Source: Clostridiales bacterium (GTDB lineage: Bacteria; Bacillota; Clostridia; Oscillospirales; Oscillospiraceae). From it: 64,000 nucleotides of DNA. A program made the translations under genes and the position numbers. Below, piece by piece: positions 1 through 64,000 of this stretch; within the stretch, counting starts at the first letter, position 1, and each line of letters starts with the position of its first letter. The notes under the pieces were generated by a model. It ran no database searches. It had not been told where the DNA came from and worked only from the letters and a program-made list of their open reading frames with translations. The stretch spans positions 33,616 through 97,615 of the forward strand of contig SFLE01000009.1 of assembly GCA_004553495.1 (NCBI GenBank), read 5' to 3'.

Positions 1-925
1 CCGACGGGATGGCAAAGCCCAGCCCCTCGATGCCGGCACCGAATGTCGAGATCATTTTCATGTTCGTTATGCCGATCACCTCGCCGCGGTCGTTGAACAG
101 CGGACCGCCGGAGTTGCCCTCGTTTATCGAGGCGTCGGTCTGGATGAGCGACATGGATGCGCCGTTATAGTTTATCTCGCGGTTGAGCGCAGAAACTATG
201 CCGCGGGTCATGGTAAGTCGCAGGTCGGGGCTGAGCGGGTTGCCGATAGCGGCAACGCTGTCGCCGACCTTGAGCTCGGAGCTGGAGGCAAACTCAGCCG
301 CCGTGAGTCCGGTGGCGTCTATCTTCAAAAGCGCGACATCGCTCGTTGCGTCAAAGCCTATGAGCTTTGCGTCATACTCGCTGCCGTCGTAGAGCACGAC
401 CGTAGCCGAGTCGCCGCCGTCGATGACATGGGTGTTGGTGATGATATACCCGTCCTCGGATGCGATAACGCCGCTGCCCCAGCCGTAGTAATCGGTGTTT
501 TCGCCCTCAAAGACCTTTATGCCGACGACGGAGGGCACGCATTTTTCGTATATCCGGCTGAAATCGAGGGCTGCGCCGCTTCCGCCCTGCTTGAGCGTAA
601 GGCTGCCGCGAACGTCTGCCAGAGGTATCTTCACATCCACCGCGGAAACGGTGCTTGTGCTGTCGTAAATGCTGTCCATGTAATCGTGCCAGTCGGTGGG
701 ACGGCCGTCTTCGTTATACGAGATGTTTTCCGCGCCGAAGCCGGCGGCCACGAGCCAAATTCCGGCTATGAGCACGCACAGGCAGATGATCACCGCGACA
801 ACGCGGGTATTCTTTTTGGCGGCAGGGGGCACGGCACCCGTCTGCGGCGCGGGAGCCGCCTGACCTGCCTGAGTGCAGACATTCGGCTTGTACCAGCCGC
901 TCGTGTTGTTGTTATACCAGCTCAT
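1..925 (-). CDS. Trypsin-like serine protease, HtrA/DegP family, membrane anchored (partial; C-terminus lies left of the window)
   Basis: Not in the ORF track because it runs off the window. Reverse-strand translation from the ATG (complement of 923-925) gives MSWYNNNT..., one TM helix (VVAVIICLCVLIAGIWLVAAGF) and catalytic-triad contexts IITNTHVI (His), SDVALLKI (Asp) and EGNSGGPL (Ser, complement of ~100-125). It sits next to a CssRS-like two-component system. Confidence 0.85.
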   Translation of the reverse strand, partial: MSWYNNNTSGWYKPNVCTQAGQAAPAPQTGAVPPAAKKNTRVVAVIICLCVLIAGIWLVAAGFGAENISYNEDGRPTDWHDYMDSIYDSTSTVSAVDVKIPLADVRGSLTLKQGGSGAALDFSRIYEKCVPSVVGIKVFEGENTDYYGWGSGVIASEDGYIITNTHVIDGGDSATVVLYDGSEYDAKLIGFDATSDVALLKIDATGLTAAEFASSSELKVGDSVAAIGNPLSPDLRLTMTRGIVSALNREINYNGASMSLIQTDASINEGNSGGPLFNDRGEVIGITNMKMISTFGAGIEGLGFAIPS

Positions 926-957
926 GTGAGCCTCCATTCCGCCGCGCACGGCGCGGC

Positions 958-2412
958 TTACTTGCGTTCATTCTTTTCCTTTTTCGCGGCGGGAGCGAGA
1001 GGCAGCGTGAAAACGAAAACCGTAACTCTGTCGCGGCTGGACACCGCGACATCCTCGCCGTGACTGTTGAGGATCTTCTTTACCAGATACAGACCGAGAC
1101 CCACGCCGTCCTTATCCATGCTGCGCGAGCGGTCGGACTTGTGGAAGCGGTCGAAGATGTACGGCAGATCGTCCTCGGGTATGGGCTCGCCGATGTTCTT
1201 TATCGAGACATATGCCTTACCGCCCTTTTTATAGAGCCTTATCGTTATCGTGCTCCCGGGGGAAGCGAATTTCATCGCGTTGTCGGTGAGGTTATATATG
1301 ACCTGCGTTATCGAATCGCGCTCGGCGAAAACGATGATTGGGTCCTCGGGAAGCTGCGGGTCAACATCGAGCCCCTTGTCCTTCGCGCGGCTCTCAAAGC
1401 TCAGCAGGCACTGCAAAAGCAGTTCCGACAGATCGAATTTCGAGCGCTTTGATATATCCACGGCATCGCTTTCCGCCTGACTGAGGTTTAGCATATTGCG
1501 GACAAGTCTGGATAAGCGCCGCGTTTCGTCGGCTATCTTGCGCAGGTATTTCTCCTCCTGCTCGCGTGGAATTGTGCCGTCGAGTATGCCGTCGGCAAAG
1601 CCGGCGATGGTGGTCATAGGCGTTCGCAGCTCGTGCGATATGTTTGCTATAAACTCCTGACGCTTGTTTTCGCTCTGCTCAAGAGAGTCCGCCATAAGGT
1701 TAAACGAGTCGAGCAGCGTTCCTATCTCATCGTCGCGGTGCTCCTTGGGTCTGACGCGCACCGAGAAATCGCCGAGGGCGAATTTTCGCGCGGCAAGCGA
1801 GAGCTCGTCGAGCGGCTCAGCCATTTTCTTAGAGAAAAACAGGCTCATGAGTATCGCAACGAGCATGACCGCTACCGCGACCGCGAGCACAACGCCGAGG
1901 AATGTCTGCCAGCCGCTCATTATGTCCATGCTGTCGGATGCGACAAAGACATATCCTAAAAGCTCGTCGCCCGAGTTTATGGGCTTTGCCACGACATACT
2001 GCTTTTCGGGGTAAAAGCCCATGAGCGTTGTCAGGCTGTCAAAATCGCCGTCCGCGCTCACCGCGGCTATGACCGAGGGGTCGAGAGTTTTGCCCTGATG
2101 CTTGGTGCAGTAGAGCGTCAAATCGGAACAGGACAGTACAAGACCGTCCTGATCGCAGATAAATATATGGCTTTTTGTAACATTGGCTATGGGGCTTATA
2201 GTAAGCCGCAGGTTCCAGCTCGCAAGCGAATCCTGCTTTGAAACGGCAAGCGCCGAGCGCACGACCTCGTCGGCACTTGCGCTCATTCGCTCGCGGGTGC
2301 TGCTTATGAGATAGCCGCGCCCGAGAAAGAAGAATGCCGCTCCGATTATGGCAAACGAGAAAAACACCAGAAGCGCAGTTGCAAGAAAATTGCGTAAGTA
2401 AATGCTCTTCAT
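958..2412 (-). CDS. Sensor histidine kinase (two TM helices, HAMP, HisKA, HATPase_c)
   Basis: 484-aa ORF. N-terminal TM, second TM (FLGVVLAVAVAVMLVAILMSLFF) followed by a HAMP-like segment, H-box ISHELRTPMT, N-box LTDNAMKF and G-box GVGLGLYLV. Lies 16 nt downstream of the response regulator gene. Confidence 0.92.
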   Translation of the reverse strand: MKSIYLRNFLATALLVFFSFAIIGAAFFFLGRGYLISSTRERMSASADEVVRSALAVSKQDSLASWNLRLTISPIANVTKSHIFICDQDGLVLSCSDLTLYCTKHQGKTLDPSVIAAVSADGDFDSLTTLMGFYPEKQYVVAKPINSGDELLGYVFVASDSMDIMSGWQTFLGVVLAVAVAVMLVAILMSLFFSKKMAEPLDELSLAARKFALGDFSVRVRPKEHRDDEIGTLLDSFNLMADSLEQSENKRQEFIANISHELRTPMTTIAGFADGILDGTIPREQEEKYLRKIADETRRLSRLVRNMLNLSQAESDAVDISKRSKFDLSELLLQCLLSFESRAKDKGLDVDPQLPEDPIIVFAERDSITQVIYNLTDNAMKFASPGSTITIRLYKKGGKAYVSIKNIGEPIPEDDLPYIFDRFHKSDRSRSMDKDGVGLGLYLVKKILNSHGEDVAVSSRDRVTVFVFTLPLAPAAKKEKNERK

Positions 2413-2428
2413 ACAGAGCTTTCCCCTT

Positions 2429-3115
2429 TTATTTCACGACTTCAAATTTGTAGCCAACACCCCAAACGGTCTGAAGAGACCATTGGGGAGAAACGCCCTC
2501 AAGCTTTTCCCTCAGGCGCTTTATGTGCACATCAACGGTGCGCGAATCGCCGAAGTAATCAAAGCCCCAGACCTCGTCAAGAAGCTGATTGCGGGTGAAA
2601 ACTATGTTCGGCGAGGCTGCAAGATGGTACAGAAGCTCCATCTCTTTGGGCGGGGTATCGACCTTAACGCCGTCAACGATGAGTTCGTAGGAATCGAGGT
2701 TTACGATGAGCTTGTCATAGCACAGCTTTTTCTCCTTGGGCGTGTTGTCCGTTTCGGAGCGGCGCATTACGGCGTGTATGCGCGCCAGAAGCTCCTTTAC
2801 CTCGAAGGGCTTTGTAATATAATCATCAGCGCCGATGTCAAGACCGGCTACCTTATCGCCCACGGAGCCTTTCGCAGTGAGCATGATGATGGGCACCGAG
2901 GAGGTCTTGCGGATCTCGCGGCACACCTGCATGCCGTCCATAACGGGCATCATTATGTCCAGAAGCACGAGATCGGGCGAGACCTCGTTGAACATGGCGA
3001 TACCCTTACCGCCGTCGTGCGCGATGCTGACCTCAAACCCGTCCTTCTCGAGGTAGAGCATGAGAAGCTCGGCAATGTTGACATCGTCTTCAATAACAAG
3101 GGCTTTCTTGTTCAT
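2429..3115 (-). CDS. OmpR-family response regulator
   Basis: Receiver domain (MNKKALVIEDD, LLDIMMP, TAK) plus winged-helix output (RTVDVHIKRLREKL, GVGYKF). Start moved to the internal ATG at 3113-3115, which has RBS AAGGGGGAA; the ORF-track start at 3169 has none. Confidence 0.92.
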   Translation of the reverse strand: MNKKALVIEDDVNIAELLMLYLEKDGFEVSIAHDGGKGIAMFNEVSPDLVLLDIMMPVMDGMQVCREIRKTSSVPIIMLTAKGSVGDKVAGLDIGADDYITKPFEVKELLARIHAVMRRSETDNTPKEKKLCYDKLIVNLDSYELIVDGVKVDTPPKEMELLYHLAASPNIVFTRNQLLDEVWGFDYFGDSRTVDVHIKRLREKLEGVSPQWSLQTVWGVGYKFEVVK

Positions 3116-3232
3116 ATCATTTTCCCCCTTGGAACAGTTATATACTTTTTGAGTATACCTTTTGAGCATACATTAATTATACTGATTATGAAAGCGTTTT
3201 AGTTAATAATCTGTAAAAAAGGGAAATATAAA

Positions 3233-3261
3233 AAAGAAGTCACTCGAGAGTGACTTCTTTT
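3233..3261 (-). terminator. Rho-independent terminator downstream of cstA
   Basis: Perfect hairpin AAGAAGTCACTC-GAG-AGTGACTTCTT with a T-run on the minus strand. Confidence 0.75.
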
Positions 3262-3277
3262 AATGATATAGGTGATG

Positions 3278-5005
3278 TTATGCGTTCTTTGCTGCCTTCG
3301 ACTGCTTGCTCAGGGCCTTTACGCCCTCGACAACGAGGTCGATAGCAAGGATGATGAGCAGGACAGCGATAACTGCACGGATGATACCCCAGGTGACATC
3401 GGCACCGGTGGTGATAAGACCGATCTGAGCCTTAATGGTGAATACCAGAGAGGTCAGGGTGACGATAAGCATGAACGCCATGGGGAAGTAGAACATCTTG
3501 TTGCTTCTGCCGATCTTGCCGAGCCATGCAGCGACTGCGAGCAGACCCAGAGCAGCCAGCAGCTGGTTTGCAGCGCCGAACAGAGCCCAGATCTTTGCAT
3601 AGCCGGTCATACCAAGTGCAATGCCGAGTACGACGGTGATAGCAGTGGCGACATACGGATTAACAAGAACCTTACGCGCGCCGGTCATATCCTTTACTTC
3701 CTCGCCGGGCTTGAGCCAGAACTCCTGGAACATATAGCGGGCAAGGCGGGTAGCGGTGTCAAGCGAGGTCAGGCAGAATGCGGAGACCGCGAGAATGAGC
3801 AGGGAGTAGGTGACGCTCTGCGCACCCGCGCCGAAGAGCTGACCGAGCATTGCGGAAAGGCCGCCTGCGAAAACTGCGGTGGGGACGACGGTGGTGCCGT
3901 CGGCGTAATCCTTCCAGATGTACGCAACTGCGCACAGAGAGATGATAGCCAGAGCCGACTCAATGAGCATGCCGCCGTATGCAATGGGGCGTGCGTCGCG
4001 CTCGTTGTTGAGCTGCTTTGCGGTCGTACCGGAGCCGACGAGGGAATGGAAGCCGGAGATAGCGCCGCAGGCGATGGTCACGAACAGTGCCGGGAACAGG
4101 TAGCCAAGGGATGTACCGGTCGGGGCGAGGGTGTCGGTAAAGCCGGTGAATGCGGGCATTGCGTCGATGCTGGGATGGCAGCCGACAATGCCGACAACGG
4201 CGAGGATCATCATGCCGTAGAGCAGGAACGAGCTCAGGTAGTCACGCGGCTGGAGCAGGATCCAGACAGGCGTTACGGATGCCACAAGGATGTAAATGCC
4301 GCAGATGATCATCCAGGTCTCGTAGCTGAGGTAGATAGGATGCCAGTTGAGTCCGATGTACATTGCAACGGCGATAAGCGCAACACCGATAATGGTGGAA
4401 ATACCGAGAGGTGCGTTTCTTCTGTAGACGAAGAAGCCGAACAGGATAGCCAGAACGATGAAGAAGATGGAGATCATCGCGGTGCTGGCGTTTGCGGCAC
4501 TCGCTGCGTAGTCGATGGCACCGGTCTCGGTGAAGGTTGCCTTAAAGGTGTTGGCAACGATGGAGCCGAATGCGGCGACTACGAGCAGGAGGGTCAGGTA
4601 AGCGAAGATGATGAACAGACGCTTTGCCTTAAGACCGATACTGTCCTCGATAACGGTGCCGATCGATTTGCCGTTGTTGCGGACCGAGGCGAACAGCGAA
4701 CCGAAGTCATGCACACCGCCGAAGAAGATACCGCCTATGAGCACCCACAGTGCTACGGGGACCCAACCGAAAACCGCAGCCTGGATAGGTCCGTTTATCG
4801 GGCCTGCGCCTGCGATAGAGGAGAAGTGGTGACCCATGAGTACGGGTGCCTTCGCGGGTACATAGTCAACGCCGTCTTCCATGGTGTGAGCAGGAGTAGC
4901 CTTGTTGGGATCTACTCCCCATTTGTTTGCCAGCCATCTGCCGTAGAATATGTAACCTATGACAAGGATGGCTATGCTGATGATGAGTAATACAGCAGCA
5001 TTCAT
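3278..5005 (-). CDS. cstA: Carbon starvation protein A (peptide/pyruvate transporter family)
   Basis: 575-aa polytopic membrane protein. The N-terminus YIFYGRWLANKWGVDP...HHFSSIAGAGPINGPIQAA is the CstA signature region. RBS GGGAGAG precedes the ATG. Confidence 0.9.
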   Translation of the reverse strand: MNAAVLLIISIAILVIGYIFYGRWLANKWGVDPNKATPAHTMEDGVDYVPAKAPVLMGHHFSSIAGAGPINGPIQAAVFGWVPVALWVLIGGIFFGGVHDFGSLFASVRNNGKSIGTVIEDSIGLKAKRLFIIFAYLTLLLVVAAFGSIVANTFKATFTETGAIDYAASAANASTAMISIFFIVLAILFGFFVYRRNAPLGISTIIGVALIAVAMYIGLNWHPIYLSYETWMIICGIYILVASVTPVWILLQPRDYLSSFLLYGMMILAVVGIVGCHPSIDAMPAFTGFTDTLAPTGTSLGYLFPALFVTIACGAISGFHSLVGSGTTAKQLNNERDARPIAYGGMLIESALAIISLCAVAYIWKDYADGTTVVPTAVFAGGLSAMLGQLFGAGAQSVTYSLLILAVSAFCLTSLDTATRLARYMFQEFWLKPGEEVKDMTGARKVLVNPYVATAITVVLGIALGMTGYAKIWALFGAANQLLAALGLLAVAAWLGKIGRSNKMFYFPMAFMLIVTLTSLVFTIKAQIGLITTGADVTWGIIRAVIAVLLIILAIDLVVEGVKALSKQSKAAKNA

Positions 5006-5034
5006 TTTTTGAGTTCTCTCCCTTCAAAAAAATG

Positions 5035-5535
5035 TTATTTCAGCAGCGTTTTTTTCAAAAGCTGTGCTGTACTGCGTCCACTGCCGTTTGCGGCAGTCAT
5101 TCCCGTTTCAAGCTCTATAACGCCGGTGTGGAAATCCATCCAGCCGTAAAAGGAGAAGCGGAAGCTCTTGTATATTCTCGTTCTTTTAAGCGCCCTTACA
5201 GCGTCCTTATCGCAGGTGTCGCAGATAAAAAGCGCCGTTATATATGAGCACATATGCCCCGGCTTGGGCTCTATATGACTCATGCCCTCCTTGTGGGCAT
5301 AGTCCCTGCATTTTTCGAAGATCTCCTTTGTAAGATGCGGAACGGAGAAAATGTAAACATACTCGTTGCTGTCATATTCCCAGAGCTTTGCCGCCTTTAC
5401 AAGGACATATTTCTCCGAGTGGACATAGAGAAAGCAGGTGGCGGCAAGCTCGATCGCTTCATCGTCAAACCGCTCGACATCAAAGTATGCCGAATAGCTT
5501 TCACACAGCTTGTCTATTGCCTCAGACCTTGTCAT
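5035..5535 (-). CDS. Conserved hypothetical cytoplasmic protein
   Basis: 166-aa ORF from ATG 5533-5535 with RBS GAGGTGGG. I recognise no motif. The coding call rests on length, RBS and codon texture only. Confidence 0.5.
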   Translation of the reverse strand: MTRSEAIDKLCESYSAYFDVERFDDEAIELAATCFLYVHSEKYVLVKAAKLWEYDSNEYVYIFSVPHLTKEIFEKCRDYAHKEGMSHIEPKPGHMCSYITALFICDTCDKDAVRALKRTRIYKSFRFSFYGWMDFHTGVIELETGMTAANGSGRSTAQLLKKTLLK

Positions 5536-5807
5536 TGTCCCACCTCTTCGATACAAATGTTAATAAAGAATTAAAATTGTTAATTTTTATCCAAAGGTAT
5601 TAACAGTATATATCCGCGCTCTGTGAAAATCAAGTGCTTTTTCGGTATTCTTAGCATTAAAATTTGTCATGTTATACAAAAAGCCGTAAATATAATGTCA
5701 AGTATGTCTGTATATACATATATAAAATATATTTGCTCCTTTACAAGTGCAAAACAATGAAGTATCATGAAAAGCGACGAAATTTGAGAAATTACGGAGA
5801 AAATTAC

Positions 5808-6923
5808 ATGAACGAATTTAAGCTGTGTGTACCGTGCCTTCTGGGGCTCGAGGGCCCCATTGCCGACGAGCTCAGGCGCATGAAAATGCAGGATGTGCAT
5901 AACGAAAACGGCAGGGTGTACTTTTCCGGCGGCGCACAGGAGATAGCAAAGGCAAATATAAACCTGCGCATAGGGGAGAGGGTGCTGCTCGAGCTCGGCA
6001 GATTCAGAGCCGAGACCTTCGACGAGCTTTTCGAGCGCACAAAGGCGCTGCCGTGGGAGCGGCTAATCCCGCGCGATGCGGCGTTCCCCGTCAAGGGCTA
6101 CAGCCTCAACTCCAAGCTGTTTTCGGTGTCCGACTGCCAGAAGATAATAAAAAAGGCGGTCGTTGAGCGCTTGAAGAGCGTTTACGGCATCGAGTGGTTC
6201 CCCGAAACGGCGGAGACATATCAGATACAGTTTTCGATAATGAAGGACGAGGCATCGCTGTGCATCGACACCTCCGGCGAGGGACTGCACAAGCGCGGCT
6301 ACCGTCCGGCGCATAACGCGGCTCCGCTTAAGGAGACCATGGCGGCGGCGATGGTCAGCCTTTCGCGCTACCGCGGCAGAGAAGACTTCTGCGACCCGTT
6401 CTGCGGCAGCGGCACCATACCCATAGAAGCCGCGCTCATCGCAAAAAACCGCGCCCCCGGGCTGTACAGGGGCTTTTCGGCGATGCGCTGGAGGAGCCTT
6501 GACTCCTCCGTGTGGCAGTCCGAGCGGGAGCTTGCGAAAAGCCGCGAGTTTAACGGAAATTATAATATAGTCGGCGCGGACATAGACCCCGCCGCGCTCG
6601 ATATGGCAAGGGAGAATGCCCGCCGTGCCGGAGTTGAGGACATCGTGCGCTTTGAGAAAGCGGATGCAACGAAGTTTGACCGCGTTACCGAAAACGGCAT
6701 AATCGTCACCAACCCGCCTTACGGCGAGCGTATTATGGAAAAGCAGGAGGCCGAGCAGCTCTACCGGCTCTTCGGCGAGGCGTGGAGAAAAACGGAGAAC
6801 TGGAAGCTGTACCTGCTGTCCTCGCACACTGAGTTTGAGCGCACCTTCGGCAAGGCGGCCGATAAAAAGCGCAAGCTCTATAACGGCATGATAAAATGCG
6901 ACCTGTCCATGTATCTCAAATAA
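5808..6923 (+). CDS. THUMP-domain class I SAM-dependent RNA methyltransferase (RlmL/YpsC-like, COG0116)
   Basis: Start at ATG 5808 (RBS GGAGA at 5796-5800). Motif I DPFCGSGTI and motif IV TNPPYGER, with an N-terminal THUMP-like region. Confidence 0.85.
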   Translation: MNEFKLCVPCLLGLEGPIADELRRMKMQDVHNENGRVYFSGGAQEIAKANINLRIGERVLLELGRFRAETFDELFERTKALPWERLIPRDAAFPVKGYSLNSKLFSVSDCQKIIKKAVVERLKSVYGIEWFPETAETYQIQFSIMKDEASLCIDTSGEGLHKRGYRPAHNAAPLKETMAAAMVSLSRYRGREDFCDPFCGSGTIPIEAALIAKNRAPGLYRGFSAMRWRSLDSSVWQSERELAKSREFNGNYNIVGADIDPAALDMARENARRAGVEDIVRFEKADATKFDRVTENGIIVTNPPYGERIMEKQEAEQLYRLFGEAWRKTENWKLYLLSSHTEFERTFGKAADKKRKLYNGMIKCDLSMYLK

Positions 6924-6975
6924 ACTCGGAACGAAAAATATATAAAAAAATTCACAACTTTTTCTCGCAAGGGGC

Positions 6976-7006
6976 TTGAAATTTAAAAATATTGTGCTAT
7001 TATAAT
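6976..7006 (+). promoter_or_regulatory. Probable sigma-A promoter of groESL
   Basis: TTGAAA (6976-6981) and an extended -10 TGcTATTATAAT region (6995-7006), directly upstream of the CIRCE operator. Confidence 0.55.
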
Positions 7007-7013
7007 AACCGAG

Positions 7014-7040
7014 TTAGCACTCAGGGTAAAAGAGTGCTAA
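7014..7040 (+). promoter_or_regulatory. CIRCE operator (HrcA binding site)
   Basis: TTAGCACTC-AGGGTAAAA-GAGTGCTAA is a perfect match to the CIRCE consensus TTAGCACTC-N9-GAGTGCTAA. It lies 45 nt upstream of groES. Confidence 0.95.
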
Positions 7041-7084
7041 CTCGGTCGAATTTTTTTGTAAATGATTATTTGGAGGTATATACG

Positions 7085-9008
<1,924 letters not shown>

Positions 9009-9021
9009 TCCAAATAGAACG

Positions 9022-9055
9022 AAAAAGCACGCTTCAAAATGAAGCGTGCTTTTTC
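9022..9055. terminator. Bidirectional terminator (groEL / sseB-like gene)
   Basis: AAAAAGCACGCTTC-AAAAT-GAAGCGTGCTTTTT with A/T runs on both sides. Confidence 0.85.
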
Positions 9056-9072
9056 TATATCATTAAGTTTTG

Positions 9073-9525
9073 TCACGATGTGGGGTACTGCTCGGCAAAC
9101 TCCTGGCTTTCCTTCATGTAGGGCAGCATATGGTCGCGCACGAGCTCCGGCCAGATGAGAAAATAGCTGCTGAACGGGTTTATAACGGCATGGCGGTCAT
9201 TGTCAACGAGCATCTGGAAGTAATCCATGGGCTTGAGGCACACGCAGTCGCAGTTGCCCTCAAGCTTTCCGAGCTCATCGGTGTTGGTGAATATGGGGAT
9301 AAACACCCTGCCGCTGACGGTGAGCGTCATGAAACGGAGGCTGCGGCTGTTGCCGGTGCCCTTCTGCACCGCGAAATACATCGGAGTTTTCGCAAGCTGC
9401 TCAAGCAGCATCGTGAGCGACTGCTGATCCTTGCCCTGCGAGTCGCTGTATTTTTTTATGAGCTTTTTTATGCCCATGCGGGAGATCTGGTCTATCTGGG
9501 GCTGGCTGAGTTCGCTTTTTGACAT
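9073..9525 (-). CDS. SseB-family protein (enhanced serine sensitivity protein-like)
   Basis: 150 aa from ATG 9523-9525 (RBS GAGG). The pattern ...MYFAVQ...RFMTLTVSGRVFIPIFTNTDELGKL...HAVINPFS is typical of the SseB N-terminal domain. Assignment is by recollection of the family pattern only. Confidence 0.5.
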   Translation of the reverse strand: MSKSELSQPQIDQISRMGIKKLIKKYSDSQGKDQQSLTMLLEQLAKTPMYFAVQKGTGNSRSLRFMTLTVSGRVFIPIFTNTDELGKLEGNCDCVCLKPMDYFQMLVDNDRHAVINPFSSYFLIWPELVRDHMLPYMKESQEFAEQYPTS

Positions 9526-9618
9526 ATGTTTATACCTCAAAAGATGTTTTTTAACAATATAGCACACTTCACGGAAAATGTCCATCGCGCAAAATTTTGC
9601 GGATGTAAAGCGCTTTCA

Positions 9619-9646
9619 TTGACAAATCCGACCATTTTGCTACTAT
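9619..9646 (+). promoter_or_regulatory. Near-consensus sigma-A promoter of the tail-fibre-like gene
   Basis: TTGACA (9619-9624), 16 nt, TACTAT (9641-9646). It is followed by a GC-rich hairpin in the 5' UTR (GCGCGCAG...CTGCGCG) and RBS AAGGAGGA. Confidence 0.6.
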
Positions 9647-9717
9647 CAATTATGCAGCCGTGCGCGCAGAGACCTCGACTGCGCGTGCGAGCGTGAGCTT
9701 ATGCAAGGAGGATTTTC

Positions 9718-10776
9718 ATGGATATAAACATTAAAGTCAGAAATAAAATCGCCGCTGCCGAGGAAAAGGTAATTATCTGCGGCAACAGTGACTATATTAT
9801 CCGCTTTGACCTCGACGACGAGTGGGCGGAATATAAAACAAAAACAATGCGCGTTGACCTCTTGAACGGAACGCACGAGGAGGTCATATTCGACGGCGAC
9901 AGCTGCACGCTGCCCGCGATACACGACCGCACGAGGGTGGCCGTCGGCATCTATGCCGGAAACATCCGCACCACGACTCCTGCGGTGCTGTGCTGCGAAA
10001 AATGCATAACCGATGCAAACGGCGTGCCTGCGGCTCCGGCCGAGGATGTCTACTCGCAGCTTTTGCAGCGCCTGAACGATTTCGACGGCTACTGGCTGCC
10101 GGAGGTGTCCGAAACGGGCGAGCTGAGCTGGAAAAGGGAAAGCTCCGGTCAGGCGCCCGAGACCGCAAACATAAAGGGCGCTAAAGGGGACAAAGGCGAC
10201 AAGGGCGATGCGGGAAGCGCAGGCGCAAAGGGTGATAAGGGCGATGCAGGTGCGGCGGCGACCGTCGCTGTAGGCACCGTTACGACCGGTGCAGCCGGCT
10301 CGGAAGCCTCCGTCACAAACTCCGGAACGGTGAGTGCGGCGGTGCTCGATTTCGTCATCCCGCGCGGCGCCAAGGGCGATAAGGGCGATGCCGGCTCTGC
10401 CGCCGACTATATAGTGCAGACCGGCACCACCGGTAAATGGAGCTGGGAGAAATGGAACAGCGGCAAAAAGGTGTGCTGGGCGACATTTGACACAGATGCC
10501 CTCGTCACCGACAAGGCATGGGGATCATTGTATTACAACACATGGATGAACCTTGCCGCCAATAAGACCGCGCGCCGCTATCCGTTCGACTTTACGGAAA
10601 CGCCTGCAGTCATCGCGTCGGCTGCGCCCAACGGCTCGAGCGACTATTTCCTCATAACCGATTCCGGCAACAATCTCGGCACCGATAAGACCCACGCTCC
10701 GGCATATGCCATAGCGCGCCCGTCCGTCGGCACCGTCACCACACCGAAAATATCTTATTTCGTAGTCGGCAAATAA
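9718..10776 (+). CDS. Phage tail-fibre-like protein with collagen-like Gly-X-Y repeats
   Basis: 352 aa with no signal peptide. The N-domain (ICGNSDYIIRFDLDDEW...) and the element TGELSWKRESSGQAPETANIKGAKGDKGDKGD resemble prophage tail-fibre proteins of Firmicutes. There are two GAKGDKGDAG collagen-like blocks and a ~125-aa C-terminal globular domain. Confidence 0.65.
   Translation: MDINIKVRNKIAAAEEKVIICGNSDYIIRFDLDDEWAEYKTKTMRVDLLNGTHEEVIFDGDSCTLPAIHDRTRVAVGIYAGNIRTTTPAVLCCEKCITDANGVPAAPAEDVYSQLLQRLNDFDGYWLPEVSETGELSWKRESSGQAPETANIKGAKGDKGDKGDAGSAGAKGDKGDAGAAATVAVGTVTTGAAGSEASVTNSGTVSAAVLDFVIPRGAKGDKGDAGSAADYIVQTGTTGKWSWEKWNSGKKVCWATFDTDALVTDKAWGSLYYNTWMNLAANKTARRYPFDFTETPAVIASAAPNGSSDYFLITDSGNNLGTDKTHAPAYAIARPSVGTVTTPKISYFVVGK
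10177..10395 (+). repeat. Collagen-like G-X-Y coding repeats (two blocks: 10177-10248 and 10366-10395)
   Basis: GAKGDKGDKGDAGSAGAKGDKGDAG, and after a 39-aa spacer GAKGDKGDAGS. The nucleotide repeat is GGCGA(T/C)AAGGGCGATGC. Confidence 0.9.
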
Positions 10777-11475
10777 TTATTTCAGCTCCCCGCCGGCAGC
10801 GAGAACGGCTGCGCGCGCAAGCTCCAGCGTAGGGTCGATGTGCGGGAAGGAGAGCGAGTACATTTCAAATGCGCACGGCAGCTCCGTGCAGCCGAGGATG
10901 AGCGTCTGCGCGCCCTCTGCAAGAAGCCCGGCACAAGTGCGCTCGAAAGCCGCGGTGTCGTGACCGGCGTCTCCGGCTTTCACGCCGTTATATACAATGT
11001 CCATAACCGCCGCCTGTCCCTCAGCCGTCGGTGTTATAAGCTCAATACCGCTGCCGGAAAAGCAGCGGTCGTATATCCCGGTCTGCACCGTGCCGTCGGT
11101 GGCTAGAAGCCCCGCACGCTTTATGCCCGCCTGTGTGAGCGCCTGCACCGTTATGCGTATCATGTGCAGCACCGGAACGCTCACAGCCGCGCAGACCTCG
11201 TCGTAAAACCCGTGCGCGGTGTTGCAGGGCATGATGATAAGGCCGGCTCCGGCGGCCTCAAGCGTGCGCGCGGAGCGCTGCAACTGCGGCACCGGACTTT
11301 CGCCGCCGCGTATGAGCGCCGCGGTGCGGTCGGGGATAGCGGTGTTGCTGTCTATGATGATGTGTATGTGCTCCTGGTCGCAGGAGGCTTTCGTAACGCT
11401 TGTTATCTTGCGGAAAAGGTCAGCCGTTGCGGCAGGACCCATGCCGCCGAGAATACCGATAGTTTTCCTTTTCAT
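10777..11475 (-). CDS. Aspartate/glutamate racemase-family amino-acid racemase
   Basis: MKRKTIGILGGMGPAATADLF, with the catalytic Cys contexts MPCNTAH and LGCTELP. Start set at ATG 11473-11475; the ORF-track extension to 11586 overlaps the tRNA-Thr gene and is rejected. Confidence 0.85.
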   Translation of the reverse strand: MKRKTIGILGGMGPAATADLFRKITSVTKASCDQEHIHIIIDSNTAIPDRTAALIRGGESPVPQLQRSARTLEAAGAGLIIMPCNTAHGFYDEVCAAVSVPVLHMIRITVQALTQAGIKRAGLLATDGTVQTGIYDRCFSGSGIELITPTAEGQAAVMDIVYNGVKAGDAGHDTAAFERTCAGLLAEGAQTLILGCTELPCAFEMYSLSFPHIDPTLELARAAVLAAGGELK

Positions 11476-11510
11476 AAAAATGCACCCCCGATAGTAGTCA
11501 TAAAAAGCCA

Positions 11511-11540
11511 AAACCCCGAAATCTGACGACTTCGGGGTTT
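11511..11540 (-). terminator. Terminator of the tRNA-Asp/tRNA-Thr transcription unit
   Basis: AAACCCCGAA-GTCGTCAGAT-TTCGGGGTTT on the minus strand, followed by a T-rich tract (TTTGGCTTTTT). Confidence 0.8.
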
Positions 11541-11541
11541 G

Positions 11542-11617
<76 letters not shown>

Positions 11618-11649
11618 AAAGCTGATGCCCCTCTTTCAAGGGGCATCTG

Positions 11650-11726
11650 TGGCGACCGAGAAGGGACTTGAACCCTCGACCTCCGGCGTGACAGGCCGGC
11701 GTTCTAACCGACTGAACCACTCGGCC
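11650..11726 (-). tRNA. tRNA-Asp (anticodon GUC), CCA encoded
   Basis: The reverse complement GGCCGAGTGGTTCAGTCGGTTAGAACGCCGGCCTGTCACGCCGGAGGTCGAGGGTTCAAGTCCCTTCTCGGTCGCCA has anticodon loop CT-GTC-AC and a 7-bp acceptor stem with one G-U pair. Confidence 0.93.
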
Positions 11727-11737
11727 ACGGCTCAGCT

Positions 11738-11766
11738 AATATAACAGATTTTTTGCCTCTTGTCAA
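11738..11766 (-). promoter_or_regulatory. Sigma-A promoter of the tRNA operon
   Basis: Minus strand reads TTGACA-17 nt-TATATT, about 10 nt upstream of the tRNA-Asp 5' end. Confidence 0.7.
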
Positions 11767-11918
11767 CAACTTTTGAAAACTTTTTTGCCGAACGGCGAAA
11801 TTTTTTCAGCGCTTCTTCTTTTTCTTCTTGGTTTTCTTGTTTTTATATCAACGACTATGTAGTAAGCGAGAATGCCGAGCACCAAAAATCCGACATATGC
11901 ATACCATGGCATATCCAT
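11763..11918 (-). CDS. Possible small membrane protein (51 aa)
   Basis: MDMPWYAYVGFLVLGILAYYIVVDIKTRKPRRKRR... has one TM helix and a basic tail, with a strong RBS AGGAGGGA immediately upstream. The longer ORF-track version (to 12116) has no RBS. Confidence 0.4.
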   Translation of the reverse strand: MDMPWYAYVGFLVLGILAYYIVVDIKTRKPRRKRRSAEKISPFGKKVFKSC

Positions 11919-12039
11919 CCCTCCTGACGAGATTAATATACAGTAAAATGCAGCTCGGGTCAAGGCGCAAAAAAGATATGGACAATAATGCGTGCATTGG
12001 GCTATAATTAACCGTATAAATTCCGAAAGGAAGAGGGCA

Positions 12040-13416
12040 ATGAAAAAGAATTTGAGATTTATTCTTGCGCTTTTCATAAGCAAGGCGGCAATGTGGCTGC
12101 AAAAGCTTCTGGGCATGAACGCAAGCTATTTTCCGGGCAAGCTCGCAATAAAGCTCTGCCCCGATTTCCTCGGCAGGATAGATAAGCCGAAAACCATTAT
12201 AACCGTCACCGGCACGAACGGCAAAACCACCTGCTGCAACCTCCTGCTGGATGTTCTCACCGACAACGGGTATGAGATACTGAACAACAGAGCGGGCTCA
12301 AACACCGATGCGGGCATCGCAAGCGCGCTCATCGCCGAGAGCACGCTGTCGGGCAAGGTGAAAAAGCAGTATGCCGTGTTTGAGGTCGATGAGCGCAGCT
12401 CGCAGAGGATATATAAATATGTCCACCCCGATTTTGCCGTTTGCACGAACCTTTTCCGCGATTCGATACAGCGCAACGCACATCCGGAGTTTATCTTCTC
12501 GTTTATCGACTCTGCGTTGCCGGACGATACGCACATGATACTCAATGCCGAGGACCCCATAAGCAGCAGACTGAAGACAAACAATAAGCGCACCTACTTC
12601 TCCATAAGCCGCCTGCCCAGCGACAGGACCGAGTGCGTAAATATCATAAACGATATGCGCGTGTGCCCCTGCTGCGGCGGAAAGCTCGAGTATGACTTCG
12701 TGCGCTATCACCACATCGGCAGGATGCACTGCCCCGACTGCGGCTTTGCGTCTCCCAAGCCCGACTATGAGGCGGCTCCCGACTACGAGGCAAAGACCTT
12801 CACCGTTCACACCAAAAACGGCGACGAGACCTATCCGCTCATAAACGACAGCGTTTTTAACACTTATAATCAGGTGACCGTTGTCGCCGTTCTGCGCGAG
12901 ATAGGGCTCAGCGCCAAAATGATAAGCGACAGTTTTGCGCACATGAGCATAGTCAAGTCGCGCTACACGAACATCGTTAAAAACGGCGTTGAGGTGGTCA
13001 CCAATATGACCAAGGGTCAGAATCCGGTGGCGTGCTCGATAGTGTTTGACTATATCCGCTCCGAATCTGGCGTTAAAGAGGTCATAGTCATGCTCGATGA
13101 CCTTACCTTCAAGAAAACGACCGAGATAGTCACATGGGTGTACGACGCGGACTTCGAGTTTTTAAACGATGAGAGCATAAAGCGCATAGTCGTGTGCGGC
13201 GTGAGGATGCACGATTACCACCTGCGCCTGCTGCTCGCCGGCGTTCCGGAAGAAAAGATCCGCTGCGTTGAGTTTGAGACCGACGCACCGGCGCAGCTTG
13301 AGCTCACTGGTACGGATAAGGTGTTTATCCTGCACGACCTGACGACGCCCAAGCTCACAAAGCAGGTGCGCGACGGCATTTTGGCGCGCCTTGAGGAAGG
13401 AGTGAGCGAGCAGTGA
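12040..13416 (+). CDS. murT: MurT-like Mur-ligase family protein (lipid II isoglutaminyl synthase ligase subunit family)
   Basis: P-loop VTGTNGKTT, the MurT-specific Cys4 ribbon CPCCGGKLEYDFVRYHHIGRMHCPDCG, EVDE and NLFRD motifs, and a C-terminal DUF1727-like WVYDADFE. Start at ATG 12040 (RBS GGAAGAGGG). Confidence 0.85.
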   Translation: MKKNLRFILALFISKAAMWLQKLLGMNASYFPGKLAIKLCPDFLGRIDKPKTIITVTGTNGKTTCCNLLLDVLTDNGYEILNNRAGSNTDAGIASALIAESTLSGKVKKQYAVFEVDERSSQRIYKYVHPDFAVCTNLFRDSIQRNAHPEFIFSFIDSALPDDTHMILNAEDPISSRLKTNNKRTYFSISRLPSDRTECVNIINDMRVCPCCGGKLEYDFVRYHHIGRMHCPDCGFASPKPDYEAAPDYEAKTFTVHTKNGDETYPLINDSVFNTYNQVTVVAVLREIGLSAKMISDSFAHMSIVKSRYTNIVKNGVEVVTNMTKGQNPVACSIVFDYIRSESGVKEVIVMLDDLTFKKTTEIVTWVYDADFEFLNDESIKRIVVCGVRMHDYHLRLLLAGVPEEKIRCVEFETDAPAQLELTGTDKVFILHDLTTPKLTKQVRDGILARLEEGVSEQ

Positions 13417-14123
13417 AAATAGAGATACTGTTTCCCGAGTTTGCAAACCTCTTCGGCGATTGCTGGAACTGGAGATACTTGGAGCGGTGTATGCCCGAAG
13501 CCGAGTTCGTTGAGACCGGCTATACCGACGAGCCGCGTTTTGCATCGGAAAAGGTGGATATGATAATCATGGGCGCCATGACCGAGAGCAAGCAGGAGCT
13601 CGTTATAAAAAAGCTCATGCCATACAGAGACAGACTGCGCCGGCTCATAGACTCCGGCACCGTGTTCCTTATGACCGCGAACGCCGGTGAGGTGTTCTGC
13701 GAGTATATCGAGAACGAGGACGGCAGCCGCGTTACCGCGCTCGGGCTCATCCCGCTGCACGCAAAGCGCGATATGCTGCACAGGTTTAACTCAACTCAGC
13801 TCTGCGAGTTCGGGAACATGGAACTCGTCGGCTTCAAGGCGGAGTTTTCGCAGCTTTACGGGGATAATAAGAACATCTGCTTTGCCCGCGCAAAATACGG
13901 CATAGGCATAAATAAGGGAACAAAGCTCGAGGGTGTGAGAGTCAACAACTTCTTCTCGACCTCTATGGTCGGCCCGTTTATAATGATGAACCCCGAATTC
14001 GTGAAATACCTCATGAAGCTCTTGGGTGTTGAGGAGCCTAAGCTTGCGTATGAGGAGACTATATACGCCGCTTACGAGCGCCGCCGCGCGGACATCATCC
14101 GCATGATGGACGAAAATAAATAA
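13413..14123 (+). CDS. gatD: GatD-like (CobQ-type glutamine amidotransferase fold) partner of MurT; catalytic residues apparently substituted
   Basis: GTG start overlaps the murT stop (GTGA). It aligns by eye along its length with S. aureus GatD (recalled sequence), but the Cys of ICGGYQ reads TANAGE and the His of YLHGP reads SMVGP. Confidence 0.75.
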   Translation: MKIEILFPEFANLFGDCWNWRYLERCMPEAEFVETGYTDEPRFASEKVDMIIMGAMTESKQELVIKKLMPYRDRLRRLIDSGTVFLMTANAGEVFCEYIENEDGSRVTALGLIPLHAKRDMLHRFNSTQLCEFGNMELVGFKAEFSQLYGDNKNICFARAKYGIGINKGTKLEGVRVNNFFSTSMVGPFIMMNPEFVKYLMKLLGVEEPKLAYEETIYAAYERRRADIIRMMDENK

Positions 14124-14132
14124 ATTATCAAA

Positions 14133-14161
14133 AAAACCGAGGTCAATTGACCTCGGTTTTT
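14133..14161. terminator. Terminator hairpin, copy 1 of a 29-bp identical palindromic repeat
   Basis: AAAACCGAGGTCAATTGACCTCGGTTTTT: 10-bp stem around AATT, with A-run and T-run flanks. Identical to 18526-18554. Confidence 0.9.
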
Positions 14162-14244
14162 GCACGCTATGCTACTTTTGTTGCAGATGAGAGAATGTTT
14201 AGACTGTATGATAATAATGTAACGATGTAGAAAGGGGCGCTGTA

Positions 14245-15120
14245 ATGGGCAGTCTGTTATATAGTCCGTCGCAGTTTGGCGATGTTGAGATAATGCGGGA
14301 CGAAGGTAATGCCTTCGTCGGACTTGCAACGCCCGACGGGGTAGAAGCCTGCACGCTTGACAGCCCCTTTATTGCCGATAAAAAGGTTCTTTCTGGCTAT
14401 GACGATGCCTGCGTCCAGATACGAAGAATTTTGACCGCCAAGATGAAGCTTGAGCTTCCGAGGGGCTACAGCCTCGCGCTCACGCCCGAGGATCTGGCGG
14501 TGTTTTTTTCGCAGGAGTGCGATATGAGCACGATGCGCGAATACATCGACGCAAAACGAGGGCTGGTCGCGGCGGAGACGGCGCTTTGGAGGCGTGAGCG
14601 CGCATGGGACACAAATCCTATGACCGCGCAGGAGGCAGCGGCGCACAATTTCGTGTTCGATGCTCAGAGCGGAGCAATAGCCACCGACGGGTGCTTTAAT
14701 CCGGCAACTAAAGTTGAGCTTCCGTCGTCGATCGACGGTGCTCGCGTGCGTGGGATAAAGGAATACGCCTTCGTGTCGTACACTTATCTTGAAACGCTTA
14801 TAATGCCCAACAGCGTGACATATCTTGAGCCTTATGCCTTTTACGATAAGGTCCATCTGCGCAATGCGAACCTGTCGAAAAATCTGACGAGAATATCCGA
14901 GGGCGCGTTCGCGCGCTGCCGTGCGCTCAATTCAATAGTCATACCCGAGGGTGTTACTCATATCGAGCCCGAGGCGTTTTATAAGTGCGCGAATCTTTTT
15001 TCGGTCTATATACCGGACAGTGTCGTGTCCGTCGGCAGGTGCGCTTTTCTGGATGTGCCGCATGTATATTACAAAGGTTCTGCCAAGGGCTTCCCATGGG
15101 GCGCGGCGGTCGGAAACTGA
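14245..15120 (+). CDS. Cytoplasmic BspA-type leucine-rich-repeat (LRR_5-like) protein with an unassigned N-domain
   Basis: 291 aa with no signal peptide or TM helix. The C-terminal half consists of ~23-aa repeats of the form AF..C..L..I.IP..V..I (IKEYAFVSYTYLETLIMPNSVTYLEPYAF; ISEGAFARCRALNSIVIPEGVTHIEPEAFYKCANLFSVYIPDSVVSVGRCAF). Confidence 0.7.
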   Translation: MGSLLYSPSQFGDVEIMRDEGNAFVGLATPDGVEACTLDSPFIADKKVLSGYDDACVQIRRILTAKMKLELPRGYSLALTPEDLAVFFSQECDMSTMREYIDAKRGLVAAETALWRRERAWDTNPMTAQEAAAHNFVFDAQSGAIATDGCFNPATKVELPSSIDGARVRGIKEYAFVSYTYLETLIMPNSVTYLEPYAFYDKVHLRNANLSKNLTRISEGAFARCRALNSIVIPEGVTHIEPEAFYKCANLFSVYIPDSVVSVGRCAFLDVPHVYYKGSAKGFPWGAAVGN

Positions 15121-15132
15121 AGGAGAGATAAA

Positions 15133-16437
15133 ATGAGAGGAAAAACCGAGAAGGTCATATGCGGCGGCAGCAATATGCGCGCGCCTATGAAGCTTGATTT
15201 CATAAGCTCGCTGAGTGAAGAGCGGTCTGCCGACTGGCCCGAGATCGTCATAGCGCGCTCCTCCCGCGAGGGCGAGCCCGTGTGCTTTGCCGCCGAGGAG
15301 GACGCGGGCGATATCTTTAACTGCATCGGCATCGTATCCGAGCCAACGGAGCAGCTTATATCCATGCTGCGTACAGCGCCCGTCACTGCGCGTCCGCGCG
15401 CACTTTGCAGAAAAGACGGAACGGTATGCACTGCCGACGATCCGGCTGTGTGGGGCTTCATAGCCGAGTATGAGACTGCCGACAAGCTGTCCGCCGCAGT
15501 GCGCGAGGCGATAGCTCAGGCGGTGCTGCGCGGCTGCGGAAGCGAGACGGAGCTCAATGACAGAGCCGAATATATGCTCGAGCAGGGCATACCGCAGAAG
15601 ATAATAATTCGCGCACTTGAGCATATGCTCGCAGAGCCCGCGTACCCCGAACTCGTACCCTGCCCGCCGGTGAGATTTGTGCAGGCCGACGCTTACGGGG
15701 AGCTCACGCGTGGTCTGGCATACCGCATGTCGGGTCTCAACCTCCGTCTCATCGGCGGCAAGGGCTGCGGCAAGAACACGCTTGCGCAGACGCTCGACTG
15801 GCTTCTGAACATCCCGCAGTACAGGATGCAGGGCAACGCCGAAATGGATAAGCTCGATCTTCTCGGCGGTCCGACGATAGAAAACGGAACGCTGCACTAT
15901 AAGCTCAGCGATATGCTGCGCTATATCGAGGCAGGAGCGGATGTCGTGCTTGACGAGGGCAACACCATAAAGCCCGAGTGCGCCGATGTGCTGCACTCGC
16001 TGACCGACGAGGCGCGCAGAATACAGGTGCCAGGCTATGGACTTGTGAAAATGCACCCGAAATCCTCGTTTACTATAACCATGAACGAGGGCTATGCAGG
16101 AACAAATTACATGAACGAGGCGACCATCGACCGATTTACTCCGATACAGATGTCAGAGCCCGAGAGCGTAAAGGAGATACTGCGCCGCGTCGTGCCTACT
16201 GCGCCGGAGCACTGCCTGAGCATCTGCGATGTGGTCTACTGTGCGATAAAAAGCCGCATCGACTCAGCCGGCGGTCTCGAGCCCGAGGCGATGACGATCC
16301 GCGGTCTTGTTGACGCTCTGCGCGCCGAACCGCTGCTGGGACTCAAATGGGGCCTGTTGGATAATGTCGCAGCCAAGCCGCAGGATCAGTATACTCGCCT
16401 GCAGCTTACAGAGCTCATAGAGAGCGTGGTGCCCTGA
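15133..16437 (+). CDS. AAA+ ATPase, AAA_5 / CobS-MoxR-like core with a ~200-aa unassigned N-domain
   Basis: RBS AGGAGA. Walker A LIGGKGCGKNT (Asn in place of Ser/Thr), Walker B DVVLDEGN, TITMNEGY...ATIDRF. Its stop overlaps the next start (TGATG). Confidence 0.8.
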   Translation: MRGKTEKVICGGSNMRAPMKLDFISSLSEERSADWPEIVIARSSREGEPVCFAAEEDAGDIFNCIGIVSEPTEQLISMLRTAPVTARPRALCRKDGTVCTADDPAVWGFIAEYETADKLSAAVREAIAQAVLRGCGSETELNDRAEYMLEQGIPQKIIIRALEHMLAEPAYPELVPCPPVRFVQADAYGELTRGLAYRMSGLNLRLIGGKGCGKNTLAQTLDWLLNIPQYRMQGNAEMDKLDLLGGPTIENGTLHYKLSDMLRYIEAGADVVLDEGNTIKPECADVLHSLTDEARRIQVPGYGLVKMHPKSSFTITMNEGYAGTNYMNEATIDRFTPIQMSEPESVKEILRRVVPTAPEHCLSICDVVYCAIKSRIDSAGGLEPEAMTIRGLVDALRAEPLLGLKWGLLDNVAAKPQDQYTRLQLTELIESVVP

Positions 16438-18527
16438 TGGACGCCGGTGCACTTGAGCGGTATGAGGAGTTTTTACGCTCAGAGCCTATCGAGAGTATAC
16501 TCAGCCGAAACCTCGGCTTTCTCCTCTATGATAATGAGCTCGTTTCCGCCGTGAAGCTCGATACCTCGCTTAAAAATCGCACTGAGGGAGGGCAGGTGAT
16601 CCTTGGCGGTGTGCCGTATCTTCTGCGCCCCGACTTTGACCGCCGCCACTGGACGGCGGGACTTCGCGTGCTTTTGGCGCACAAGGTGCAGCACGATAAC
16701 AGCTCCGATTCCGATGCTCTAAAGAGAGTGTGCGAATTTTCCGAGCGCCTTTTTGAAGAGCGGGGCTTTCGCCCATTTGTCGGGCACATACTCGGGCAGC
16801 GGGTCATGAACATCCTCGAGGATGCGAGAGTGAACAACATCATCTGCTGCCGCTTCCCGGGCTATGTCCCCATGCTGCGCTTTGTGAGCTATGCAAAAAC
16901 GGACAGCCTCGAGCCGGACGGCACCCTGGAGGAGTTTTTCGCGCGGCTTGAGATATGCGCGCTCACGGGCCTCGGCTCGGGTCTCGACGGGGAGATAAAA
17001 AGGCTGATTGACGCAGCCGCCGTCGCAAAGACCTGTGCTGACTGTGAGAGGATATGCTTACAGATGTTAACGGGCACGGCGGAGCTTTTTGCGCGGCTTT
17101 GCGGCGCAGAGCCCGATCTGCCCGCAGCGCTCGAGAGGATAAACGCGCAGATCGAGGACTATGCGTTTTCAGCCGAAACGCGCCTTGAGCAGCGCGGCGA
17201 CGGCAGCGACAGCTATCTGCGCAGTCACGCGCCCGAGCCGGAAACCGAGCGCAAGGGCACGCCCGACGACGGCGACGATGCCGACGGCGATAAAGGCAAC
17301 AGCGCAAGCCCTGGCAGCGGAGATAATTCCGAGCGCCGCGGCGATATGAGCGGCAGTCTCACGGGATCCGATGTGAAGCCTAAGGACAGCGCAGGAACTG
17401 ACGGACGAGAGGACAGGGGCGCGTCGTCGAGCGCCGGACGCTCGACAAACCACGGACAGAGCAGCTCGCTCGGCATAAAAAACGACTCCGGAAGCGCCCT
17501 CTCCAAGGCTTTTGCCGAAGGACCGAACTCCGTGCGCGAGGTCATCGGTGCGGGATTTTCCCGCAAGCGCTCGGCGGCGCTGACCGAGGCGGAGCTCAAT
17601 CAGATGCTCGGCAGCGCGGCATCGGAGCTCCTGCGCGAGCGGCGGTATGAAAAACTGAGCACCGTTCAAGCCGCGGGCGCAAGCCGTCTGAGCCTTGACG
17701 ACCGCTCGAAGCTTGCGGGAGCTTACTCCTCCGTCAAATTTGAAGAGAGCAGCATAGCTCCCACTCGGCGCAGACTTCCGCCGCAGTACGCAGAAAAGGC
17801 CCGGCAGATGCACAAGCGGCTCGACCGCATCCTGCGTGAGCAGCGCAGACGCAGCCTCAGTCAGCGGCGCGGCGCACTCTCGGAAAGCGAGCTGTGGAAA
17901 ATTCCGCTCGGCTCAAGGCACATATTCAAGAGCAAAACGCCGCCGAAAACGCGCGAGACCGCCTTTTATCTGCTCATCGACCGCAGCGGAAGCATGGGTA
18001 CGGGGCTCGGCAACGGCAGCTCGAAGCTCTTCACGGCGCTCATGACGGCTGCGATGATAGAGGAGGCGCTGAAGGATATAGCCTATACGAAGATAGTCGC
18101 CTTCGACGGCGGACCGGACATCGTCGAGCATTGCGTCATAAAGGATTTCGAGCAAAAGGAGTTCGGCAGCCGCTGCTTTGATGCGATAACGCAGCTTTCC
18201 GCCGGAAACGGTAATAAGGACGGCTATTCCATCCGCGTTGCGTCCATGGAGCTCATAAAGCGCTGCGAAAAGCGCAGGATACTGGTCGTTCTGTCCGACG
18301 GGCTGCCGTCTGCATACAGGGGCGAGGCGGAGGCAATAGAGGATGTGCGCAGCGCGGTGCACGAGGCAAAGCGACGCGGCATAATCGTGATCCCCGTCAT
18401 CTATGCCGCCGACACGAAGCACAGCCTCGAGGCGTATATGAAGATGTATGGCAAGAATCTCATTCTCGCGTCCGACAGCAGCATTCTGTCCGAGTTTGAA
18501 AAGATGTTGATCAAGCTTATAAAATAA
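16437..18527 (+). CDS. VWA-domain protein, CobT/NorD-like (N-domain, long acidic disordered linker, C-terminal VWA)
   Basis: 696 aa. MIDAS motif LLIDRSGSMG...GNKDGYSIRVA...VVLSDGLPS. Central low-complexity stretch PEPETERKGTPDDGDDADGDKGNSASPGSGDNSERRGD...SSSAGRSTNHGQSSS, like the acidic linker of CobT. Confidence 0.8.
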   Translation: MDAGALERYEEFLRSEPIESILSRNLGFLLYDNELVSAVKLDTSLKNRTEGGQVILGGVPYLLRPDFDRRHWTAGLRVLLAHKVQHDNSSDSDALKRVCEFSERLFEERGFRPFVGHILGQRVMNILEDARVNNIICCRFPGYVPMLRFVSYAKTDSLEPDGTLEEFFARLEICALTGLGSGLDGEIKRLIDAAAVAKTCADCERICLQMLTGTAELFARLCGAEPDLPAALERINAQIEDYAFSAETRLEQRGDGSDSYLRSHAPEPETERKGTPDDGDDADGDKGNSASPGSGDNSERRGDMSGSLTGSDVKPKDSAGTDGREDRGASSSAGRSTNHGQSSSLGIKNDSGSALSKAFAEGPNSVREVIGAGFSRKRSAALTEAELNQMLGSAASELLRERRYEKLSTVQAAGASRLSLDDRSKLAGAYSSVKFEESSIAPTRRRLPPQYAEKARQMHKRLDRILREQRRRSLSQRRGALSESELWKIPLGSRHIFKSKTPPKTRETAFYLLIDRSGSMGTGLGNGSSKLFTALMTAAMIEEALKDIAYTKIVAFDGGPDIVEHCVIKDFEQKEFGSRCFDAITQLSAGNGNKDGYSIRVASMELIKRCEKRRILVVLSDGLPSAYRGEAEAIEDVRSAVHEAKRRGIIVIPVIYAADTKHSLEAYMKMYGKNLILASDSSILSEFEKMLIKLIK

Positions 18528-18554
18528 AACCGAGGTCAATTGACCTCGGTTTTT
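18526..18554. terminator. Terminator hairpin, copy 2 of the 29-bp identical palindromic repeat (bidirectional; abuts the stop of the MBL gene)
   Basis: AAAACCGAGGTCAATTGACCTCGGTTTTT, identical to 14133-14161. Confidence 0.9.
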
Positions 18555-19183
18555 CATATTATGCAGCTTTTGTCCGGCTCGAAAACGACTATGCGGCGTT
18601 TGTCGGCCGGCTGTATGTCATATTCATTGCCTCCAAGACGGACTATTTCGTCCTCGTTCCAGAGCGAGAGGAAATCATCCACCGGAGCGACATTTTCAAG
18701 CCCGATGCCGTCGCCGGAATAGTGCATCGGGACTATCGTTTTTGCGCTAAGCGCTATTGCGACCTCGCGCGCCTGCTTTGCACAGATGGTGTAGAACCCG
18801 CCGACGGGTATCATGAGCACATCTATCTTCCCGAGCTGAGACACCGTGTCCGGCGTGAGCGCGTGACCGAGATCGCCCAGATGCGCTATGCGCACGGAGC
18901 CCGCTTCAATGACGGTGCACAGGTTATCCCCGCGCATTTTGCCGAGCTGACCGTCGTGAAATGTCTTCACCTGCGTAACGGCAAAGCGAGGCTCCGTTCC
19001 CGACAGCTCAACGCCTTCGGTGTAGTTGTGATCGGAGTGACCGTGGCTGCATATGACGGCATCGGCGTGCAGCCGAGGTAGCCTGAGACCGCGCACGCTG
19101 CCCGGAGCATATGGATCAAACACCACGCTGCCGAGCGGGGTGTCAAGCTCAAAGCAGGCGTGGCAATGCCATATAAGCTTCAT
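18554..19183 (-). CDS. MBL-fold metallo-hydrolase
   Basis: 209 aa; HGHSDH motif (ICSHGHSDHN), later HLGDLGH and VPMHY. Confidence 0.8.
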   Translation of the reverse strand: MKLIWHCHACFELDTPLGSVVFDPYAPGSVRGLRLPRLHADAVICSHGHSDHNYTEGVELSGTEPRFAVTQVKTFHDGQLGKMRGDNLCTVIEAGSVRIAHLGDLGHALTPDTVSQLGKIDVLMIPVGGFYTICAKQAREVAIALSAKTIVPMHYSGDGIGLENVAPVDDFLSLWNEDEIVRLGGNEYDIQPADKRRIVVFEPDKSCII

Positions 19184-19186
19184 TTC

Positions 19187-19675
19187 TCAGCCCTCGAAGC
19201 AGCTCTCGAACGCGGATTTCACGGCGGTGCGTGCATCGTCGCTCAAAATGGCGTACATGACATAGTTGCCCTGCTGCCAGACCTCGGCGTTATCGAGCTT
19301 GGGCTTTTCATCGGGCATATAGCCGTCCATCCATGCGTCCTGACGGTAGTCGATATATTCGTTGAGGGCGGTCGCTATCTTGTCGGCATTTTCCTTGCTG
19401 GTAGCCTTGAATATGCCGTATTCGTTAAGGTTTATACCTATGGTGGAGATGATGGTGTTGCGGAGCTCGTAATAAGTGGGGTCTATGTGCATGATGTCGG
19501 CGACATAATCATCGGGGATCTGGGACATATCGTCCATGTTGATCTGAGATGCCGCGAAAACGGCATCGGCGACATCCTGCATATCGGGATCGGTGGAACC
19601 CTTGCTGACGCTGCATCCGCACAGCAGGCAGGTCATAAGTATAAAAGCGGTTATGGATGTGGAAATTCTTTTCAT
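19187..19675 (-). CDS. DUF4358-like lipoprotein
   Basis: Lipobox LLCGC|S after a signal peptide; 162 aa. Same overall pattern as the second copy at 49932-50411. Confidence 0.6.
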   Translation of the reverse strand: MKRISTSITAFILMTCLLCGCSVSKGSTDPDMQDVADAVFAASQINMDDMSQIPDDYVADIMHIDPTYYELRNTIISTIGINLNEYGIFKATSKENADKIATALNEYIDYRQDAWMDGYMPDEKPKLDNAEVWQQGNYVMYAILSDDARTAVKSAFESCFEG

Positions 19676-19690
19676 GTAAAGTACCTCGCA

Positions 19691-20494
19691 TTAAAGATAA
19701 GCGTGAGTCTTGAGATAGCCGAGAACGCGCTCGAAGCCGGAGGCGTTCAGGTGAATGCCGTCGCCGTTGCCGTATTCGTGCACGAGCTTTCCGTCACTGC
19801 CCTTGAGGACGGATGCCGAGTCGGTATACTTGGCGCCGGTCTGCTCCGCAACGGAGAGTATCCAGCCGTTTGCGCGGGTTATGACCTCGTTGTTTATGCC
19901 GTTATCCTTCGCCTCATAGGAAGCCTCGACGGGGTAGATGGAGTTGCAGATTATCTTCGTGTCGGGGCTGACGGACTTTATGCGCTCGACAAGGGCGGTG
20001 TACTGGGACTTGAACGACTCCTCATCCATCATGGAAACGCCGTTCACACCGATGGTGAGCACGATATACTCGGGCTTTGCGCGCCCTACGGCATCGGTTA
20101 TGGGTATCTCCTCGCCGGTGGGCGGGTAGAGTATAGTTGCGACCGACTGGTTAAACAGCGCAAGAGTGCCGCTTGTGGGAGTCCATATCTGCGATGCGGG
20201 CAGAACATCATAGGCCTTGAGACCGTAGGTCGTGCTGTCGCCTATAAACACCATGCGCGAAATGTAATCGTCGCCGGCGTCGGCTGTCTCGCCGAGCTGA
20301 GCGGAGCTTCCGGAGGGGTCTGCCGGCGAGGAGGTCTCCTCGGGACCCTGTGGCGCCTGAGTGTTCACCGAGGGCGGATTATAGCTCGGCTCCGGCGTGG
20401 GCTCGGGATCGTCCTTGCCGCCGCAGGCGCACAGAAGGCATACAATTGCTGAGAGCATAAGTATAACGAGTGAATTTTTAAATTTTTTATTCAT
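19691..20494 (-). CDS. SGNH/GDSL-family hydrolase lipoprotein
   Basis: Signal peptide with lipobox LLCAC|G, block I FIGDSTTYG (Ser nucleophile), block V GDGIHLN (Asp-x-x-His). Confidence 0.8.
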   Translation of the reverse strand: MNKKFKNSLVILMLSAIVCLLCACGGKDDPEPTPEPSYNPPSVNTQAPQGPEETSSPADPSGSSAQLGETADAGDDYISRMVFIGDSTTYGLKAYDVLPASQIWTPTSGTLALFNQSVATILYPPTGEEIPITDAVGRAKPEYIVLTIGVNGVSMMDEESFKSQYTALVERIKSVSPDTKIICNSIYPVEASYEAKDNGINNEVITRANGWILSVAEQTGAKYTDSASVLKGSDGKLVHEYGNGDGIHLNASGFERVLGYLKTHAYL

Positions 20495-20584
20495 TTATAT
20501 CACCTCAAAATCGGAGAAATTATAACATACGCAATACTGTGCTTCAAGGCGAAAACTGTTAAAATAGTGACCGAAGTGTTAAAA

Positions 20585-20613
20585 TTGCCTGCCCAATGAG
20601 TATCAGGCAGGCG
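20585..20613 (-). terminator. Probable terminator of the acyl-CoA ligase gene
   Basis: GCCTGCC-N12-GGCAGGC hairpin just after the stop, with a weak T-run on the minus strand. Confidence 0.5.
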
Positions 20614-20620
20614 ATTATCA

Positions 20621-22363
20621 TTAAGCCTTGAACTGCTCCTCTGCTTTGCGCTTGGCCTCCTCTTCCTCCTCGAGAACGCGGTAAGCGACCTTGCCGACGA
20701 GCGTTTTCGGCAGCTCGCGGCGAAACTCGATGTCATACGGCATCGCGTATTTCGCAATGTTCTTGCGGCAGTATGCAAGAATGGCTTCCTTGGTCTTGGG
20801 GCTTTCGGGAACGCCGGGCTTGAGCATAACGAACGCCTTGACCTTATGCATCTTGTAGGGGTCGGGAACGCCGATGATGCAGCTCATGTGCACATACTCA
20901 TGAGCGTCGAGGATATTTTCGAGCTGACCGGGATAGACATTGTAGCCGGAGGTGATTATCATTCTCTTGGCGCGGCCCTTGAAGTAGATAAAGCCCTCGT
21001 CGTCCATCATGCCGAGGTCACCCGTGTACATCCATGTAAGACCGTCGTCGTGCTTGCGCAGGGTCTGAGCGGTCTCCTCGGGGTGATTTACATACTCCAT
21101 CATAACGGTGGGACCGGCTATGAGGATCTCGCCCTCCTCGCCGTAGGGCAGCTCCTTATCCGTGCCGGGCTCGACTATCTTGTAATAGGTGTCGGGGAAC
21201 GGCAGACCGATGCTGCCCTCCTTTGCCATGTGCGGCGGGGTGAGGCAGCTCGCGGTCACGCACTCGGTAAGACCGAAGCCCTCGCGTATCTGTATCTTCG
21301 CGTTGTGGTCGTACAGGAACTTGTCGAACTTTTTCTTGAGCTCAATGGAGAGACTGTCGCCGCCGGAGAAAACGCCCTTGAGCGAGCTGAGGTCTGCTTT
21401 ATCCATGCTCGGCAGCCTGAGCAGCGCCTCGTAAAGCGTGGGAACGCCGGCGATGAAGTTGCAGTGGTATTTCGTTATCTGCTTTGCGTAGGTCTCGGCG
21501 GTGAAGCGAGGGATGAGGATGCATCTGCCGCCCTGCGAGAGCATCGTGTGGATGCATACGCCCAGACCGAAGCCGTGGAACAGGGGCATTGCCGCGAGCA
21601 TCTTGTCGCCGACGCGGAACATCGGGTTTGCCGCGATGACCTGCTGACCGAGGGCGTTGAAGTTGCGGTTTGAAAGCAGAATGCCCTTGGTGGTGCCGGT
21701 GGTGCCGCCGGAATAGAGGATAACGGCGGGGTCGGAGCCCGTGCGCTTTACCTTGTAATTATAGAAGCAGTGCCTGCCTATGTGCAGGAATTCTTTCCAG
21801 CGGATAACGGGCGCGTCCTCGGGGATCTTCTTTATCTTTCTGCCCTCGGTGAGCATATAGCCCGCCTTGACGGGCTTTGACAGCTCGTCCTTTATGCTGG
21901 CGATGACAATATTGACCACCTTGGTGTTGTGGCGGATGCTCTCAAACTTGTTGTAGAACTGGTCAAGAGTTATCGCCGTTACCGATTCCGACTCGTTGAG
22001 GTAAAACTCTATCTCTTTTTCCGCGGACAGGGGGTGGATCATGTTGCAGATGCCGCCGATGAGGTTAACGGCGTAAAACATCTGTATCGCCTGCGGGCAG
22101 TTGGGCATTGCGATGGTGACCTTGTCGCCCTCGCGAACGCCGATGGTGCGCAGCGACTTTGCGCACGCCTCGATCTCTTTTATAAGCGTCTTATAAGTAG
22201 TAGAACGACCCATGAAATCGAATGCGACATTATTTGGGTATTTTTCAGCAATAGCCTCTACAGCCTCGAACATCGAGCCGTCGAAATAGTCGAGAGTAAA
22301 GGGAACCTCGCCCAAGTGCGCCTTCCACGGCGCCTTGGCTGTTATATTCTCCATTTGCATCAT
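20621..22363 (-). CDS. AMP-binding enzyme, long-chain-fatty-acid--CoA ligase-like
   Basis: 580 aa. AMP-binding motif YSGGTTGTTKG, TGDLG, GYNVYP and the C-terminal lysine context LPKTLVGKV. Confidence 0.88.
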   Translation of the reverse strand: MMQMENITAKAPWKAHLGEVPFTLDYFDGSMFEAVEAIAEKYPNNVAFDFMGRSTTYKTLIKEIEACAKSLRTIGVREGDKVTIAMPNCPQAIQMFYAVNLIGGICNMIHPLSAEKEIEFYLNESESVTAITLDQFYNKFESIRHNTKVVNIVIASIKDELSKPVKAGYMLTEGRKIKKIPEDAPVIRWKEFLHIGRHCFYNYKVKRTGSDPAVILYSGGTTGTTKGILLSNRNFNALGQQVIAANPMFRVGDKMLAAMPLFHGFGLGVCIHTMLSQGGRCILIPRFTAETYAKQITKYHCNFIAGVPTLYEALLRLPSMDKADLSSLKGVFSGGDSLSIELKKKFDKFLYDHNAKIQIREGFGLTECVTASCLTPPHMAKEGSIGLPFPDTYYKIVEPGTDKELPYGEEGEILIAGPTVMMEYVNHPEETAQTLRKHDDGLTWMYTGDLGMMDDEGFIYFKGRAKRMIITSGYNVYPGQLENILDAHEYVHMSCIIGVPDPYKMHKVKAFVMLKPGVPESPKTKEAILAYCRKNIAKYAMPYDIEFRRELPKTLVGKVAYRVLEEEEEAKRKAEEQFKA

Positions 22364-22393
22364 TCCTTTTAAAAATTAAAATAATGTGAGGAC

Positions 22394-22422
22394 ATAATAT
22401 ATCATAGCGCGGCTTTTGTCAA
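22394..22422 (-). promoter_or_regulatory. Sigma-A promoter of the acyl-CoA ligase gene
   Basis: Minus strand reads TTGACA-17 nt-TATTAT, about 30 nt upstream of the ATG. Confidence 0.65.
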
Positions 22423-22516
22423 ATTCTGAACAAAAAGTATAGAGCCGGAGCATTGGGCGGATTCAGGTAAGGAAAAATCGGCTTTGACCGGCTCTTTTCC
22501 GCCCATACTGCACAAA

Positions 22517-22552
22517 AATCTCCGGTAATACACAAAGTATTGCCGGAGATTT
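22517..22552. terminator. Hairpin terminator in the 390-bp intergenic region
   Basis: ATCTCCGGTAATAC-ACAAA-GTATTGCCGGAGAT (one mismatch), flanked by an A-run and a T-run. Confidence 0.6.
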
Positions 22553-22756
22553 GTTGTTTTGTCTTAACAAAAAATAGCTCGCTCAAAACTGCTGCGCACC
22601 CTGTAAAATTGGATTTTTTTCCGAGGCAAGGCGAAGCTTGACGGGCATAATGGATGTATGACTTAGAGCTTTAACGCAGCATCGGGGAAAAAGGCTTTTT
22701 ACAGGGCGAATTATCCTTATCTGAATTCGCCCCTCGGGGCGGCTCTTCAGCTGTGA

Positions 22757-24205
22757 CTATCTTAATTTAACGCAGTAGTAGGAGAGAAGATAGGTCTTTT
22801 CGCATTTGTAGGCGTTCCACACCCGGTCGGCAAGCTCCTCCGGCTCACCTGCTTTGCGCTGGAATGCGCGTATCTCCTCAATGACCTCCTGCATATCGTT
22901 TTCGCACGCCTCTTCGAGGTCGTAGAACCTGTCGCAATTGAAGTAGGCATACACCATAAGGCTGCGGTATTTGCCCTCGGGCTGGGAGTAAAACTCCGCG
23001 CGTATCTCCTCGACGAGCGCATCCAACCGCGCCATGTGCGAATATTTTATAGCCTCGATCTCCGCTGCGGCAAGAGCTTTCTTGTACTGCTGGCGGCTGA
23101 GGTCTCCCGCCTGGAGCAGGACCTCCTTGGCGATGTCGGTGTAGGTTGCCTCTTCGTTTATTATCCGCTGCGCGCCTTCTTTGAAAATGTTATAGTCCCA
23201 GCGTGAGGTGTCCACCTCGAGAAGCTCGTCTATCTCGCCGTGATAGTTTCCAGCTACCTGCATTATCTGCTCGGGGGTCATGTTCTGCGCGTAGTAATAG
23301 GACTTGAGCAGATCGTACTGCGCCCAGACAAAGCAGCCGAGGACGGCAGCCATAATGAGCATGAAATAAACAAACACCTCGGCAACGACCTTGCCTGTGG
23401 TTTTCTTGAGCTTGTTGCGGGGGCTTTCCTGAGTGTTTTTCAGCGACTCCGTCTGCGGGAGCTTGCCGGTGTTGAGATACTCGGCATAGGCATCGCATAC
23501 CTCATCGGGCTTTCCAAACATGACCATGCGGCCCTTGTCGAGCCACAGCACCTTGTTGCACTGATTTCTTACCGTTTGCAGCGAATGCGAGACCATGAGA
23601 GCGGTCGTGTCGCCGGAGTCTATGATGCTCTGCATTTTCTGCTGGCTGCGCTTGCGGAAGTCGCCGTCGCCGACGGCGAATATCTCGTCAAGGATGATTA
23701 TGTCGGGCTCCACCATGCTCGCAATGGCAAACGCTATGCGGCTTTTCATGCCGCTCGAGAGCGTTCTGAACGGACTGTTCTGGAACTCGCGCATATCGGC
23801 AAAGTCGATTATCTCATCGTATTTTGAGTCGATAAACTCTCGGGAATAGCCCATGAACGCGCCGCGGAGGTAAACATTCTCGCGCACGGTCATTTCGCGG
23901 TCAAAGCCTGTGCCGAGCTCGAGCAGCGCGCATATGCGCCCCTTCTTCTCAATAGTGCCCGAGGCGGGAGTGAGCGTTCCGCTGATGGCCTTCATCATCG
24001 TCGATTTGCCCGCGCCGTTTTTGCCGACAACGCCGAGCATATCGCCCTTTTCAAGCGAAAACGACACATTTTTAAGCGCCCAGAACTCGTTTGAGCGGGG
24101 GCTCTTTCCGAGTATGCGCTTTACGATATCCGAGGTCGAGCGCGAATCCTGCTTGCGGTAGCGCACCGAAACATCGTCAAGTACAAGGACTTTGTTTTCT
24201 TCCAT
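22757..24205 (-). CDS. tagH: Teichoic-acid/polysaccharide export ABC ATPase (TagH-like) with a C-terminal TM helix and extra domain
   Basis: Walker A GKNGAGKST, signature LSSGMKSR, Walker B IIILDE, then a TM helix (VFVYFMLIMAAVLGCFVWA) and a ~190-aa C-terminal domain. Confidence 0.85.
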   Translation of the reverse strand: MEENKVLVLDDVSVRYRKQDSRSTSDIVKRILGKSPRSNEFWALKNVSFSLEKGDMLGVVGKNGAGKSTMMKAISGTLTPASGTIEKKGRICALLELGTGFDREMTVRENVYLRGAFMGYSREFIDSKYDEIIDFADMREFQNSPFRTLSSGMKSRIAFAIASMVEPDIIILDEIFAVGDGDFRKRSQQKMQSIIDSGDTTALMVSHSLQTVRNQCNKVLWLDKGRMVMFGKPDEVCDAYAEYLNTGKLPQTESLKNTQESPRNKLKKTTGKVVAEVFVYFMLIMAAVLGCFVWAQYDLLKSYYYAQNMTPEQIMQVAGNYHGEIDELLEVDTSRWDYNIFKEGAQRIINEEATYTDIAKEVLLQAGDLSRQQYKKALAAAEIEAIKYSHMARLDALVEEIRAEFYSQPEGKYRSLMVYAYFNCDRFYDLEEACENDMQEVIEEIRAFQRKAGEPEELADRVWNAYKCEKTYLLSYYCVKLR

Positions 24206-24217
24206 ATCGCCGCCTCC

Positions 24218-24988
24218 TTACACATACAGCGCGATCTTGTCGCGCGCGATGCGGTAGGTGAACCAGCCGATGAATGCGCAGAAAGCCGCCATTACAAAGA
24301 GAATGAGGTGCGTGGATATCGACGGTACCGTGGAATGGATTATAAGCTGGCGGAAGTAGTCAACGCACATATACAGCGGGTTGCAGTTTAAAAGCCTGCG
24401 CATTATGCCGGGCAGGATGGAAACATCGTAGAATATCGCGGAGGCGTACATTATGATCCTTGTTATAACGGGCCAGAGGTAGTTTACATCGCGGAAGAAT
24501 ATGTACACCGTGCTCAAAAACATCCCGATGCCGAAGTTTATGAAATAAAGGCACGCCATGGGATAGAGAAGATACACGAACCGCCAGTGGAACTCGATGC
24601 CGTCAACGGCGACGAAAATGAAAAATACCAGCAGCGAAACAAAAAAGTCTATCGCCTGAGCAACGCTCTGCGATATGAGGAAATAATGCTTGGGAACGGG
24701 GACCTTGCTGAATATCGGCGCATTATCGTACAAAACCTTCATCGAGCCGCGCGTTGCGGAGGAGAAGTAGTTGAAAAGCAGCAGACCGCAGAACAGGTAT
24801 ATCGTGTAGTGCGGCATGTTGCGTCCGAAAAATGTGCCGAAAACCACATCCATGGTCAGCAGCAGAAACAGCGGCGAAAGAGCGCTCCACAGTATTCCGA
24901 AGGTGGTGCGCTTATACTTTTTTATGAAATCCCGCCTTATAAGTTCAGCAAGAAGAAAGCCCTTATTGGTCGTCTTGTCCGAAGTCAT
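24218..24988 (-). CDS. tagG: ABC-2 type polysaccharide/teichoic-acid export permease (TagG-like)
   Basis: 256 aa with 6 predicted TM helices. N-terminal RRDFIKKYKRTTFGILWSALSPL is typical of ABC-2 permeases. Lies 12 nt upstream of tagH. Confidence 0.85.
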   Translation of the reverse strand: MTSDKTTNKGFLLAELIRRDFIKKYKRTTFGILWSALSPLFLLLTMDVVFGTFFGRNMPHYTIYLFCGLLLFNYFSSATRGSMKVLYDNAPIFSKVPVPKHYFLISQSVAQAIDFFVSLLVFFIFVAVDGIEFHWRFVYLLYPMACLYFINFGIGMFLSTVYIFFRDVNYLWPVITRIIMYASAIFYDVSILPGIMRRLLNCNPLYMCVDYFRQLIIHSTVPSISTHLILFVMAAFCAFIGWFTYRIARDKIALYV

Positions 24989-25080
24989 AGGTTAAAAGTT
25001 CTCCTTAAAAAAGACCGTGCACAATGACACAATTGAATACAATCATGTCATTATAACACAGTCCTACGCATAATTCCATA

Positions 25081-25677
25081 TTAATTTTTCGACGCAAAGC
25101 CGAGGTAGTCCTCGGGGGAATTGAAGTCGCGGGTGAAGCTGTCGAGCACAATGTAGTCCGAGCTTATGTCTCTGCCCATGAGCGGGAGACCGGCATACAG
25201 GTGATAAACCTGCCAGCCCTTGCACTCTGAGATCTCGCCCTCAACATAGCGTCTGCGCACCTCAAGGTAAAGGTCTTTAAACAGCGCCCCGTCCTTTATG
25301 AGCACCGCGCATATGCTGTCGCGGCTTCCGAAAAACAGCACGGGAGAAATGCCGCGGCGGGATACTATCGTTTCCATCGCCTGCTCGGAGTAGAGCACAT
25401 CACCGTAGAGAAAGCACATATCGTCCTCTATCAGCTCGGCTGTGAAGCGGTCTATCTCCAGAACATTATTTTTCGGCTCATAGCGCTCGGCACCGGCTAT
25501 TGAGAGGGAGACATCGTGCGAGGTGATGATGACCTCGGCTGATTTATCGTACTCGTGCACAAGGCGAACGGTGCGTTCGATCAGCGTTTCGCCCTCAATG
25601 CGTATGCGGTGCTTTGAGTGACCCATGAAATTGTTCCACCGGCTGCCCTTGCCGTCAGCCATTATGACATACTTCAT
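25081..25677 (-). CDS. Nucleotidyltransferase (GT-A-like NTP-transferase fold, LicC/MobA-like)
   Basis: N-terminal VIMADGKGSRW matches the (M/L)A.G.G.R NTP-binding loop of sugar/alcohol-phosphate nucleotidyltransferases. Its start overlaps the upstream stop (ATGA). Substrate unknown. Confidence 0.6.
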   Translation of the reverse strand: MKYVIMADGKGSRWNNFMGHSKHRIRIEGETLIERTVRLVHEYDKSAEVIITSHDVSLSIAGAERYEPKNNVLEIDRFTAELIEDDMCFLYGDVLYSEQAMETIVSRRGISPVLFFGSRDSICAVLIKDGALFKDLYLEVRRRYVEGEISECKGWQVYHLYAGLPLMGRDISSDYIVLDSFTRDFNSPEDYLGFASKN

Positions 25678-26723
25678 TTGATTATACCATGCTCGCGGTA
25701 AAATTCGCCCAGTCTGCCATAGCGCTGGGGTCCCCAGAGCTGAATGATGTTAACGCCCGAGGAGGTGTTGGCCTCTATAACGGTGAAGCCCTCGTCGGTG
25801 GGGAGTATGTCCCACGCGATTATGTCAAGGTAGGGAAAATTGCGGCTTGCATCGAGAACGCCCGCCTTTATCGCATCCCAGTTGGGGATGGTTACGCCCT
25901 CTATGGGTGCGCCGGTGTCTGGGTGAGTTTCGTAAACGGTGAGGTTATGCAGGGTGCGCGCATGACTCATTTTGCCCGAGGCAATATCGACATTGGCGAC
26001 AAGCCCGCCGCGGCTGCCGTTATCGACTGCGCCCGTCCACGCAGCGCCTATGCGCTGAACGGCAAAGCACAGCTCAAACTCTTTCGTTTCGGCTGAGCGC
26101 AGAACTATCATGCGCAGGGTGTTTGCAGAGTTTGCGTATATCTTATTGAGGTATTCTGCCTGTACGGCATAGGCGCAGATGAGCCACTCGTTATCGTGCT
26201 CGAGGCGCGCCTTCAGCTCGGCTTCCGTGTGAGGCTCATCGTTTAGGATGATGCCGTGACCGTTATACTTTACAATGTAAACGCCCTTGCCCTTGCCTGC
26301 GCGAACGGGCTTTACGACGAATGCGCCGGTCTCGTGCAGAAGCGTTATAAGGTCGTCATAGCCGTTTATCACCCTGCCGTTCATACCGGCAAGGCGCTTA
26401 TCCTTTTTGACGCAGTATATCTCCGGCGTTTTGCAGTAGCGCTCGACTATCTGCGTAAAAACTACCTTATTATTGAGCATTTCACTGTACGGGTCGTTTA
26501 TGCACCGCGAGCGATACCAGTCAAACTCGGAAAGATACTGCTTTTTGTCGTTGTGCTTAAAGTCGTACATGGCGGCCTGATCTACCATGTAGCCGCCGAA
26601 AATGCAGTAGTAAAGCCTTGTGTGGAGCGGGAGCTTAAAGTGATTCGGCGCAAACAGTATCCTCACTATCCACAGTACTATCAATTTGATTTTGGCGAGC
26701 AATATGCTCAGAAATCGCATCAT
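25674..26723 (-). CDS. ATP-grasp ligase, 'sugar-transfer associated' type (single domain, catalytic motifs intact)
   Basis: FVVKPVRAGKGKGVYIV (ATP-binding Lys/Gly loop), LRMIVL, DNGSRGGLVANVD, HPDTGAPIEG, FTVIEANTSSG (E-x-N Mg site). The start is uncertain: 26723/26720 overlaps the tagF-like gene by ~89 nt, and the alternative ATG at 26588 does not. Confidence 0.7.
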   Translation of the reverse strand: MMRFLSILLAKIKLIVLWIVRILFAPNHFKLPLHTRLYYCIFGGYMVDQAAMYDFKHNDKKQYLSEFDWYRSRCINDPYSEMLNNKVVFTQIVERYCKTPEIYCVKKDKRLAGMNGRVINGYDDLITLLHETGAFVVKPVRAGKGKGVYIVKYNGHGIILNDEPHTEAELKARLEHDNEWLICAYAVQAEYLNKIYANSANTLRMIVLRSAETKEFELCFAVQRIGAAWTGAVDNGSRGGLVANVDIASGKMSHARTLHNLTVYETHPDTGAPIEGVTIPNWDAIKAGVLDASRNFPYLDIIAWDILPTDEGFTVIEANTSSGVNIIQLWGPQRYGRLGEFYREHGIIK

Positions 26724-27846
26724 GTTTATCTCTCTCCATACAGTCGATTATAAGTCCGGCGATCTTGTCGGTGGCTCTGCCGTTCTGATCGGGCAGATAC
26801 TTGCGGCAGAAGCGGCGGTAGTTATCCATGTCGTATTCGCCGCTGTCTATAGCGTCGGCGAGCTTTTCCGGATCGCGGAATATGCAGTCGGGAAATTCGT
26901 CGAAGAGCTTTACATTAAGCCCGTTGTGGTCGAGGTAATCCTCGTAGTCGAACAGGTAGAAGTAAACGGGCTTGCCGAGCAGCGCGGCTTCTATCGTTAT
27001 CGCGGAATAGTCGGTTATAACGCAGTCGCACACCGACAGTATCATCGAGGTCGGTATGCCTGGGCAGGTGAGTGCCGGCGCAAGGTTATCGACAACAAGA
27101 AGCTGGTTCGGGTGGCGTTTTATGATGAGCACCTGACTGCCGTCAAAGTGGAACGCCTTTACGAGCTCCTTGGGGTCGAGCGCCTGACCCTTGCGGAAGG
27201 TCGGCGCGTAGAGAACTATCTTCTTCCTGCGCAGTGTGGGGTAAATGTCGTAAAACTCGCGCTCTGCGTCCGCAACGCCCTCGCGCAGCTTATCCATGCG
27301 CGGCAGACCGACATTGTATAGAATATCGGGCTCGATGTCGAACGAGGCGCAGTAGAACGGATTAAACGCCCTGCCGCCCGCGATAACGACATCATAGTTG
27401 CGGTGCATACGCATCTGGCGCGCTATCACATCGCTTCTGCCGAATTTTTTGCCGAGCGACTGGTAGCCGGATTTTTTTATCTTGCCCATGGCGTGCCACA
27501 TCTGGATAACGGCGAGCTGCTTTTTGTGATGCAGCACCGACACCGCCGGCCAGTAGGAGTCGAGCACGCATACGCGCGCCGTTGCGAGATGGTACATACT
27601 GCGCAGCGTTGCTATCGAGTAGGAGAGCAGATTGCCGATGCCCTTGTCAATGCGCTTTGTTATCATGACTATTCTGACATCGGGCTTGAGCTCTTCGAGC
27701 CTGCGGGCGAGGAAATCAAAATCCTCTGTGACGGTGTTCGACTGGCGGCTGAGGAATATGACCTTGTTGCGGTCGGTGGGGAAGAGCTTCAGAAAAAAGT
27801 AGATGAAGTTCATGACCCAGCGAAGCAGAGTTATGGCTATTTTCAT
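26635..27846 (-). CDS. CDP-glycerol glycerophosphotransferase family protein (TagB/TagF-like)
   Basis: VLYAPTFR, KRHPNQ and ITDYSAITIEAALLGKPVYFYLFDYEDY are Glyphos_transf hallmarks. Confidence 0.85.
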   Translation of the reverse strand: MKIAITLLRWVMNFIYFFLKLFPTDRNKVIFLSRQSNTVTEDFDFLARRLEELKPDVRIVMITKRIDKGIGNLLSYSIATLRSMYHLATARVCVLDSYWPAVSVLHHKKQLAVIQMWHAMGKIKKSGYQSLGKKFGRSDVIARQMRMHRNYDVVIAGGRAFNPFYCASFDIEPDILYNVGLPRMDKLREGVADAEREFYDIYPTLRRKKIVLYAPTFRKGQALDPKELVKAFHFDGSQVLIIKRHPNQLLVVDNLAPALTCPGIPTSMILSVCDCVITDYSAITIEAALLGKPVYFYLFDYEDYLDHNGLNVKLFDEFPDCIFRDPEKLADAIDSGEYDMDNYRRFCRKYLPDQNGRATDKIAGLIIDCMERDKHDAISEHIARQNQIDSTVDSEDTVCAESL

Positions 27847-27947
27847 AATGCCCCTCCGTTGTATGTATCGGCGCAGATCGTATTAAAACTTAAAATCAGC
27901 CTATTATACGATTAATGCACCGTTTTGTCACCCTAAAAATATTAACA

Positions 27948-29963
27948 TTAGCAGAGCTTTTTGCCTTGACGCTTGAGCTCAAGCTTATGCATGAAATAGG
28001 CGTGGACATTCTCGTTATATGTCGGATAGCGGTGCAGGTCCTGATGTGTGTTTATCTCCAGTATCTTAAAGCCTGAGTCGGTTATAACGACATCGAAGCC
28101 GAGATACTCCAGCGGGCTTATATACCGGCATATCTCCGCAACGGTGCTTACGACCTCGTCCCAGTGCGGTAGAGTGCCCTCTATGGCAATGCCGGTGTCC
28201 GGATGCGTGGGGCAGGGGGTTATGATGTGCTCCTTTATGACCTCGGCATCGTGGAAAACGCCGGTTTTCTCATCGACATAGGCAAAAACGCCGCCGGAGC
28301 CTATGTTGTCGGTAAAGCCCGTGCTTTCCGTGCCGATGCGGAAATATGCGTTTTCAATAACGGGGTCGAGACCCGTGCGGTTTATGACCATTATGCGCAC
28401 CGTGCACGCGACCTCACTGTAAATTTCGCGCAGATCGCGGTGCATGACGATGTACTCGGAGATGTTGTAGTAATCATTTAGCCCTGAGAGAAACGCGAGC
28501 ATCGCAGTCTCGCCCATGGCCTCATCGTTTACGATGTAGTGCTCTCCGCTATATTGCAGCTTGTAAAAGCCTATGCCGTGCGAGCCGACGGTGGGCTTCA
28601 TGGCAAGAAGCTTTTTATCGCGCAGGAGCGCCAGCAGCCCGTCAAAGCTGCGGGCATATTTTTCGGGGCAGTCCGGCATCTTCAGAAGCTGCTGCCTGCC
28701 GTCGCGCGGCACGATGTGGTAGTAATACTCCGGCAGATACCGGCTGTATTTATCCAGGCAGTATCTGAGCGTGACCTTATCCCACAGCAGCTTGCGGTAG
28801 TCGTTGTTGAGCGGCCTGAGCCACTTGTAGTCGCGGTCGGAGAGAAAGCTGCGGTAGTTTTCCTCCGTGAGACCGTACTGCCTTATGTGGTAGGATAAAA
28901 AACCGCGCTCGTGAGCCCATTTTTTCTCGGCGCGCGTTGTGAATTTGTCGTGATCGTCCTCACGCAGAGCCTTTTTCCAGCCGCGGTACATATAGTCCAT
29001 GAAGCCGTGCCTTTTGGCTCTGAGGCTCCACATATACCGGTCGATTATCGTGAGTGCTCGTTTGAAGCCGACAAATTTCGGCTTTGAGCGGCGCTTTAGG
29101 AGAATGAACTCCGCCGTTTTATCGTTGAAATGCTCGAGATATGTAAGGTCCGCGCCGGTATCGACCCGGTGTATCTTAAAGCCGCCGTCGGTAAGGCGCA
29201 GGGCAAAATTCAGGTACTCAAGCTCCGGAAACTCGGCTGCTATGCCGCGAAGCTGCGCCGTGATGCCGTCAAAGCCCGCGATAACTCCACCGTCGTATTC
29301 TCCGTGCTCGGAAACGGAGCTTATCTCGCGGTTCTGAGTGTACCAGTTTTGCGGTGCGCCCTCCTGCGGCTGCGTGAGCACGGAAAACAGAAATTCCGGC
29401 TCATCGCCTCTGTTTATGAACGCTATGTGCACCGTGGGCGCGAAGACCGATGCAGTTTGCTCGGCGATAAGCGTTCCGTCGGGTGCGTTCAGAAGCTTTT
29501 CCCGCACCGTGTCCGGAGCTTCGGGGCTGCCGTCTATCGTATATTCGCCGTCTCTGAAGGCGTAGATGTGCTCCTTTGTCTTAACAGAGTTTGAAGCGCT
29601 GCGCACGAGCACCTCACCCTTATCGCGGATAAGCCGCATCACGGCGTCGATGCTCTGCTCGGCTGAGCCGTTGAGCGGGAGTATGAACCTCTCGCCGTCG
29701 CGCGTGAGCAAGCTGTAGTAAAGCTCGGGCAGAAGCTCGGGGTGCTTGTCGAGCGCATAGCGCATGGACAGCATATCGCCGAAGAGCTTGTCAAACTTCG
29801 CGTCAAACGGAAGAAGCGAGAATATATCCTTGTCGCTCATGCCGATGTTGTTTTTGCGCTTGTATTTTTTTATGCTGTCAAGATACAGCCACTGACCGGC
29901 AGTGGCAAATGTAAAGCCGCGAAACAGCAGAGCGGCGCTTTTTATAAGCCTTGAAGCCCGCAT
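27948..29963 (-). CDS. Tandem ATP-grasp protein (degenerate N-terminal copy plus intact C-terminal 'sugar-transfer associated' ATP-grasp)
   Basis: 671 aa. C-half: LAMKPTVGSHGIGFY, DNIGSGGVFAYVD, HPDTGIAIEG, FKILEINTHQD. N-half has the same order of elements, but the E-x-N site reads FKIHRVDT and the Lys-loop is lost. Confidence 0.7.
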   Translation of the reverse strand: MRASRLIKSAALLFRGFTFATAGQWLYLDSIKKYKRKNNIGMSDKDIFSLLPFDAKFDKLFGDMLSMRYALDKHPELLPELYYSLLTRDGERFILPLNGSAEQSIDAVMRLIRDKGEVLVRSASNSVKTKEHIYAFRDGEYTIDGSPEAPDTVREKLLNAPDGTLIAEQTASVFAPTVHIAFINRGDEPEFLFSVLTQPQEGAPQNWYTQNREISSVSEHGEYDGGVIAGFDGITAQLRGIAAEFPELEYLNFALRLTDGGFKIHRVDTGADLTYLEHFNDKTAEFILLKRRSKPKFVGFKRALTIIDRYMWSLRAKRHGFMDYMYRGWKKALREDDHDKFTTRAEKKWAHERGFLSYHIRQYGLTEENYRSFLSDRDYKWLRPLNNDYRKLLWDKVTLRYCLDKYSRYLPEYYYHIVPRDGRQQLLKMPDCPEKYARSFDGLLALLRDKKLLAMKPTVGSHGIGFYKLQYSGEHYIVNDEAMGETAMLAFLSGLNDYYNISEYIVMHRDLREIYSEVACTVRIMVINRTGLDPVIENAYFRIGTESTGFTDNIGSGGVFAYVDEKTGVFHDAEVIKEHIITPCPTHPDTGIAIEGTLPHWDEVVSTVAEICRYISPLEYLGFDVVITDSGFKILEINTHQDLHRYPTYNENVHAYFMHKLELKRQGKKLC

Positions 29964-30050
29964 AGATGCCTCCGTTAAGTAGAGTAATGTATTATATCAT
30001 TATACTATAACAGCCGCGCGTTGGCAAATACTTATATTTCGCCGTCAGGA

Positions 30051-30079
30051 TTGAATTTTGTCGAGGCTTGTAATATAAT
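30051..30079 (+). promoter_or_regulatory. Sigma-A promoter of the divergent ATP-grasp/dehydrogenase unit
   Basis: TTGAAT (30051-30056), 17 nt, TATAAT (30074-30079). Confidence 0.7.
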
Positions 30080-30135
30080 ATAAAAGTTAAAATGGATATT
30101 TGCGCGTAATTCGCATTACAGAGAGGAGCGGCGAT

Positions 30136-32385
30136 ATGGGTATATTCGCAAGGATAAAACGAGAGGTGTTTATCCGCCCATGGCTGAGACAGGGCTATTC
30201 AAGACGCCTTGCCAACTCGTATTATAAAAAGGTATGTAATGATCTCAAGACGGATAACGGCGTTTCGGCGGCGGATAAGAAATGGGCTCACGAGCATAAA
30301 TACTTTTCCGACAGCATCGCAAAGTACGACCTTAAAAACGCGCCGGACAAGTATATAACCGACCTCGATTATATGTACCTCAAGCCCTTCAACAACAGCT
30401 TTACAAAGTGGGTGCGGGATCTCGTAACGGCGAACAAGGTGCTCATAGACTACCGCGAGTACCTGCCAAGGCTTTATTTCAACATCATTGAGCGCGAGGA
30501 CAAAAAGGTATTTCTGCCGATAGACACCATCGAGCGCGCCGATGGCGAGAATTATGATGATTTCATAAAGCTCCTCGACGAAAAGGGCGAGCTCATCATC
30601 CGTCCCGACCGCTTCTCGGCTTACCGCAGCGCGTACAGGATAGTGCGCACCGGCGATAACAGCTACAAGCTGTGCGAGGATGAGATATGCCGCGTGCGCA
30701 TGGGCATGCACGGGGATGATTACGACAGAGATTATCTGCTCAGCGAGGATTACCCCGAGGATCTGCCCGAGGAGTTCATGCCCAACCCCTGCAAGAGCGA
30801 CAGCTATGACAGAGACAGCCTCTATGAGCTCATCTCTACATTTAAATACGGCTATGTGATAGCCGAGCCCTACCGCGTAAAGCCCGAGGATATGGGCATC
30901 ATCCGCATTTATGTCGCAAACGAAAAGCTCAGGGATACGGAGCTTTTGGACTTTTATTACACGCAGCTTGACGGCGATAAGATAAACTGCCGCGCCGTAA
31001 CGCCCGACGGAATGCTCGACGGCGCAAAGCTCAGACAGTGGGACGAGATCTGCCGCGCGGTGGGTGAAATTTCGCATTTCATAAGCGAGATCGAGTATTT
31101 CTCCGTCGGCGTTATCCTCACCGAGGACGGCTTTGTCGTCGATTCCATCGACACGAATCCCGAGCTTCCACCGATAGCGCACAGCGAGCGTCTGAACGAT
31201 TATCTGCTCGCAAGGCTTGAGAAAAAGCGCGAAACGGTCGTCGTAACGCGCGAAAAGTGGTTCAAGGCGTTTAAGGATAAGCGCTTTAAGGCGTTCGTGC
31301 GCAGGTTCTGCCGCCCGGGTATGCGCTCGTATATGCAGAAGCTTTGGATGAGCTCCGTGTGGGACGATCTGCTGCACAATAAGGGGACCACTCTCGGGCA
31401 AAAGCTCTGGTGCTATAAGCGCGGGTTCATGTCATACAGGATAAAGCAATATGGACTCACGAAGGATAACTACAAGGACTTTCTCTCGGATTACCAGTAC
31501 CACTGGCTGAACAGGATAAACAACGGCTATCAGGTCTGGATAAACGACAAAACGACGACGCGATATGTGTTCGAGCCGTATAAGCAGTATTTCGCAAAGT
31601 ATTATTACGACATAATCAAGGTTGAGGGCGAGACCTGCATAAAGGCGCTTCAGGACATTCCCGAGGGCTACGGCGCGTCGTTTGAAGAACTGTTCAGGCT
31701 GCTGCGACAGGAGAAGCTGCTTGCGCTCAAGCCCTCCTCGGGAACTCACGGCGACGGGTTCTACCGCATGGAGTATGCCGACGGCAGGTATCTCATAAAC
31801 GGCGAGAAGATGACCGAGGACGAGATAACTCAGATGATAGAGTCATTTAAGTCGATATACATTATCACCGAGTACCTCTTCATGCACCGCGAGCTTAAGA
31901 AGATTTACCCCAATTCCGTCAACACCATCCGCGTTGCGGTCGTGAACCAGTCGGCATATGAGCCGAAGATAATGCAGACATATATGCGCATCGGCTCCTC
32001 GGCAACGGGCTTTACCGACAATGTCGGCTACGGCGGCATATGCGCGAAGGTCGACATTCCTACCGGACGCTACTACTGCGCCGAGCGGATAATCAACCAT
32101 AAATTCACGCCCTGCCCCATACATCCGGACACCGGAGTTGAGATAGAGGGCATCGTCCCCAACTGGGAGCTGATGAAAAAGGGCATAACCGACATATGCA
32201 ATTTCATGCCGGAGCTTGAGTACCTAGGCTTTGACATTGCGATAACCGATGACGGATTTAAGATAATCGAGATAAACATACATCAGGATCTGCACAAGGT
32301 AGCCGAGCATTCGGACGAGTTCAAGGCGTTCTTCCGCGATAAGCTCGCGCTCAAGGCACAGAAATATGAGCTGAAGAAATGGTAA
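30136..32385 (+). CDS. Tandem ATP-grasp protein, paralogue of 27948-29963 (degenerate N-copy plus intact C-copy)
   Basis: Start at ATG 30136 (RBS GAGAGGAG). C-half: LALKPSSGTHGDGFY, DNVGYGGICAKVD, HPDTGVEIEG, FKIIEINIHQD. In the N-half the E-x-N site reads FVVDSIDT. The C-halves of the two proteins look roughly half identical by eye. Confidence 0.7.
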   Translation: MGIFARIKREVFIRPWLRQGYSRRLANSYYKKVCNDLKTDNGVSAADKKWAHEHKYFSDSIAKYDLKNAPDKYITDLDYMYLKPFNNSFTKWVRDLVTANKVLIDYREYLPRLYFNIIEREDKKVFLPIDTIERADGENYDDFIKLLDEKGELIIRPDRFSAYRSAYRIVRTGDNSYKLCEDEICRVRMGMHGDDYDRDYLLSEDYPEDLPEEFMPNPCKSDSYDRDSLYELISTFKYGYVIAEPYRVKPEDMGIIRIYVANEKLRDTELLDFYYTQLDGDKINCRAVTPDGMLDGAKLRQWDEICRAVGEISHFISEIEYFSVGVILTEDGFVVDSIDTNPELPPIAHSERLNDYLLARLEKKRETVVVTREKWFKAFKDKRFKAFVRRFCRPGMRSYMQKLWMSSVWDDLLHNKGTTLGQKLWCYKRGFMSYRIKQYGLTKDNYKDFLSDYQYHWLNRINNGYQVWINDKTTTRYVFEPYKQYFAKYYYDIIKVEGETCIKALQDIPEGYGASFEELFRLLRQEKLLALKPSSGTHGDGFYRMEYADGRYLINGEKMTEDEITQMIESFKSIYIITEYLFMHRELKKIYPNSVNTIRVAVVNQSAYEPKIMQTYMRIGSSATGFTDNVGYGGICAKVDIPTGRYYCAERIINHKFTPCPIHPDTGVEIEGIVPNWELMKKGITDICNFMPELEYLGFDIAITDDGFKIIEINIHQDLHKVAEHSDEFKAFFRDKLALKAQKYELKKW

Positions 32386-32397
32386 AGGAGCAATGAA

Positions 32398-33381
32398 ATG
32401 AAAACTATAGGATTTCTTATAAGCCACAAAAACGGCGAGGGCAGACGCGCGCTGCTGCCCGAGCAGCTCGGCGAGATAAAAAATGTCGATAAGCTGTATT
32501 TTGAGGAGGGCTACGGTGATGCCGTCGGAGCTCTGGACGATGAGTACCGCGCAAAGGGCGCGAACATCGTTTCCCGCGAGGAGGCTCTTGCCTGCGACAT
32601 CATCACCGATGTCAAGCTCGGCGATGCCGACTACCTCGACGAGATAGCGAACAGCAAGATCATGTTCGGCTGGGCGCACGCTGTGCAGAATATAGAGTTT
32701 ACAAGCGATATGATCCGCAAAAAGCACACCGTTGTCGCTTGGGAGGAGATATTCGAGCACGGCAGATATATCTTCTACCGCAACCGCGAGGTCGCGGGCG
32801 AGGCGGCAGTGATGCAGGCGTTCCGCTACTGCGGCAAGATGCCGTATGATACGCATGTTGCAATCCTCGGCAACGGACAGACCGCAAAGGGAGCCATGCG
32901 CATTCTGAACGGTCTGGGCGCAAAGGTCGATGTATACAGCCACCGCCTTGAAAAGCTTTTCCGCAGAAATATGTTTGATTACGATGTGCTCATAAACTGC
33001 GTTATGTGGGATACCTCCCGCACGGACAGGATAATCTATAAAGAGGATCTCAAAAAAATGAAGCCCGGAACGCTTATAATAGATGTGAGCTGCGACCCGC
33101 ATCTTGAGATAGAGACCTCCCACCCGACGACGATAGACGACCCCGTTTACACCGTTGACGGCGTTGTGCATTATGCCGTTGACAACACTCCGGCAATGTA
33201 CCCCATCACCGTCACAAAGGTGCTCAGCGAGGGGATTGTAAAGTATATAGATACCATTATCGAGAAGGATTTCGACGAGTACCCCGAGTCGCTCAAAAAG
33301 GCGACCGTTATAAAGGACGGCGTTATCCGCGACGAGCGTATCGCGGAATTCAGAAAGAGCAGAGGAGTATTCTGCGAGTAA
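32398..33381 (+). CDS. AlaDH/PNT-family opine-type dehydrogenase, N5-(carboxyethyl)ornithine synthase-like
   Basis: 327 aa. The N-terminus IGFLISHKNGEGRRALLPEQL resembles the CEOS N-terminus as I recall it. Dinucleotide loop VAILGNGQTAKGA. 12 nt after the ATP-grasp gene. Assignment is from memory of the family and was not searched. Confidence 0.55.
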   Translation: MKTIGFLISHKNGEGRRALLPEQLGEIKNVDKLYFEEGYGDAVGALDDEYRAKGANIVSREEALACDIITDVKLGDADYLDEIANSKIMFGWAHAVQNIEFTSDMIRKKHTVVAWEEIFEHGRYIFYRNREVAGEAAVMQAFRYCGKMPYDTHVAILGNGQTAKGAMRILNGLGAKVDVYSHRLEKLFRRNMFDYDVLINCVMWDTSRTDRIIYKEDLKKMKPGTLIIDVSCDPHLEIETSHPTTIDDPVYTVDGVVHYAVDNTPAMYPITVTKVLSEGIVKYIDTIIEKDFDEYPESLKKATVIKDGVIRDERIAEFRKSRGVFCE

Positions 33382-33395
33382 ACGGAGATGCAAAT

Positions 33396-34352
33396 ATGAC
33401 TGACGGTTACGGCAGAAAAATTGAATATCTGCGTATGTCAGTGACCGACGGCTGCAATCTGCGGTGCCGCTACTGTATGCCGCCGGACGGCATGGCGGAG
33501 TGCCCGTGCCGAACGGCGATGAGCGCCGACGAGTTTGTGGAAATAGCCCGCGCGGCAGCCGGTCTCGGCATGAAAAAGCTGCGCATAACCGGCGGCGAGC
33601 CGCTGGTGAGGAGCGATATAATCCCACTCGTGCGCGCTCTCGGAGCAATAGACGGCATCGAGGATATGAGCTTGACGACAAACGCAACTCTGCTCGCACC
33701 GTGCGCGGAGGAGTTGTATAACGCCGGCATACGCAGAATAAACATAAGCCTCGACACGCTGGTTCCGGAAAAATACGAGCGGATAACCCGCGGAGGCAGG
33801 CTCGCGGACGCGCTTTGCGGCATACATGCCGCGCTCGATGCAGGCATGAGCCCCGTTAAGCTGAACACCGTTCTGATAGGCGGGTTCAACGATGATGAGA
33901 TAGAGTCCCTTGCGGAGCTCACGCTGCGCTATCCGGTGCAGCTTCGGTTTATAGAGCTCATGCCCATCGGCAATACGGGTGACTTTCCGGCAACCGCGTA
34001 TCTGCCGGACAGCGTTGTGCTCGAGCGCCTGCCGCAGCTTGCGCCGGTGCCGAGTGAAAAGCACACCGTCGCGCGGCTGTTCAGACTGCCGGACGCCAAA
34101 GGCGAGGTGGGGCTCATAAGCCCCTTGAGCAACCATTTCTGCGCCGAGTGTAACCGTCTGCGCCTGACTGCCGACGGCTGCTTAAAGCCGTGTCTGCACT
34201 CTGCCGAGGAGCTTCCGGTGCGCGGACTGCACGGCGAGGAGCTGAAAAGAGCGATACTCACCGCGGCATCGCACAAGCCGGAAAAGCACGGCGCGCTCTC
34301 GGCGACCGAGCGCAGCGAGGCGCAGCGCAGTATGTACCGTATAGGAGGCTGA
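33396..34352 (+). CDS. moaA: GTP 3',8-cyclase MoaA (radical SAM)
   Basis: CNLRCRYCMP cluster, second cluster CAECNRLRLTADGCLKPCL, C-terminal GG. Confidence 0.93.
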   Translation: MTDGYGRKIEYLRMSVTDGCNLRCRYCMPPDGMAECPCRTAMSADEFVEIARAAAGLGMKKLRITGGEPLVRSDIIPLVRALGAIDGIEDMSLTTNATLLAPCAEELYNAGIRRINISLDTLVPEKYERITRGGRLADALCGIHAALDAGMSPVKLNTVLIGGFNDDEIESLAELTLRYPVQLRFIELMPIGNTGDFPATAYLPDSVVLERLPQLAPVPSEKHTVARLFRLPDAKGEVGLISPLSNHFCAECNRLRLTADGCLKPCLHSAEELPVRGLHGEELKRAILTAASHKPEKHGALSATERSEAQRSMYRIGG

Positions 34353-34356
34353 AAAA

Positions 34357-34791
34357 ATGGCTAAGATAGCTGCAATTTGCATAAGCGATGTGCGCGGGAT
34401 ACAAAAGCACGAGATACCCGCGGCGCATCTTCGTAAGGACTGGGGCATAGAGGGCGATGCCCATGCGGGAAACTGGCACAGGCAGGTGAGCCTGCTTTCG
34501 GTCACCAGCGTCGCAAAGCTTCAGGAAAAGCTCAGCTTTGAGCTGAAGCACGGCGCTTTCGCGGAGAATATCCTCGTTGAGGGCATGGCGGTGCACACGC
34601 TGCCGGTGGGCACAAGGCTGCGCATAGGCACGGCTCTGTGCGAGGTCACGCAGATCGGCAAGGAATGCCACAACGACTGCGCGATACGCAAAGCCGCCGG
34701 CGACTGCGTTATGCCGCGCGAGGGCATATTCGTAAAGGTCCTCGAATCCGGCGATGTCAAAACCGGAGACGAAATTACGATAGAAAGCTGA
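34357..34791 (+). CDS. MOSC domain-containing protein
   Basis: 144 aa; GIEGDAHAG...RQVSLLS...GENILVEG pattern of small MOSC proteins commonly linked to moaA in Firmicutes. Confidence 0.75.
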   Translation: MAKIAAICISDVRGIQKHEIPAAHLRKDWGIEGDAHAGNWHRQVSLLSVTSVAKLQEKLSFELKHGAFAENILVEGMAVHTLPVGTRLRIGTALCEVTQIGKECHNDCAIRKAAGDCVMPREGIFVKVLESGDVKTGDEITIES

Positions 34792-34794
34792 AAA

Positions 34795-34822
34795 GCAGCA
34801 CCCCGCCGGGGGTGCTGCTTTA
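34795..34822. terminator. Bidirectional terminator
   Basis: AGCAGCACCCC-GCCG-GGGGTGCTGCT followed by TTT. Confidence 0.8.
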
Positions 34823-34844
34823 ACATTTACGGCGGCGCCGTAAA

Positions 34845-35291
34845 TTATTTATCCAGTGCCATGTCCATGAGTGCCTGCTTTATTCTGAATACCTGAGTTG
34901 CCTGCGCAACGGTGAGGTCGTCGAGCTGCTTGTTGAGCTTGTCGATGGCATCCATCTGCGATGCCGTGAGCCCCGCTGCCGCGGGATTTTTCTGCGCGAT
35001 TATGCCCTCTGCCTCGTGTCGGGCATCGTCTATTATCTCCTCGGCGCGGCGCTTTGCGTCCGCCTCCACGCTCTCTGCGCGCTTCTGCACCTCGAGCAGG
35101 AGCTGAGCCATCTTTTCCTTGGAGGCATTTATCTGCTCAAGCTCCGAGCGCAAATGCTCGTTTTCCTCTATGATCTCACGCGCAGCCGCCTTTATCTCAG
35201 CCATTTTCGCATCGACCTTGTTGGCGTTATAGTACTTCTGCTTTGCTATATCAAAGCTTATATCGTTGAAAAAATCCATCGTTACAGACAT
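34845..35291 (-). CDS. DivIVA-domain coiled-coil protein
   Basis: Start at ATG 35289-35291 (RBS GGAGG). The N-terminal F..I.F......YN..KVD..M segment is followed by a long heptad coiled coil. Confidence 0.55.
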   Translation of the reverse strand: MSVTMDFFNDISFDIAKQKYYNANKVDAKMAEIKAAAREIIEENEHLRSELEQINASKEKMAQLLLEVQKRAESVEADAKRRAEEIIDDARHEAEGIIAQKNPAAAGLTASQMDAIDKLNKQLDDLTVAQATQVFRIKQALMDMALDK

Positions 35292-35397
35292 ATCTGACCT
35301 CCGCATAGCTTTTATACTGCCTATCCAATATAGCAGAATTGCACAAATATTTCAATCAAGATTTTACGGACAAAAAACAGTATTTGTTATGAAAGTG

Positions 35398-35426
35398 TTG
35401 ACAAAGTGTGAACTTATTAATAAAAT
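35398..35426 (+). promoter_or_regulatory. Sigma-A promoter
   Basis: TTGACA (35398-35403), 17 nt, TAAAAT (35421-35426). Confidence 0.65.
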
Positions 35427-35480
35427 ATTAATAACCACGCGCGATCTGCGCGGCGAAGAATACATATTAAGGGGAGAAAA

Positions 35481-36866
35481 ATGAAAAAATCAGCTCTTAC
35501 CACCATTATCAGCATTCTGCTTGTGCTTGCGGGCGTGTTTGCGCTTGTCGCAGCCGGCTTCGGCGTGAAGGATGGTCTCGCGATCAAGAAGTACAAGGAA
35601 GATGACGCGAAGGCGGCAGATGTTGTCGGCGATCTTGAGAAAGCCATAGATGCGCTCAAGGCAAACGAAGAGAACTACCTCAACGGCGTAGGCACCTATA
35701 GCAAGGGCCTCAACGACTATGCCGCAGGTCAGCAGGCTTATAACGCCGGCAAAGCGGAGCTAAATCAAGGCTATATGGACTATGAGGCGGGCAAGAAGGC
35801 TCTTGAAGAGGGCAGAGCCAAGATCGCCGAAGGTCAGGCAATGATAGATGCAAATACGGACGCATATAACGAAGGCAAGGAACTGCTTGCAAAGATCGAG
35901 CCGCTCATGCCGTATCTTGAGAAGTATATTCAGTTCCGCGACGGTACCGTTGCAAACCTGCCCGGTTTTGACAGTGCTCAGGCATGGTTCGTGGGCGTTG
36001 TTCGCCCTCTCGCATCCCGCCTCGGCCTTGAGATCCCTGCCGATGTCACCGACTTCCCTGTATATATGCAGAACATGGTAGCAGAGGGCAAGGCAATGCT
36101 CAAGCAGTATGAGGACGGTCTTGCCGAACTCGAAGCGGGCAAGGCGGAGCTTGCAGCCGGTGAAGCGGCTCTCGCGGATGCCGAAAAGCAGCTTGCAGCC
36201 GGTGAAGCGGCTCTTGCAGACGGCGCAAACGAGCTTGCTGCCGGTGCCGCGGCGCTTGCCTCCGGCAAGGCAGACCTTGAGACATTTGAAGCTGGTATGG
36301 CGCTTGTCGATCAGTATACCATGACCTGCTACAAGAACGCACCCATTTACCGCTACAACGGAGATATGGCGGTGCCCGGTCCCGAGCAGCGTCTCGGTGC
36401 GGACTTCGATTGGAAAAAGTACGATGAAAACGGCGAGCTCGTAACTCTGCGCAATGGCGAGCCGTACCTCGACCTCGACCAGTGCCTCGTGGTGTGCAAG
36501 AGCTTCCGCGAGTCGGTAGCCGATCATGTTGCGGATGTAACTCACGAGCTCACCATGCGCCTGATACTCTATGTGGCGCTCGCGGTCACCGGTATCCTCG
36601 GCATAGTCGGTGGCGTCCTCGGTCTTGTCGGCAAGCGCTCGGCGGTAGTTTTCGGTATCATTACCGCGGCTCTCGCAGTTGCCTGCAACATCTTCGGACT
36701 GCTCACCCGCTATCACGGCTACACTTACCCGCTCAAGGACGGAACCTATTCCGGCACCCTCCAGCTTATCGGCATAATAGTCTTTGCGGTTATAGCGATA
36801 GTTTTCGTTATCGTCACCGCATCAGCAAAGAAGGAGGCTGCAAAGGCAGCCGCCGCAGAAGCGTAA
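35481..36866 (+). CDS. Membrane protein with an extracytoplasmic coiled-coil/heptad-repeat region (N-terminal TM anchor, C-terminal TM bundle)
   Basis: 461 aa. N-terminal TM helix, repeated X-X-X-Leu-X-X-Gly-like heptads (AELEAGKAELAAGEAALADAEKQLAAGEAALADGANELAAGAAALASGKADLE), and 3-4 C-terminal TM helices. Confidence 0.7.
   Translation: MKKSALTTIISILLVLAGVFALVAAGFGVKDGLAIKKYKEDDAKAADVVGDLEKAIDALKANEENYLNGVGTYSKGLNDYAAGQQAYNAGKAELNQGYMDYEAGKKALEEGRAKIAEGQAMIDANTDAYNEGKELLAKIEPLMPYLEKYIQFRDGTVANLPGFDSAQAWFVGVVRPLASRLGLEIPADVTDFPVYMQNMVAEGKAMLKQYEDGLAELEAGKAELAAGEAALADAEKQLAAGEAALADGANELAAGAAALASGKADLETFEAGMALVDQYTMTCYKNAPIYRYNGDMAVPGPEQRLGADFDWKKYDENGELVTLRNGEPYLDLDQCLVVCKSFRESVADHVADVTHELTMRLILYVALAVTGILGIVGGVLGLVGKRSAVVFGIITAALAVACNIFGLLTRYHGYTYPLKDGTYSGTLQLIGIIVFAVIAIVFVIVTASAKKEAAKAAAAEA
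36117..36278 (+). repeat. Heptad coding repeats, including a 24-bp direct repeat
   Basis: GCTTGCAGCCGGTGAAGCGGCTCT occurs twice, 42 bp apart (in frame). Confidence 0.85.
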
Positions 36867-36883
36867 GCGAAAATTTAAATATT

Positions 36884-36913
36884 TTAACACCACGGTTTGC
36901 GCCGTGGTGTTAA
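36884..36913 (+). terminator. Rho-independent terminator
   Basis: TTAACACCACGG-TTTGCG-CCGTGGTGTTAA followed by CTTTTAT. Confidence 0.8.
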
Positions 36914-36976
36914 CTTTTATAAAGATATTTAAATAACGATGGTTGCATAAAAATAAATATGATATATAATCAGGGT

Positions 36977-36993
36977 AGTATGATTATCATACT
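36977..36993. promoter_or_regulatory. 17-bp perfect palindrome between the -10 box and RBS of pncB (candidate operator)
   Basis: AGTATGAT-T-ATCATACT, immediately after TATATAAT (36963-36970). Confidence 0.4.
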
Positions 36994-37023
36994 TTCAATG
37001 TATGACACACTACGGAGGCTATT

Positions 37024-38469
37024 ATGACGGACAGGAAGCTCAACCTTACCATGCTGTGCGACTACTATGAGCTCACTATGGGCAACGGCTATTTCGACCA
37101 CGGTATGGGTGACAAAATAACCTATTTCGATGTGTTTTATCGCCAGAACCCCGATAACGGCGGCTTTGCCATCGCCGCGGGGCTTGAGCAGGTGGTGGAT
37201 TATATCCGGAACCTGCACTTCGACGATGAGGATATAGAGTATCTCCGCGGCAGAAAAATGTTCTCTGAGGAGTTTTTGGAGTATCTGCGCAATTTCAAAT
37301 TCGAGGGCGACATATGGGCAGTTCCCGAGGGGACGCCGGTGTTCCCGCGCGAGCCGCTCATGATCGTGCGCGCTCCGGCGATACAGGCTCAGCTTATCGA
37401 GACCTATGTGCTGCTTGAGATAAACCATCAGAGCCTTATTGCGACAAAGGCAAACCGCGTTTGCCGCGCGGCAGAGGGCAGGGTGGTGCTCGAGTTCGGC
37501 TCGCGCCGTGCGCAGGGCATCGACGGCGCCGTCACGGGTGCCAGAGCCGCGTTCATCGGTGGCTGCGCGGGCACCGCGTGCGCCCTTTCCGACACGCGCT
37601 ACGGCGTGCCTGCGGGCGGCACCATGGCGCATTCGTGGGTGCAGATGTTCGACTCCGAGTACGAGGCGTTCAAGGCGTATTGCCAGACCTATCCGACGAA
37701 TGCAACGCTTTTGGTGGATACCTATAACTCCATGAAAAGCGGCGTTCCCAACGCCATCCGCGCCTTTAACGAGGTGCTAAAGCCCCTCGGCATAACAAAA
37801 TGCGGCATCCGCTTTGACTCGGGCGACATGGCGTATCTCACGCGCAAGGCGCGCGCTATGCTCGATGAGGCAGGCTGGACCGAGTGCACGATAACGGTGT
37901 CAAATTCCCTTGACGAGCGCCTTATAACCGAGCTCCTGCTTCAGGGTGCAAAGATCGATTCCTTCGGCGTAGGCGAGAGACTCATAACCGCGAAATCCGA
38001 TCCGGTGTTCGGCGGCGTGTACAAGCTGTGCGCGGTCGAGGATGCTCAGGGCAATATCGAGCCCAAGATAAAGATAAGCGAAAATGTTGGCAAGATAACA
38101 AACCCCGGCTTTAAAAAGGTCTACCGCTTCTTTGAAAAAGAAAACGGTATGGCGGAGGCGGATTACATCTGCCTGAACCACGAGCAGGTGGATGATACAA
38201 AGCCGCTTGAGATATGCGATCCCGAGGCGCGCTGGAAGCGCAAGACGATGGAGAACTTCAAGGCGCAGGAGCTGCTCGTTCCGATATTCAGGGGCGGCAA
38301 GCTTGTTTACGATCTGCCGAGCCTTGACGATATTCGCCGCCACTGCGCATATCAGGTCAGCACGCTCTGGCCCGAGGTCAAGCGCTTCGATTTCCCTCAT
38401 CAGTACTATGTAGATCTTTCCGAAGAGCTCATGGAGCTCAAGGACGAAATGCTCAAAGCAAAGAGGTAA
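37024..38469 (+). CDS. pncB: Nicotinate phosphoribosyltransferase
   Basis: 481 aa; LTMLCDYYELTMGNGYF, FGSRRAQG, GGTMAHSWVQ. Confidence 0.92.
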   Translation: MTDRKLNLTMLCDYYELTMGNGYFDHGMGDKITYFDVFYRQNPDNGGFAIAAGLEQVVDYIRNLHFDDEDIEYLRGRKMFSEEFLEYLRNFKFEGDIWAVPEGTPVFPREPLMIVRAPAIQAQLIETYVLLEINHQSLIATKANRVCRAAEGRVVLEFGSRRAQGIDGAVTGARAAFIGGCAGTACALSDTRYGVPAGGTMAHSWVQMFDSEYEAFKAYCQTYPTNATLLVDTYNSMKSGVPNAIRAFNEVLKPLGITKCGIRFDSGDMAYLTRKARAMLDEAGWTECTITVSNSLDERLITELLLQGAKIDSFGVGERLITAKSDPVFGGVYKLCAVEDAQGNIEPKIKISENVGKITNPGFKKVYRFFEKENGMAEADYICLNHEQVDDTKPLEICDPEARWKRKTMENFKAQELLVPIFRGGKLVYDLPSLDDIRRHCAYQVSTLWPEVKRFDFPHQYYVDLSEELMELKDEMLKAKR

Positions 38470-38473
38470 CACA

Positions 38474-38989
38474 ATGGAAGCATCAAAACGGCGAGAGTAT
38501 ATAGTGTCAAAGCTTGCGGCGAGCAAACGCCCCGTCAGCGCAACGGTGCTGGCAAACGAGCTGTCGGTCAGCCGGCAGATAATCGTTGGTGATATTGCGC
38601 TGCTGCGCGCATCCGGCGAAAAGATAATGGCTACACCGCGAGGGTATCTGCTCGAGGGGCTGCAGGACGAGAATGTCTACACCGTTGTATGCGTGCACGG
38701 AAGGGACGACATGGAAAAGGAGCTCAACATCATGGTCGATAACGGCTGCACCGTTTTGAATGTAACGGTCGAGCACCCGATATACGGTCAGCTCACCGGT
38801 CAGCTCCATCTGTCGAACCGCTACGAGGTCTCGCAGTTCATGCAGAAGATAGGCGGCAACGCAAGCCCGCTGAGCGAGCTCACCGGCGGCATACATCTTC
38901 ATGCGCTCGCCTGCCCCGACAAGGAGTGCTTTGAGCGGACAAAGGACCAGCTTGCGCGAGAGGGACTTCTTTATACACAATCTCATTGA
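38474..38989 (+). CDS. niaR: Transcriptional repressor NiaR/NadR (HTH_11 plus 3H domain)
   Basis: 171 aa. N-terminal RREYIVSKL...PVSATVLANELSVSRQIIVGDIALLR, then a 3H domain with conserved His residues (VCVHG, TVEHPIYG, GIHLHAL). Confidence 0.88.
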   Translation: MEASKRREYIVSKLAASKRPVSATVLANELSVSRQIIVGDIALLRASGEKIMATPRGYLLEGLQDENVYTVVCVHGRDDMEKELNIMVDNGCTVLNVTVEHPIYGQLTGQLHLSNRYEVSQFMQKIGGNASPLSELTGGIHLHALACPDKECFERTKDQLAREGLLYTQSH

Positions 38990-39015
38990 CAAAAGGTCAA
39001 AACAGCGTTAAAGTA

Positions 39016-39055
39016 GACCATGCAGGTGTCAAGACACCAACATGGTCTTTTTATT
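39016..39055 (+). terminator. Terminator after niaR (compound hairpin containing GGTGTC-AA-GACACC)
   Basis: GACCATG-CA-GGTGTC-AA-GACACC-AA-CATGGTC followed by TTTTTATTT. Confidence 0.7.
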
Positions 39056-39071
39056 TGCGGAGGTAAAGCAT

Positions 39072-40178
39072 ATGGCAAAGCTCAAAGCGTTCTTTAATCG
39101 CAAGGATATTGAGGTAAGCCTCAAGCGCTACGGCATAGATGCGCTCGGTGCAATGGCGCAGGGACTTTTCTGCACCCTGCTCGTCGGCACGATACTCGAC
39201 ACGCTCGGCACACAGCTGGGCATAGGCTTTTTGGCGGCGCCGCTTATCGAGATAGGCGGAGTGGGCTACACGATAGGAAAGTTTGCCTCGGCGATGGTCG
39301 GACCCGCGATGGCAGTGGCTATAGGCTATGCGCTGAAGGCTCCGGCAATGGTGCTGTTTTCGTTGATACCGGTGGGCTATGCAACGAATGTCATGGGCGG
39401 AGCGGGCGGACCGCTTGCGGTGTATGTAGTTGCGATACTTGCAGCCGAGTTCGGCAAAATGGTCTCGAAGGAGACCAAGATAGATATACTCGTAACTCCC
39501 ATAGTGACTATCCTTGTCGGCATAGGCGCTGCCTATTTCATAGCAGCCCCCATCGGCAAGGGAGCTATGGCAGTCGGAACGCTCATAAAGTGGGCGACCA
39601 CACAGCAGCCGTTTATAATGGGCGTGCTCGTTTCGGTGATAGTCGGCATCGCGCTTACGCTGCCCATATCCTCGGCGGCTATCTGTGCCGCCCTCAGCCT
39701 CACGGGGCTTGCAGGCGGCGCGGCGCTCGCGGGCTGCTGCGCGAACATGGTCGGCTTTGCTGTCGTTTCGTTCAGGGAAAACGGCTGGGGCGGCATAGTC
39801 TCGCAGGGTCTGGGCACCTCGATGCTCCAGATGGGCAACATCGTGCGCAATCCGAAGATATGGATACCCGCAATAGCGGCGAGCGCCGTTACCGGTCCCA
39901 TTGCGACCTGCCTGTTCAAGCTTGAAATGAACGGAGCCGCGGTCTCATCCGGAATGGGCACCTGCGGACTCGTAGGTCCAATAGGCGTATGGACGGGCTG
40001 GTCGAACCCCTCGGCTGAGGCGGTGCTCGACGGTGCGAAGGCGATCGTGCCCACGGCGGGCGACTGGATAGGTCTTGCGCTTATCGCCATCGTCCTTCCG
40101 GCGCTGCTCTCATGGGCGTTCGGGCTTGCCTGCCGCAAGCTCGGCTGGATAAAAGACGGCGACATGAAGCTAAACTGA
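39072..40178 (+). CDS. PTS-EIIC-like polytopic membrane protein (putative transporter; possibly NAD-precursor related by context)
   Basis: Start at ATG 39072 (RBS GGAGG). 368 aa, Gly/Ala-rich, ~10 TM helices, with no EIIA/EIIB partners nearby. Lies directly downstream of pncB-niaR. Confidence 0.55.
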   Translation: MAKLKAFFNRKDIEVSLKRYGIDALGAMAQGLFCTLLVGTILDTLGTQLGIGFLAAPLIEIGGVGYTIGKFASAMVGPAMAVAIGYALKAPAMVLFSLIPVGYATNVMGGAGGPLAVYVVAILAAEFGKMVSKETKIDILVTPIVTILVGIGAAYFIAAPIGKGAMAVGTLIKWATTQQPFIMGVLVSVIVGIALTLPISSAAICAALSLTGLAGGAALAGCCANMVGFAVVSFRENGWGGIVSQGLGTSMLQMGNIVRNPKIWIPAIAASAVTGPIATCLFKLEMNGAAVSSGMGTCGLVGPIGVWTGWSNPSAEAVLDGAKAIVPTAGDWIGLALIAIVLPALLSWAFGLACRKLGWIKDGDMKLN

Positions 40179-40183
40179 ATATA

Positions 40184-40211
40184 AAAAAGAGTGCCATCAG
40201 GCACTCTTTTT
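40184..40211. terminator. Bidirectional terminator
   Basis: AAAAAGAGTGCC-ATCA-GGCACTCTTTTT. Confidence 0.85.
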
Positions 40212-41568
40212 ATTTTCCGACGCAGAAGCGCTCGAATATTCTGTTCGTGACCTCGTCGCGCACCGTGCGTCCGGTGAGCTCTCCGAGCGCCGACATCGCA
40301 GCTTCCGTTTCGGTGAGCACAATGTCCGGCGTGCAGCCGATAGCCAGCGCCTGAGATGCCGCGGTGAGCGACTCAAGCGCACGGCTGACCGCCTCGAACT
40401 GCCGTGCGTTTGTGAGTATCTCGCCCGCGGGAGCGTCCGGCATCGGAAACAGCCTGCGCACCGTGCTTTCAAGCTCGGATATGCCCTCGCCGGTGCGTGA
40501 ACTCACGGTGACGACAGGGAGCGCCGTTTCGGGGATGACCGCGCGGCTGGCAAGGTCGGATTTTGACAGAACGACTATGCCGTGCGGCGCAGTCTCCGCA
40601 CACTTTATTATATCGGCATCCTCGGAGGTAAACTCTCCGCTGCCGTCGATGACCGCGATGACGAGCTCCGCTTCGTGCATGGCGCGGCGCGAGCGGTCAA
40701 CTCCGAGACGCTCGATCTCGTCGCTCGTTTCGCGTATGCCCGCAGTGTCGGTCAGCCTGAGCAGCACGCCGCCGAGCTTCAGCTTTTCCTCTATGGTGTC
40801 GCGCGTTGTGCCGGGAATGTCCGTGACTATCGCGCGGTCATACCCCAAAACGGCGTTTAGAAGCGAGCTTTTGCCCGCGTTCGGTCTGCCGACTATCGCG
40901 GCGGGAATGCCCGACTGCATGAGCCTGCCGCGGTCGTAGCTTGCGCGGAGCGCACCGAGAGTTTTCTCCGCGCGGGATATATCCTCACGATACCGCTCAA
41001 TGAGAAACGGCTCGATGTCCTCGTCGGGGTAGTCGAGCACCGCGTGGTAATGCGAGCTTATGTCGGTGAGCGCGGCGTACACCGCGTCTATCTTGCGCGA
41101 TATTGCTCCGGCGAGCTGACCGGCGGCGTTGCGGGCAGCCTCGGCGGTCTCGGCGTCGATTATGTCAGCCACCGCCTCTGCGCCGGCAAGATCCATCCTG
41201 CCGTTACAAAACGCGCGTTTTGTAAACTCGCCCGGCAGCGCCTGTCTCGCGCCGAGTGCAAACGCCGCCTCGAGCACCGCGCGCAGCACCACCGGCGAGC
41301 CGTGGCACTGAAATTCGGCGGTGTTCTCGCCCGTATAGCTGTTGGGCGCGCGGCTAACGGTGCAAAGGCAGACATCAAGAAGCCTGCCGTCGGCATCGGA
41401 AAGCTTGCCGTACATGAGCTTTCTGTCCTCACAGGCGGACATGGGCTTGCCGCACGAGGGCCTAAACAGTCTGTCGGCAATATCTATTGCCGCATCGCCG
41501 GACAGACGCACGATGCCTATCGCGCACACCTGCGAGCCGGTGGATACGGCGGCTATGGTATCGGACAT
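40210..41568 (-). CDS. mnmE: tRNA modification GTPase MnmE
   Basis: Start at ATG 41566-41568 (RBS GAGGAG). DTIAAVST, G1 GRPNAGKSSLLN, G3 DTAG, C-terminal FCVGK. Confidence 0.93.
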   Translation of the reverse strand: MSDTIAAVSTGSQVCAIGIVRLSGDAAIDIADRLFRPSCGKPMSACEDRKLMYGKLSDADGRLLDVCLCTVSRAPNSYTGENTAEFQCHGSPVVLRAVLEAAFALGARQALPGEFTKRAFCNGRMDLAGAEAVADIIDAETAEAARNAAGQLAGAISRKIDAVYAALTDISSHYHAVLDYPDEDIEPFLIERYREDISRAEKTLGALRASYDRGRLMQSGIPAAIVGRPNAGKSSLLNAVLGYDRAIVTDIPGTTRDTIEEKLKLGGVLLRLTDTAGIRETSDEIERLGVDRSRRAMHEAELVIAVIDGSGEFTSEDADIIKCAETAPHGIVVLSKSDLASRAVIPETALPVVTVSSRTGEGISELESTVRRLFPMPDAPAGEILTNARQFEAVSRALESLTAASQALAIGCTPDIVLTETEAAMSALGELTGRTVRDEVTNRIFERFCVGK

Positions 41569-41599
41569 GGTATCTCTCCTCAAAAGAACGATTAAAAGA

Positions 41600-41622
41600 A
41601 AAAGCGGGCCTAGCCCGCTTTT
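41600..41622 (-). terminator. Terminator of rex
   Basis: AAAAGCGGGC-TA-GCCCGCTTTT with a T-run on the minus strand. Confidence 0.8.
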
Positions 41623-41638
41623 AAAGTGTTTTCGATAA

Positions 41639-42307
41639 TTACTTGTTCATTCTTGCCGCACGGGCAGCCTTCTCGTCGTTATCCTCGGAGATATAGTAGC
41701 TCAGGGAAAGCAGACTGTCGGAGAAGTGGATATTTTCAACGATCGTGCTGCTCTCGGGCGAGGTCAGCTCGACATTCGTAAAGTTCCAAATAGCGTTTAT
41801 GCCGTGCTTTGTGAGCAACTCGGTGGTCTCAACTGCGTGAGCCTTGGGAACGCAGAGCACCGCAGCGTCGATCTTGTTCTCGGTGAGATAGGTGGGCAGC
41901 TCCGCCATATCGTGAATGGCCACGCCCTCATAGTCGGTGCCGATGAGCTCGGGCTTTACATCAAACGCAGCCTTGAGATCAAAGCCCCACGACTTGAACG
42001 AGAAGTTGCATATAAGTGCCTGACCAAGGTTGCCGACGCCGATGAGAATGGCGCTGTAGCCCCTGTCCATACCGAGGATGGACGCGATCTCCGCGCGAAG
42101 AGCGGTGACCTTATAGCCGTAGCCCTGCTGACCGAATTCGCCGAAGCAGCTGAAATCCTGACGAATCTGCGACGGAGTGAGACCAAGCTGTTTGCCGAGC
42201 TCGCCGGATGATATGCGGCTCACGCCCGCCTCGGTGAGCTCGTCGAGCTTGCGAAGATAGCGGGGGAGACGACGGATTACATTATTAGATACTTTTACGC
42301 GCTTCAT
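41639..42307 (-). CDS. rex: Redox-sensing transcriptional repressor Rex
   Basis: VIRRLPRYLRKL winged helix and GVGNLGQAL Rossmann loop. The ATG at 42305-42307 is preferred because GGAG lies 9 nt upstream; the ORF-track start at 42316 directly abuts the RBS. Confidence 0.9.
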   Translation of the reverse strand: MKRVKVSNNVIRRLPRYLRKLDELTEAGVSRISSGELGKQLGLTPSQIRQDFSCFGEFGQQGYGYKVTALRAEIASILGMDRGYSAILIGVGNLGQALICNFSFKSWGFDLKAAFDVKPELIGTDYEGVAIHDMAELPTYLTENKIDAAVLCVPKAHAVETTELLTKHGINAIWNFTNVELTSPESSTIVENIHFSDSLLSLSYYISEDNDEKAARAARMNK

Positions 42308-42507
42308 ACTTGACATCTCCTTAAAAGCGGCAGATGGATGTTAATTATTTGATTAACCGATTATAGCATATGTTTTTTGGCATTTCAAGAGGCAAAATGA
42401 CAGAAAATGTACCATATGAAGTAGAAAATTAATGTTTTTCGTAAACTTAACAGGATTGATGTTTTCTCGATTATGTGTTATTTTAAATTTCACGGAGAGT
42501 GATAAAT

Positions 42508-43266
42508 ATGAGAATGAGAAAAAAGCCTAATTTGCAGCCGCGCATGGAAAGATGCGCTGAGGTCCTCGTAAAGCAGCCGGAGTCGCTCAGCGGGGCATGG
42601 CGCAAGGAGTTTTCCGGCTATGAGCAGTTGTGGCTCGAGATAGGCTGCGGCAAGGGCAGATTCACCGTCGGTACCGCGCAGGAGCACCCCGAAGTGATGC
42701 TTTTGGCGCTTGAAAAGGTCGAGGATGCACTCGTTATCGCAATGGAGCGCGCAGTAGAAGCGCAGGTGGAAAATGTGCGGTTTATATCCATGGACGCAAA
42801 CAAGCTGCGCGAGGTGTTCGAGCCCGCCGAGATAGACAGGATATTTTTAAACTTCTGCGACCCATGGCCGAAAAGTCGCGATGCAAAGCACCGGCTCACC
42901 GCGCCGAATTTCCTGAGGATATATGCGGACCTGCTGCCTATGGGCGGCGAGGTGCATTTTAAAACGGATAATCTGCCGCTGTTCGAGTGGTCGGTGCAGC
43001 AGTTTGAAGCCGAGGGCTGGGAGATAAGCGAGCTGACAAACGATCTGCACGAAAACGGAAACGGCGGTGTTATGACCGACTATGAGTGCAAATTCCGCGA
43101 AATGGGCGTTAAGATAAACAGACTCGCCGCACGGAAAGCGGACACCACTAAGGACGCGAGCGCCGGAGCCGCACCGAGACTCAGAGACGCGGCGCTGTCA
43201 GACGCAAGGGGGCTAATAAATGAGGTTTATAAGTTGGAATGTAAACGGTCTGCGGGCTGTCGTTAA
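42508..43266 (+). CDS. trmB: tRNA (guanine46-N7)-methyltransferase TrmB with a ~40-aa low-complexity C-terminal tail
   Basis: LEIGCGKGRF, FLNFCDPWPK, MTDYECKF. The tail overlaps the xth start by 47 nt. Confidence 0.88.
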   Translation: MRMRKKPNLQPRMERCAEVLVKQPESLSGAWRKEFSGYEQLWLEIGCGKGRFTVGTAQEHPEVMLLALEKVEDALVIAMERAVEAQVENVRFISMDANKLREVFEPAEIDRIFLNFCDPWPKSRDAKHRLTAPNFLRIYADLLPMGGEVHFKTDNLPLFEWSVQQFEAEGWEISELTNDLHENGNGGVMTDYECKFREMGVKINRLAARKADTTKDASAGAAPRLRDAALSDARGLINEVYKLECKRSAGCR

Positions 43267-43969
43267 AAAAGGCTTTGAGGAGATATTCTATGCTCTGGAT
43301 GCAGACCATTTCTGCATTCAGGAGACAAAGCTTCAGGAAGGGCAGATAGAGCTCGACCTTCCGGGGTATGAGCAGTACTGGTGCTATGCCGATAAAAAGG
43401 GCTACTCAGGAACGGCTATATTCACAAAGCACACGCCGCTTTCGGTGAGCTATAACATCCCCGGTCACGACACCGAGGGCAGGGCAATAACGCTCGAGTA
43501 TGACGATTACTACCTCGTTGTGGTGTACACTCCTAATTCGCAGAACGAGCTCAAGCGCATAGACTACCGTATGAGCTGGGAGGACGACTTCCGGCAGTAC
43601 CTGTGCTCGCTGGATGCGAAAAAGCCGGTCGTAATTTGTGGGGACATGAATGTCGCCCATTGCGAGATCGACCTGAAAAACCCCGATACCAACCATTTTA
43701 ATCCCGGATTTTCCGATCAGGAGCGCGGCAAATTTACCGAGCTTCTCGATGCGGGGTTTATCGACACCTTCCGCACGCTTTATCCCGACAGGAGCGATGC
43801 CTACTCGTGGTGGAGCTACCGTGCCGCCGCAAGAAGCCGGAATGTTGGTTGGCGTATCGACTATTTCGTCGTATCCGAGCGGCTGCGGGATAACATAAAG
43901 GATGCGTACATACTGCCCGAGGTCATGGGCTCGGACCACTGTCCGGTGGGGCTCGATATGCTATGGTAA
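43220..43969 (+). CDS. xth: Exodeoxyribonuclease III
   Basis: MRFISWNVNGLRA, CIQETK, CGDMNVAH, GSDHCPV. Confidence 0.93.
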   Translation: MRFISWNVNGLRAVVKKGFEEIFYALDADHFCIQETKLQEGQIELDLPGYEQYWCYADKKGYSGTAIFTKHTPLSVSYNIPGHDTEGRAITLEYDDYYLVVVYTPNSQNELKRIDYRMSWEDDFRQYLCSLDAKKPVVICGDMNVAHCEIDLKNPDTNHFNPGFSDQERGKFTELLDAGFIDTFRTLYPDRSDAYSWWSYRAAARSRNVGWRIDYFVVSERLRDNIKDAYILPEVMGSDHCPVGLDMLW

Positions 43970-44934
43970 AGATAGGCAATGTTGAGATAAAAGGGCGCAT
44001 GACGCTCGCGCCGATGGCGGGAGTAACGGATTTTGCGTTCCGCAGCATATGCACGGAGCTCGGAGCGGCGCTCACGACAACGGAAATGGTCAGCGCGAAG
44101 GCTCTCGTTTACGGCGATAACAAGACAAAAAGCCTGCTGTATAACCTGTCCGGCTGCCGTCCGTTTGCAGCGCAGATATTCGGGCACGAGCCCGAGGTCA
44201 TGGCTGAGGCGGCACCTATGGCGATAGAGCTATCAGGCGCGGATATGCTTGATATAAACATGGGCTGTCCGGTAGGAAAGATAGTAAAAAGCGGCGACGG
44301 CTCCGCGCTCATGCGCGATCCCGAGCTTGCCGCACGGATAGTCGAAAGCACTGTAAAGACTGCGGGAGTTCCCGTTACGGTGAAGTTCCGCAAGGGCTTT
44401 GACGGCGGCAATGTAAACGCCGTTGAGTTTGCAAAGATCCTTGAGCAGGCGGGCGCGTCGGCACTCGCCGTGCACGGCAGAACGCGCGCACAGATGTATG
44501 CGGGCAAAGCCGATTGGGACATCATCCGCGATGTAAAACGCGCGGTGAGCATACCGGTGATCGCAAACGGAGATATATTCTCCGCTGAGGATGCAGAGCA
44601 TATCCTGCGGTACACCGGCTGCGACCTTGCGATGATCGGCAGGGGAATATTCGGCGACCCGTGGCTTTTTGAGCAGGCAAACGCTATTATAGCCGGTCAG
44701 CCGGTGCCGGAGCTGCCGCCGCTTGCCGAGCGCATGGACCTCGCCGTGAGGCACACGAGAATGTATGCCGAGGTGTTCGGCGAGCGCCTTGCCTGCCTTG
44801 AGGCGCGGCACCAGATACCGTGGTACCTCAAGGGCGTTGCCCATGCGGGGTATTATAAACAGCAGCTCGTTCGGGTGGAAACGCTCGAGGAGATAGATAA
44901 GCTTATAAAAGGTGTAAAAAGAGATCTGATATGA
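43963..44934 (+). CDS. dusB: tRNA-dihydrouridine synthase
   Basis: LAPMAGVTDFAFR, DINMGCP, VTVKFR, HGRTR. Overlaps the xth stop by 7 nt. Confidence 0.9.
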   Translation: MVKIGNVEIKGRMTLAPMAGVTDFAFRSICTELGAALTTTEMVSAKALVYGDNKTKSLLYNLSGCRPFAAQIFGHEPEVMAEAAPMAIELSGADMLDINMGCPVGKIVKSGDGSALMRDPELAARIVESTVKTAGVPVTVKFRKGFDGGNVNAVEFAKILEQAGASALAVHGRTRAQMYAGKADWDIIRDVKRAVSIPVIANGDIFSAEDAEHILRYTGCDLAMIGRGIFGDPWLFEQANAIIAGQPVPELPPLAERMDLAVRHTRMYAEVFGERLACLEARHQIPWYLKGVAHAGYYKQQLVRVETLEEIDKLIKGVKRDLI

Positions 44935-45542
44935 CCGAAATGCTCGACAAGGATATAATCGACAGAGTCAACGACGGTGATGCCGAAGCCTTTGAGGAGC
45001 TTGTGCGGCGGTATGAGAAAACGGTGTTCAACATTGCCCTGCGTATGGTGGGCGACAGGGACGATGCCGCCGATATGACGCAGGAGGCGTTTATAAAGGC
45101 ATATGGCAGCCTTGGCTCATTTCACGGCAACAGCAAGTTTTCCGTATGGCTTTATCGGATAACCACGAATGTGTGCCTTGACCACCTGCGCGCGAAAGCG
45201 CGGAAAAAACAGGTGCCTTTGGGTCTTGCCGACGATGCCGAGCAGGAGCTTGACATTCCGGATATGCGCGAAATGCCCGAGGAGCAGCTAATGCGGAAGC
45301 TGAGTATGCAGGCCGTTCAACGCGGGCTCGAGCGCCTTGCGCCGGAGCACCGGCAGATACTCATTATGCGCGAGCTCGGCGGCATGAGCTATGCCGAAAT
45401 TTCATCCGCGCTCTCACTTGAGGAGGGCACGGTCAAATCCCGTATCTTTCGTGCGAGAAAAAATCTGTGCGCATTCCTTCTGGCTGACGGGAACATTCCC
45501 GACTCTATAGCGTCAAAGAATAGGAAGGGAGGCGACCGGTGA
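44931..45542 (+). CDS. ECF-type RNA polymerase sigma-70 family factor
   Basis: Region 2 (FEELVRRYEKTVFNIALRMVGDRDDAADMTQEAFIKAY, WLYRITTNVCLDHLR) and region 4 (SYAEISSALSLEEGTVKSRIFRAR). ATGA overlap with dusB. Confidence 0.88.
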   Translation: MTEMLDKDIIDRVNDGDAEAFEELVRRYEKTVFNIALRMVGDRDDAADMTQEAFIKAYGSLGSFHGNSKFSVWLYRITTNVCLDHLRAKARKKQVPLGLADDAEQELDIPDMREMPEEQLMRKLSMQAVQRGLERLAPEHRQILIMRELGGMSYAEISSALSLEEGTVKSRIFRARKNLCAFLLADGNIPDSIASKNRKGGDR

Positions 45543-46210
45543 TGGAGCACGAAAAGTGTATAGAGCTCATAAGCTCGCTTATAGACGGCGAGCTAAGCGA
45601 TGCCGAAAGCACCGGTGTGCGCGAGCATATCGCCTCATGTCCCGAGTGCAGGAGAGTGTACGAGGCGTTCAGCGCCGTGTCGGATAGCCTGTGTGAGTCT
45701 GAGGATGTGCCCGATGGTCTGCACGAGGATATTATAAGCGGGATAAAGCGCTCAGAGAAAAAGCGCCCGCGCCTTATCTGGCTGAAAACCCTGTCCGCCG
45801 CTGCGTGCCTTGCGCTCGTGTTATTCGCCGGAGCAAGGGCGGGAATTTTTACTTCGCAGAGCAATGAGATGAACGATAATGCAAGCGGTCAGAACGAGCC
45901 CAACGGTGTGACAGTGGTATACCAGGACGGCTATGACGATGACGGCACCGAAAAAGGCGCCGTCAGAGCGGTGAGCATCGAGGTCACAGATGCGGAGGTG
46001 GCAAAGCAGCTCGCTTTGCTGCTTGAGCCGAGCGGCGAGGATAAAACGCCGCCCGAGCGTGAGCCGGACATGACGGTGACATTTACATTCGGCGATGATC
46101 TGACTCCTATAGAGCTTTATTTCAACGGACAGGATGTCTATGTCGATTACGGCGACGGCGCATTCCACACAAAGGCGACCGCGGATGAGATAAAGAAGCT
46201 GCTGAGTTGA
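45539..46210 (+). CDS. Anti-sigma factor (zf-HC2, single TM helix)
   Basis: C..LISSLIDGEL......REHIASCPECR zinc-finger motif and a TM helix (LSAAACLALVLFAGA). The start is GTG 45539 or ATG 45542 and overlaps the sigma stop. Confidence 0.85.
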   Translation: MMEHEKCIELISSLIDGELSDAESTGVREHIASCPECRRVYEAFSAVSDSLCESEDVPDGLHEDIISGIKRSEKKRPRLIWLKTLSAAACLALVLFAGARAGIFTSQSNEMNDNASGQNEPNGVTVVYQDGYDDDGTEKGAVRAVSIEVTDAEVAKQLALLLEPSGEDKTPPEREPDMTVTFTFGDDLTPIELYFNGQDVYVDYGDGAFHTKATADEIKKLLS

Positions 46211-46225
46211 GCGGAAAATAATCAA

Positions 46226-46253
46226 AAAAGAGCTCCCCATGGGGAGCTCTTTT
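46226..46253. terminator. Bidirectional terminator
   Basis: AAAAGAGCTCCCC-AT-GGGGAGCTCTTTT. Confidence 0.85.
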
Positions 46254-46254
46254 A

Positions 46255-47169
46255 TTAGTTATTCCAAAGCGTCGGGGGGTATACTCCGGCTTCGTGCAGC
46301 TGCATGAGGTCTTTAACGACGCCGGGCTTGTCCTCCTTATAGGTCAGCCCGAACCAGCGGCCGTTTGTGTTCAAAACCGCTATGGAAATGTCGCCGCTTG
46401 CGGTCATGTCGCCCATCATGGTCGGCAGCAGGCACTCGGACTTGTTGTCGCCGTCGGGCAGGGCGACGAGGAAATCCTCAAAGTAACGCTGCATAACGGG
46501 CAGAATGTCCTGATGATAGCCCCACAGATTCATGGAAACGAGCGTGTCGGGCGCGAGCACGGGACCGTCCTCACCGTCGGAGGTGTCGCGGATGAGACCG
46601 TCGGGCATTAGCTTTATCTTGTAGGTCTCCTTAACGCCGGACAGAAGCCCGTTTTCCTCCATGCACACGCCGCGCGTCACCGTGCCGAACGGACTTATGG
46701 TATTTTTGAGCCTGTATGCCACCATTGCGGCATCGTGCGCGTCCTTTAATTCATCGAGCTTCGATGCCATGACATTGAATGCCTCGGTGCCGTAATAGTC
46801 GTCGGCATTCATAACGGCAAAGGGCGAGGTTATGACATCCTTTGCGCAGATAACGGCGTGCACCGTGCCGAGCGGCTTTGTGCGCGCGGCAAAGTCGGGG
46901 CGGCTCTCGGTGAATTTGTCGGGGGTCTGGAAGGCGTAGTCTATCTTTATGCCGGTGCTTTTTTCAACTCTGTCGCCGAAAAGCTCCTTCGTATCGTCGA
47001 AGATCTCGGGCTTTATGATAAGCACTATTTTGTTAAATCCGGCTCTGACGGCATCGTAGAGAGCATACTCCATGAGTATCTCGCCGTCGGGACCAAGACG
47101 CTCGATCTGCTTTACTCCGCCGTAGCGCGAGCCGAGACCGGCAGCCATGACAACTAAGGTCTTATCCAT
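46255..47169 (-). CDS. Sugar-phosphate nucleotidyltransferase family protein
   Basis: VVMAAGLGSRYGG.KQ N-terminal NTP-binding loop; 304 aa. Confidence 0.7.
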   Translation of the reverse strand: MDKTLVVMAAGLGSRYGGVKQIERLGPDGEILMEYALYDAVRAGFNKIVLIIKPEIFDDTKELFGDRVEKSTGIKIDYAFQTPDKFTESRPDFAARTKPLGTVHAVICAKDVITSPFAVMNADDYYGTEAFNVMASKLDELKDAHDAAMVAYRLKNTISPFGTVTRGVCMEENGLLSGVKETYKIKLMPDGLIRDTSDGEDGPVLAPDTLVSMNLWGYHQDILPVMQRYFEDFLVALPDGDNKSECLLPTMMGDMTASGDISIAVLNTNGRWFGLTYKEDKPGVVKDLMQLHEAGVYPPTLWNN

Positions 47170-47191
47170 TTTGTTCTCCTTTGTATTTATA

Positions 47192-48652
47192 TTATTTAAT
47201 GCAGGTTCTTGTATATGTGCCGCGGCGGAACAGCTCCGTTTCCGGCGCGCTCAGCAGCCATGCGAGGTACACCTCGGGCCAGTGCTGCTGCAATATGAGC
47301 GAATCGCCGCCGCGCTGGTAGGTGTCAACAATGAGAATTACGAGCTGCTCGTAGAAATAATCCTGAGCGCCGCCGGTGACCTTTGTGGCGGTGTATTTTG
47401 CGGCATAGCGGAAAAGAATGCCGATGAGCGTGAATATTATCTCCGTTGCCGGTGATTTGTCGCCGGATTTGCGCTTTGAGATCATAACTCCGAGTCGCTG
47501 CATTTTCTCTATGCCGCCGAGTTCGTGCCAGTTATCAATGAGCGAGCAGAGGTCGGATGCCATCGCCTCGTTGCCGTCGAGTAAGAATTGAAGGAATTTT
47601 TTTAGCTCGAACACATCGCCGCTCATCTTGCTGCGCATATAGTCCATCGCAAGCTGCTGATACCCGTTGTCGCGGTATTTCTCCGGCGTGTCGAGCAGGT
47701 CGTCTATATAATCAAACAGCAGGTCCAGCGCAAGCTCCTGATCGTCGAGCGGCACATAGTCGGCATCGACCTCGAGCTCCTGCATCAGCTTTTTAAACTG
47801 CGTCTGCATCTGCCCGAGAAGCTTTGTGTATTCTGCCGCGCCGCGCCGCGCCTTGCAGGGCACTATCATGTCGGTGCCGTAGCGCGTGAGGTGCCAATAC
47901 CTCAGCGGCATACGGGGAACGACATCAATTTCGGATATGATGTTGAATATATTGTCTGTAAAGTCCGCCGCCCTATCGTACACCGTGAGAGGGGTGGCAA
48001 AGCTGTAGGCAAACACATTGTCCTTGCCGATACCGCTTTCAAAGGTTAGCCGCGCGCCCAACAGGTTCGTAACGGCACCGCCGCGGCTGTACCCGCACAC
48101 CCAGATTCTGAGCCTTTCGCGGTCGAAGCCGCGCCGGTCAATATACTTTTCGAGTGCCTCGTACACCTCGTCGGCGGCTTTCTTGAAGCCCGCGGAGAAA
48201 TCGGGCAGATCGTCCTCAACGGCGTGGGCATTGCTGACCCACTCGCCGCCGTAGCGGTGGCTGCGGATGACAACGGGGATGAGGAAAAAGTCGTCCGGAA
48301 GCTTCTTTGCGCCGAAGATATAGCCGCAGGTGTCCTCGCAGCTTTTCTGATCGTCATACCGGTGGCTTTCTATGGTGCGGTCGTCGAAGCCCATCTTGTG
48401 CAGGGCTGAGCGGGTGTATTTATCGCCGTCGTTTTTATAGGTGAATGAGCTCATCGTGAGCCCCAGCGACAGTATTGCAAGCTTGTGGTTATATGAGCAT
48501 GCCGAGCGCATGAAAAACGAGTCGGAATAATAAAAATCAAGCGTTCCTATATCCTTGGGGGGATCGGATTTGGAGATCATAACGCTTATGGGCACGCTGC
48601 CGCTTACGGGCGTGCCGTTGGTCCCGTCAAAGTAAAATCTGAGATCAGTCAT
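47192..48652 (-). CDS. Lipase class-3-like alpha/beta hydrolase (cytoplasmic)
   Basis: Nucleophile elbow VCGYSRGGA (G-x-S-x-G); no signal peptide; 486 aa. Confidence 0.6.
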   Translation of the reverse strand: MTDLRFYFDGTNGTPVSGSVPISVMISKSDPPKDIGTLDFYYSDSFFMRSACSYNHKLAILSLGLTMSSFTYKNDGDKYTRSALHKMGFDDRTIESHRYDDQKSCEDTCGYIFGAKKLPDDFFLIPVVIRSHRYGGEWVSNAHAVEDDLPDFSAGFKKAADEVYEALEKYIDRRGFDRERLRIWVCGYSRGGAVTNLLGARLTFESGIGKDNVFAYSFATPLTVYDRAADFTDNIFNIISEIDVVPRMPLRYWHLTRYGTDMIVPCKARRGAAEYTKLLGQMQTQFKKLMQELEVDADYVPLDDQELALDLLFDYIDDLLDTPEKYRDNGYQQLAMDYMRSKMSGDVFELKKFLQFLLDGNEAMASDLCSLIDNWHELGGIEKMQRLGVMISKRKSGDKSPATEIIFTLIGILFRYAAKYTATKVTGGAQDYFYEQLVILIVDTYQRGGDSLILQQHWPEVYLAWLLSAPETELFRRGTYTRTCIK

Positions 48653-48735
48653 CTAAAGCCTCCGTGGGAATTTATTGTTATCAGTATATAATTTTTTGCC
48701 GTGCAAAGCAAGCGCTAAAATTAACGCTATGGCAC

Positions 48736-48764
48736 TTGACAATGTTTGCACGGCGGGGTATATT
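48736..48764 (+). promoter_or_regulatory. Sigma-A promoter of the transglutaminase-like/DUF4358/MBOAT/DHHW operon
   Basis: TTGACA (48736-48741), 17 nt, TATATT (48759-48764). A ~90-nt 5' UTR follows with an AACTGTG...CACAGTT hairpin. Confidence 0.65.
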
Positions 48765-48855
48765 AACTGTGCTAACTCAAGCCACACAGTTAAGGGCTTT
48801 AAAAAATGTTGAAACTTTTTTGATTTTAAGACGTATTATCGAAAGGGAGACTGCT

Positions 48856-49932
48856 ATGAAAACAAAAATCTCGAAAATCATGCGTGTTGTGACGCCTGTA
48901 ATGCTCGTTTTGCTGTTGGCGCTCAACGTGTTTACGCTTTATAAGGTATATGCGCTGGAAAACGGCTATGACGAAAACACCGAGGACGTTGCGCAGGAAA
49001 ACGACGTGAGCATAGGCGACTATGTGATAAAGTCAACGACGCAGATCTCCGATGCGTATAAATCGGGCGATTCGTCAAAGCTGTCGGATAAGGACAAGGA
49101 AACGCTCGACATGGCAAAGAGCGTGCTTGACGGGATAATCACCGATGGCATGACGGACTATGAAAAGGAGCTTGCGGTCTACCGCTGGATGACCTCGAAC
49201 ATCGGCTTTGACGAAAACTCTCTGAGCGTTATCCCCGAGAGCGAGACGGGCGAGGTGGATAATCCCTATGGCGTGCTCAAATATCGCAGCGCGGTCTGCG
49301 TGGGCTACGCCACGACGTTCAGGCTTTTCATGCAGATGATGAACATCGACTGCATGGTCGTGCACGATTCGTATCTTTCCCACTCGTGGGATCTCGTGAA
49401 ATTGGACGGCAAGTGGTATCACACCGACATTTACGCCGACACCCCGGGCGGCAACTTCTCGCATTTTAACGTGAGCGACCGGACGATGATGAACATTAAC
49501 GAGTGGAACACCGATTTCTTCCCCGCCGCGGACGGATATGAGTATAATTACGCCTATATGAACAAAACTAAGTGCAGCGACATTTACACCATCCCCGGGC
49601 TTCTTCGCGCAGCCATTGATTCGAATAAGGGCGTTCTGAGCTTCGACTTCGGCGAGAAGGTCGGCGATGATACATATAACGTCATAGAGGCTATTATGAG
49701 CAAAATCGAGGAGACTGCACCCTTTACCGCGGATAAGAGCGTGACCCTGAGCTGGGAATGGCTCGAGGCGGACAGCGAGAACGTGTTCTGCATCTATATA
49801 AACTACGAGGATAACGGCGGCGACGCAGACCCCGAGGACGGACTGGACGCTGCGACGCGGCAGAGAATAGACAGCGCCGTGACCAAGGCGTTCGGCGAAG
49901 GCGTCAGTAGCGGCAGTGAGGCGGTGGGCTGA
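48856..49932 (+). CDS. Membrane-anchored transglutaminase-like cysteine-protease-fold protein
   Basis: Start at ATG 48856 (RBS AGGGAGA). N-terminal TM helix and a Cys-His-Asp core: RSAVCVGYATTF...SHSWDLV...WYHTDIY. Confidence 0.75.
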   Translation: MKTKISKIMRVVTPVMLVLLLALNVFTLYKVYALENGYDENTEDVAQENDVSIGDYVIKSTTQISDAYKSGDSSKLSDKDKETLDMAKSVLDGIITDGMTDYEKELAVYRWMTSNIGFDENSLSVIPESETGEVDNPYGVLKYRSAVCVGYATTFRLFMQMMNIDCMVVHDSYLSHSWDLVKLDGKWYHTDIYADTPGGNFSHFNVSDRTMMNINEWNTDFFPAADGYEYNYAYMNKTKCSDIYTIPGLLRAAIDSNKGVLSFDFGEKVGDDTYNVIEAIMSKIEETAPFTADKSVTLSWEWLEADSENVFCIYINYEDNGGDADPEDGLDAATRQRIDSAVTKAFGEGVSSGSEAVG

Positions 49933-50411
49933 TGAAAAGAATATTCTGCCTGCTGTGTGCGGCGGCGCTCTGCCTCGGCTTGTGCGCCTGCGGCGAAAAA
50001 ACGCAGAAAATCGATATGTATGAGCTCGAAAAGAGCATGATAAGCGCGGATAAGAGCCTGCCGGAGATGATGGTCACCGGCAGTTGGGAAGAAAATGCGG
50101 AAAAAGCCTTTTCATATATATCCGACTTGGAGTATAATAAGGTGTCCGGCTACTTTTTGGCGTATGCCGCCGACGGCACGGCATATGAGATAGCTGTGGT
50201 GCAGCTTAAAGACAAGGCGGATGTGACCGCCGCTGCCGACAGCCTCAAGGCTCATGTGCAGGACAGGGTGCAGCTTTACAAGACATACGAGCCGGAGCAG
50301 ACCCAGCGCGCGGAAAGCGCCGTTGTGAAAACCGACGGGAGCTTTGTCCTGCTCATTATGAGCGACACGCCGCAGAACGCGGAGACCGCATTCAAAGAAT
50401 TTATAAAATAA
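49932..50411 (+). CDS. DUF4358-like lipoprotein (second copy in window)
   Basis: Lipobox GLCAC|G; 159 aa; EIAVVQLKD...LYKTYEPEQ...FVLLIMSD pattern. TGATG overlap with the upstream gene. Confidence 0.6.
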   Translation: MKRIFCLLCAAALCLGLCACGEKTQKIDMYELEKSMISADKSLPEMMVTGSWEENAEKAFSYISDLEYNKVSGYFLAYAADGTAYEIAVVQLKDKADVTAAADSLKAHVQDRVQLYKTYEPEQTQRAESAVVKTDGSFVLLIMSDTPQNAETAFKEFIK

Positions 50412-50425
50412 CGGAGACATAACAG

Positions 50426-51826
50426 ATGGTATTCAGCAGCACGATATTCCTTTGCATATATCTGCCCCTTGTACTGTTGGGGTATTATATCTGCCCGAAA
50501 AAGGGGCGGAATCTCTTCCTGCTGATAGTCAGTCTCGTGTTCTATGCATGGGGCGAGCCGAAATATGTTTTCCTGATGATATTCTCCATTCTGGTTAACT
50601 ATGTTTTCGGCCGCCTCATGGATAAAAACCGCGGGAACGGAAAAAGACTCAAACTCATGCTCGTTTTGTCGGTCGTTATCGACCTCGGGCTGCTGGGATT
50701 TTTCAAGTACACGGATTTCATCATAAGCAATGTAAACGCCATATTCAGCACCGGCTTTGACCTTTTGAACATCGCCCTGCCGATAGGCATATCGTTCTAT
50801 ACTTTCCAGGCGATGAGCTACACGATAGATGTCTACCGCGACGATGTCAAGGTGCAGAAAAACCTTATAGACTTCGGTATGTACATCACCATGTTCCCGC
50901 AGCTCATTGCCGGTCCCATCGTCCGCTATTCCGATGTTGAAACTCAGCTTGCCGAGCGCACGGTGACGACGGGCGATTTTGCCGACGGCATAATGCGGTT
51001 TATAGTGGGTCTCGGCAAAAAGGTGCTGCTTGCAAATCAGATAGGCGCGCTGTGGACGGAGATATACGGTCTCGGCGGCATGAGCTCGGCGCTCACGGCG
51101 TGGCTCGGCGCAGCGGCGTTCACATTCCAGATATACTTCGACTTCTCCGGCTATTCCGACATGGCGATAGGTCTGGGAAAGATGTTCGGCTTCAAGTTCC
51201 CCGAAAACTTCCGCTATCCGTATGAGTCGGTGTCGATAACCGACTTCTGGAGAAGATGGCACATAACGCTGAGCACATGGTTCAAGGAGTATCTTTACAT
51301 CCCGCTCGGCGGCAACCGCCGCGGACTTGCGCGTCAGGCGCTGAACCTTCTGATAGTCTGGTCGCTCACCGGCTTCTGGCACGGTGCGGGCTGGAACTTC
51401 GTGATGTGGGGACTGTATTATTTCGTGATACTGTTCATCGAAAAGCTGTTCCTGCTAAAGGCGCTGGACAAGCTGCCGAAGCTGCTGCGCCATCTGTATT
51501 CGCTGCTGCTCATAGTTATCGGCTGGGTGATATTCGCCTGCGACGATATGAGCGTGCTGCTGCCGTATCTGGGCTCGATGTTCGGTGCAAACGGCGCTCT
51601 CGGCGGGCTGGATGTGTACTGGCTCATAACAAAGCTTGCGCTGCTCGTTATATGCGCGGTCGCGTCAACGCAAATGCCGAAGAAGCTGTTTGCAAGCGTC
51701 ACCGGCACCATGAACGAGAAGGCTGCGTTTGCCGTAAAATCGGTGCTGGCGGTCGCGCTGCTCGTTCTGAGCATGGCGTTTCTCATCGGCGACAGCTACA
51801 ACCCGTTCCTTTACTTCAGATTTTAA
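50426..51826 (+). CDS. MBOAT-family membrane O-acyltransferase (AlgI/DltB-like)
   Basis: 466 aa, polytopic. SFYTFQAMSYTIDVYR, FWRRWHITLSTWF..YLYIPLGGNR (catalytic His context), GFWHGAGWNF. Confidence 0.9.
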   Translation: MVFSSTIFLCIYLPLVLLGYYICPKKGRNLFLLIVSLVFYAWGEPKYVFLMIFSILVNYVFGRLMDKNRGNGKRLKLMLVLSVVIDLGLLGFFKYTDFIISNVNAIFSTGFDLLNIALPIGISFYTFQAMSYTIDVYRDDVKVQKNLIDFGMYITMFPQLIAGPIVRYSDVETQLAERTVTTGDFADGIMRFIVGLGKKVLLANQIGALWTEIYGLGGMSSALTAWLGAAAFTFQIYFDFSGYSDMAIGLGKMFGFKFPENFRYPYESVSITDFWRRWHITLSTWFKEYLYIPLGGNRRGLARQALNLLIVWSLTGFWHGAGWNFVMWGLYYFVILFIEKLFLLKALDKLPKLLRHLYSLLLIVIGWVIFACDDMSVLLPYLGSMFGANGALGGLDVYWLITKLALLVICAVASTQMPKKLFASVTGTMNEKAAFAVKSVLAVALLVLSMAFLIGDSYNPFLYFRF

Positions 51827-51838
51827 GAGGTGAGCGTG

Positions 51839-52936
51839 ATGAAAAAATTCCATATCGCGCTTATCGCGGTATTTATTGCTATCATAACCTTGCCCGCTGT
51901 ATTTGTGTTTGCGGGCACGGATAAAGAGTTTTCGGAAAACGAAAACAGAATGCTCCAGACAGCTCCGGTGCTCAGCCTTGATAACATCCTTTCCGGCAGC
52001 TTTCAGGAGAAGATAACCGACTATATATCCGATCAGTTTCCCGCGCGCGATACATGGACAAGGCTCGGCACCGATGTGAAAAAGCTCGCAGGCTTTAAGG
52101 ACATCGGCGGGGCATACCTCGGAGACGACGGTTATTACATGGAAAAGCTCACGCCTGAGGATGTAAATGAGACTAACCTCAGGAGCAATCTCGTCATGAT
52201 CGACGAGTTTGCAAAGAAAAACGAGGGCATTCCCATTACGATGCTGCTCGTTCCGGCGACCGGTACGGTAATGGACGACAAGCTCCCCGCGCACGCGCAG
52301 ATGTACGATGCCGAGAAGCTGAGGGACACTGTAGTCACCGCGCTTCCCGATTTGAATGTCCCCGACCTGTACACATGCCTGCGGGAGAATAAGTCCGAGC
52401 AGATATACTATCGCACGGATCACCACTGGACATGGAACGGCGCGTATGCGGCATACAAGCTGCTTGTACCGGACGGGGCGTACAGCGCATCGCCCGAGCT
52501 GTTCAGCGAGTCGTTCCTCGGAACGACCTATTCCAAAACGCTCGATGCCTCCGCAAAGGCGGATAAGGTGTATATAGCGCCGGTATCCGATAATGTCGCC
52601 GTCACCGCCGACGGCAAGCAGATACCGCTGTACGACATGGCGGCGAAAAACGAAAAGGACAAGTACAAGGTCTTTTTCGGCGGCAACTACGGGCAGACGG
52701 TCATAACCGGCGGCTGCGATAACGGCAAAACGCTGCTTGTCATAAAGGACTCGTTTGCAAACAGCCTCGTTCCGTTCCTGACGGCTGATTATGAGACGAT
52801 AATAATGCTCGATATGCGCTATTACATGGGCTCTGTCCAGAGCATTATCGAGGAGAGCAATGTTGACGAGATCCTCTTCGCGCAGGAAATGAGCAGCTTT
52901 TCAAATGACCGAAACCTTATAAAGCTTACATTCTGA
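51839..52936 (+). CDS. DHHW-family protein (AlgX/AlgJ-like extracytoplasmic acyl-transfer partner)
   Basis: N-terminal TM anchor and the YYRTDHHWTWNGAY signature. Start at ATG 51839 (RBS AGAGGTGAG). Confidence 0.85.
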   Translation: MKKFHIALIAVFIAIITLPAVFVFAGTDKEFSENENRMLQTAPVLSLDNILSGSFQEKITDYISDQFPARDTWTRLGTDVKKLAGFKDIGGAYLGDDGYYMEKLTPEDVNETNLRSNLVMIDEFAKKNEGIPITMLLVPATGTVMDDKLPAHAQMYDAEKLRDTVVTALPDLNVPDLYTCLRENKSEQIYYRTDHHWTWNGAYAAYKLLVPDGAYSASPELFSESFLGTTYSKTLDASAKADKVYIAPVSDNVAVTADGKQIPLYDMAAKNEKDKYKVFFGGNYGQTVITGGCDNGKTLLVIKDSFANSLVPFLTADYETIIMLDMRYYMGSVQSIIEESNVDEILFAQEMSSFSNDRNLIKLTF

Positions 52937-52940
52937 TATA

Positions 52941-52971
52941 AAAAATGACACCCGAAGGGTGTCATTTTTTT
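52941..52971. terminator. Bidirectional terminator
   Basis: AAAAATGACACCC-GAA-GGGTGTCATTTTT. Confidence 0.85.
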
Positions 52972-53540
52972 CTGCTTGAGTCCCACGGAACGGGGGTCTG
53001 ACCCTTGTCAACTATGAGATACGCCTTTTTCGCTATGCGTGCCATCGGCTCATCGGAGTACGAGTCAGAGTAAAACGCTTCGGTGACCGCGTCGGGATGC
53101 AGCTCATAGAACCTGCGCACCTTCTCCTCGCCATAGCAGTTTTTGCCGAGCATTTTGCCGGTGCGCTTGTCCATCGGCGTTGCGATAAGCTCTATGCCGA
53201 GACGGTCGGTCATCGGCTTTACGACAAACTCCGGCGATGCGGAGATGACTATATCGTCGTCTCTGCGCTGGGCGAGGTACCACGGGGCTATCCTGTCCTC
53301 GTGCTCGTCCCAGTAGCGGCTGAGAAGCGCGTCGATGTCGTCGATATTGCGCACAAAGCTGAATATGTGCTCCTTGAGCCGCTCCTTTGATATGAGCTTG
53401 AGCGCGTAAAGCGCGCCTATAACGAGCATTTTCGGCACCCACAGCAGCATGAGAGCGGGATGGGCGTGCATATACCAGCGCACGAAGGTCGCCGACGAAT
53501 CAGGGTAAAATATCGTTTTGTCAAAATCGTATGTATTCAT
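52962..53540 (-). CDS. HAD-superfamily hydrolase (subfamily IB-like)
   Basis: Motif I YDFDKTI at the N-terminus; 192 aa. Lies 2 nt downstream of the P-type ATPase gene. Confidence 0.7.
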   Translation of the reverse strand: MNTYDFDKTIFYPDSSATFVRWYMHAHPALMLLWVPKMLVIGALYALKLISKERLKEHIFSFVRNIDDIDALLSRYWDEHEDRIAPWYLAQRRDDDIVISASPEFVVKPMTDRLGIELIATPMDKRTGKMLGKNCYGEEKVRRFYELHPDAVTEAFYSDSYSDEPMARIAKKAYLIVDKGQTPVPWDSSRKK

Positions 53541-53542
53541 TG

Positions 53543-55432
53543 TCAGTCCTTATATATCTTGAGCGAATTTGCGCTTGTCAGCATGAAAACGGCGGCATCG
53601 GCTGCAACGGCGGCTATAATGCCGATGCTTCCGCAGCCGGCGAGGATGAGCGCCGCAAGCTTTATGCCGATGCCGAGAACAGAGCCCAGCCGCGCCTTTG
53701 CAGCGGCGCTTTTGCATATGCCCATTGCCTGAGGCAGCTTCAATATGTCGTCGCTCATTATCAAAACTCCCGCCTTAGACGCGGCAGCCTGCGCGTTCAT
53801 AGCGCCCATGGCAACGCCCACATCCGCCTTTGCAAGCACCCGCGCATCGCTCACTGCGTCGCCGACGAAGGCGAGCTTTCCTGTGTGTTTTTCGCGCAGG
53901 AGCTCATCGAGCGCAACTACCTTGTCCTCCGGCAGAAGCTGCGTCATGACATCGCTGACGCCGAGCGCTCTGCCCACCGCGCGTCCGGTTCGGTCGGTAT
54001 CGCCGGTAAGGAGCACCGCCTTCTCGATGCCCAGCGCGTACAGCTCGCGCACGGCGTCCTTTGCGCCGTCTTTAACGCGGTCGTCGATTATGATATAGCC
54101 GTAGTATATGCCGCCGGCTGCGACATGGACCACCGAAAGGTGCCTGTCGGCATAGCGGCAGCTTATGCCGTTTGCGCGCATTAGCGCCTCGTTTCCGACG
54201 AGGACCTGTCTGCCGTATACCTTTGCCTCAACGCCGCGTCCGGGTATCTCGCGCATATCGCTTATGTGCTTTTCGTCCGGCAGAGTCGGACATGCGCGCC
54301 TGAGCGATACTGCTATCGGGTGCGTCGAGCCGTATTCGGCGGCAGCGGCGAGCATTATGAGATCTGCGCTGCTTATGCCGACGGGTTCGGCTCCTATAAC
54401 GGAGAAGCTGCCCTCGGTGACGGTGCCGGTCTTGTCCATGACGACGGTGGAGGCGGATGCAAGCGTTTCAAGCTCACGCTTGCCGCGCAGCATTATCCCG
54501 CATCCGGCAGCCCTGTGAAGCCCCGCAAGATAGCATGACGATACGCAGAACGCGGTGCCGGATATTGATGAAACGGCTATGAGAGTGAGCCCTCTGTGCG
54601 ACCATTCGAGCCAGTCGCCGGTTATTATGCCCGCCGTTATCACCATGATGAGCGCGATCACTATGATGATCGGCGTAAAAAGAGCAGAAATGCGCGAAAG
54701 CCGCTTTTCGCGGGCACCGTGGATGTGCGCGGAGCGCTCTATGACCTCGGCGGTCCTGACGAGGGTCGAGTTTCCGTAGAGCTGGGTCACGCGCACCTTC
54801 AGCGTACCACCGAGGTTTACGCAGCCTGATACTACGCTCACGCCCGCGCCGACCTCTATCGGCTCGCTGCCGCCGGTGTAAGCCGAGGCATCGACCGTGC
54901 CGCTGCCGTCGACTACAATGCCGTCGAGCGGTATGAGCTCGTTTTTCTCGACCGTTATCACCGTACCGGGGCGTATCCTTGCTGGATCGACCATGTTCAT
55001 CTTCCCGTCGAGCTCAACGCACGCGTATTTGGGGCGCAGGTGCTCAAGATACGGCATCTCACGGCGGTTTCTGCCGATGATAATGTGCTCGAAGGCACCC
55101 TCTATGCCGAATATGATAAGAACCGCAAACGCCTCTGTAAATTGTCCCATGCAGGAAATGCCTATACACGCGAGCAGCACCATGAGCTCGGAAGACAGCA
55201 GCTTTGAGTGCGCAAATCGCGCGGCTGCCGCCTTCACCGTAGGCATGGCTGCGACTATCGGGGGGATAAGGCTCAGCACCGTTTCCAGCCACGGCTTCAT
55301 ACTAAAGTGCCCTACAGCCGTCGAAACGCCGATAAACAGCGCAAGCGCTATGCCTAACGGCAGAAGTCTGCGCTCGAGCTCTATACGGCTGCGGTCACGC
55401 TTTTCATTGTTTTTTCGCATAAAAATCACCAT
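53543..55432 (-). CDS. P1B-like P-type ATPase lacking an N-terminal metal-binding domain and a canonical CPx motif
   Basis: DKTGTVTEG phosphorylation site, GSTHPIA (HP), LLTGD, VGDAVSDA hinge. The position expected for C-P-C/H/S in the TM helix before DKTGT reads VSSISGTAFCVSSC. Confidence 0.75.
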   Translation of the reverse strand: MVIFMRKNNEKRDRSRIELERRLLPLGIALALFIGVSTAVGHFSMKPWLETVLSLIPPIVAAMPTVKAAAARFAHSKLLSSELMVLLACIGISCMGQFTEAFAVLIIFGIEGAFEHIIIGRNRREMPYLEHLRPKYACVELDGKMNMVDPARIRPGTVITVEKNELIPLDGIVVDGSGTVDASAYTGGSEPIEVGAGVSVVSGCVNLGGTLKVRVTQLYGNSTLVRTAEVIERSAHIHGAREKRLSRISALFTPIIIVIALIMVITAGIITGDWLEWSHRGLTLIAVSSISGTAFCVSSCYLAGLHRAAGCGIMLRGKRELETLASASTVVMDKTGTVTEGSFSVIGAEPVGISSADLIMLAAAAEYGSTHPIAVSLRRACPTLPDEKHISDMREIPGRGVEAKVYGRQVLVGNEALMRANGISCRYADRHLSVVHVAAGGIYYGYIIIDDRVKDGAKDAVRELYALGIEKAVLLTGDTDRTGRAVGRALGVSDVMTQLLPEDKVVALDELLREKHTGKLAFVGDAVSDARVLAKADVGVAMGAMNAQAAASKAGVLIMSDDILKLPQAMGICKSAAAKARLGSVLGIGIKLAALILAGCGSIGIIAAVAADAAVFMLTSANSLKIYKD

Positions 55433-55570
55433 ATTAGATGATACACGCCTACAAAAAGATTGTCAAACCCGCATACTCATAATTTTAACAAAGTCCTTTA
55501 TTCCTTGACATAATAGATGTATAATGTTATCCTCTATATGTACTATGTACTAAAATCGGAGGTGCGGTCA

Positions 55571-56311
55571 GTGAGAGGCTCGATGCTCAAGGAAGTGCTT
55601 CAGGAGCAGGGGATCAGCATTAGCGAGCTTGCCCGAAGGCTGAATGTTTCGGCGCAAACGCTCTACAGCATGGTAAAGCGCGATAACCAGAAGGTCGATT
55701 TCGACATGATGATGCATATCTGCCAGCAGCTCGATGTTCCCGTCGAGCACTTTTGCGAGGATACCGCGCTGCCGAAAATGCCGGATCTGCGCGAGTGGCA
55801 GTTTATCGGCAAGTACCGCCGCCTGTCCGAGGGCAGCAAGCAGCTTGTCGATCTCGTCATGGAGCATGAGCTCGGGCGCGATGCAGCCGCTCCGGAAAAG
55901 AGCGACGATACGAAGATCATCCCGCTGTATGCCACTCCCGCCGCGGCGGGCTATGCGTCTCCGGCGTTCGGCGATGATTACGAGGATTACTCCGTGCCGT
56001 CGGGCAGTGCCGCAGATTTTGCCGTGCGCATCGACGGCGACAGCATGGAGCCTTATATACACGACGGCTCCGTTGCGCTGTGCAAGCGCGGCGAGATCAT
56101 TCACGACGGCGATGTCGGACTGTTTTTCGTTGACGGCGACATGAAGTGCAAGCAGTATTGCCAGGATTATTCGGGCAATGTGCACCTGTTTTCCGCCAAC
56201 CGCGACAGGAGCGATGCCGATGTGTTCATAAAAGCGAGCGCGGGGATAACGATAATGTGCTTCGGCAAGGTGCTGCTTGATAAGAGCATCCCGCTGCCGG
56301 AAAGCCGGTGA
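55571..56311 (+). CDS. XRE-family HTH plus S24 (LexA-like) peptidase-domain repressor
   Basis: HTH ISISELARRLNVSAQTLYSMVKR. S24 domain with IDGDSMEP (Ser) and GDMKCKQY (Lys). A GTG start at 55571 is preferred (GGAGG 8 nt upstream); the alternative is ATG 55583. Confidence 0.8.
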   Translation: MRGSMLKEVLQEQGISISELARRLNVSAQTLYSMVKRDNQKVDFDMMMHICQQLDVPVEHFCEDTALPKMPDLREWQFIGKYRRLSEGSKQLVDLVMEHELGRDAAAPEKSDDTKIIPLYATPAAAGYASPAFGDDYEDYSVPSGSAADFAVRIDGDSMEPYIHDGSVALCKRGEIIHDGDVGLFFVDGDMKCKQYCQDYSGNVHLFSANRDRSDADVFIKASAGITIMCFGKVLLDKSIPLPESR

Positions 56312-56901
56312 ATGTAATGGTGTATGAAAACAAGCTCCCGCGAGACTACGAGCAGACCCAGACCGTTAAGGCGGACATTAAGCTTTACGCCGCATCGGGC
56401 GCTGTACTGGCGATAGCCCTCGTGCTGGGATGCGTTATAAAGGGCGTTGACCAGCTGCTTAACGCCTCAGGCGTTTTTACCCTTGCCCTCAAGCTTTTGC
56501 TCACCGCTGCCATAGCGGTGCTGAGCCTTTTTGCGCAGGAGTATATAAAATGCGTCGCTATCGGCAAGGTCACCGGAAAGCCCGCGCGCGTAGTGCGCGA
56601 AAAGGGCACGGCGTATGTCGAGTACCGGTGCTGGCTCGATAAGAGGGCGTTTATGATAATAAGCTTTGCACCGGCTGCGGCGATATGCCTTATATCGCTT
56701 ATTTTGGCATTCATCCTGGCGGATAAACTGTTCTGGCAGGCGTATCTGGTGTTTGCGCTCAATTTTGCCGGTATGACCGGAGACGGGTACACGGCGATCG
56801 TCCTTGCCAAACTCACCGGCGGGGTCAGAATTAAAAACGAGGGACTTGATACCCTTATTGCAACGGAGAAACAGTATGCAGATCAGCGAACAGATCCTTA
56901 A
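56308..56901 (+). CDS. Membrane protein of unknown function (4-5 TM helices), translationally coupled to the LexA-like gene
   Basis: Start/stop overlap with the upstream gene (GTGA; alternative ATG 56317). Hydrophobic segments AVLAIALVLGCVI, LLLTAAIAVLSLF, FMIISFAPAAAICLISLILAFIL, AYLVFALNFAGM. Confidence 0.55.
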   Translation: MNVMVYENKLPRDYEQTQTVKADIKLYAASGAVLAIALVLGCVIKGVDQLLNASGVFTLALKLLLTAAIAVLSLFAQEYIKCVAIGKVTGKPARVVREKGTAYVEYRCWLDKRAFMIISFAPAAAICLISLILAFILADKLFWQAYLVFALNFAGMTGDGYTAIVLAKLTGGVRIKNEGLDTLIATEKQYADQRTDP

Positions 56902-58033
56902 CATGAAAGACGACTGCGTGAAGATCCGCCGCGAGCTTCACCGCATACCCGAGATAGGCTTTGACCTTCACAAAACGCACGAATACATAAAGCCGCTTAT
57001 TGAGCAGTGCAAGCCGGACGAGCTCATAACCATTGCAGAGACCGGCTTCAAGGTCGTGTTTTATGCGCAGGGAGCTCAGCGCACCATCGCGTTTCGCGCG
57101 GATATGGACGGCATGAAAAACACGGAGGAGAACCGCTTCCGCTTCCGCTCGCGCACCCGCGGCGTTATGCACGGCTGCGGTCACGACGGGCACATGACGA
57201 TACTGCTCATGCTCGCAAAATGGGTGTCGCAGAACCGCGATAAGCTCAAGTGTAATGTCGTTCTGCTGTTCCAGCCGGGCGAAGAGGGCTGGGCAGGCGC
57301 AAGGCGCATGATAAACGAGGGCGCGCTCGTAAACCCCAAAGTAGACCGCATTTACGGTCTGCACCTGTGGCCGACGGTGCCCAAGGGCAAGATCGGCATC
57401 CGCTGGGAAAACCTCATGGCGCAGACGAGCGATTTCGTTATAAAGATCCACGGCAAAAGCGCCCATGCCTCAACGCCCCAGATGGGAGTTGACGCCATAG
57501 TCGTCGCAGCCGAGCTCATAACGATGATACAGTCCGTTATAACGCGCGATGTTGACCCGCACCAGGATGCGCTGCTCACGCTCGGCAAGATAAACGGCGG
57601 CACGGCGCACAATGTCATAGCCGAGGAGGTCACCATGAGCGGCACTCTACGCGTTTTCAGCAACGAGCTGTATGACCGGCTTATGACGCAGATAATCTCG
57701 CTGCTCAAAGGTCTTGAGCTTGCAACGGGTGCGGGCATATCCATGGAAACGGTCGTGCACTATCCGTATGTTGCAAACCCGCGCGAGATGGTCGAGAAGT
57801 TTTACACGGTGCTCGATTCGATGGACGATGTTGTTCTCGTTGAGCCCGTTATGGCGGCGGAGGACTTCGCCGAGTATCAGCAGGAGGTAGACGGTATGTT
57901 CATGTTCCTCGGCATAAACGGAGGAAGGGGCGGCGCGCCGCTGCACAGCAGCCGCTTTGATTTCGATGAGGATGCGCTCCTCGTCGGCGCCGAGGCATTT
58001 AAAAGAATATTGGAGTGTGAGAATTATGCATGA
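56876..58033 (+). CDS. M20-family amidohydrolase (N-acyl-L-amino-acid amidohydrolase-like)
   Basis: Start at ATG 56876 (RBS GGAGA). LHRIPE, MHGCGHDGH metal site, QPGEEG, HASTPQ. Confidence 0.88.
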   Translation: MQISEQILNMKDDCVKIRRELHRIPEIGFDLHKTHEYIKPLIEQCKPDELITIAETGFKVVFYAQGAQRTIAFRADMDGMKNTEENRFRFRSRTRGVMHGCGHDGHMTILLMLAKWVSQNRDKLKCNVVLLFQPGEEGWAGARRMINEGALVNPKVDRIYGLHLWPTVPKGKIGIRWENLMAQTSDFVIKIHGKSAHASTPQMGVDAIVVAAELITMIQSVITRDVDPHQDALLTLGKINGGTAHNVIAEEVTMSGTLRVFSNELYDRLMTQIISLLKGLELATGAGISMETVVHYPYVANPREMVEKFYTVLDSMDDVVLVEPVMAAEDFAEYQQEVDGMFMFLGINGGRGGAPLHSSRFDFDEDALLVGAEAFKRILECENYA

Positions 58034-58721
58034 TGAAGTATCGATTGAAAAGAAAATGCCAAACAGAGTAGATGGTACGCTGCGTAAGTTTGCGCTTCGG
58101 GTGCCGGAGTGCATTTACAAGTGCAGCGGTATAATAGTGTTCGGCAAGCGCATCAAATCGCTCGTGTTTTCCACAGATCTGAGCATTATCAGAAATGTAA
58201 ACGCGGATGCGATAATGGCGGTGTACCCGTTCACGCCGCAGCCGGTCATCACTCAGGCGCTGCTGACAGCGGCGGATATTCCGGTTTTCTCCGGCGTCGG
58301 CGGCGGACTCACGCAGGGGCAGAGGGCTATAAACCTTGCCATGTTTGCCGAGATGCAGGGCGCTACCGGCGTTGTGCTCAACGACCCGACCTCGAACGAG
58401 GTGCTCTCGCTTGTGCGCCACACGGTGGATATTCCGGTCGTTATCACCATCGCGCGCAAGGATGTTGACATTGAGGAGCGTCTTGCAGCGGGCGCGGATA
58501 TATTCAATGTCTCCGCAGCGGGCGATACGCCGGCAGTCGTGCGCAGGATAAAGGAAACTCATCCGGATGTGCCGGTAATCGCTACCGGAGGCCCCACGGA
58601 GGAGAGCATAATGCAGACCATCGCGGCCGGTGCAAACGCCATCACATGGACCCCGCCCTCCAACGGCGAGGTGTTCCGCGACATCATGGCAGCCTACAGA
58701 GAGGGTAAGCCCCATCCCTGA
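58026..58721 (+). CDS. Conserved hypothetical protein, possibly a (beta/alpha)-barrel phosphate-binding fold
   Basis: Start at ATG 58026 overlaps the M20 stop by 8 nt. Alternating beta/alpha texture with SGVGGG and IATGGP glycine loops. No family recognised; the confidence refers to coding status, not function. Confidence 0.5.
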   Translation: MHDEVSIEKKMPNRVDGTLRKFALRVPECIYKCSGIIVFGKRIKSLVFSTDLSIIRNVNADAIMAVYPFTPQPVITQALLTAADIPVFSGVGGGLTQGQRAINLAMFAEMQGATGVVLNDPTSNEVLSLVRHTVDIPVVITIARKDVDIEERLAAGADIFNVSAAGDTPAVVRRIKETHPDVPVIATGGPTEESIMQTIAAGANAITWTPPSNGEVFRDIMAAYREGKPHP

Positions 58722-58731
58722 TACATAATAA

Positions 58732-58764
58732 AAAACTCCCGAAACCGTCGTTTCGGGAGTTTTA
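58732..58764. terminator. Bidirectional terminator
   Basis: AAAACTCCCGAAA-CCGTCG-TTTCGGGAGTTTT. Confidence 0.85.
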
Positions 58765-58779
58765 ATATTTATCGGATGA

Positions 58780-60024
58780 TCATGCGTTTGCGGAGTAGGT
58801 GAAGCTCACTCCGGGGTAACGCGTCTGCGGGTCGATCCTCGAGCCGTTTACATACATCTCGAAGTGCAGATGAGGACCGGTGGACATGCCGGTAGAGCCG
58901 ACATAGCCGATGGTCTGACCGCGGGAGACCGTCTGACCGACGGACACTGCGCGCGAGGACATATGAGCATAAAGCGTCTGCATTCCGTTGCCGTGGTCTA
59001 TCATTACATAGTTGCCCCAGCCGCCGTTCCAGCCGTCTGCCGAGCGCACGACCGTGCCGGAGTCGGCTGCGTAGATCGCGCTGCCGTAGCTTGCGCCGAT
59101 GTCGGTGCCGCCGTGGTTTTTATACTCGCCCGTTACGGGGTGGGTGCGCGGACCCTGACGGCTCGTTATGTAGGTGCAGTAGCTCGGCCATACGAGATTG
59201 CCGGTGCCGATGGTGCTTCCGCCGCCCGGATTGGGCTGAGGCTTATTCTGCTCCTGCTGGCGGTTGAGCTCATTTACCTTGTTCTGAATGTCGGCATTGA
59301 GCTGCTTTTCCTGCTCGGTGAGCTGGCTGAGAACGCCGGACTTGGCGTTTATATCGCTCTGGAGGGATGCGATCACGGCGGTGGCCTCCTGAATGTCGGC
59401 CTCCTGCTGAACCTTCAGATCCTCGAGCTCTGCCTTGGTATCCTCCATCTCGGTCTTGGCTTCCTCATACTCTTCCTTTACGGCCTTGAGGTCGGTGACC
59501 GACTGGCGGTAGGAGTTTTCAAGCTCCTTGTCGCTTCTCATAATATCGCCGATGTCGTCTATAAGGCTTAGGAACTCGCCGATGCTGTTGGCTCCGAAAA
59601 GAACCTCAAAGTAGTTGTACCTTCCGGCTTCCTCCATCGCGCGAACGCGGACCTTGTATTTTTCAAGCTGCTCGTCGGCGGTTTTCTGAGCTTCCTCGAC
59701 CTCTTCGGTCTTCTGCTCGATAAGCTGGGTGTGCAGTTCTATCTGCTCGTTGAGGTTGAGTATCTGCTTAACGGTGATGGCATTTTTCTCGTCCAGCGCA
59801 TTTTTGAGCGATATAAGGTCGCCCTGCTGACCTTGCAGAGAATTGATGGTCGACTGGACCTGATTCTTCTGGCTGGAAAGCTGCGATTTCTGAGACCTGA
59901 GAGAATCGATCTCAGACTGCGTTACGGCAAACGCCGAAACACTCATCATCGAGAACATGACGCTCATCGTCATTACCAGAGCCATCGCAAAAGCAAAAAA
60001 CTTTTTGAATTTTTTCTTCATCAT
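58780..60024 (-). CDS. M23-family peptidoglycan metalloendopeptidase with an N-terminal coiled coil (EnvC-like)
   Basis: Signal/TM anchor, long coiled coil, then HGGTDIGA...DHGNG..TLYAHMS...GSTGMSTGPHLHFE. Start at ATG 60022-60024 (GGAG 6 nt upstream); the ORF-track start is a TTG 12 nt further up. Confidence 0.9.
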   Translation of the reverse strand: MMKKKFKKFFAFAMALVMTMSVMFSMMSVSAFAVTQSEIDSLRSQKSQLSSQKNQVQSTINSLQGQQGDLISLKNALDEKNAITVKQILNLNEQIELHTQLIEQKTEEVEEAQKTADEQLEKYKVRVRAMEEAGRYNYFEVLFGANSIGEFLSLIDDIGDIMRSDKELENSYRQSVTDLKAVKEEYEEAKTEMEDTKAELEDLKVQQEADIQEATAVIASLQSDINAKSGVLSQLTEQEKQLNADIQNKVNELNRQQEQNKPQPNPGGGSTIGTGNLVWPSYCTYITSRQGPRTHPVTGEYKNHGGTDIGASYGSAIYAADSGTVVRSADGWNGGWGNYVMIDHGNGMQTLYAHMSSRAVSVGQTVSRGQTIGYVGSTGMSTGPHLHFEMYVNGSRIDPQTRYPGVSFTYSANA

Positions 60025-60168
60025 ATTGATCTCCAATCTGTGGGTACTGACTCGTTACCATAATATTATACACCCACTGTCAAGCAAGGGGTAAGCTTCG
60101 TATTGCGAACAAGTGCCATTATGCCACAAAACGCCCTCGTCTTTGTTAATAAAGTATTATTAAACTGT

Positions 60169-60201
60169 AAAAACCCCTTCCGGAGCAAGTCCGGAAGGGG
60201 T
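60169..60201 (-). terminator. Terminator downstream of the disrupted pyrophosphatase gene
   Basis: CCCCTTCCGG-ACTTGCT-CCGGAAGGGG followed by TTTTT on the minus strand. Confidence 0.85.
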
Positions 60202-60216
60202 CAAATACTTTATTTC

Positions 60217-62103
60217 TCAGAGCAGACCAGCCAGACCGGTCGCGGTGAAGATACCTGCGAAAACGGTGGAAACAACGGTCATGAGCTTGATGAGGATGTT
60301 GATGGACGGACCGGAGGTATCCTTGAACGGATCGCCGACGGTGTCGCCGACAACGGCTGCCTTGTGAGCATCGGAGCCCTTGCCGCCGTGGTGGCCTTCC
60401 TCGATGTACTTCTTTGCGTTATCCCATGCGCCGCCGGCGTTGGACATGAACATTGCCATCATAACACCGGAAACGACCGACTGCCAGAGGAGCAACGACT
60501 GCCATAATGCCGGGAACGAGCATCTCTTTAAGAGCTGCGGTGGTGGAGATGGCAACGCAGGTCTTGTAGTCGGGCTTTGCGGTGCCTTCCATAACGCCGG
60601 GGATCTCACGGAACTGACGGCGAACCTCTTCGATCATGCTGTACGCTGCCTTGGAAACGGAGTCCATGGTCATTGCGGAGAACACGAACGGGAGCATGCC
60701 GCCGATGAGCAGACCGATAACGACGGTGGGGCTGGTCAGAGCGACCTGATCTGCGGTCAGACCGGTTGCCTGAGTGAAGGATACGAACAGAGCCAGTGCG
60801 GTAAGAGCAGCAGAGCCGATAGCGAAGCCCTTGCCCATTGCTGCGGTGGTGTTGCCGACTGCGTCGAGCTTGTCGGTGATCTCGCGCACGGAGTGGTCAA
60901 GACCGCTCATCTCGGCGATGCCGCCGGCGTTATCGGCGATAGGACCGTATGCGTCGACCGCAACGGTGATACCGGTGGTGGAGAGCATGCCGACTGCGGC
61001 AAGTGCGATACCGTAAAGACCTGCAAACTGATATGCAAGGAAGATGCCGACGCAGATGAGGATAACGGGTACCCAGGTGGACATCATGCCGACTGCGGTG
61101 CCGGAGATGATGGTGGTAGCAGAGCCCGTCTCGGACTGCTGAGCGATCTTCTTAACGAACTTGGACCATAGCTGTTAAGCATGACCTTGCTGAGGATGAC
61201 GGATGCGATAACAACGAGAAGGGCGGAAACATAGGAGCCCATCTTGAGTGCCTTGTGGGGGGTTGCACCCTCTTTGCCGCGAACGAAGAAGGTTGCGATA
61301 ACGGATGCGAGGATACCGCATGCTGCGATAACGAGCGGGAAGATAACGGACAGATCGCCGAACTTTGCAACGACGACTGCGCCGAGGGTCATTGCGGAGA
61401 TGATAGCGCCGACATAGCTCTCGAAGAGGTCTGCGCCCATACCTGCGACATCGCCGACATTGTCGCCGACATTATCAGCGATAACAGCGGGGTTGCGGGG
61501 GTCGTCCTCGGGGATGCCTGCCTCGACCTTGCCGACGAGGTCGGCGCCGACATCGGCTGCCTTGGTGTAGATACCGCCGCCGACACGGGCAAACAGAGCG
61601 ATGGAGCTTGCGCCGAGGGAGAAGCCGAACAGAACATTGGTGTCCTCAAAAATGAGGTAGAGGACGGATGCGCCCAGAAGACCGAGACCGACAACGCACA
61701 TGCCCATGACAGAGCCGCCGGAGAATGCGATCGACAGAGCCTTGTTCATGCCGCTGGTGCGCGCCGCATTAGCGGTGCGGACATTAGCCTTGGTAGCTAC
61801 ATTCATGCCTATGTAGCCGGCGAAGATGGAAAACAGCGCGCCGAACAGGAAGCACAGTGCGGTGATCCAGCTGCCGAGGCCGAGGCCGATGGCTACAAAC
61901 AGGACTGCTACGAAGATCGCAAGGATCTTGTACTCGGCAAAAAGGAACGCTTTTGCGCCGTCATTGATCGCGGCAGCGATCTCCTTCATGCGCTCGGTAC
62001 CCGCGTCCTGCTTGGAGACGAATGCTATCTTGTAGAAAGCAAACAGCAGAGCGACAACAGCCAGAGCGGGTGCCAGGAATTTAAGGGATTCCATAAATTT
62101 CAC
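60217..62103 (-). pseudogene. hppA: Membrane-bound proton/sodium-translocating pyrophosphatase, disrupted by two frame-shifting internal deletions
   Basis: Three consecutive minus-strand ORFs in different frames together cover an M-PPase. The N-part has [20 protein letters not shown] and DNVGDNVGD. The middle has [26 protein letters not shown] and [16 protein letters not shown]. The C-part has [16 protein letters not shown] and [17 protein letters not shown]. The TEYYTS segment is missing at the junction near 61163-61172, and ~16 aa are missing at the junction near 60474-60482. Confidence 0.75.
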
Positions 62104-62512
62104 TCCTATATAAAATTATTTACACATACACGAGCGTTTAACTATGTGTTAACAACTCGTTTATGTATTTTATACTATTAAAGGCAAAAAATCAATTTTT
62201 AAATGCGCCCATTTCGTTCAAATTCAACAAATTTATCAATTTTTACGAAAGATGGTGAAATTAAGCGCTCAAGGTGTGCAAAACACACAAAAATGCATTG
62301 AAGCAGGTCAAAACATTGACATTTTAATAACAAAGATAGCCGAAATTTAGACAATCTTAACGCCAAATGCGAAAAAGTTGATTTTTCTCCGTCATAAAAC
62401 TGCACGAATTAAAAATTATTAAAATGTTCAAAAAATTCGTATTGGAAAATCCGCAACTCGTGATAGAATATAAAAATATAATTATTATTTAAATGTGCAG
62501 AGGGGATAACAG

Positions 62513-63364
62513 ATGCTTGTTAGATTATTTGCCGCCATCGGCGCGGTCGGAGCCGCCTTACATGCGCTTATTGCCGGTCAGGGAGGCGGCGCCATAAAGG
62601 TAACGGGAGTTTTCCTGCTGCGCTTCCTTGAGTATTTCGCGGGCGCGCATCTTGCGTATGCGGTGCTGATGCTCGCAATTACCGAGGCGACCGTAAGGTT
62701 GGATAAGCCGCAGGAGAAGCCGTCGAAATTCTGGCTGTGGCACCTGCGAGCCGTCGCTGAAATGCTGTGCTTCTATGCGCGGGTGGATATAAAGACAAGC
62801 GGCAGAGAGCTCATACCGGATGATACGCGGTATCTCATGGTCGCAAACCACCGCTCGCTGGCAGACCCCGTCGTCATGGTCGAGGAGCTGCCGAAGGAGG
62901 AACTCATATTCGTGTCAAAGCCGGGCAACTATAAGATACCGGTCATAGGCAAGGTCATGCATAAGTGCGGCTGCCTGTCCCTTGACAGGGAGGATAACCG
63001 CAAGGCGCTTGTCACGATAAAGCAGGCTACCGATTATATAAACAAGGACTACACCTCGGTGGCGATATACCCCGAGGGCACGCGCGGCAGAAAAGACGAG
63101 CTTCAGCCCTTCCACGCGGGCTCGTTCAAGATAGCTCAGCGCGCCGGAGTGCCGGTCGTCGTCGTCGCGCTCAGAAATACCGATAAGATAATCCACAACT
63201 TCCCGCTCAGAAGAACGGATGTTTACATCGACATCGTCGGCGTTATCGACGCACAGTATGTAAAGGAACACAAAACGCGCGAGACCGCCGAGCTTGCTCA
63301 GAAGATGATACAGGATAAGCTCGATGCGGAAAGAGAAAACGAGGAGAGTGCTGCCGCAACATGA
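62513..63364 (+). CDS. plsC: 1-acyl-sn-glycerol-3-phosphate acyltransferase
   Basis: Motifs NHRSLADP (H-x4-D) and IYPEGTR, with N-terminal TM helices. Probable promoter TTGGAA-16 nt-TAGAAT about 45 nt upstream. Confidence 0.88.
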   Translation: MLVRLFAAIGAVGAALHALIAGQGGGAIKVTGVFLLRFLEYFAGAHLAYAVLMLAITEATVRLDKPQEKPSKFWLWHLRAVAEMLCFYARVDIKTSGRELIPDDTRYLMVANHRSLADPVVMVEELPKEELIFVSKPGNYKIPVIGKVMHKCGCLSLDREDNRKALVTIKQATDYINKDYTSVAIYPEGTRGRKDELQPFHAGSFKIAQRAGVPVVVVALRNTDKIIHNFPLRRTDVYIDIVGVIDAQYVKEHKTRETAELAQKMIQDKLDAERENEESAAAT

Positions 63365-64000
63365 TAAAACTGCTGAAGCTTTTCAGATACCTCAAGGCAA
63401 AGGAATGGCTTTTCTTCCTGTTCAGTCTTGTGTTTATATGCGCTCAGGTAGTGCTTGAGCTGATGATACCGGACTATATGTCGTCGATAACGACGCTTAT
63501 AGAAACCCCGAACAGCGCAATGAGCGATGTGTGGAGCGCCGGCGGCATGATGCTGCTGTGTGCGCTCGGAAGTCTCATATCCTCCATAGCGGTGTGCTTT
63601 TTCGCATCGCGCATAGCGGCAAACTTTTCGCGCCGTCTCAGAAAAGAGATGTTCGACAAGGTCGAGAGCTTTACGCTTGAGGAGATAAACGCCTTTTCCA
63701 CCGCGAGCCTCATAACCCGCTCAACAAACGATGTCTCCCAGGTGCAGATGATGGTCGTGCTTGCGCTTCAGGTCGTCGTAAAGGCGCCGCTCATGGCGGT
63801 CTGGGCGATAATGAAGATAGCGGGCAAGGCGTGGCAGTGGTCGCTGGCTACCGGCATCGCGGTCGTTTTGCTCGTTGCGATACTCGGCATTGCAATAAAG
63901 CTCACATTCCCGTGTTTTCGAAAGATGCAGTGGCTGCAAGACGCGCTCAACCAGTCCGCGCGCGAAAACCTCACCGGCATCCGCGTTGTAAGGGCGTATA
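63361..64000 (+). CDS. ABC exporter, fused permease/ATPase type (partial; N-terminal transmembrane domain only)
   Basis: ATG 63361 overlaps the plsC stop (ATGA). ABC_membrane pattern: TM1 FFLFSLVFICAQVVLEL, ...FDKVESFTLEEINAFSTASLITRSTNDV..., LTGIRVVRAY. The frame is open to the window end. Confidence 0.85.
   Translation, partial: MIKLLKLFRYLKAKEWLFFLFSLVFICAQVVLELMIPDYMSSITTLIETPNSAMSDVWSAGGMMLLCALGSLISSIAVCFFASRIAANFSRRLRKEMFDKVESFTLEEINAFSTASLITRSTNDVSQVQMMVVLALQVVVKAPLMAVWAIMKIAGKAWQWSLATGIAVVLLVAILGIAIKLTFPCFRKMQWLQDALNQSARENLTGIRVVRAY

Follow-up and report, generated by a model that had tools for sequence, protein, structure and literature searches.

An optional LRR–AAA+–VWA gene cassette of gut Oscillospiraceae, a candidate protein-remodelling system related to mobile-element replication modules

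Three genes on the chromosome of a gut Oscillospiraceae bacterium, all on the + strand, form an optional cassette and encode an LRR protein (ORF1), an AAA+ ATPase (ORF2) and a VWA protein (ORF3). We analysed it within a 64-kb stretch of DNA, henceforth referred to as the window. The reading that we favour, at about even chances, is that the trio is an accessory, self-contained three-subunit machine for ATP-driven protein remodelling, exapted from a pair of genes of mobile-element replication modules. In this reading the trio is not a chelatase, because it has no match to the curated NCBIfam CobS/CobT models, no CobT N-domain and no cobalamin genes in its flanks.

Cassette layout and insertion site

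The features of the cassette are listed in Table 1. The 12-nt gap between ORF1 and ORF2 holds a ribosome-binding site (AGGAGAG) 7 nt 5' of the ORF2 ATG, and ORF2 and ORF3 share a stop/start overlap, TGATG (16435-16439). For all three ORFs dN/dS is 0.07-0.15, similar to the housekeeping gene gatD; this purifying selection identifies them as real genes. A conserved element, TGTATGATAAT...GTAAC, lies ~25-40 nt 5' of ORF1, and a TATGATA(A/G)T..TAAC motif is kept upstream of ORF1 homologues, including those of a clade with 69% ORF2 identity. The promoter-like region in Table 1 is thus probably the promoter of the cassette.

Table 1. Features of the cassette and its borders in the window
Feature	Position	Strand	Description or evidence
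Upstream palindromic hairpin, putative terminator, AAAAAAACCGAGGTCAATTGACCTCGGTTTTT	14130..14161	.	direct repeat D2 / inverted repeat I1
Promoter-like region	14187..14223	+	sigma-70-like match ATGAGA-17-GATAAT
ORF1	14245-15120	+	291 aa, cytoplasmic LRR protein
ORF2	15133-16437	+	434 aa, MoxR/CbbQ/NorQ/CobS-class AAA+ ATPase
ORF3	16437-18527	+	696 aa, CobT-like adaptor (putative), VWA protein
HKVQH, degenerate HExxH of ORF3	16680..16694	+	sequence read, homologue motif census
Downstream hairpin, second copy of the upstream one	18523..18554	.	consensus terminator scan, repeat search, folding

The two hairpins that flank the cassette share an identical sequence of 29-32 nt, of which they are the sole two copies in 64 kb (0 expected by chance). 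Both fold stably (dG ~-19 to -20 kcal/mol, z ~-7), the upstream one with a dG of -20.4 kcal/mol and a z of -6.7. The consensus terminator scan called the downstream hairpin and missed the upstream one because its A/U tracts are absorbed into the stem. The upstream hairpin would terminate gatD and form the left boundary of an insertion. The downstream hairpin is predicted to be a bidirectional terminator, serving ORF3 (+) and the gene of an MBL-fold hydrolase (-), and to form the right boundary. In the window's strain the trio is placed between the two identical copies. Sister species have empty sites, where a single hairpin is all that separates gatD from the MBL gene; the trio is therefore an accessory 4.4-kb insertion in a terminator. 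The divergence of the cassette is incongruent with that of the flanking gatD, which suggests horizontal exchange, and one identical ORF2 protein was found in two different downstream contexts. A preliminary description of this DNA had presented a self-contained unit of three co-directional, closely spaced ORFs bracketed by terminators. This is borne out by the gap and the overlap, by the cassette's own promoter-like region and terminator and by the strong hairpin on each side.

Domain composition of the three proteins

The N-domain of ORF1 (residues 1-135) is specific to its family; it is followed by a short solenoid of BspA-type LRR_5 repeats (~140-275) and by a C-terminal tail with an invariant GFPWGAxVGN. 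The Pfam profile search matched LRR_5 at residues 167-269 (E=5e-24), and Foldseek searches with the AF2 model (pLDDT 90.8) returned LRR proteins as the sole matches (e.g. 6mlx and 4gt6). Searched against 1.84 billion representatives, a profile of the N-domain retrieved just 30 hits, nearly all of them members of this family. A crude hydropathy test, which is not equivalent to SignalP, showed neither a hydrophobic N-terminus nor a TM segment (maximum Kyte-Doolittle 19-residue mean 1.32). The dN/dS of ORF1 is 0.12-0.15, and the LRR and the tail are its best-conserved parts, which fits a fixed ligand. Cytoplasmic proteins that combine LRR_5 and BRCT are present in the same bacteria.

In ORF2, an AAA_5 domain was assigned to residues 205-335 (nt 15745-16137; E=2e-18, 66.9 bits against a cutoff of 22) and no Pfam domain to residues 1-200. 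Its closest relatives in the PDB by sequence are CbbQ (6l1q), midasin and NorQ (9qh4), and the protein matches phrog_249 (E=8e-22). Residues invariant in the family are G208/G211/G213-K214-N215 (Walker A), D274-E275 (Walker B), N318, R334 and R390, a set that takes in Walker B, sensor 1 and Arg residues; throughout the family, the Walker A motif has Asn where a Mg-coordinating Ser/Thr is usual, a replacement that may affect ATP hydrolysis. The N-region 50-200 is conserved and lacks the HIRAN domain that is present in more distant homologues, one of which, P0075, aligns over its residues 171-555 with residues 50-434 of ORF2.

ORF3 comprises an alpha-helical N-domain (1-254), a low-complexity acidic/Ser-Gly linker (255-400; 40% S/G/T/N, 17% D/E, 13% hydrophobic), a basic helical segment (401-505) and a VWA domain (506-696) that aligns to NorD (9qhd). 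Pfam CobT_C, VWA_2 and VWA matches fall within residues 511-667, and that to CobT_C spans only 34 residues around the VWA core. The MIDAS is complete (D515-x-S517-G-S519, with DRSGS encoded at nt 17979-17993, and S620-D621-G622) and is kept in homologues down to 24% identity. Pfam assigned the N-domain to no family, neither a peptidase family nor the CobT N-domain. Its AF2 model (pLDDT 92.3, pTM 0.90) found no neighbour in the PDB with Foldseek, zincins included, and matched the N-terminal parts of phage VWFA/CobT-like proteins with probability 1.0.

Alignment shows that the N-domain of the ORF3 family carries a zincin-like HExxH…NxxEDxR motif. Among clusters of ORF3 homologues we counted 33 with HExxH, 34 with RExxH (together with NILEQxR), two with QExxH and one, the window's own, with HKxxH. 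This is a private E83K change: codon 83 (nt 16683-16685) reads AAG and encodes Lys, at a position occupied by Glu in relatives, and P0223, a protein 99% identical to ORF3, reads HEVQH. Motifs and topology suggest that the N-domain of the family is possibly a peptidase. Half of the LRR clade has the degenerate RExxH, which excludes proteolysis as the activity essential to this clade. The preliminary description had anticipated most of this architecture, namely an ORF1 with BspA/LRR_5-type repeats in its C-half and no signal peptide or TM helix, an ORF2 with a ~200-aa unassignable N-domain before an AAA_5 core, and the ORF3 linker and C-terminal MIDAS-bearing VWA domain. It had also called the ORF3 N-domain unassignable, which the zincin-like motif and the phage-type fold correct.

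Distribution and genomic context of relatives

Wherever ORF2 is ≥59% identical (about 45 loci), the gene immediately upstream encodes an ORF1 homologue, and an ORF3 homologue follows downstream. The question raised at the outset, whether an LRR gene recurs as third partner, is thereby answered positively, and its conservation at these loci is strict. The flanks of these loci are unrelated housekeeping genes that differ between genera. Some 10 flanking contexts contained no cobalamin, NOR, Rubisco, gas-vesicle or CobN-like gene, in keeping with the initial observation that no client pathway lies nearby.

More distant relatives consistently lie in replication modules, and the LRR gene is absent; they have a HIRAN domain at the N-terminus and, as third partner, a DUF3150-like protein (protein X). 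In P0075 and P0093 the HIRAN domain fused to the ATPase scores above the Pfam threshold. Such modules were found in at least 12 replicons, with the relatives placed among RecD2, a type IA topoisomerase, UvrD and DnaE genes in some cases and among primase, SSB and DnaE genes in others (gene orders RecD2–topoisomerase–X–AAA–VWA–sigma–DnaE and primase–AAA–VWA–DnaE); some relatives adjoin phage primase-helicase/SNF2 genes. In Klebsiella plasmids the gene of an annotated DUF3150 protein separates the AAA gene from that of a 636-aa protein, which has HExxH at the family position and no DxSGS match. HExxH stands at the same position in 11 of 12 phage, plasmid and chromosomal VWA partners. ORF1 and the DUF3150-like X are unrelated (hhalign probability 0.6%), and an intermediate form has both a degenerate HIRAN-like extension and an LRR partner.

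The ORF2/ORF3 pair matches PHROG 249, 17276 and 1576 and belongs to a widespread phage/plasmid 'cobST-like' family. The preliminary description had found no described system for the trio. This stands as far as PADLOC is concerned, where ORF1, ORF2 and ORF3 have no match at E≤0.1, but the pair itself is not an orphan. It had also weighed whether relatives occupy known loci without the LRR gene: cobalamin, NOR and gas-vesicle loci were not found, and the distant relatives do lie in replication modules.

Alternative functions

An anti-phage or anti-plasmid system is conceivable, although we consider it unlikely. The ORF1 LRR would sense an invader protein, plausibly one from the homologous replication module of mobile elements, the AAA+/VWA couple would be an ATP-dependent switch, and the HExxH domain or target sequestration would serve as the effector. 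LRRs are classic pattern-recognition modules. The cassette is accessory, being present or absent at the same site among sister species, and the pair is of mobile-element ancestry; the incongruence with gatD and the two contexts of one ORF2 protein point the same way. A further parallel is the exchange of the third partner from clade to clade, which the vWA-MoxR ternary conflict systems also show (PMC7159879). However, these systems are defined by VMAP, iSTAND, FtsH or beta-propeller third components and by vWA-fused effectors (PMC7159879), all absent from the trio, so the comparison made in the preliminary description does not fit; its idea of a defence module gains indirect support from the accessory nature and the signs of horizontal exchange, and no direct support, PADLOC included. 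Nor is there a recognisable toxic effector, and the sole candidate catalytic site is degenerate in one half of the clade as well as in the window; the neighbours are housekeeping genes rather than defence islands. The LRR is more conserved than the remainder of ORF1, whose dN/dS is 0.12-0.15, and there is no sign of diversifying selection.

It is improbable that the trio has kept the activity proposed for its relatives with HIRAN, which is to act on DNA-bound proteins while DNA is replicated or repaired, with ORF1 replacing HIRAN as recruiter. One example would be the clearing of trapped topoisomerase or replisome proteins, on the model of SPRTN/Wss1 plus p97. The replication and repair neighbours of the relatives, their HIRAN fusions and conserved HExxH, the LRR-bearing intermediate and the LRR_5+BRCT proteins all favour such a role. 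Yet the trio has lost HIRAN and every such neighbour, is dispensable given the empty sites, and has no DNA-binding domain detectable with Pfam, NCBIfam or PHROG profiles; the crosslink analogy is itself inferential. We think it very improbable that the trio is a metal-insertion chaperone, whether a CobST-like cobaltochelatase motor commandeering CobN/ChlH or an activase of the NorQD/CbbQO type that serves a metalloenzyme of the host. Viral cobST genes are usually annotated in this sense, and viral CobST has been proposed to hijack host CobN (PMC8651126). The CobT_C match, the PHROG labels 'porphyrin biosynthesis' and 'CobT', and the closeness of the AAA and VWA domains to CbbQ/NorQ and NorD agree with it. 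The brevity of that match, the lack of NCBIfam CobS/CobT hits, an HExxH-type N-domain in place of that of CobT, flanks free of client genes, the replication contexts and HIRAN fusions of the family and the dedicated LRR partner all speak against it. A decaying, inert mobile-element remnant is disfavoured and scarcely credible: E83K, the loss of HIRAN and the lack of associated mobility genes would suit it, but the three ORFs are intact and under constraint similar to that on gatD, the trio persists as a unit in many species with ORF2 identities as low as 59%, and the coupled translation signals are preserved.

Proposed mechanism and origin

A finger of NorD reaches into the pore of NorQ, which remodels a linker of NorD (PMC13036017). 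In the chelatase, a shaft of CobT enters the ring of CobS, and the opposite face of CobT is where CobN binds (preprint 10.64898/2026.07.21.739949). In a protein-remodelling machine of this kind, ORF2 would form the MoxR/CobS-type AAA+ ring expected of its family. By the NorQD/CobSTN analogy, ORF3 would be the adaptor, its N-domain and long linker engaging the ring and its VWA MIDAS gripping an acidic residue of a partner. ORF1 would be the dedicated third subunit, at the position of the DUF3150-like protein in related systems and of CobN in the chelatase. Its LRR surface would select a conserved cytoplasmic protein for the motor to remodel or extract, and orthologues with intact HExxH might also cleave it; ORF1 could instead be the client rather than the specificity subunit. 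With the catalytic Glu replaced by Lys, the window's ORF3 should have lost peptidase activity, leaving ATP-dependent remodelling or sequestration.

The cassette would derive, in reduced form, from an AAA+/HExxH-VWA pair found in the DNA-replication modules of phages, of megaplasmids and of some Oscillospiraceae chromosomes. In the course of this descent, HIRAN (DNA 3'-end binding) would have been lost, the DUF3150-like partner exchanged for the LRR protein and the replication neighbourhood left behind. Reading the function of the reduced cassette from replication-module relatives of 28-55% identity is an extrapolation. For the family as a whole, the third partner is a recurring but replaceable element, and the ancestral motor/adaptor pair is routinely mislabelled as a vitamin-B12 enzyme.

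Organization of the cassette

The three co-directional genes lie exactly where the preliminary description had placed them, and so do the 12-nt spacer between ORF1 and ORF2, which contains an AGGAGAG ribosome-binding site, and the TGATG overlap of ORF2 and ORF3. The proposed bracketing terminators were also recovered as a strong hairpin on each side (dG about -20 kcal/mol, z about -7). The hairpin sequence occurs just twice within the 64-kb window, and a hairpin pair also surrounds the trio on contig L070, which is 99-100% identical. Upstream (5') of ORF1 we found a conserved promoter-like element, TGTATGATA(A/G)T..TAAC. All three genes are under purifying selection (dN/dS 0.07-0.15).

Coordinates of the cassette, its motifs and the neighbouring features discussed in the text
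Feature	Position	Strand	Description
352-aa ORF	9718-10776	+	Collagen-like GDKGDKGDAG/GAKGDKGDAG repeats; no Pfam match
gatD	13413-14123		Compared with the trio (14245-18527) for synonymous divergence
Palindromic terminator hairpin, two copies	14130-14161 and 18523-18554		Identical 29-32-nt sequence bracketing the trio
ORF1	14245-15120	+	LRR_5 protein
ORF2	15133-16437	+	AAA_5 ATPase
Walker A motif GGKGCGKN	15751-15777 (ORF2 residues 207-215)		Asn after Lys invariant to 29% identity
ORF3	16437-18527	+	CobT_C/VWA protein
Codon 83 of ORF3	16683-16685		AAG (Lys) replaces Glu of HExxH

The trio is a conserved unit at variable chromosomal sites

ORF2 homologues form ~100 clusters, largely from gut metagenomes and Oscillospiraceae metagenome-assembled genomes (MAGs). 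We surveyed their gene neighbourhoods on the encoding contigs, in species-representative genomes and on metagenome contigs. Wherever ORF2 reaches at least 59% identity, a full-length homologue of ORF1 (38-100% identical) lies directly upstream, and an ORF3 homologue follows ORF2 wherever the contig extends. The LRR gene, whose status as a conserved third partner had been left to such a survey, is thus present in all of these loci. The flanks differ between genera and consist of unrelated genes: murT-gatD and an MBL hydrolase, FtsH and a Na/Ca exchanger, FtsH and CoA-transferase/ETF, SseB/pyruvate kinase and MCRA, or HD/hydrolase and YjbR. The window neighbourhood is made up of chromosomal housekeeping genes, and the orthologous trios stand in unrelated chromosomal contexts. 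One identical ORF2 protein (P0023) was found with two distinct downstream neighbourhoods.

With the gatD protein as query, both occupied and empty sites were retrieved, and gatD identity was similar in the two. At the empty sites (n=9 contigs), murT-gatD is followed directly by the convergent MBL gene, and the junction consists of a single terminator hairpin, then GCTATG, then the MBL stop codon. In the window, the two identical hairpin copies enclose the 4393-bp trio, and GCTATG is retained at the left junction. The single hairpin at the empty sites of sister species therefore points to an insertion flanked by a duplicated target hairpin in the window strain. Two different hairpins surround the cassette in other trio-bearing lineages, so the duplication has either aged and diverged in those lineages, or is recent or was homogenised in the window strain. 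Given these differing hairpins, and given that no integrase or transposase was found with the trio, we rejected the idea that the repeat is generally a conserved att site or a mobile-element target-site duplication. The repeat itself is real, both in the window strain and in the near-identical contig L070.

The trio and the neighbouring gatD are incongruent in their synonymous divergence. When the window was compared with the loci L018, L005 and L019, dS was 0.5-0.7 for the trio versus 1.2-1.3 for gatD; against locus L020 it was 1.2-2.1 for the trio versus 0.84 for gatD. This incongruence suggests that the cassette has been exchanged by recombination between related species, most simply through homologous recombination in the flanks or the hairpin.

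On the metagenome contig OQVT01008804.1 (L062:2628-2935), from another lineage, a different terminator hairpin, AAAAAATGAGATGCATTTGCATCTCATTTTT, occupies the same gatD/MBL intergenic site and is doubled around a ~260-nt non-coding, hairpin-rich insert; contig L063 has the single hairpin. Duplication of the hairpin upon insertion may thus be recurrent at the gatD/MBL terminator. At L005:11852-13187 (ORF2 90% identical), two additional genes, for a 156-aa protein and a DUF7662/DUF7225 protein, lie between ORF3 and the MBL gene, which makes the right-hand cassette junction itself a variable spot. The MAG JAKOSQ01 contains two distinct trio copies (L029 versus L035/L038, 83-84% nucleotide identity), which are either paralogues within a single genome or the product of binning two strains as one. 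Elsewhere in the window, the collagen-like ORF lies between GroEL and Asp/Glu racemase, with no other phage genes seen nearby; it may encode a phage-tail-fibre-like or exosporium-like protein.

ORF1 is a signal-less LRR protein with a family-specific N-domain

The BspA/LRR_5-type repeats of ORF1 were recovered by Pfam (LRR_5, E=5e-24, residues 167-269). The protein is also signal-less, as had been described: by hydropathy it shows neither a hydrophobic N-terminus nor a TM segment (maximum KD19 1.32), and it has no lipobox, cell-wall or dockerin anchoring, and no anchoring domain in the Pfam search. All 20 of 20 aligned orthologues begin directly with the conserved N-domain. BspA-type surface LRR proteins share the LRR_5 repeats with ORF1, whereas their signal peptide and anchoring are absent from it.

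The structural model (pLDDT 90.8) comprises an N-terminal beta/alpha domain and a short LRR_5 solenoid. Structural neighbours were found for the LRR part only (TpLRR 6mlx and 4gt6). Conservation within the protein is highest in the LRR region and in the C-terminal GFPWGAxVGN tail. Acidic residues that are invariant occur at D13, E34, D122, D148, D164 and E243. The N-domain is near-exclusive to the family, with 30 profile matches in 1.84 billion representatives and essentially no occurrence in other architectures in that set; the candidates P0313 and P0318 were spurious repeat matches. In a single cluster (P0307, 533 aa), the last two-thirds of an ORF1-like protein are fused to an NMT1/THI5-like solute-binding protein of lipoprotein type; the fusion may be genuine and exported, or a chimera created by gene calling or assembly.

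LRR_5 repeats were also seen in two other settings. In gut Clostridia, a family of ~457-aa proteins combines LRR_5 with BRCT (PF00533; clusters P0158, P0166, P0171, P0177-P0186 and P0211), apparently another cytoplasmic use of BspA-type LRRs and possibly related to DNA damage. On the C. perfringens plasmid pJFP838A, a 409-aa LRR_5 protein (L002:9893-11122, E=9e-54) is encoded on the opposite strand, adjoining the AAA/VWA pair in the replication module of this megaplasmid. It has nothing in common with ORF1 beyond the LRR repeats, and its presence there could be a coincidence or an independent LRR association.

ORF2 is a MoxR-class ATPase with an unusual Walker A motif

The AAA_5 core that had been assigned to ORF2 scores well above the Pfam cutoff (E=2e-18, residues 205-335, 66.9 bits vs 22). 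The closest solved structures by sequence match in the PDB are CbbQ, NorQ and midasin modules. Across 18 homologues, down to 29% identity, D274-E275 (Walker B), N318 (sensor 1), R334 and R390 are invariant, so that ORF2 carries the Walker B DE, sensor 1 and Arg finger of the MoxR class. The residue after the Walker A Lys is usually a Mg-coordinating Ser or Thr. Here, the family motif is GxxGxGK-N, with N215 invariant, rather than the canonical GxxGxGK[S/T]; it aligns with GPTGCGKS of CbbQ. In NCBIfam, ORF2 did not match the curated CobS model and hit GvpN and ClpX only, far below their cutoffs. For the gas-vesicle protein GvpN (TIGR02640), the score was 48.8 bits vs a cutoff of 266.8, and there are no gvp genes nearby.

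ORF3 combines a zincin-like N-domain, an acidic linker and a VWA domain

The C-terminal VWA domain with MIDAS was identified by Pfam as CobT_C/VWA in the last third of ORF3. It forms the C-terminal end of the protein (residues 506-696 of 696) and aligns with the VWA domain of NorD. Conservation of the MIDAS motifs DxSGS (515-519) and SDG (620-622) extends to homologues of 24% identity, and N593/D595 are conserved as well. The acidic/Ser-Gly linker, also seen previously, spans residues 255-400 (40% S/G/T/N, 17% D/E). The CobT_C match covers a stretch of 34 residues; ORF3 has no CobT N-domain (PF06213) in Pfam and no match in NCBIfam.

The N-domain (residues 1-254; AlphaFold pLDDT 92, pTM 0.90) had been called unassignable. 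This holds for the PDB and Pfam, where it has no match, and not for its motif and fold. The model matches, with probability 1.0, the N-terminal parts of phage ‘VWFA/CobT-like’ proteins of 600-800 aa from haloarchaeal tailed viruses, Gordonia phages and uncultured Caudovirales. The zincin-like signature comprises an HExxH position at residues 82-86, in a long helix after a small beta-sheet, and NxxEDxR about 40 residues further on in the family alignment. HExxH occurs at the same position in 11 of 12 VWA partners from phages, plasmids and chromosomes, a set that includes the cyanophage ‘peptidase’, a Gordonia phage ‘CobT’ and a Klebsiella plasmid protein. Foldseek found no zincin neighbour of the N-domain in the PDB at E<1, and Pfam searches of seven N-domains at E≤10 returned noise only; the peptidase call is therefore motif-based.

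Within the LRR clade (loci with an ORF1-like partner), 33 clusters have an intact HExxH and 34 a degenerate RExxH with NILEQxR. The window ORF3 alone reads HKVQH. Since the 99%-identical P0223 has HEVQH, the window version arises from a single G-to-A change at 16683. This private E83K substitution may truly inactivate the motif, or it may stem from sequencing or assembly.

Relatives in replication modules

ORF2 belongs to phrog_249 (‘porphyrin biosynthesis’, i.e. CobS-like; E=8e-22) and ORF3 to phrog_1576 (E=2e-15) and phrog_17276 (E=3e-11), both ‘CobT’. The two-gene ‘cobST’ cluster is widespread in tailed viruses, its cyanophage cobT is often annotated as a peptidase, and the viral pair has been proposed to hijack host CobN (Liu et al., PMC8651126). 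The HExxH at the shared position accounts for the frequent peptidase annotation.

The contexts collected here point instead to replication genes, an association seen in distant relatives of the trio alone. The order (SSB/YabA/exonuclease)-primase-AAA-VWA-DnaE occurs on replicons of Bacillus thuringiensis, Geobacillus, C. perfringens, Aneurinibacillus, Bacillus sp., Jeotgalibacillus and C. difficile, and an IMG/VR contig has AAA-VWA-MucR-primase/helicase-SNF2. Klebsiella plasmids encode a helicase, then AAA-DUF3150-636-aa protein, then toprim; the 636-aa protein has HExxH at the family position and no DxSGS match. In a T4-like cyanophage, a pair of weakly supported homology lies between SbcC-like and clamp/clamp-loader genes. 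Its ‘peptidase’ was not accepted as a proven homologue of ORF3 (hhalign probability only 10%), and the common HExxH/NxxEDxR/DxSGS arrangement makes the kinship suggestive. The neighbours of the Gordonia phage pair are hypothetical proteins and thus uninformative.

The nearest relatives outside the LRR clade are also from Oscillospiraceae (ORF2 39-55% and ORF3 28-37% identical). Their ATPase has an N-terminal HIRAN domain, which is above the Pfam threshold in P0075 and P0093. Seven independent contigs share the cluster RecD2 - type IA topoisomerase - X - HIRAN-AAA - VWA - sigma factor, accompanied by UvrD or DnaE. The third partner X (~340 aa) is, by sequence similarity, a probable distant DUF3150 relative: four of five members show the similarity, at best with E=3e-4, below the Pfam cutoff. 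ORF1 was rejected as a diverged homologue of X (BLAST empty, hhalign probability 0.6%). The switch from X to the LRR partner falls between 55% and about 60% ORF2 identity. The intermediate P0032 keeps a degenerate HIRAN-like extension and has the LRR partner in a non-replication context. We found no description of these HIRAN-AAA/VWA/X clusters in the searchable literature, and no experimental study of the family in the literature on DUF3150, CobS-like/CobT-like or HIRAN+MoxR+vWA proteins.

A scan of viral contigs for the trio gave one distant match and no LRR-bearing version. The human-gut ‘phage’ contigs H1-H4 were discarded as evidence of phage origin. On L041 (GenBank MT836279.1, ‘Bacteriophage sp.’, UNVERIFIED), ribosomal protein S20 and an AcrB-family transporter adjoin the AAA_5/CobT_C pair, so this is probably bacterial DNA rather than a phage genome.

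Comparison with described systems

The phage and plasmid cobST-like pair (PHROG 249 with 17276/1576; T4-like cyanophages, haloarchaeal tailed viruses, Gordonia phages) resembles the trio in its adjacent AAA_5 ATPase and ~600-800-aa C-terminal VWA/MIDAS protein, in the fold of the ORF3 N-domain and in the HExxH position. The trio differs in being chromosomal and outside any replication module, in its dedicated LRR gene and in the degenerate HExxH of the window copy; identity to these relatives is only 22-36%. The HIRAN-AAA_5/VWA/X clusters have the same gene order (third partner, AAA, VWA), but their HIRAN, other third partner, intact HExxH and replication/repair neighbourhood are absent from the trio. 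Group 2.2 jumbo phages encode MoxR and a vWA protein with an N-terminal metallopeptidase domain, a pair proposed to act in virion assembly and reported with no LRR partner (Iyer et al. 2021; PMC7824862). Its likeness to ORF2/ORF3 is by description only.

NorQ/NorD and CbbQ/CbbO, MoxR-class AAA+ ATPases with VWA adaptors that serve metal insertion or Rubisco activation, are the best solved-structure sequence matches for the trio ATPase and VWA domain. In NorQD, a finger of the VWA protein enters the ring pore, ATP hydrolysis remodels the adaptor linker and the MIDAS site grips the client (PMC13036017). As in these systems, the ATPase gene adjoins, here with a TGATG overlap, the gene of a VWA protein whose MIDAS is complete, and the same two-component logic (adaptor in the ring pore, MIDAS on the client) may by analogy apply to the trio. 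The trio lacks NOR or Rubisco client genes, however, and has another N-domain (HExxH), an extra LRR subunit and accessory cassette status.

In the aerobic cobaltochelatase CobSTN, the CobT shaft is inserted in the CobS ring and CobN lies on the opposite face of CobT (preprint 10.64898/2026.07.21.739949). This three-subunit logic of motor ring, acidic-linker VWA adaptor and a third subunit that holds the substrate can be likened to the trio, and ORF3 has a weak CobT_C match. The trio nevertheless has no curated CobS/CobT match, CobT N-domain, CobN or cobalamin context, and its third subunit is a 291-aa LRR protein. No CobN or cobalamin genes were found in the window neighbourhood or in any of the differing flanks of orthologous trios.

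The preliminary description had drawn a parallel with vWA-MoxR conflict systems, and this did not hold in detail. These ternary systems combine a compact MoxR-type ATPase, a vWA protein and a lineage-variable third component, as in the trio. Their third component is VMAP, an inactive STAND, an FtsH-type protein or a beta-propeller fused to the vWA, and their vWA carries variable effector domains on its C-terminal side (Kaur, Burroughs, Iyer, Aravind 2020; PMC7159879). ORF1, in contrast, is an orphan N-domain with LRR_5, and no effector follows the vWA of the trio. The trio ATPase is of AAA_5/CobS-CbbQ type rather than of the CoxD-derived lineage named by those authors, and the host is a unicellular gut Firmicute.

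Proposed function and alternatives

By analogy with NorQD and CobSTN, ORF2 would form a ring, ORF3 would bridge via its N-domain and linker and its MIDAS site, and ORF1 would be a specificity-giving third subunit or a dedicated client. The HIRAN fusions, replication-module neighbourhoods and conserved HExxH suggest an ancestral pair acting on proteins at replicating DNA; the trio would have shed the DNA-directed parts and acquired the LRR module. Its target is most likely a conserved cytoplasmic protein. In the window copy, E83K should abolish any peptidase step.

A cobalt- or iron-insertion role is unlikely, because there is no curated CobS/CobT match, no CobT N-domain and no client gene in any of the contexts; the earlier remark that no client pathway lies nearby extends from the window to the surveyed flanks, which contain no cobalamin, NOR or Rubisco client genes. 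The main rival is that the trio is a defence system, as its accessory cassette nature, horizontal exchange, swappable third partner, LRR and mobile-element ancestry could indicate. We consider this improbable. None of the three proteins matched a family of PADLOC-DB v2.0.0 (library from 2023) at E≤0.1, so that the suggested check against named defence families came back empty. The trio has no toxic effector, and its neighbours are housekeeping genes. Its LRR is conserved, not diversifying, and the features that define the published vWA-MoxR ternary systems are missing from it.

A broader proposal, which we offer as a long shot, is that the whole ‘cobST-like’ family, cyanophage core genes included, is not cobalamin auxiliary-metabolic but a replisome-associated AAA+ unfoldase with an HExxH-VWA protease/adaptor, of which the LRR trio would be a host-captured, LRR-retargeted derivative. 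The pair would then clear or remodel proteins at DNA ends or forks, as the HIRAN fusions and the primase, DnaE, topoisomerase and clamp-loader neighbourhoods suggest, and the host-captured trio could possibly be a new counter-mobile-element system directed against invading phage or plasmid replication machinery.

Significance

Couples of AAA+ and VWA proteins are a familiar kind of system, and the cobST-like family has been described, although its function is unstudied. Novelty appears to lie in a cytoplasmic LRR protein as obligate third subunit, in a cassette that behaves as accessory at a terminator hairpin, and in the HExxH, HIRAN, DUF3150-like partner and replication-module links that contradict the usual cobalamin annotation. 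The combination of a cytoplasmic BspA-type LRR protein with a MoxR/CobS motor and a VWA adaptor was undescribed in the literature and databases searched.

Our analysis defines a portable, conserved three-gene module in abundant, uncultured human-gut Oscillospiraceae. The trio is well delimited and directly testable, with a function proposed by analogy, and its presence or absence at a defined terminator with a duplicated hairpin gives functional work a knock-out/knock-in pair that already exists in nature. In viruses and plasmids, ‘CobS/CobT’ are usually classed with the auxiliary metabolic genes for cobalamin. Their HExxH, HIRAN fusions and replication-module location argue instead for a replication-linked remodelling or proteolytic role, which is now testable.

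Follow-up and report, generated by a model that had tools for sequence, protein, structure and literature searches.

A candidate Dlt-independent route for decorating teichoic-acid-type wall polymers with unusual amino acids in a gut Clostridia bacterium

The combination of a conserved core cassette, swappable ATP-grasp ligases and a predicted opine-forming dehydrogenase in the locus described here (Table 1) points to a candidate route by which unusual amino acids could be added to wall polymers. Judged from sequence, its most likely role, which we favor with somewhat more confidence than doubt, would be to attach amino-acid, peptide or opine substituents to a phospho-polyol wall polymer in the cytoplasm, ahead of ABC export.

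Table 1. Features of the locus; coordinates are those of the window, i.e., the whole 64-kb stretch of DNA analysed
Feature	Position	Strand	Evidence or remark
Perfect 16-bp hairpin	22516..22552		Between the TagH-like gene end and a FadD-like gene
TagH-like ABC exporter ATPase, 482 aa	22757..24205	-	Pfam ABC_tran E 9e-25
TagG/Wzm-like ABC-2 permease, 256 aa	24218..24988	-	ABC2_membrane PF01061 E 8.6e-14
NT198, GT-A-fold nucleotidyltransferase, 198 aa	25081..25677	-	Sub-threshold NTP_transf_3/IspD match, E about 1e-3
AG1, single-domain ATPgrasp_ST ligase, 349 aa	25674..26723	-	PF14397 E 1e-40
TagF-like CDP-alditol phosphotransferase, 403 aa, catalytic domain only	26635..27846	-	Glyphos_transf PF04464 E 4.5e-51
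Promoter-like site, 11/12 matches	27903..27931	-	Upstream of the TagF-like gene
AG2 C-terminal half, intact ATPgrasp_ST domain	27948..29000	-	PF14397 E 6e-28, residues 385-644
AG2 N-terminal half, degenerate ATP-grasp-like domain	29001..29963	-	BLASTP vs C-terminal half E 2e-19
Divergent intergenic region	29964..30135		Promoter-like sites on both strands
AG3 N-terminal half, degenerate ATP-grasp-like domain	30136..31320	+	BLASTP vs C-terminal half E 9e-22
AG3 C-terminal half, intact ATPgrasp_ST domain	31321..32385	+	PF14397 E 1e-33
CEOS-like short AlaDH-fold dehydrogenase, 327 aa	32398..33381	+	AlaDh_PNT_N + AlaDh_PNT_C
moaA, MOSC gene and terminator-like hairpin (34825-34845)	33396..34845	+	

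The host is an uncultured human-gut Clostridia bacterium (Oscillospiraceae). Along the minus strand of the locus lie the TagH-like, TagG-like, small nucleotidyltransferase, ATPgrasp_ST, TagF-like and tandem ATPgrasp_ST genes, and a divergent plus-strand unit encodes a second tandem ATPgrasp_ST protein followed by the CEOS-like (AlaDH-fold) dehydrogenase. A sequence-only reading of the same DNA had proposed this string, and every gene was found where that reading had placed it, the family assignments holding in Pfam/NCBIfam profile searches, as did the tight junctions (the ATGA overlap at 25674-25677 and 12-nt gaps at 24206-24217 and 32386-32397). The locus had also appeared AT-richer by eye, and its GC content is indeed lower (52.3%, vs 54.8% in the rest), but the difference is marginal and GC3 is like that of housekeeping genes. 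The hairpin beyond the TagH-like gene is likely a terminator bounding the minus-strand operon, and the promoter-like sites of the divergent region lie at 30027-29999 on the minus strand (11/12) and 30051-30079 on the plus strand (10/12). At the other end, gaps of 14 and 4 nt run through the CEOS-like gene/moaA/MOSC stretch, and because of the 14-nt gap the 3' boundary of the plus-strand unit is no clean operon end; moaA (TIGR02666 at 335 bits, above cut-off) and the MOSC gene, housekeeping neighbours outside the polymer system, probably share a transcript with AG3 and the CEOS-like gene. The moaA gene also borders the variable slot in relatives whose cassette differs, forming a conserved right-hand edge. 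As previously stated, DltABCD is absent, with no Dlt genes in the 64 kb; an MBOAT/DHHW pair lies at 50426-52936 but scores 153 bits against the DltB cut-off of 375.

The functional tie between the ATP-grasp ligase and the TagF-like and TagGH genes, previously only proposed, is strengthened by their conserved order in several classes, by a gene fusion and by the LCP genes of distant loci. The succession of TagF-like, ATP-grasp and nucleotidyltransferase genes was met again in about 73 of 80 species-level loci drawn from Bacillota and Coriobacteriia, the NT198-type gene itself standing directly after the ATP-grasp gene in 63; it is represented in Oscillospiraceae, Lachnospiraceae, Eubacterium, Anaerovoracaceae (including the isolate Emergencia timonensis), Bacilli and Coriobacteriia. 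The co-occurrence with TagF/TagGH that the sequence-only reading had suggested surveying was observed: the TagF-like gene is present in 73/80 loci and, near the core, TagH in 58/80 and TagG in 54/80. The core is usually accompanied by TagGH and, in distant genera, also by an LCP ligase (PF03816, after TagGH in 11 distant loci), and in one protein, P0361, Glyphos_transf and ATPgrasp_ST are naturally fused.

AG1, the core ligase (336 aa according to gene callers), keeps every family-invariant catalytic motif. No sequence relatives of AG1 were found in the PDB; the best PDB fold matches of its AlphaFold model (pLDDT 92.7) are LysX/ArgX, RimK, Ddl and VanA, a result supporting amino-acid ligases as its nearest relatives by fold. 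NT198 conserves the family motifs MADGKGxRW (GxGxR), YGD and DFNxPED, and its AlphaFold model (pLDDT 88) has PntC as the top PDB match (TM 0.70), with RmlA, MobA, CobY, IspD, KdsB, LicC and 3-phosphoglycerate guanylyltransferase among the further ones; it is predicted to make an NDP-activated phospho-alcohol donor. The best NCBIfam matches of the TagF-like protein are TarB (top) and TarL, its best PDB match is TarL (8va1, E 3e-29), and the His residues of its QMWHAMG and IKRHP motifs align with those of TagF IQTWHGT and LRMHYL, which we take to be the catalytic histidines of TagF. The earlier proposal of a poly(glycerophosphate) polymer is not established by these results: the priming enzymes TagO, TagA and TagB, as well as TagD, are absent from the 64-kb window, TarL/TarB are the nearest matches of the TagF-like enzyme, and the nucleotidyltransferase has a LicC/PntC/IspD fold.

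These three proteins might also constitute a Lic-type head-group pathway rather than act on a decorated polymer backbone, which we judge rather unlikely. In that case AG1 would produce a small phosphorylated metabolite, such as an amino-alcohol phosphate to which an amino acid is joined by an amide bond, or an amidated acid of the phosphoglycerate or phosphoserine type; NT198 would convert it to an NDP-activated donor, and the TagF-like enzyme, of primase size, would put single phospho-head-groups on a glycopolymer with a backbone synthesised elsewhere. Such a scheme is in keeping with the best structural matches of NT198, which are PntC/LicC-type cytidylyltransferases acting on small amine-bearing phospho-compounds, and with the guanylyltransferase match, the ATGA overlap of AG1 and NT198, and a TagF-like protein whose top family match is a primase and which does without the N-terminal domains of TagF and TarL. 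The triad is also found alone among housekeeping genes, with neither exporter nor backbone genes, and phospho-amino-alcohols are substrates of the amidoligase Cj1438C (PMC11800379). However, exporter and LCP genes usually join the triad, and a dedicated polymer therefore fits better than the decoration of some other polymer; in addition, no kinase or amino-alcohol-phosphate biosynthesis genes were seen in the loci, and the reaction order is not deducible from sequence. The pneumococcal LicA/LicC/LicD pathway offers a parallel in making a phospho-head-group, activating it by a LicC-fold cytidylyltransferase and transferring it to a wall polymer, but its transferase is LicD, where the locus has a TagF-family protein, and its first enzyme is a kinase instead of an ATP-grasp ligase.

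With the wall teichoic acid systems of Bacillus and Staphylococcus the locus shares a TagF/TarL-family phosphotransferase with the aligned histidines, a TagGH-type exporter and, in distant cassette versions, LCP genes. The TagH-like protein has the TagH architecture, with a nucleotide-binding domain (~1-260), one transmembrane helix (~272-296) and an extracytoplasmic helical tail of ~185 aa. The locus differs from those systems in the missing Tag enzymes mentioned above, in TagH/TagG scores far under the equivalog cut-offs (TagH models are the best NCBIfam matches of the TagH-like protein, at 189 vs 538 bits) and in its activator, a 198-aa protein of an unnamed family. Most loci carry TagGH-type exporters or LCP ligases, hallmarks of exported peptidoglycan-attached polymers, which argues against the spore surface (a crust/coat glycan or peptide), peptidoglycan stem peptides or a protein C-terminus as the target in place of a vegetative polymer. 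We find such a target improbable, even though SpsB (TagF-family) and YheC/YheD (ATP-grasp) are spore crust/coat components in B. subtilis (PMC7725329), profile searches gave weak ATPgrasp_YheCD matches for the ATP-grasps of the window, and the cassette adjoins spoVAD and spoVAC in Anaerovoracaceae-type loci, an adjacency limited to one syntenic group of genera. Likewise, transglutaminase-like proteins with peptidoglycan-binding domains recur nearby and protein C-termini are modified by RimK and LysX, the nearest sequence/fold relatives, but no carrier-protein gene is conserved beside the ligases.

Five ATP-grasp domains had been counted in the locus, and the tandem arrangement on which this count depends is real, since the N-terminal halves of AG2 and AG3 are homologous to the C-terminal halves by BLASTP; catalytic motifs, however, are kept in three of the five. 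Pfam finds ATPgrasp_ST solely in the C-terminal halves, which keep the motifs in the alignment, whereas both N-terminal halves are degenerate, that of AG3 having lost its catalytic motifs and that of AG2 showing K→R, D→A and ExN→RvD changes, no Gly-rich loop, and deletion of DN..GG and HPDTG. The contents of the slot that separates the core from moaA are hypervariable in close relatives but include ligases every time, the slot being occupied by one of AG2+AG3+CEOS-like, AG2+AG3 alone, PGA_cap+ATPgrasp_ST, or a tandem TupA-like ATP-grasp. Other loci have fusions of TupA-like domains with ATPgrasp_ST, and the accessory genes found elsewhere are Mur-ligase-like, alanine racemase and the transglutaminase-like genes. 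All these slot and accessory genes are concerned with amino-acid or peptide chemistry.

The CEOS-like protein is predicted to be an opine (N-carboxyethyl amino acid) synthase. Its close homologues are annotated as N5-(carboxyethyl)ornithine synthase by NCBI and JGI, and it has the short AlaDH/PNT fold of Lactococcus lactis CEOS. Aligned to 2eez, it retains Arg, Lys, His and Asp at what are presumably the AlaDH pyruvate-binding and catalytic positions. However, its identity to Lactococcus genes annotated as CEOS is just 31-33%, a level similar to that with alanine dehydrogenases; its role could simply be to supply alanine. Unlike that CEOS, it belongs to a gene type embedded in surface-polymer loci beside ATP-grasp ligases, an arrangement on which our literature search found no paper: in 27/32 informative dereplicated lineages an ATP-grasp gene directly adjoins the CEOS-like gene, mostly within Wzx/Wzy or TagGH polysaccharide loci, and TupA-like genes are its usual neighbours. 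In three relatives (L020, L037 and L046) its position is taken by an unrelated gene of the Octopine_DH family, and in another (L036) by a different AlaDH-fold gene. The CEOS and Octopine_DH families both yield N-(1-carboxyalkyl) amino acids. This persistent adjacency and the threefold replacement strengthen the earlier label of opine-type dehydrogenase. They also weigh, together with the TagF–ATP-grasp fusion and a core order kept across classes and phyla, against an ordinary teichoic-acid-type locus in which the ATP-grasp and dehydrogenase genes are mere neighbours engaged in cytoplasmic dipeptide, polyamino-acid or alanine synthesis. That explanation could draw on the resemblance to alanine dehydrogenases, on the packing of the CEOS-like gene with moaA and the MOSC gene, and on a counter-case in which one CEOS-like homologue stands beside AzlCD amino-acid exporter genes without a ligase, and we hold it to be very improbable.

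Under the preferred reading of cytoplasmic decoration, the locus would comprise three modules, namely the core cassette (minus strand, with its own promoter), the TagGH-type exporter and the decoration slot. NT198 would activate a phospho-alcohol with an NTP, probably CTP, and the TagF-like enzyme would move the alcohol-phosphate unit onto a lipid-linked acceptor built elsewhere in the genome. AG1, translationally coupled to NT198, would use ATP, by way of an acyl-phosphate intermediate, to join an amino acid to the unit or to its precursor. The slot here holds two pseudo-tandem ligases, in each of which a dead domain is paired with a live one; they would probably lengthen or diversify the substituent. 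The dehydrogenase beside them would probably condense pyruvate reductively with an amino group, be it that of a free amino acid (such as lysine or ornithine) or of a residue already attached, to give an opine-type residue. The exporter would then carry the finished, already decorated polymer through the membrane, its attachment to peptidoglycan being implied by the LCP ligase gene that follows the exporter in other genera. The net product would be a phospho-polyol polymer bearing amino-acid, short-peptide or N-carboxyethyl substituents, which would be put on in the cytoplasm without Dlt and would differ between close strains; Dlt, in contrast, adds amino acids outside the cell. Against decoration, both a carboxylate and an amine are missing from a simple glycerol- or ribitol-phosphate unit, which would call either for ester formation by the ligase or for a unit of another kind; the tight packing of AG3 and the CEOS-like gene with moaA and the MOSC gene, the two dead domains, and the lack of priming enzymes and TagD in the window also count against it.

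The nearest characterised analogue is Cj1438C, a TupA-like ATP-grasp (PF14305) that amidates glucuronic acid in the C. jejuni HS:2 capsule (PMC11800379). It, too, is encoded in a surface-polymer locus with an ABC exporter, it adds an amide-linked small amine to the growing chain in the cytoplasm (PMC11800379), and in close relatives of the window the variable slot described above is filled by TupA-like genes. However, it belongs to another Pfam family, the profile-profile similarity of TupA-like and ATPgrasp_ST not being significant, and it is fused to a glycosyltransferase, whereas ATPgrasp_ST is here paired with a TagF-like phosphotransferase; its carboxylate is that of a glucuronic acid, whereas neither uronic-acid nor glycosyltransferase genes occur in the locus. 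The pathway had been called undescribed, and our literature search found no paper on ATPgrasp_ST itself; that claim is tempered by the Pfam family name, which already encodes the prediction, and by the amidation of a capsular sugar by this sister family (PMC11800379). For the predicted opine, N-epsilon-(1-carboxyethyl)lysine is among the amino acids amide-linked to O-antigen uronic acids, as in the N-epsilon-[(S)-1-carboxyethyl]-N-alpha-(D-galacturonoyl)-L-lysine of Providencia rustigianii O14 (PMC10609480). These are Gram-negative polymers that offer uronic-acid carboxylates, unlike the TagF/TagGH-type locus of a Clostridia bacterium, but they show the kind of product predicted for it, with amino-acid or opine side groups on a surface polymer.

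The features specific to this locus (22757-33381) are a conserved TagF–ATPgrasp_ST–nucleotidyltransferase cassette (the core, or triad), a slot between that core and moaA in which ligase and opine-dehydrogenase genes are swapped, recurrence in human gut metagenomes and a cultured carrier. All the genes named in the sequence-only reading were located where it had placed them by the ORF listing and the profile searches alike (see table), and our analysis established for each protein its family, its fold and whether its active site is intact, as well as the order and coupling of the genes and their comparative associations. The sequence bears out the ATGA overlap at 25674-25677 and both 12-nt gaps. 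AG1, the single ATPgrasp_ST ligase, has a conserved 349-aa form that starts at 26723 and shares 89 nt with the 3' end of the TagF-like gene, in another frame, the form given by gene callers being 336 aa, and the ATG at 30136 is the start assigned to the tandem protein AG3 by gene callers on identical metagenome contigs. The plus-strand unit continues after the gene for the CEOS-like protein (from N5-(carboxyethyl)ornithine synthase, CEOS) with moaA, which exceeds its TIGR02666 cut-off in the NCBIfam profile search, and a MOSC gene, with gaps of 14 nt and 4 nt, and its first terminator-like hairpin lies only at 34825-34845, past the MOSC gene. The 172-bp divergent spacer has promoter-like sites in both orientations, another lies immediately upstream of the TagF-like gene, and a 16-bp hairpin follows the TagH-like gene. 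An Rfam search of the locus, including the moaA junction (for a Moco riboswitch) and the divergent promoter region, returned zero matches.

Genes of the locus, and Octopine_DH-family genes at three loci with homologous cassettes in other assemblies (L-numbers)
Feature	Position	Strand	Basis
TagH-like ABC ATPase, 482 aa	22757-24205	-	ORF listing and profile searches
ABC-2 permease	24218-24988	-	ORF listing and profile searches
NT198, nucleotidyltransferase, 198 aa	25081-25677	-	sub-threshold NTP_transf_3/IspD match only
AG1, single ATPgrasp_ST	25674-26723	-	E 1e-40
TagF-like, Glyphos_transf, 403 aa	26635-27846	-	E 4.5e-51
AG2, ATPgrasp_ST, 671 aa	27948-29963	-	profile search
AG3, ATPgrasp_ST, 749 aa	30136-32385	+ (divergent)	profile search
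CEOS-like AlaDh_PNT protein, 327 aa	32398-33381	+	profile search
Octopine_DH-family gene	L020:2831-3907	-	PF02317
Octopine_DH-family gene	L037:3141-4217	-	PF02317
Octopine_DH-family gene	L046:140-1216	-	PF02317

The profile assignment suggested earlier as a check gave matches to PF04464, to ABC2_membrane and, for three domains, to PF14397, with scores of 140 bits for AG1, 98 for the C-terminal half of AG2 and 117 for that of AG3, all above the cut-off of 31.4. In both AG2 and AG3 the N-terminal half had no Pfam match and is homologous to the C-terminal half of its own protein (BLASTP E 2e-19 and 9e-22; 22-24% identity), which bears out their description as tandem proteins. When all five domains were aligned to the invariant columns of 47 family members, every family-invariant motif was kept in AG1 and in both C-terminal halves: Lys-Pro and a Gly-rich loop, TxR, RIG, DN..GG, HPDTG, (W/F)D and ExN, of which the (W/F)D Asp and ExN are presumably Mg-binding. 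In the N-terminal halves the Lys is changed (K→R), the Gly-rich loop is gone, DN..GG and HPDTG are deleted, the Asp is changed (D→A or G) and ExN has become RvD or SiD. The earlier count of five ATP-grasp domains thus stands as five homologous domains, but only three of them keep the motifs and two are dead; the locus would hold three plausible ligase active sites, and the two degenerate domains probably serve as scaffolds or in substrate binding. Neither a single-sequence nor a profile search of the PDB gave a sequence relative of AG1, which is placed by fold comparison only: its AlphaFold model (pLDDT 92.7) is an ATP-grasp fold with 318 PDB matches at E ≤ 1e-3, the best 50 of the 318 being all ATP-grasp enzymes, and the top ones are the amino-acid ligases LysX/ArgX, RimK, Ddl and VanA, at a TM of only ~0.45. 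The sole NCBIfam match of AG1 is a RimK-related glutamate-ligase model, far under its cut-off. We predict that AG1, AG2 and AG3 are carboxylate-amine (or carboxylate-hydroxyl) ligases acting on a glycopolymer; a literature search on PF14397, ATPgrasp_ST and "sugar-transfer associated" found no paper and no characterised member.

That ATP-grasp ligases decorate surface polymers is an idea that the Pfam family name already carries, and a sister family has been shown to do so. In C. jejuni, the TupA-like ATP-grasp domain of Cj1438 amidates the glucuronic acid of the capsule, with serinol phosphate or ethanolamine phosphate as the amine, in the course of ABC-dependent capsule synthesis (PMC11800379), and the TupA-like WemR of Proteus is a predicted adder of amino acids to surface polysaccharides (PMC13419641). 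Cj1438 is the nearest characterised system, and the system in the window would work in a like manner; it lies outside the TupA-like family, because the window proteins gave no match to PF14305 and the ATPgrasp_ST and TupA-like profiles are not detectably related (hhalign E 0.07 over 27 columns).

With canonical teichoic-acid pathways the system shares the TagF family, a predicted exporter of the TagGH class and, in other loci but not at the window locus, an LCP ligase. It differs from them in missing the equivalog cut-offs, and no TagO, TagA, TagB, TagD or TarI/TarJ is present among the genes to which Pfam domains were assigned over most of the 64-kb window; such genes may sit elsewhere in the genome. 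The TagF-like protein (PF04464, 174 bits vs a cut-off of 22.1) has its nearest relatives in the TarL catalytic domain (8va1, E 3e-29) and in TagF; the His of its QMWHAMG and IKRHP motifs align with those of TagF IQTWHGT and LRMHYL, which we take to be the catalytic His444 and His584, and ITDYS is also kept. It scores under the equivalog cut-offs of TarB (114 vs 500 bits), TarL (104 vs 1000) and TarF (52 vs 550), is without the N-terminal domains of the polymerases, and has the primase TarB as its best NCBIfam match. In the window this protein bears a C-terminal tail of ~35 aa that is missing from distant orthologues (369-373 aa). The TagH-like protein (ABC_tran) consists of a nucleotide-binding domain, one transmembrane helix and an external tail of ~185 aa, and its best NCBIfam matches are TagH models (189 vs 538 and 171 vs 320 bits), while the permease (ABC2_membrane) has galactan Wzm as its best match (62 vs 380 bits); by these scores the pair is a predicted polymer exporter of this class, not an equivalog. 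NT198 belongs to an unnamed family of ~198 aa with 729 homologues found, some of which carry PF12804, and itself reaches 20.1 bits with NTP_transf_3, under the gathering cut-off of 27. The invariant motifs of the family (MADGKGxRW, YGD and DFNxPED) fit a GT-A-like nucleotidyltransferase with an N-terminal GxGxR loop and a C-terminal D-x-D/N-x-P-E-D. The family profile gave marginal matches only in the PDB, and the best match of the AlphaFold model (pLDDT 88) was the phosphonate cytidylyltransferase PntC (TM 0.70), followed by RmlA, MobA, CobY, IspD, KdsB, CTP:inositol-1-P cytidylyltransferase and LicC, with 3-phosphoglycerate guanylyltransferase also among the matches. On the model, NT198 is a putative nucleotidyltransferase for a small phospho-compound, and it may stand in for TagD or TarI.

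The absence of DltABCD from the window also held: no DltA or DltC was seen there, and its sole MBOAT protein (50426-51826, 466 aa) scores 153 bits vs a DltB cut-off of 375, so that the MBOAT/DHHW pair, rejected as a hidden Dlt system, is not DltB/DltD. The pair is part of a group of four plus-strand genes (48856-52936) for a transglutaminase-like lipoprotein, a DUF4358 protein, the MBOAT and an ALGX/DHHW protein, and looks like an AlgI/AlgJ-type system for surface-polymer O-acylation (50.4-52.9 kb), separate from the wall-polymer locus.

The tie between ATP-grasp genes and TagF/TagGH proved well supported, and broader than first noted, in a gene-order survey of the 80 best species-level loci. 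AG1-type proteins occur in at least 226 stretches of a one-genome-per-species collection, and AG1 matches 7451 representatives of 50%-identity clusters at E ≤ 1e-3, 476 of which reach E ≤ 1e-30. The survey found a TagF-like gene in 73/80 loci, an NT198-family gene in 63/80, a TagH-like gene in 58/80 and a TagG-like gene in 54/80; the order TagF-like, ATP-grasp, NT198 is near-invariant among them and was found in Oscillospiraceae, Lachnospiraceae, Eubacterium, Anaerovoracaceae, Bacilli and Coriobacteriia, including the isolate Emergencia timonensis SN18 (Anaerovoracaceae; L076), a cultured carrier. The typical operon of distant genera runs TagF-like, ATP-grasp, nucleotidyltransferase, (tandem ATP-grasp of 750-820 aa), TagG, TagH, LCP, the LCP gene (PF03816) being present in 11 loci, after TagGH, in these distant versions. 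One cluster representative, P0361 (739 aa), is a candidate Glyphos_transf–ATPgrasp_ST fusion whose ATP-grasp part is 49% identical to AG1, and one lineage has the triad by itself, flanked by ribF and by a gene for a transglutaminase-like protein with peptidoglycan-binding domains, with no exporter nearby. Taken as guilt by association, this is strong evidence that ATP-grasp, phosphotransferase and nucleotidyltransferase share one pathway, which would usually end in export and attachment to peptidoglycan. A lesser rival explanation places the target on the spore surface, or in protein or peptidoglycan, instead of a wall polymer; a spore target is favored by one group of genera in which the cassette adjoins spoVA, and by SpsB and YheC/D being spore components of B. 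subtilis (PMC7725329).

The assembly collection has the exact CEOS-like protein of the locus in 204 indexed blocks; in 6/6 of the places read the surrounding genes were the same and the contigs came from human gut metagenomes. Uncultured MAGs of Oscillospiraceae or Clostridiales are the closest credible genomes. The names Phascolarctobacterium, Escherichia coli, Collinsella and Bacteroidaceae attached to some matches of 85-96% identity were discounted, these contigs being almost certainly mis-binned; the other close matches are all Oscillospiraceae/Clostridiales MAGs. Contigs 49-96% identical are filed under these names, and under Hallerella and Alistipes "cleanbin" assemblies (L007, L008, L018, L019, L021, L039 and L071), and are probably binning contamination of public MAGs. 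Twelve loci (L048, L049, L050, L052, L053, L061, L074, L075, L076, L081, L083 and L085) have at the cassette edge a threonyl-tRNA-synthetase-like gene (581-666 aa), either after LCP or divergent from an ATPgrasp_ST–TupA fusion, a placement that may reflect inherited gene order or a tie in function.

Close relatives, whose AG1 is 60-96% identical, keep the core and the flanking moaA and differ in the interval between them. This slot holds AG2, AG3 and the CEOS-like gene in the window type, and in close relatives AG2 and AG3 without a dehydrogenase, a PGA_cap (CapA-like) gene accompanied by one or two other ATPgrasp_ST genes, or a tandem TupA-like ATP-grasp of 653 aa. Found in addition at other loci are fusions of ATPgrasp_ST with TupA, Mur-ligase-like proteins that carry LRR domains, alanine racemase, and transglutaminase-like proteins with peptidoglycan-binding domains. 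From their families, all the slot alternatives appear to be amino-acid or peptide chemistry, the pattern expected for strain-variable decoration of a surface polymer. Large Mur_ligase_M/C proteins (ORFs of ~670-980 aa) adjoin the triad in L054, L059, L069 and L072, that of L059, the member scanned, being fused to BspA-type LRR repeats, and an alanine racemase gene lies near the triad in L054, L059 and L077; these genes are further hints of amino-acid incorporation, possibly of D-amino acids.

The CEOS-like protein matches PF05222 and PF01262, and its 327 aa fall within the expected short length of ~310-330 aa. Aligned with 2eez, it conserves the Arg, Lys, His and Asp at AlaDH-equivalent positions, which we take to be the pyruvate-binding and catalytic residues of AlaDH, and it scores 105 bits with the AlaDH equivalog model, well under the cut-off of 392. 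Homologues at 73-77% identity are named N5-(carboxyethyl)ornithine synthase by NCBI and JGI, and identity is 31-33% to CEOS-annotated genes of Lactococcus (E ~1e-32) vs 27-30% to alanine dehydrogenases. A metagenome scan of the family covered 80 loci, with lineages counted when <80% identical to the window protein and dereplicated at 95%: an ATP-grasp gene, TupA-like or ATPgrasp_ST, immediately adjoins the CEOS-like gene in 27/32 informative lineages, mainly in Wzx/Wzy polysaccharide loci or loci with TagG/TagH, and one homologue adjoins AzlCD instead. In L020, L037 and L046 the AG3 orthologue is followed after 31 nt by an Octopine_DH-family gene (PF02317, E 2.5e-40), and L036 has in the same position a different AlaDH-fold protein (399 aa), under the AlaDH cut-off. 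The CEOS (AlaDH-fold) and Octopine_DH families have unrelated folds, and both make N-(1-carboxyalkyl) amino acids. Two unrelated opine-forming folds in one slot beside the same ligase point to non-orthologous displacement, which is the best evidence here that the ligase and dehydrogenase pair may make or attach an opine-type residue. The label of opine-type dehydrogenase given earlier has thus gained independent support, from its ATP-grasp neighbours and from this displacement. The possibility that unrelated genes are merely neighbouring is unlikely, the conserved core, the ligase-filled slot and the opine link all counting against it. Residues of this kind are known on surface glycans: N-epsilon-(1-carboxyethyl)lysine is amide-linked to galacturonic acid in Providencia O14, alanopine occurs in Providencia O35, and plain amino-acid amides are many (PMC10609480). 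A literature search for opine dehydrogenases with ATP-grasp and polysaccharide clusters gave nothing relevant, and no paper that ties opine residues to these genes. A CEOS-annotated gene also occurs on an E. coli plasmid (L176; NZ_AP027746.1, 164124-179188), within a WecA/Wzx/EpsG/GT polysaccharide cluster that includes a nucleotide-sugar dehydrogenase and a 322-aa hypothetical gene overlapping the CEOS-annotated gene start; the hypothetical protein was rejected as an ATP-grasp, having motifs by eye but no Pfam match and no significant profile match.

We envisage a pathway in which NT198 would activate a phospho-alcohol using an NTP, the TagF-like enzyme would move the alcohol-phosphate onto a lipid-linked acceptor primed elsewhere, and AG1 would join an amino acid to the alcohol-phosphate unit or its precursor; AG2 and AG3 would extend or diversify the substituent, the CEOS-like dehydrogenase would create an N-carboxyethyl residue, and TagGH would export the decorated polymer. 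Glycerol- and ribitol-phosphate have neither a carboxylate nor an amine, and therefore either the ligases form esters, as VanA does, or the unit differs. Candidates for another unit are phosphoglycerate-, phosphoserine- or amino-alcohol-type compounds, which would fit the PntC/LicC-like fold modelled for NT198. The main rival explanation is a Lic-type head-group pathway, in which AG1 would act prior to nucleotide activation. The interpretation proposed earlier is partly supported: the functional link between the ligases and TagF/TagGH stands, and polymer identity and amino-acid decoration remain inference. We advance tentatively, and consider rather unlikely as a whole, the reading that a teichoic-acid-like phospho-polymer is made by abundant gut Firmicutes and by some Coriobacteriia, its repeating unit being, in place of plain glycerol phosphate, a carboxylate- or hydroxyl-bearing phospho-alcohol, onto which ATPgrasp_ST ligases load amino acids, short peptides and opine-type (N-carboxyethyl) residues in the cytoplasm, independently of Dlt, tuning wall charge and varying antigens, with the cassette swapped between close strains; if true, opine-type residues on surface polymers would for the first time have a genetic basis.

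Wall teichoic acids and their kin govern surface charge, phage adsorption, autolysin activity, cation binding and immune recognition, and DltABCD is, to our knowledge, the sole well-understood route by which amino acids are added to teichoic acids. Should the prediction hold, there would be a second, cytoplasmic route of wall-polymer aminoacylation, a function for the large orphan ATPgrasp_ST family, with its thousands of diverged members, and for an unnamed nucleotidyltransferase family, an explanation for strain-level surface variation in dominant gut Clostridia, and an identification of the genes behind the opine-type residues of surface glycans. The system is directly testable, with a cultured carrier in Emergencia timonensis and enzymes that are small and have confidently predicted folds.

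The impression that the locus is AT-richer was right in direction (GC of 0.523 vs 0.548 elsewhere), but the difference is marginal and GC3 resembles that of housekeeping genes; there is therefore no sign of recent import, and a foreign origin was rejected on this gap of only 2.5 points and the matching GC3. Two tRNA genes lie side by side at 11545-11726 on the minus strand of the window, unrelated to the locus. In one metagenome sample (L002:18166-20984, at ~40.2 kb in the window), conjugative genes (DUF6017, DUF3801 and TraG/VirD4-like) replace trmE after PTS EIIC; set against L001 and L003-L006, this is an insertion at the strain level, a short way downstream of the locus.
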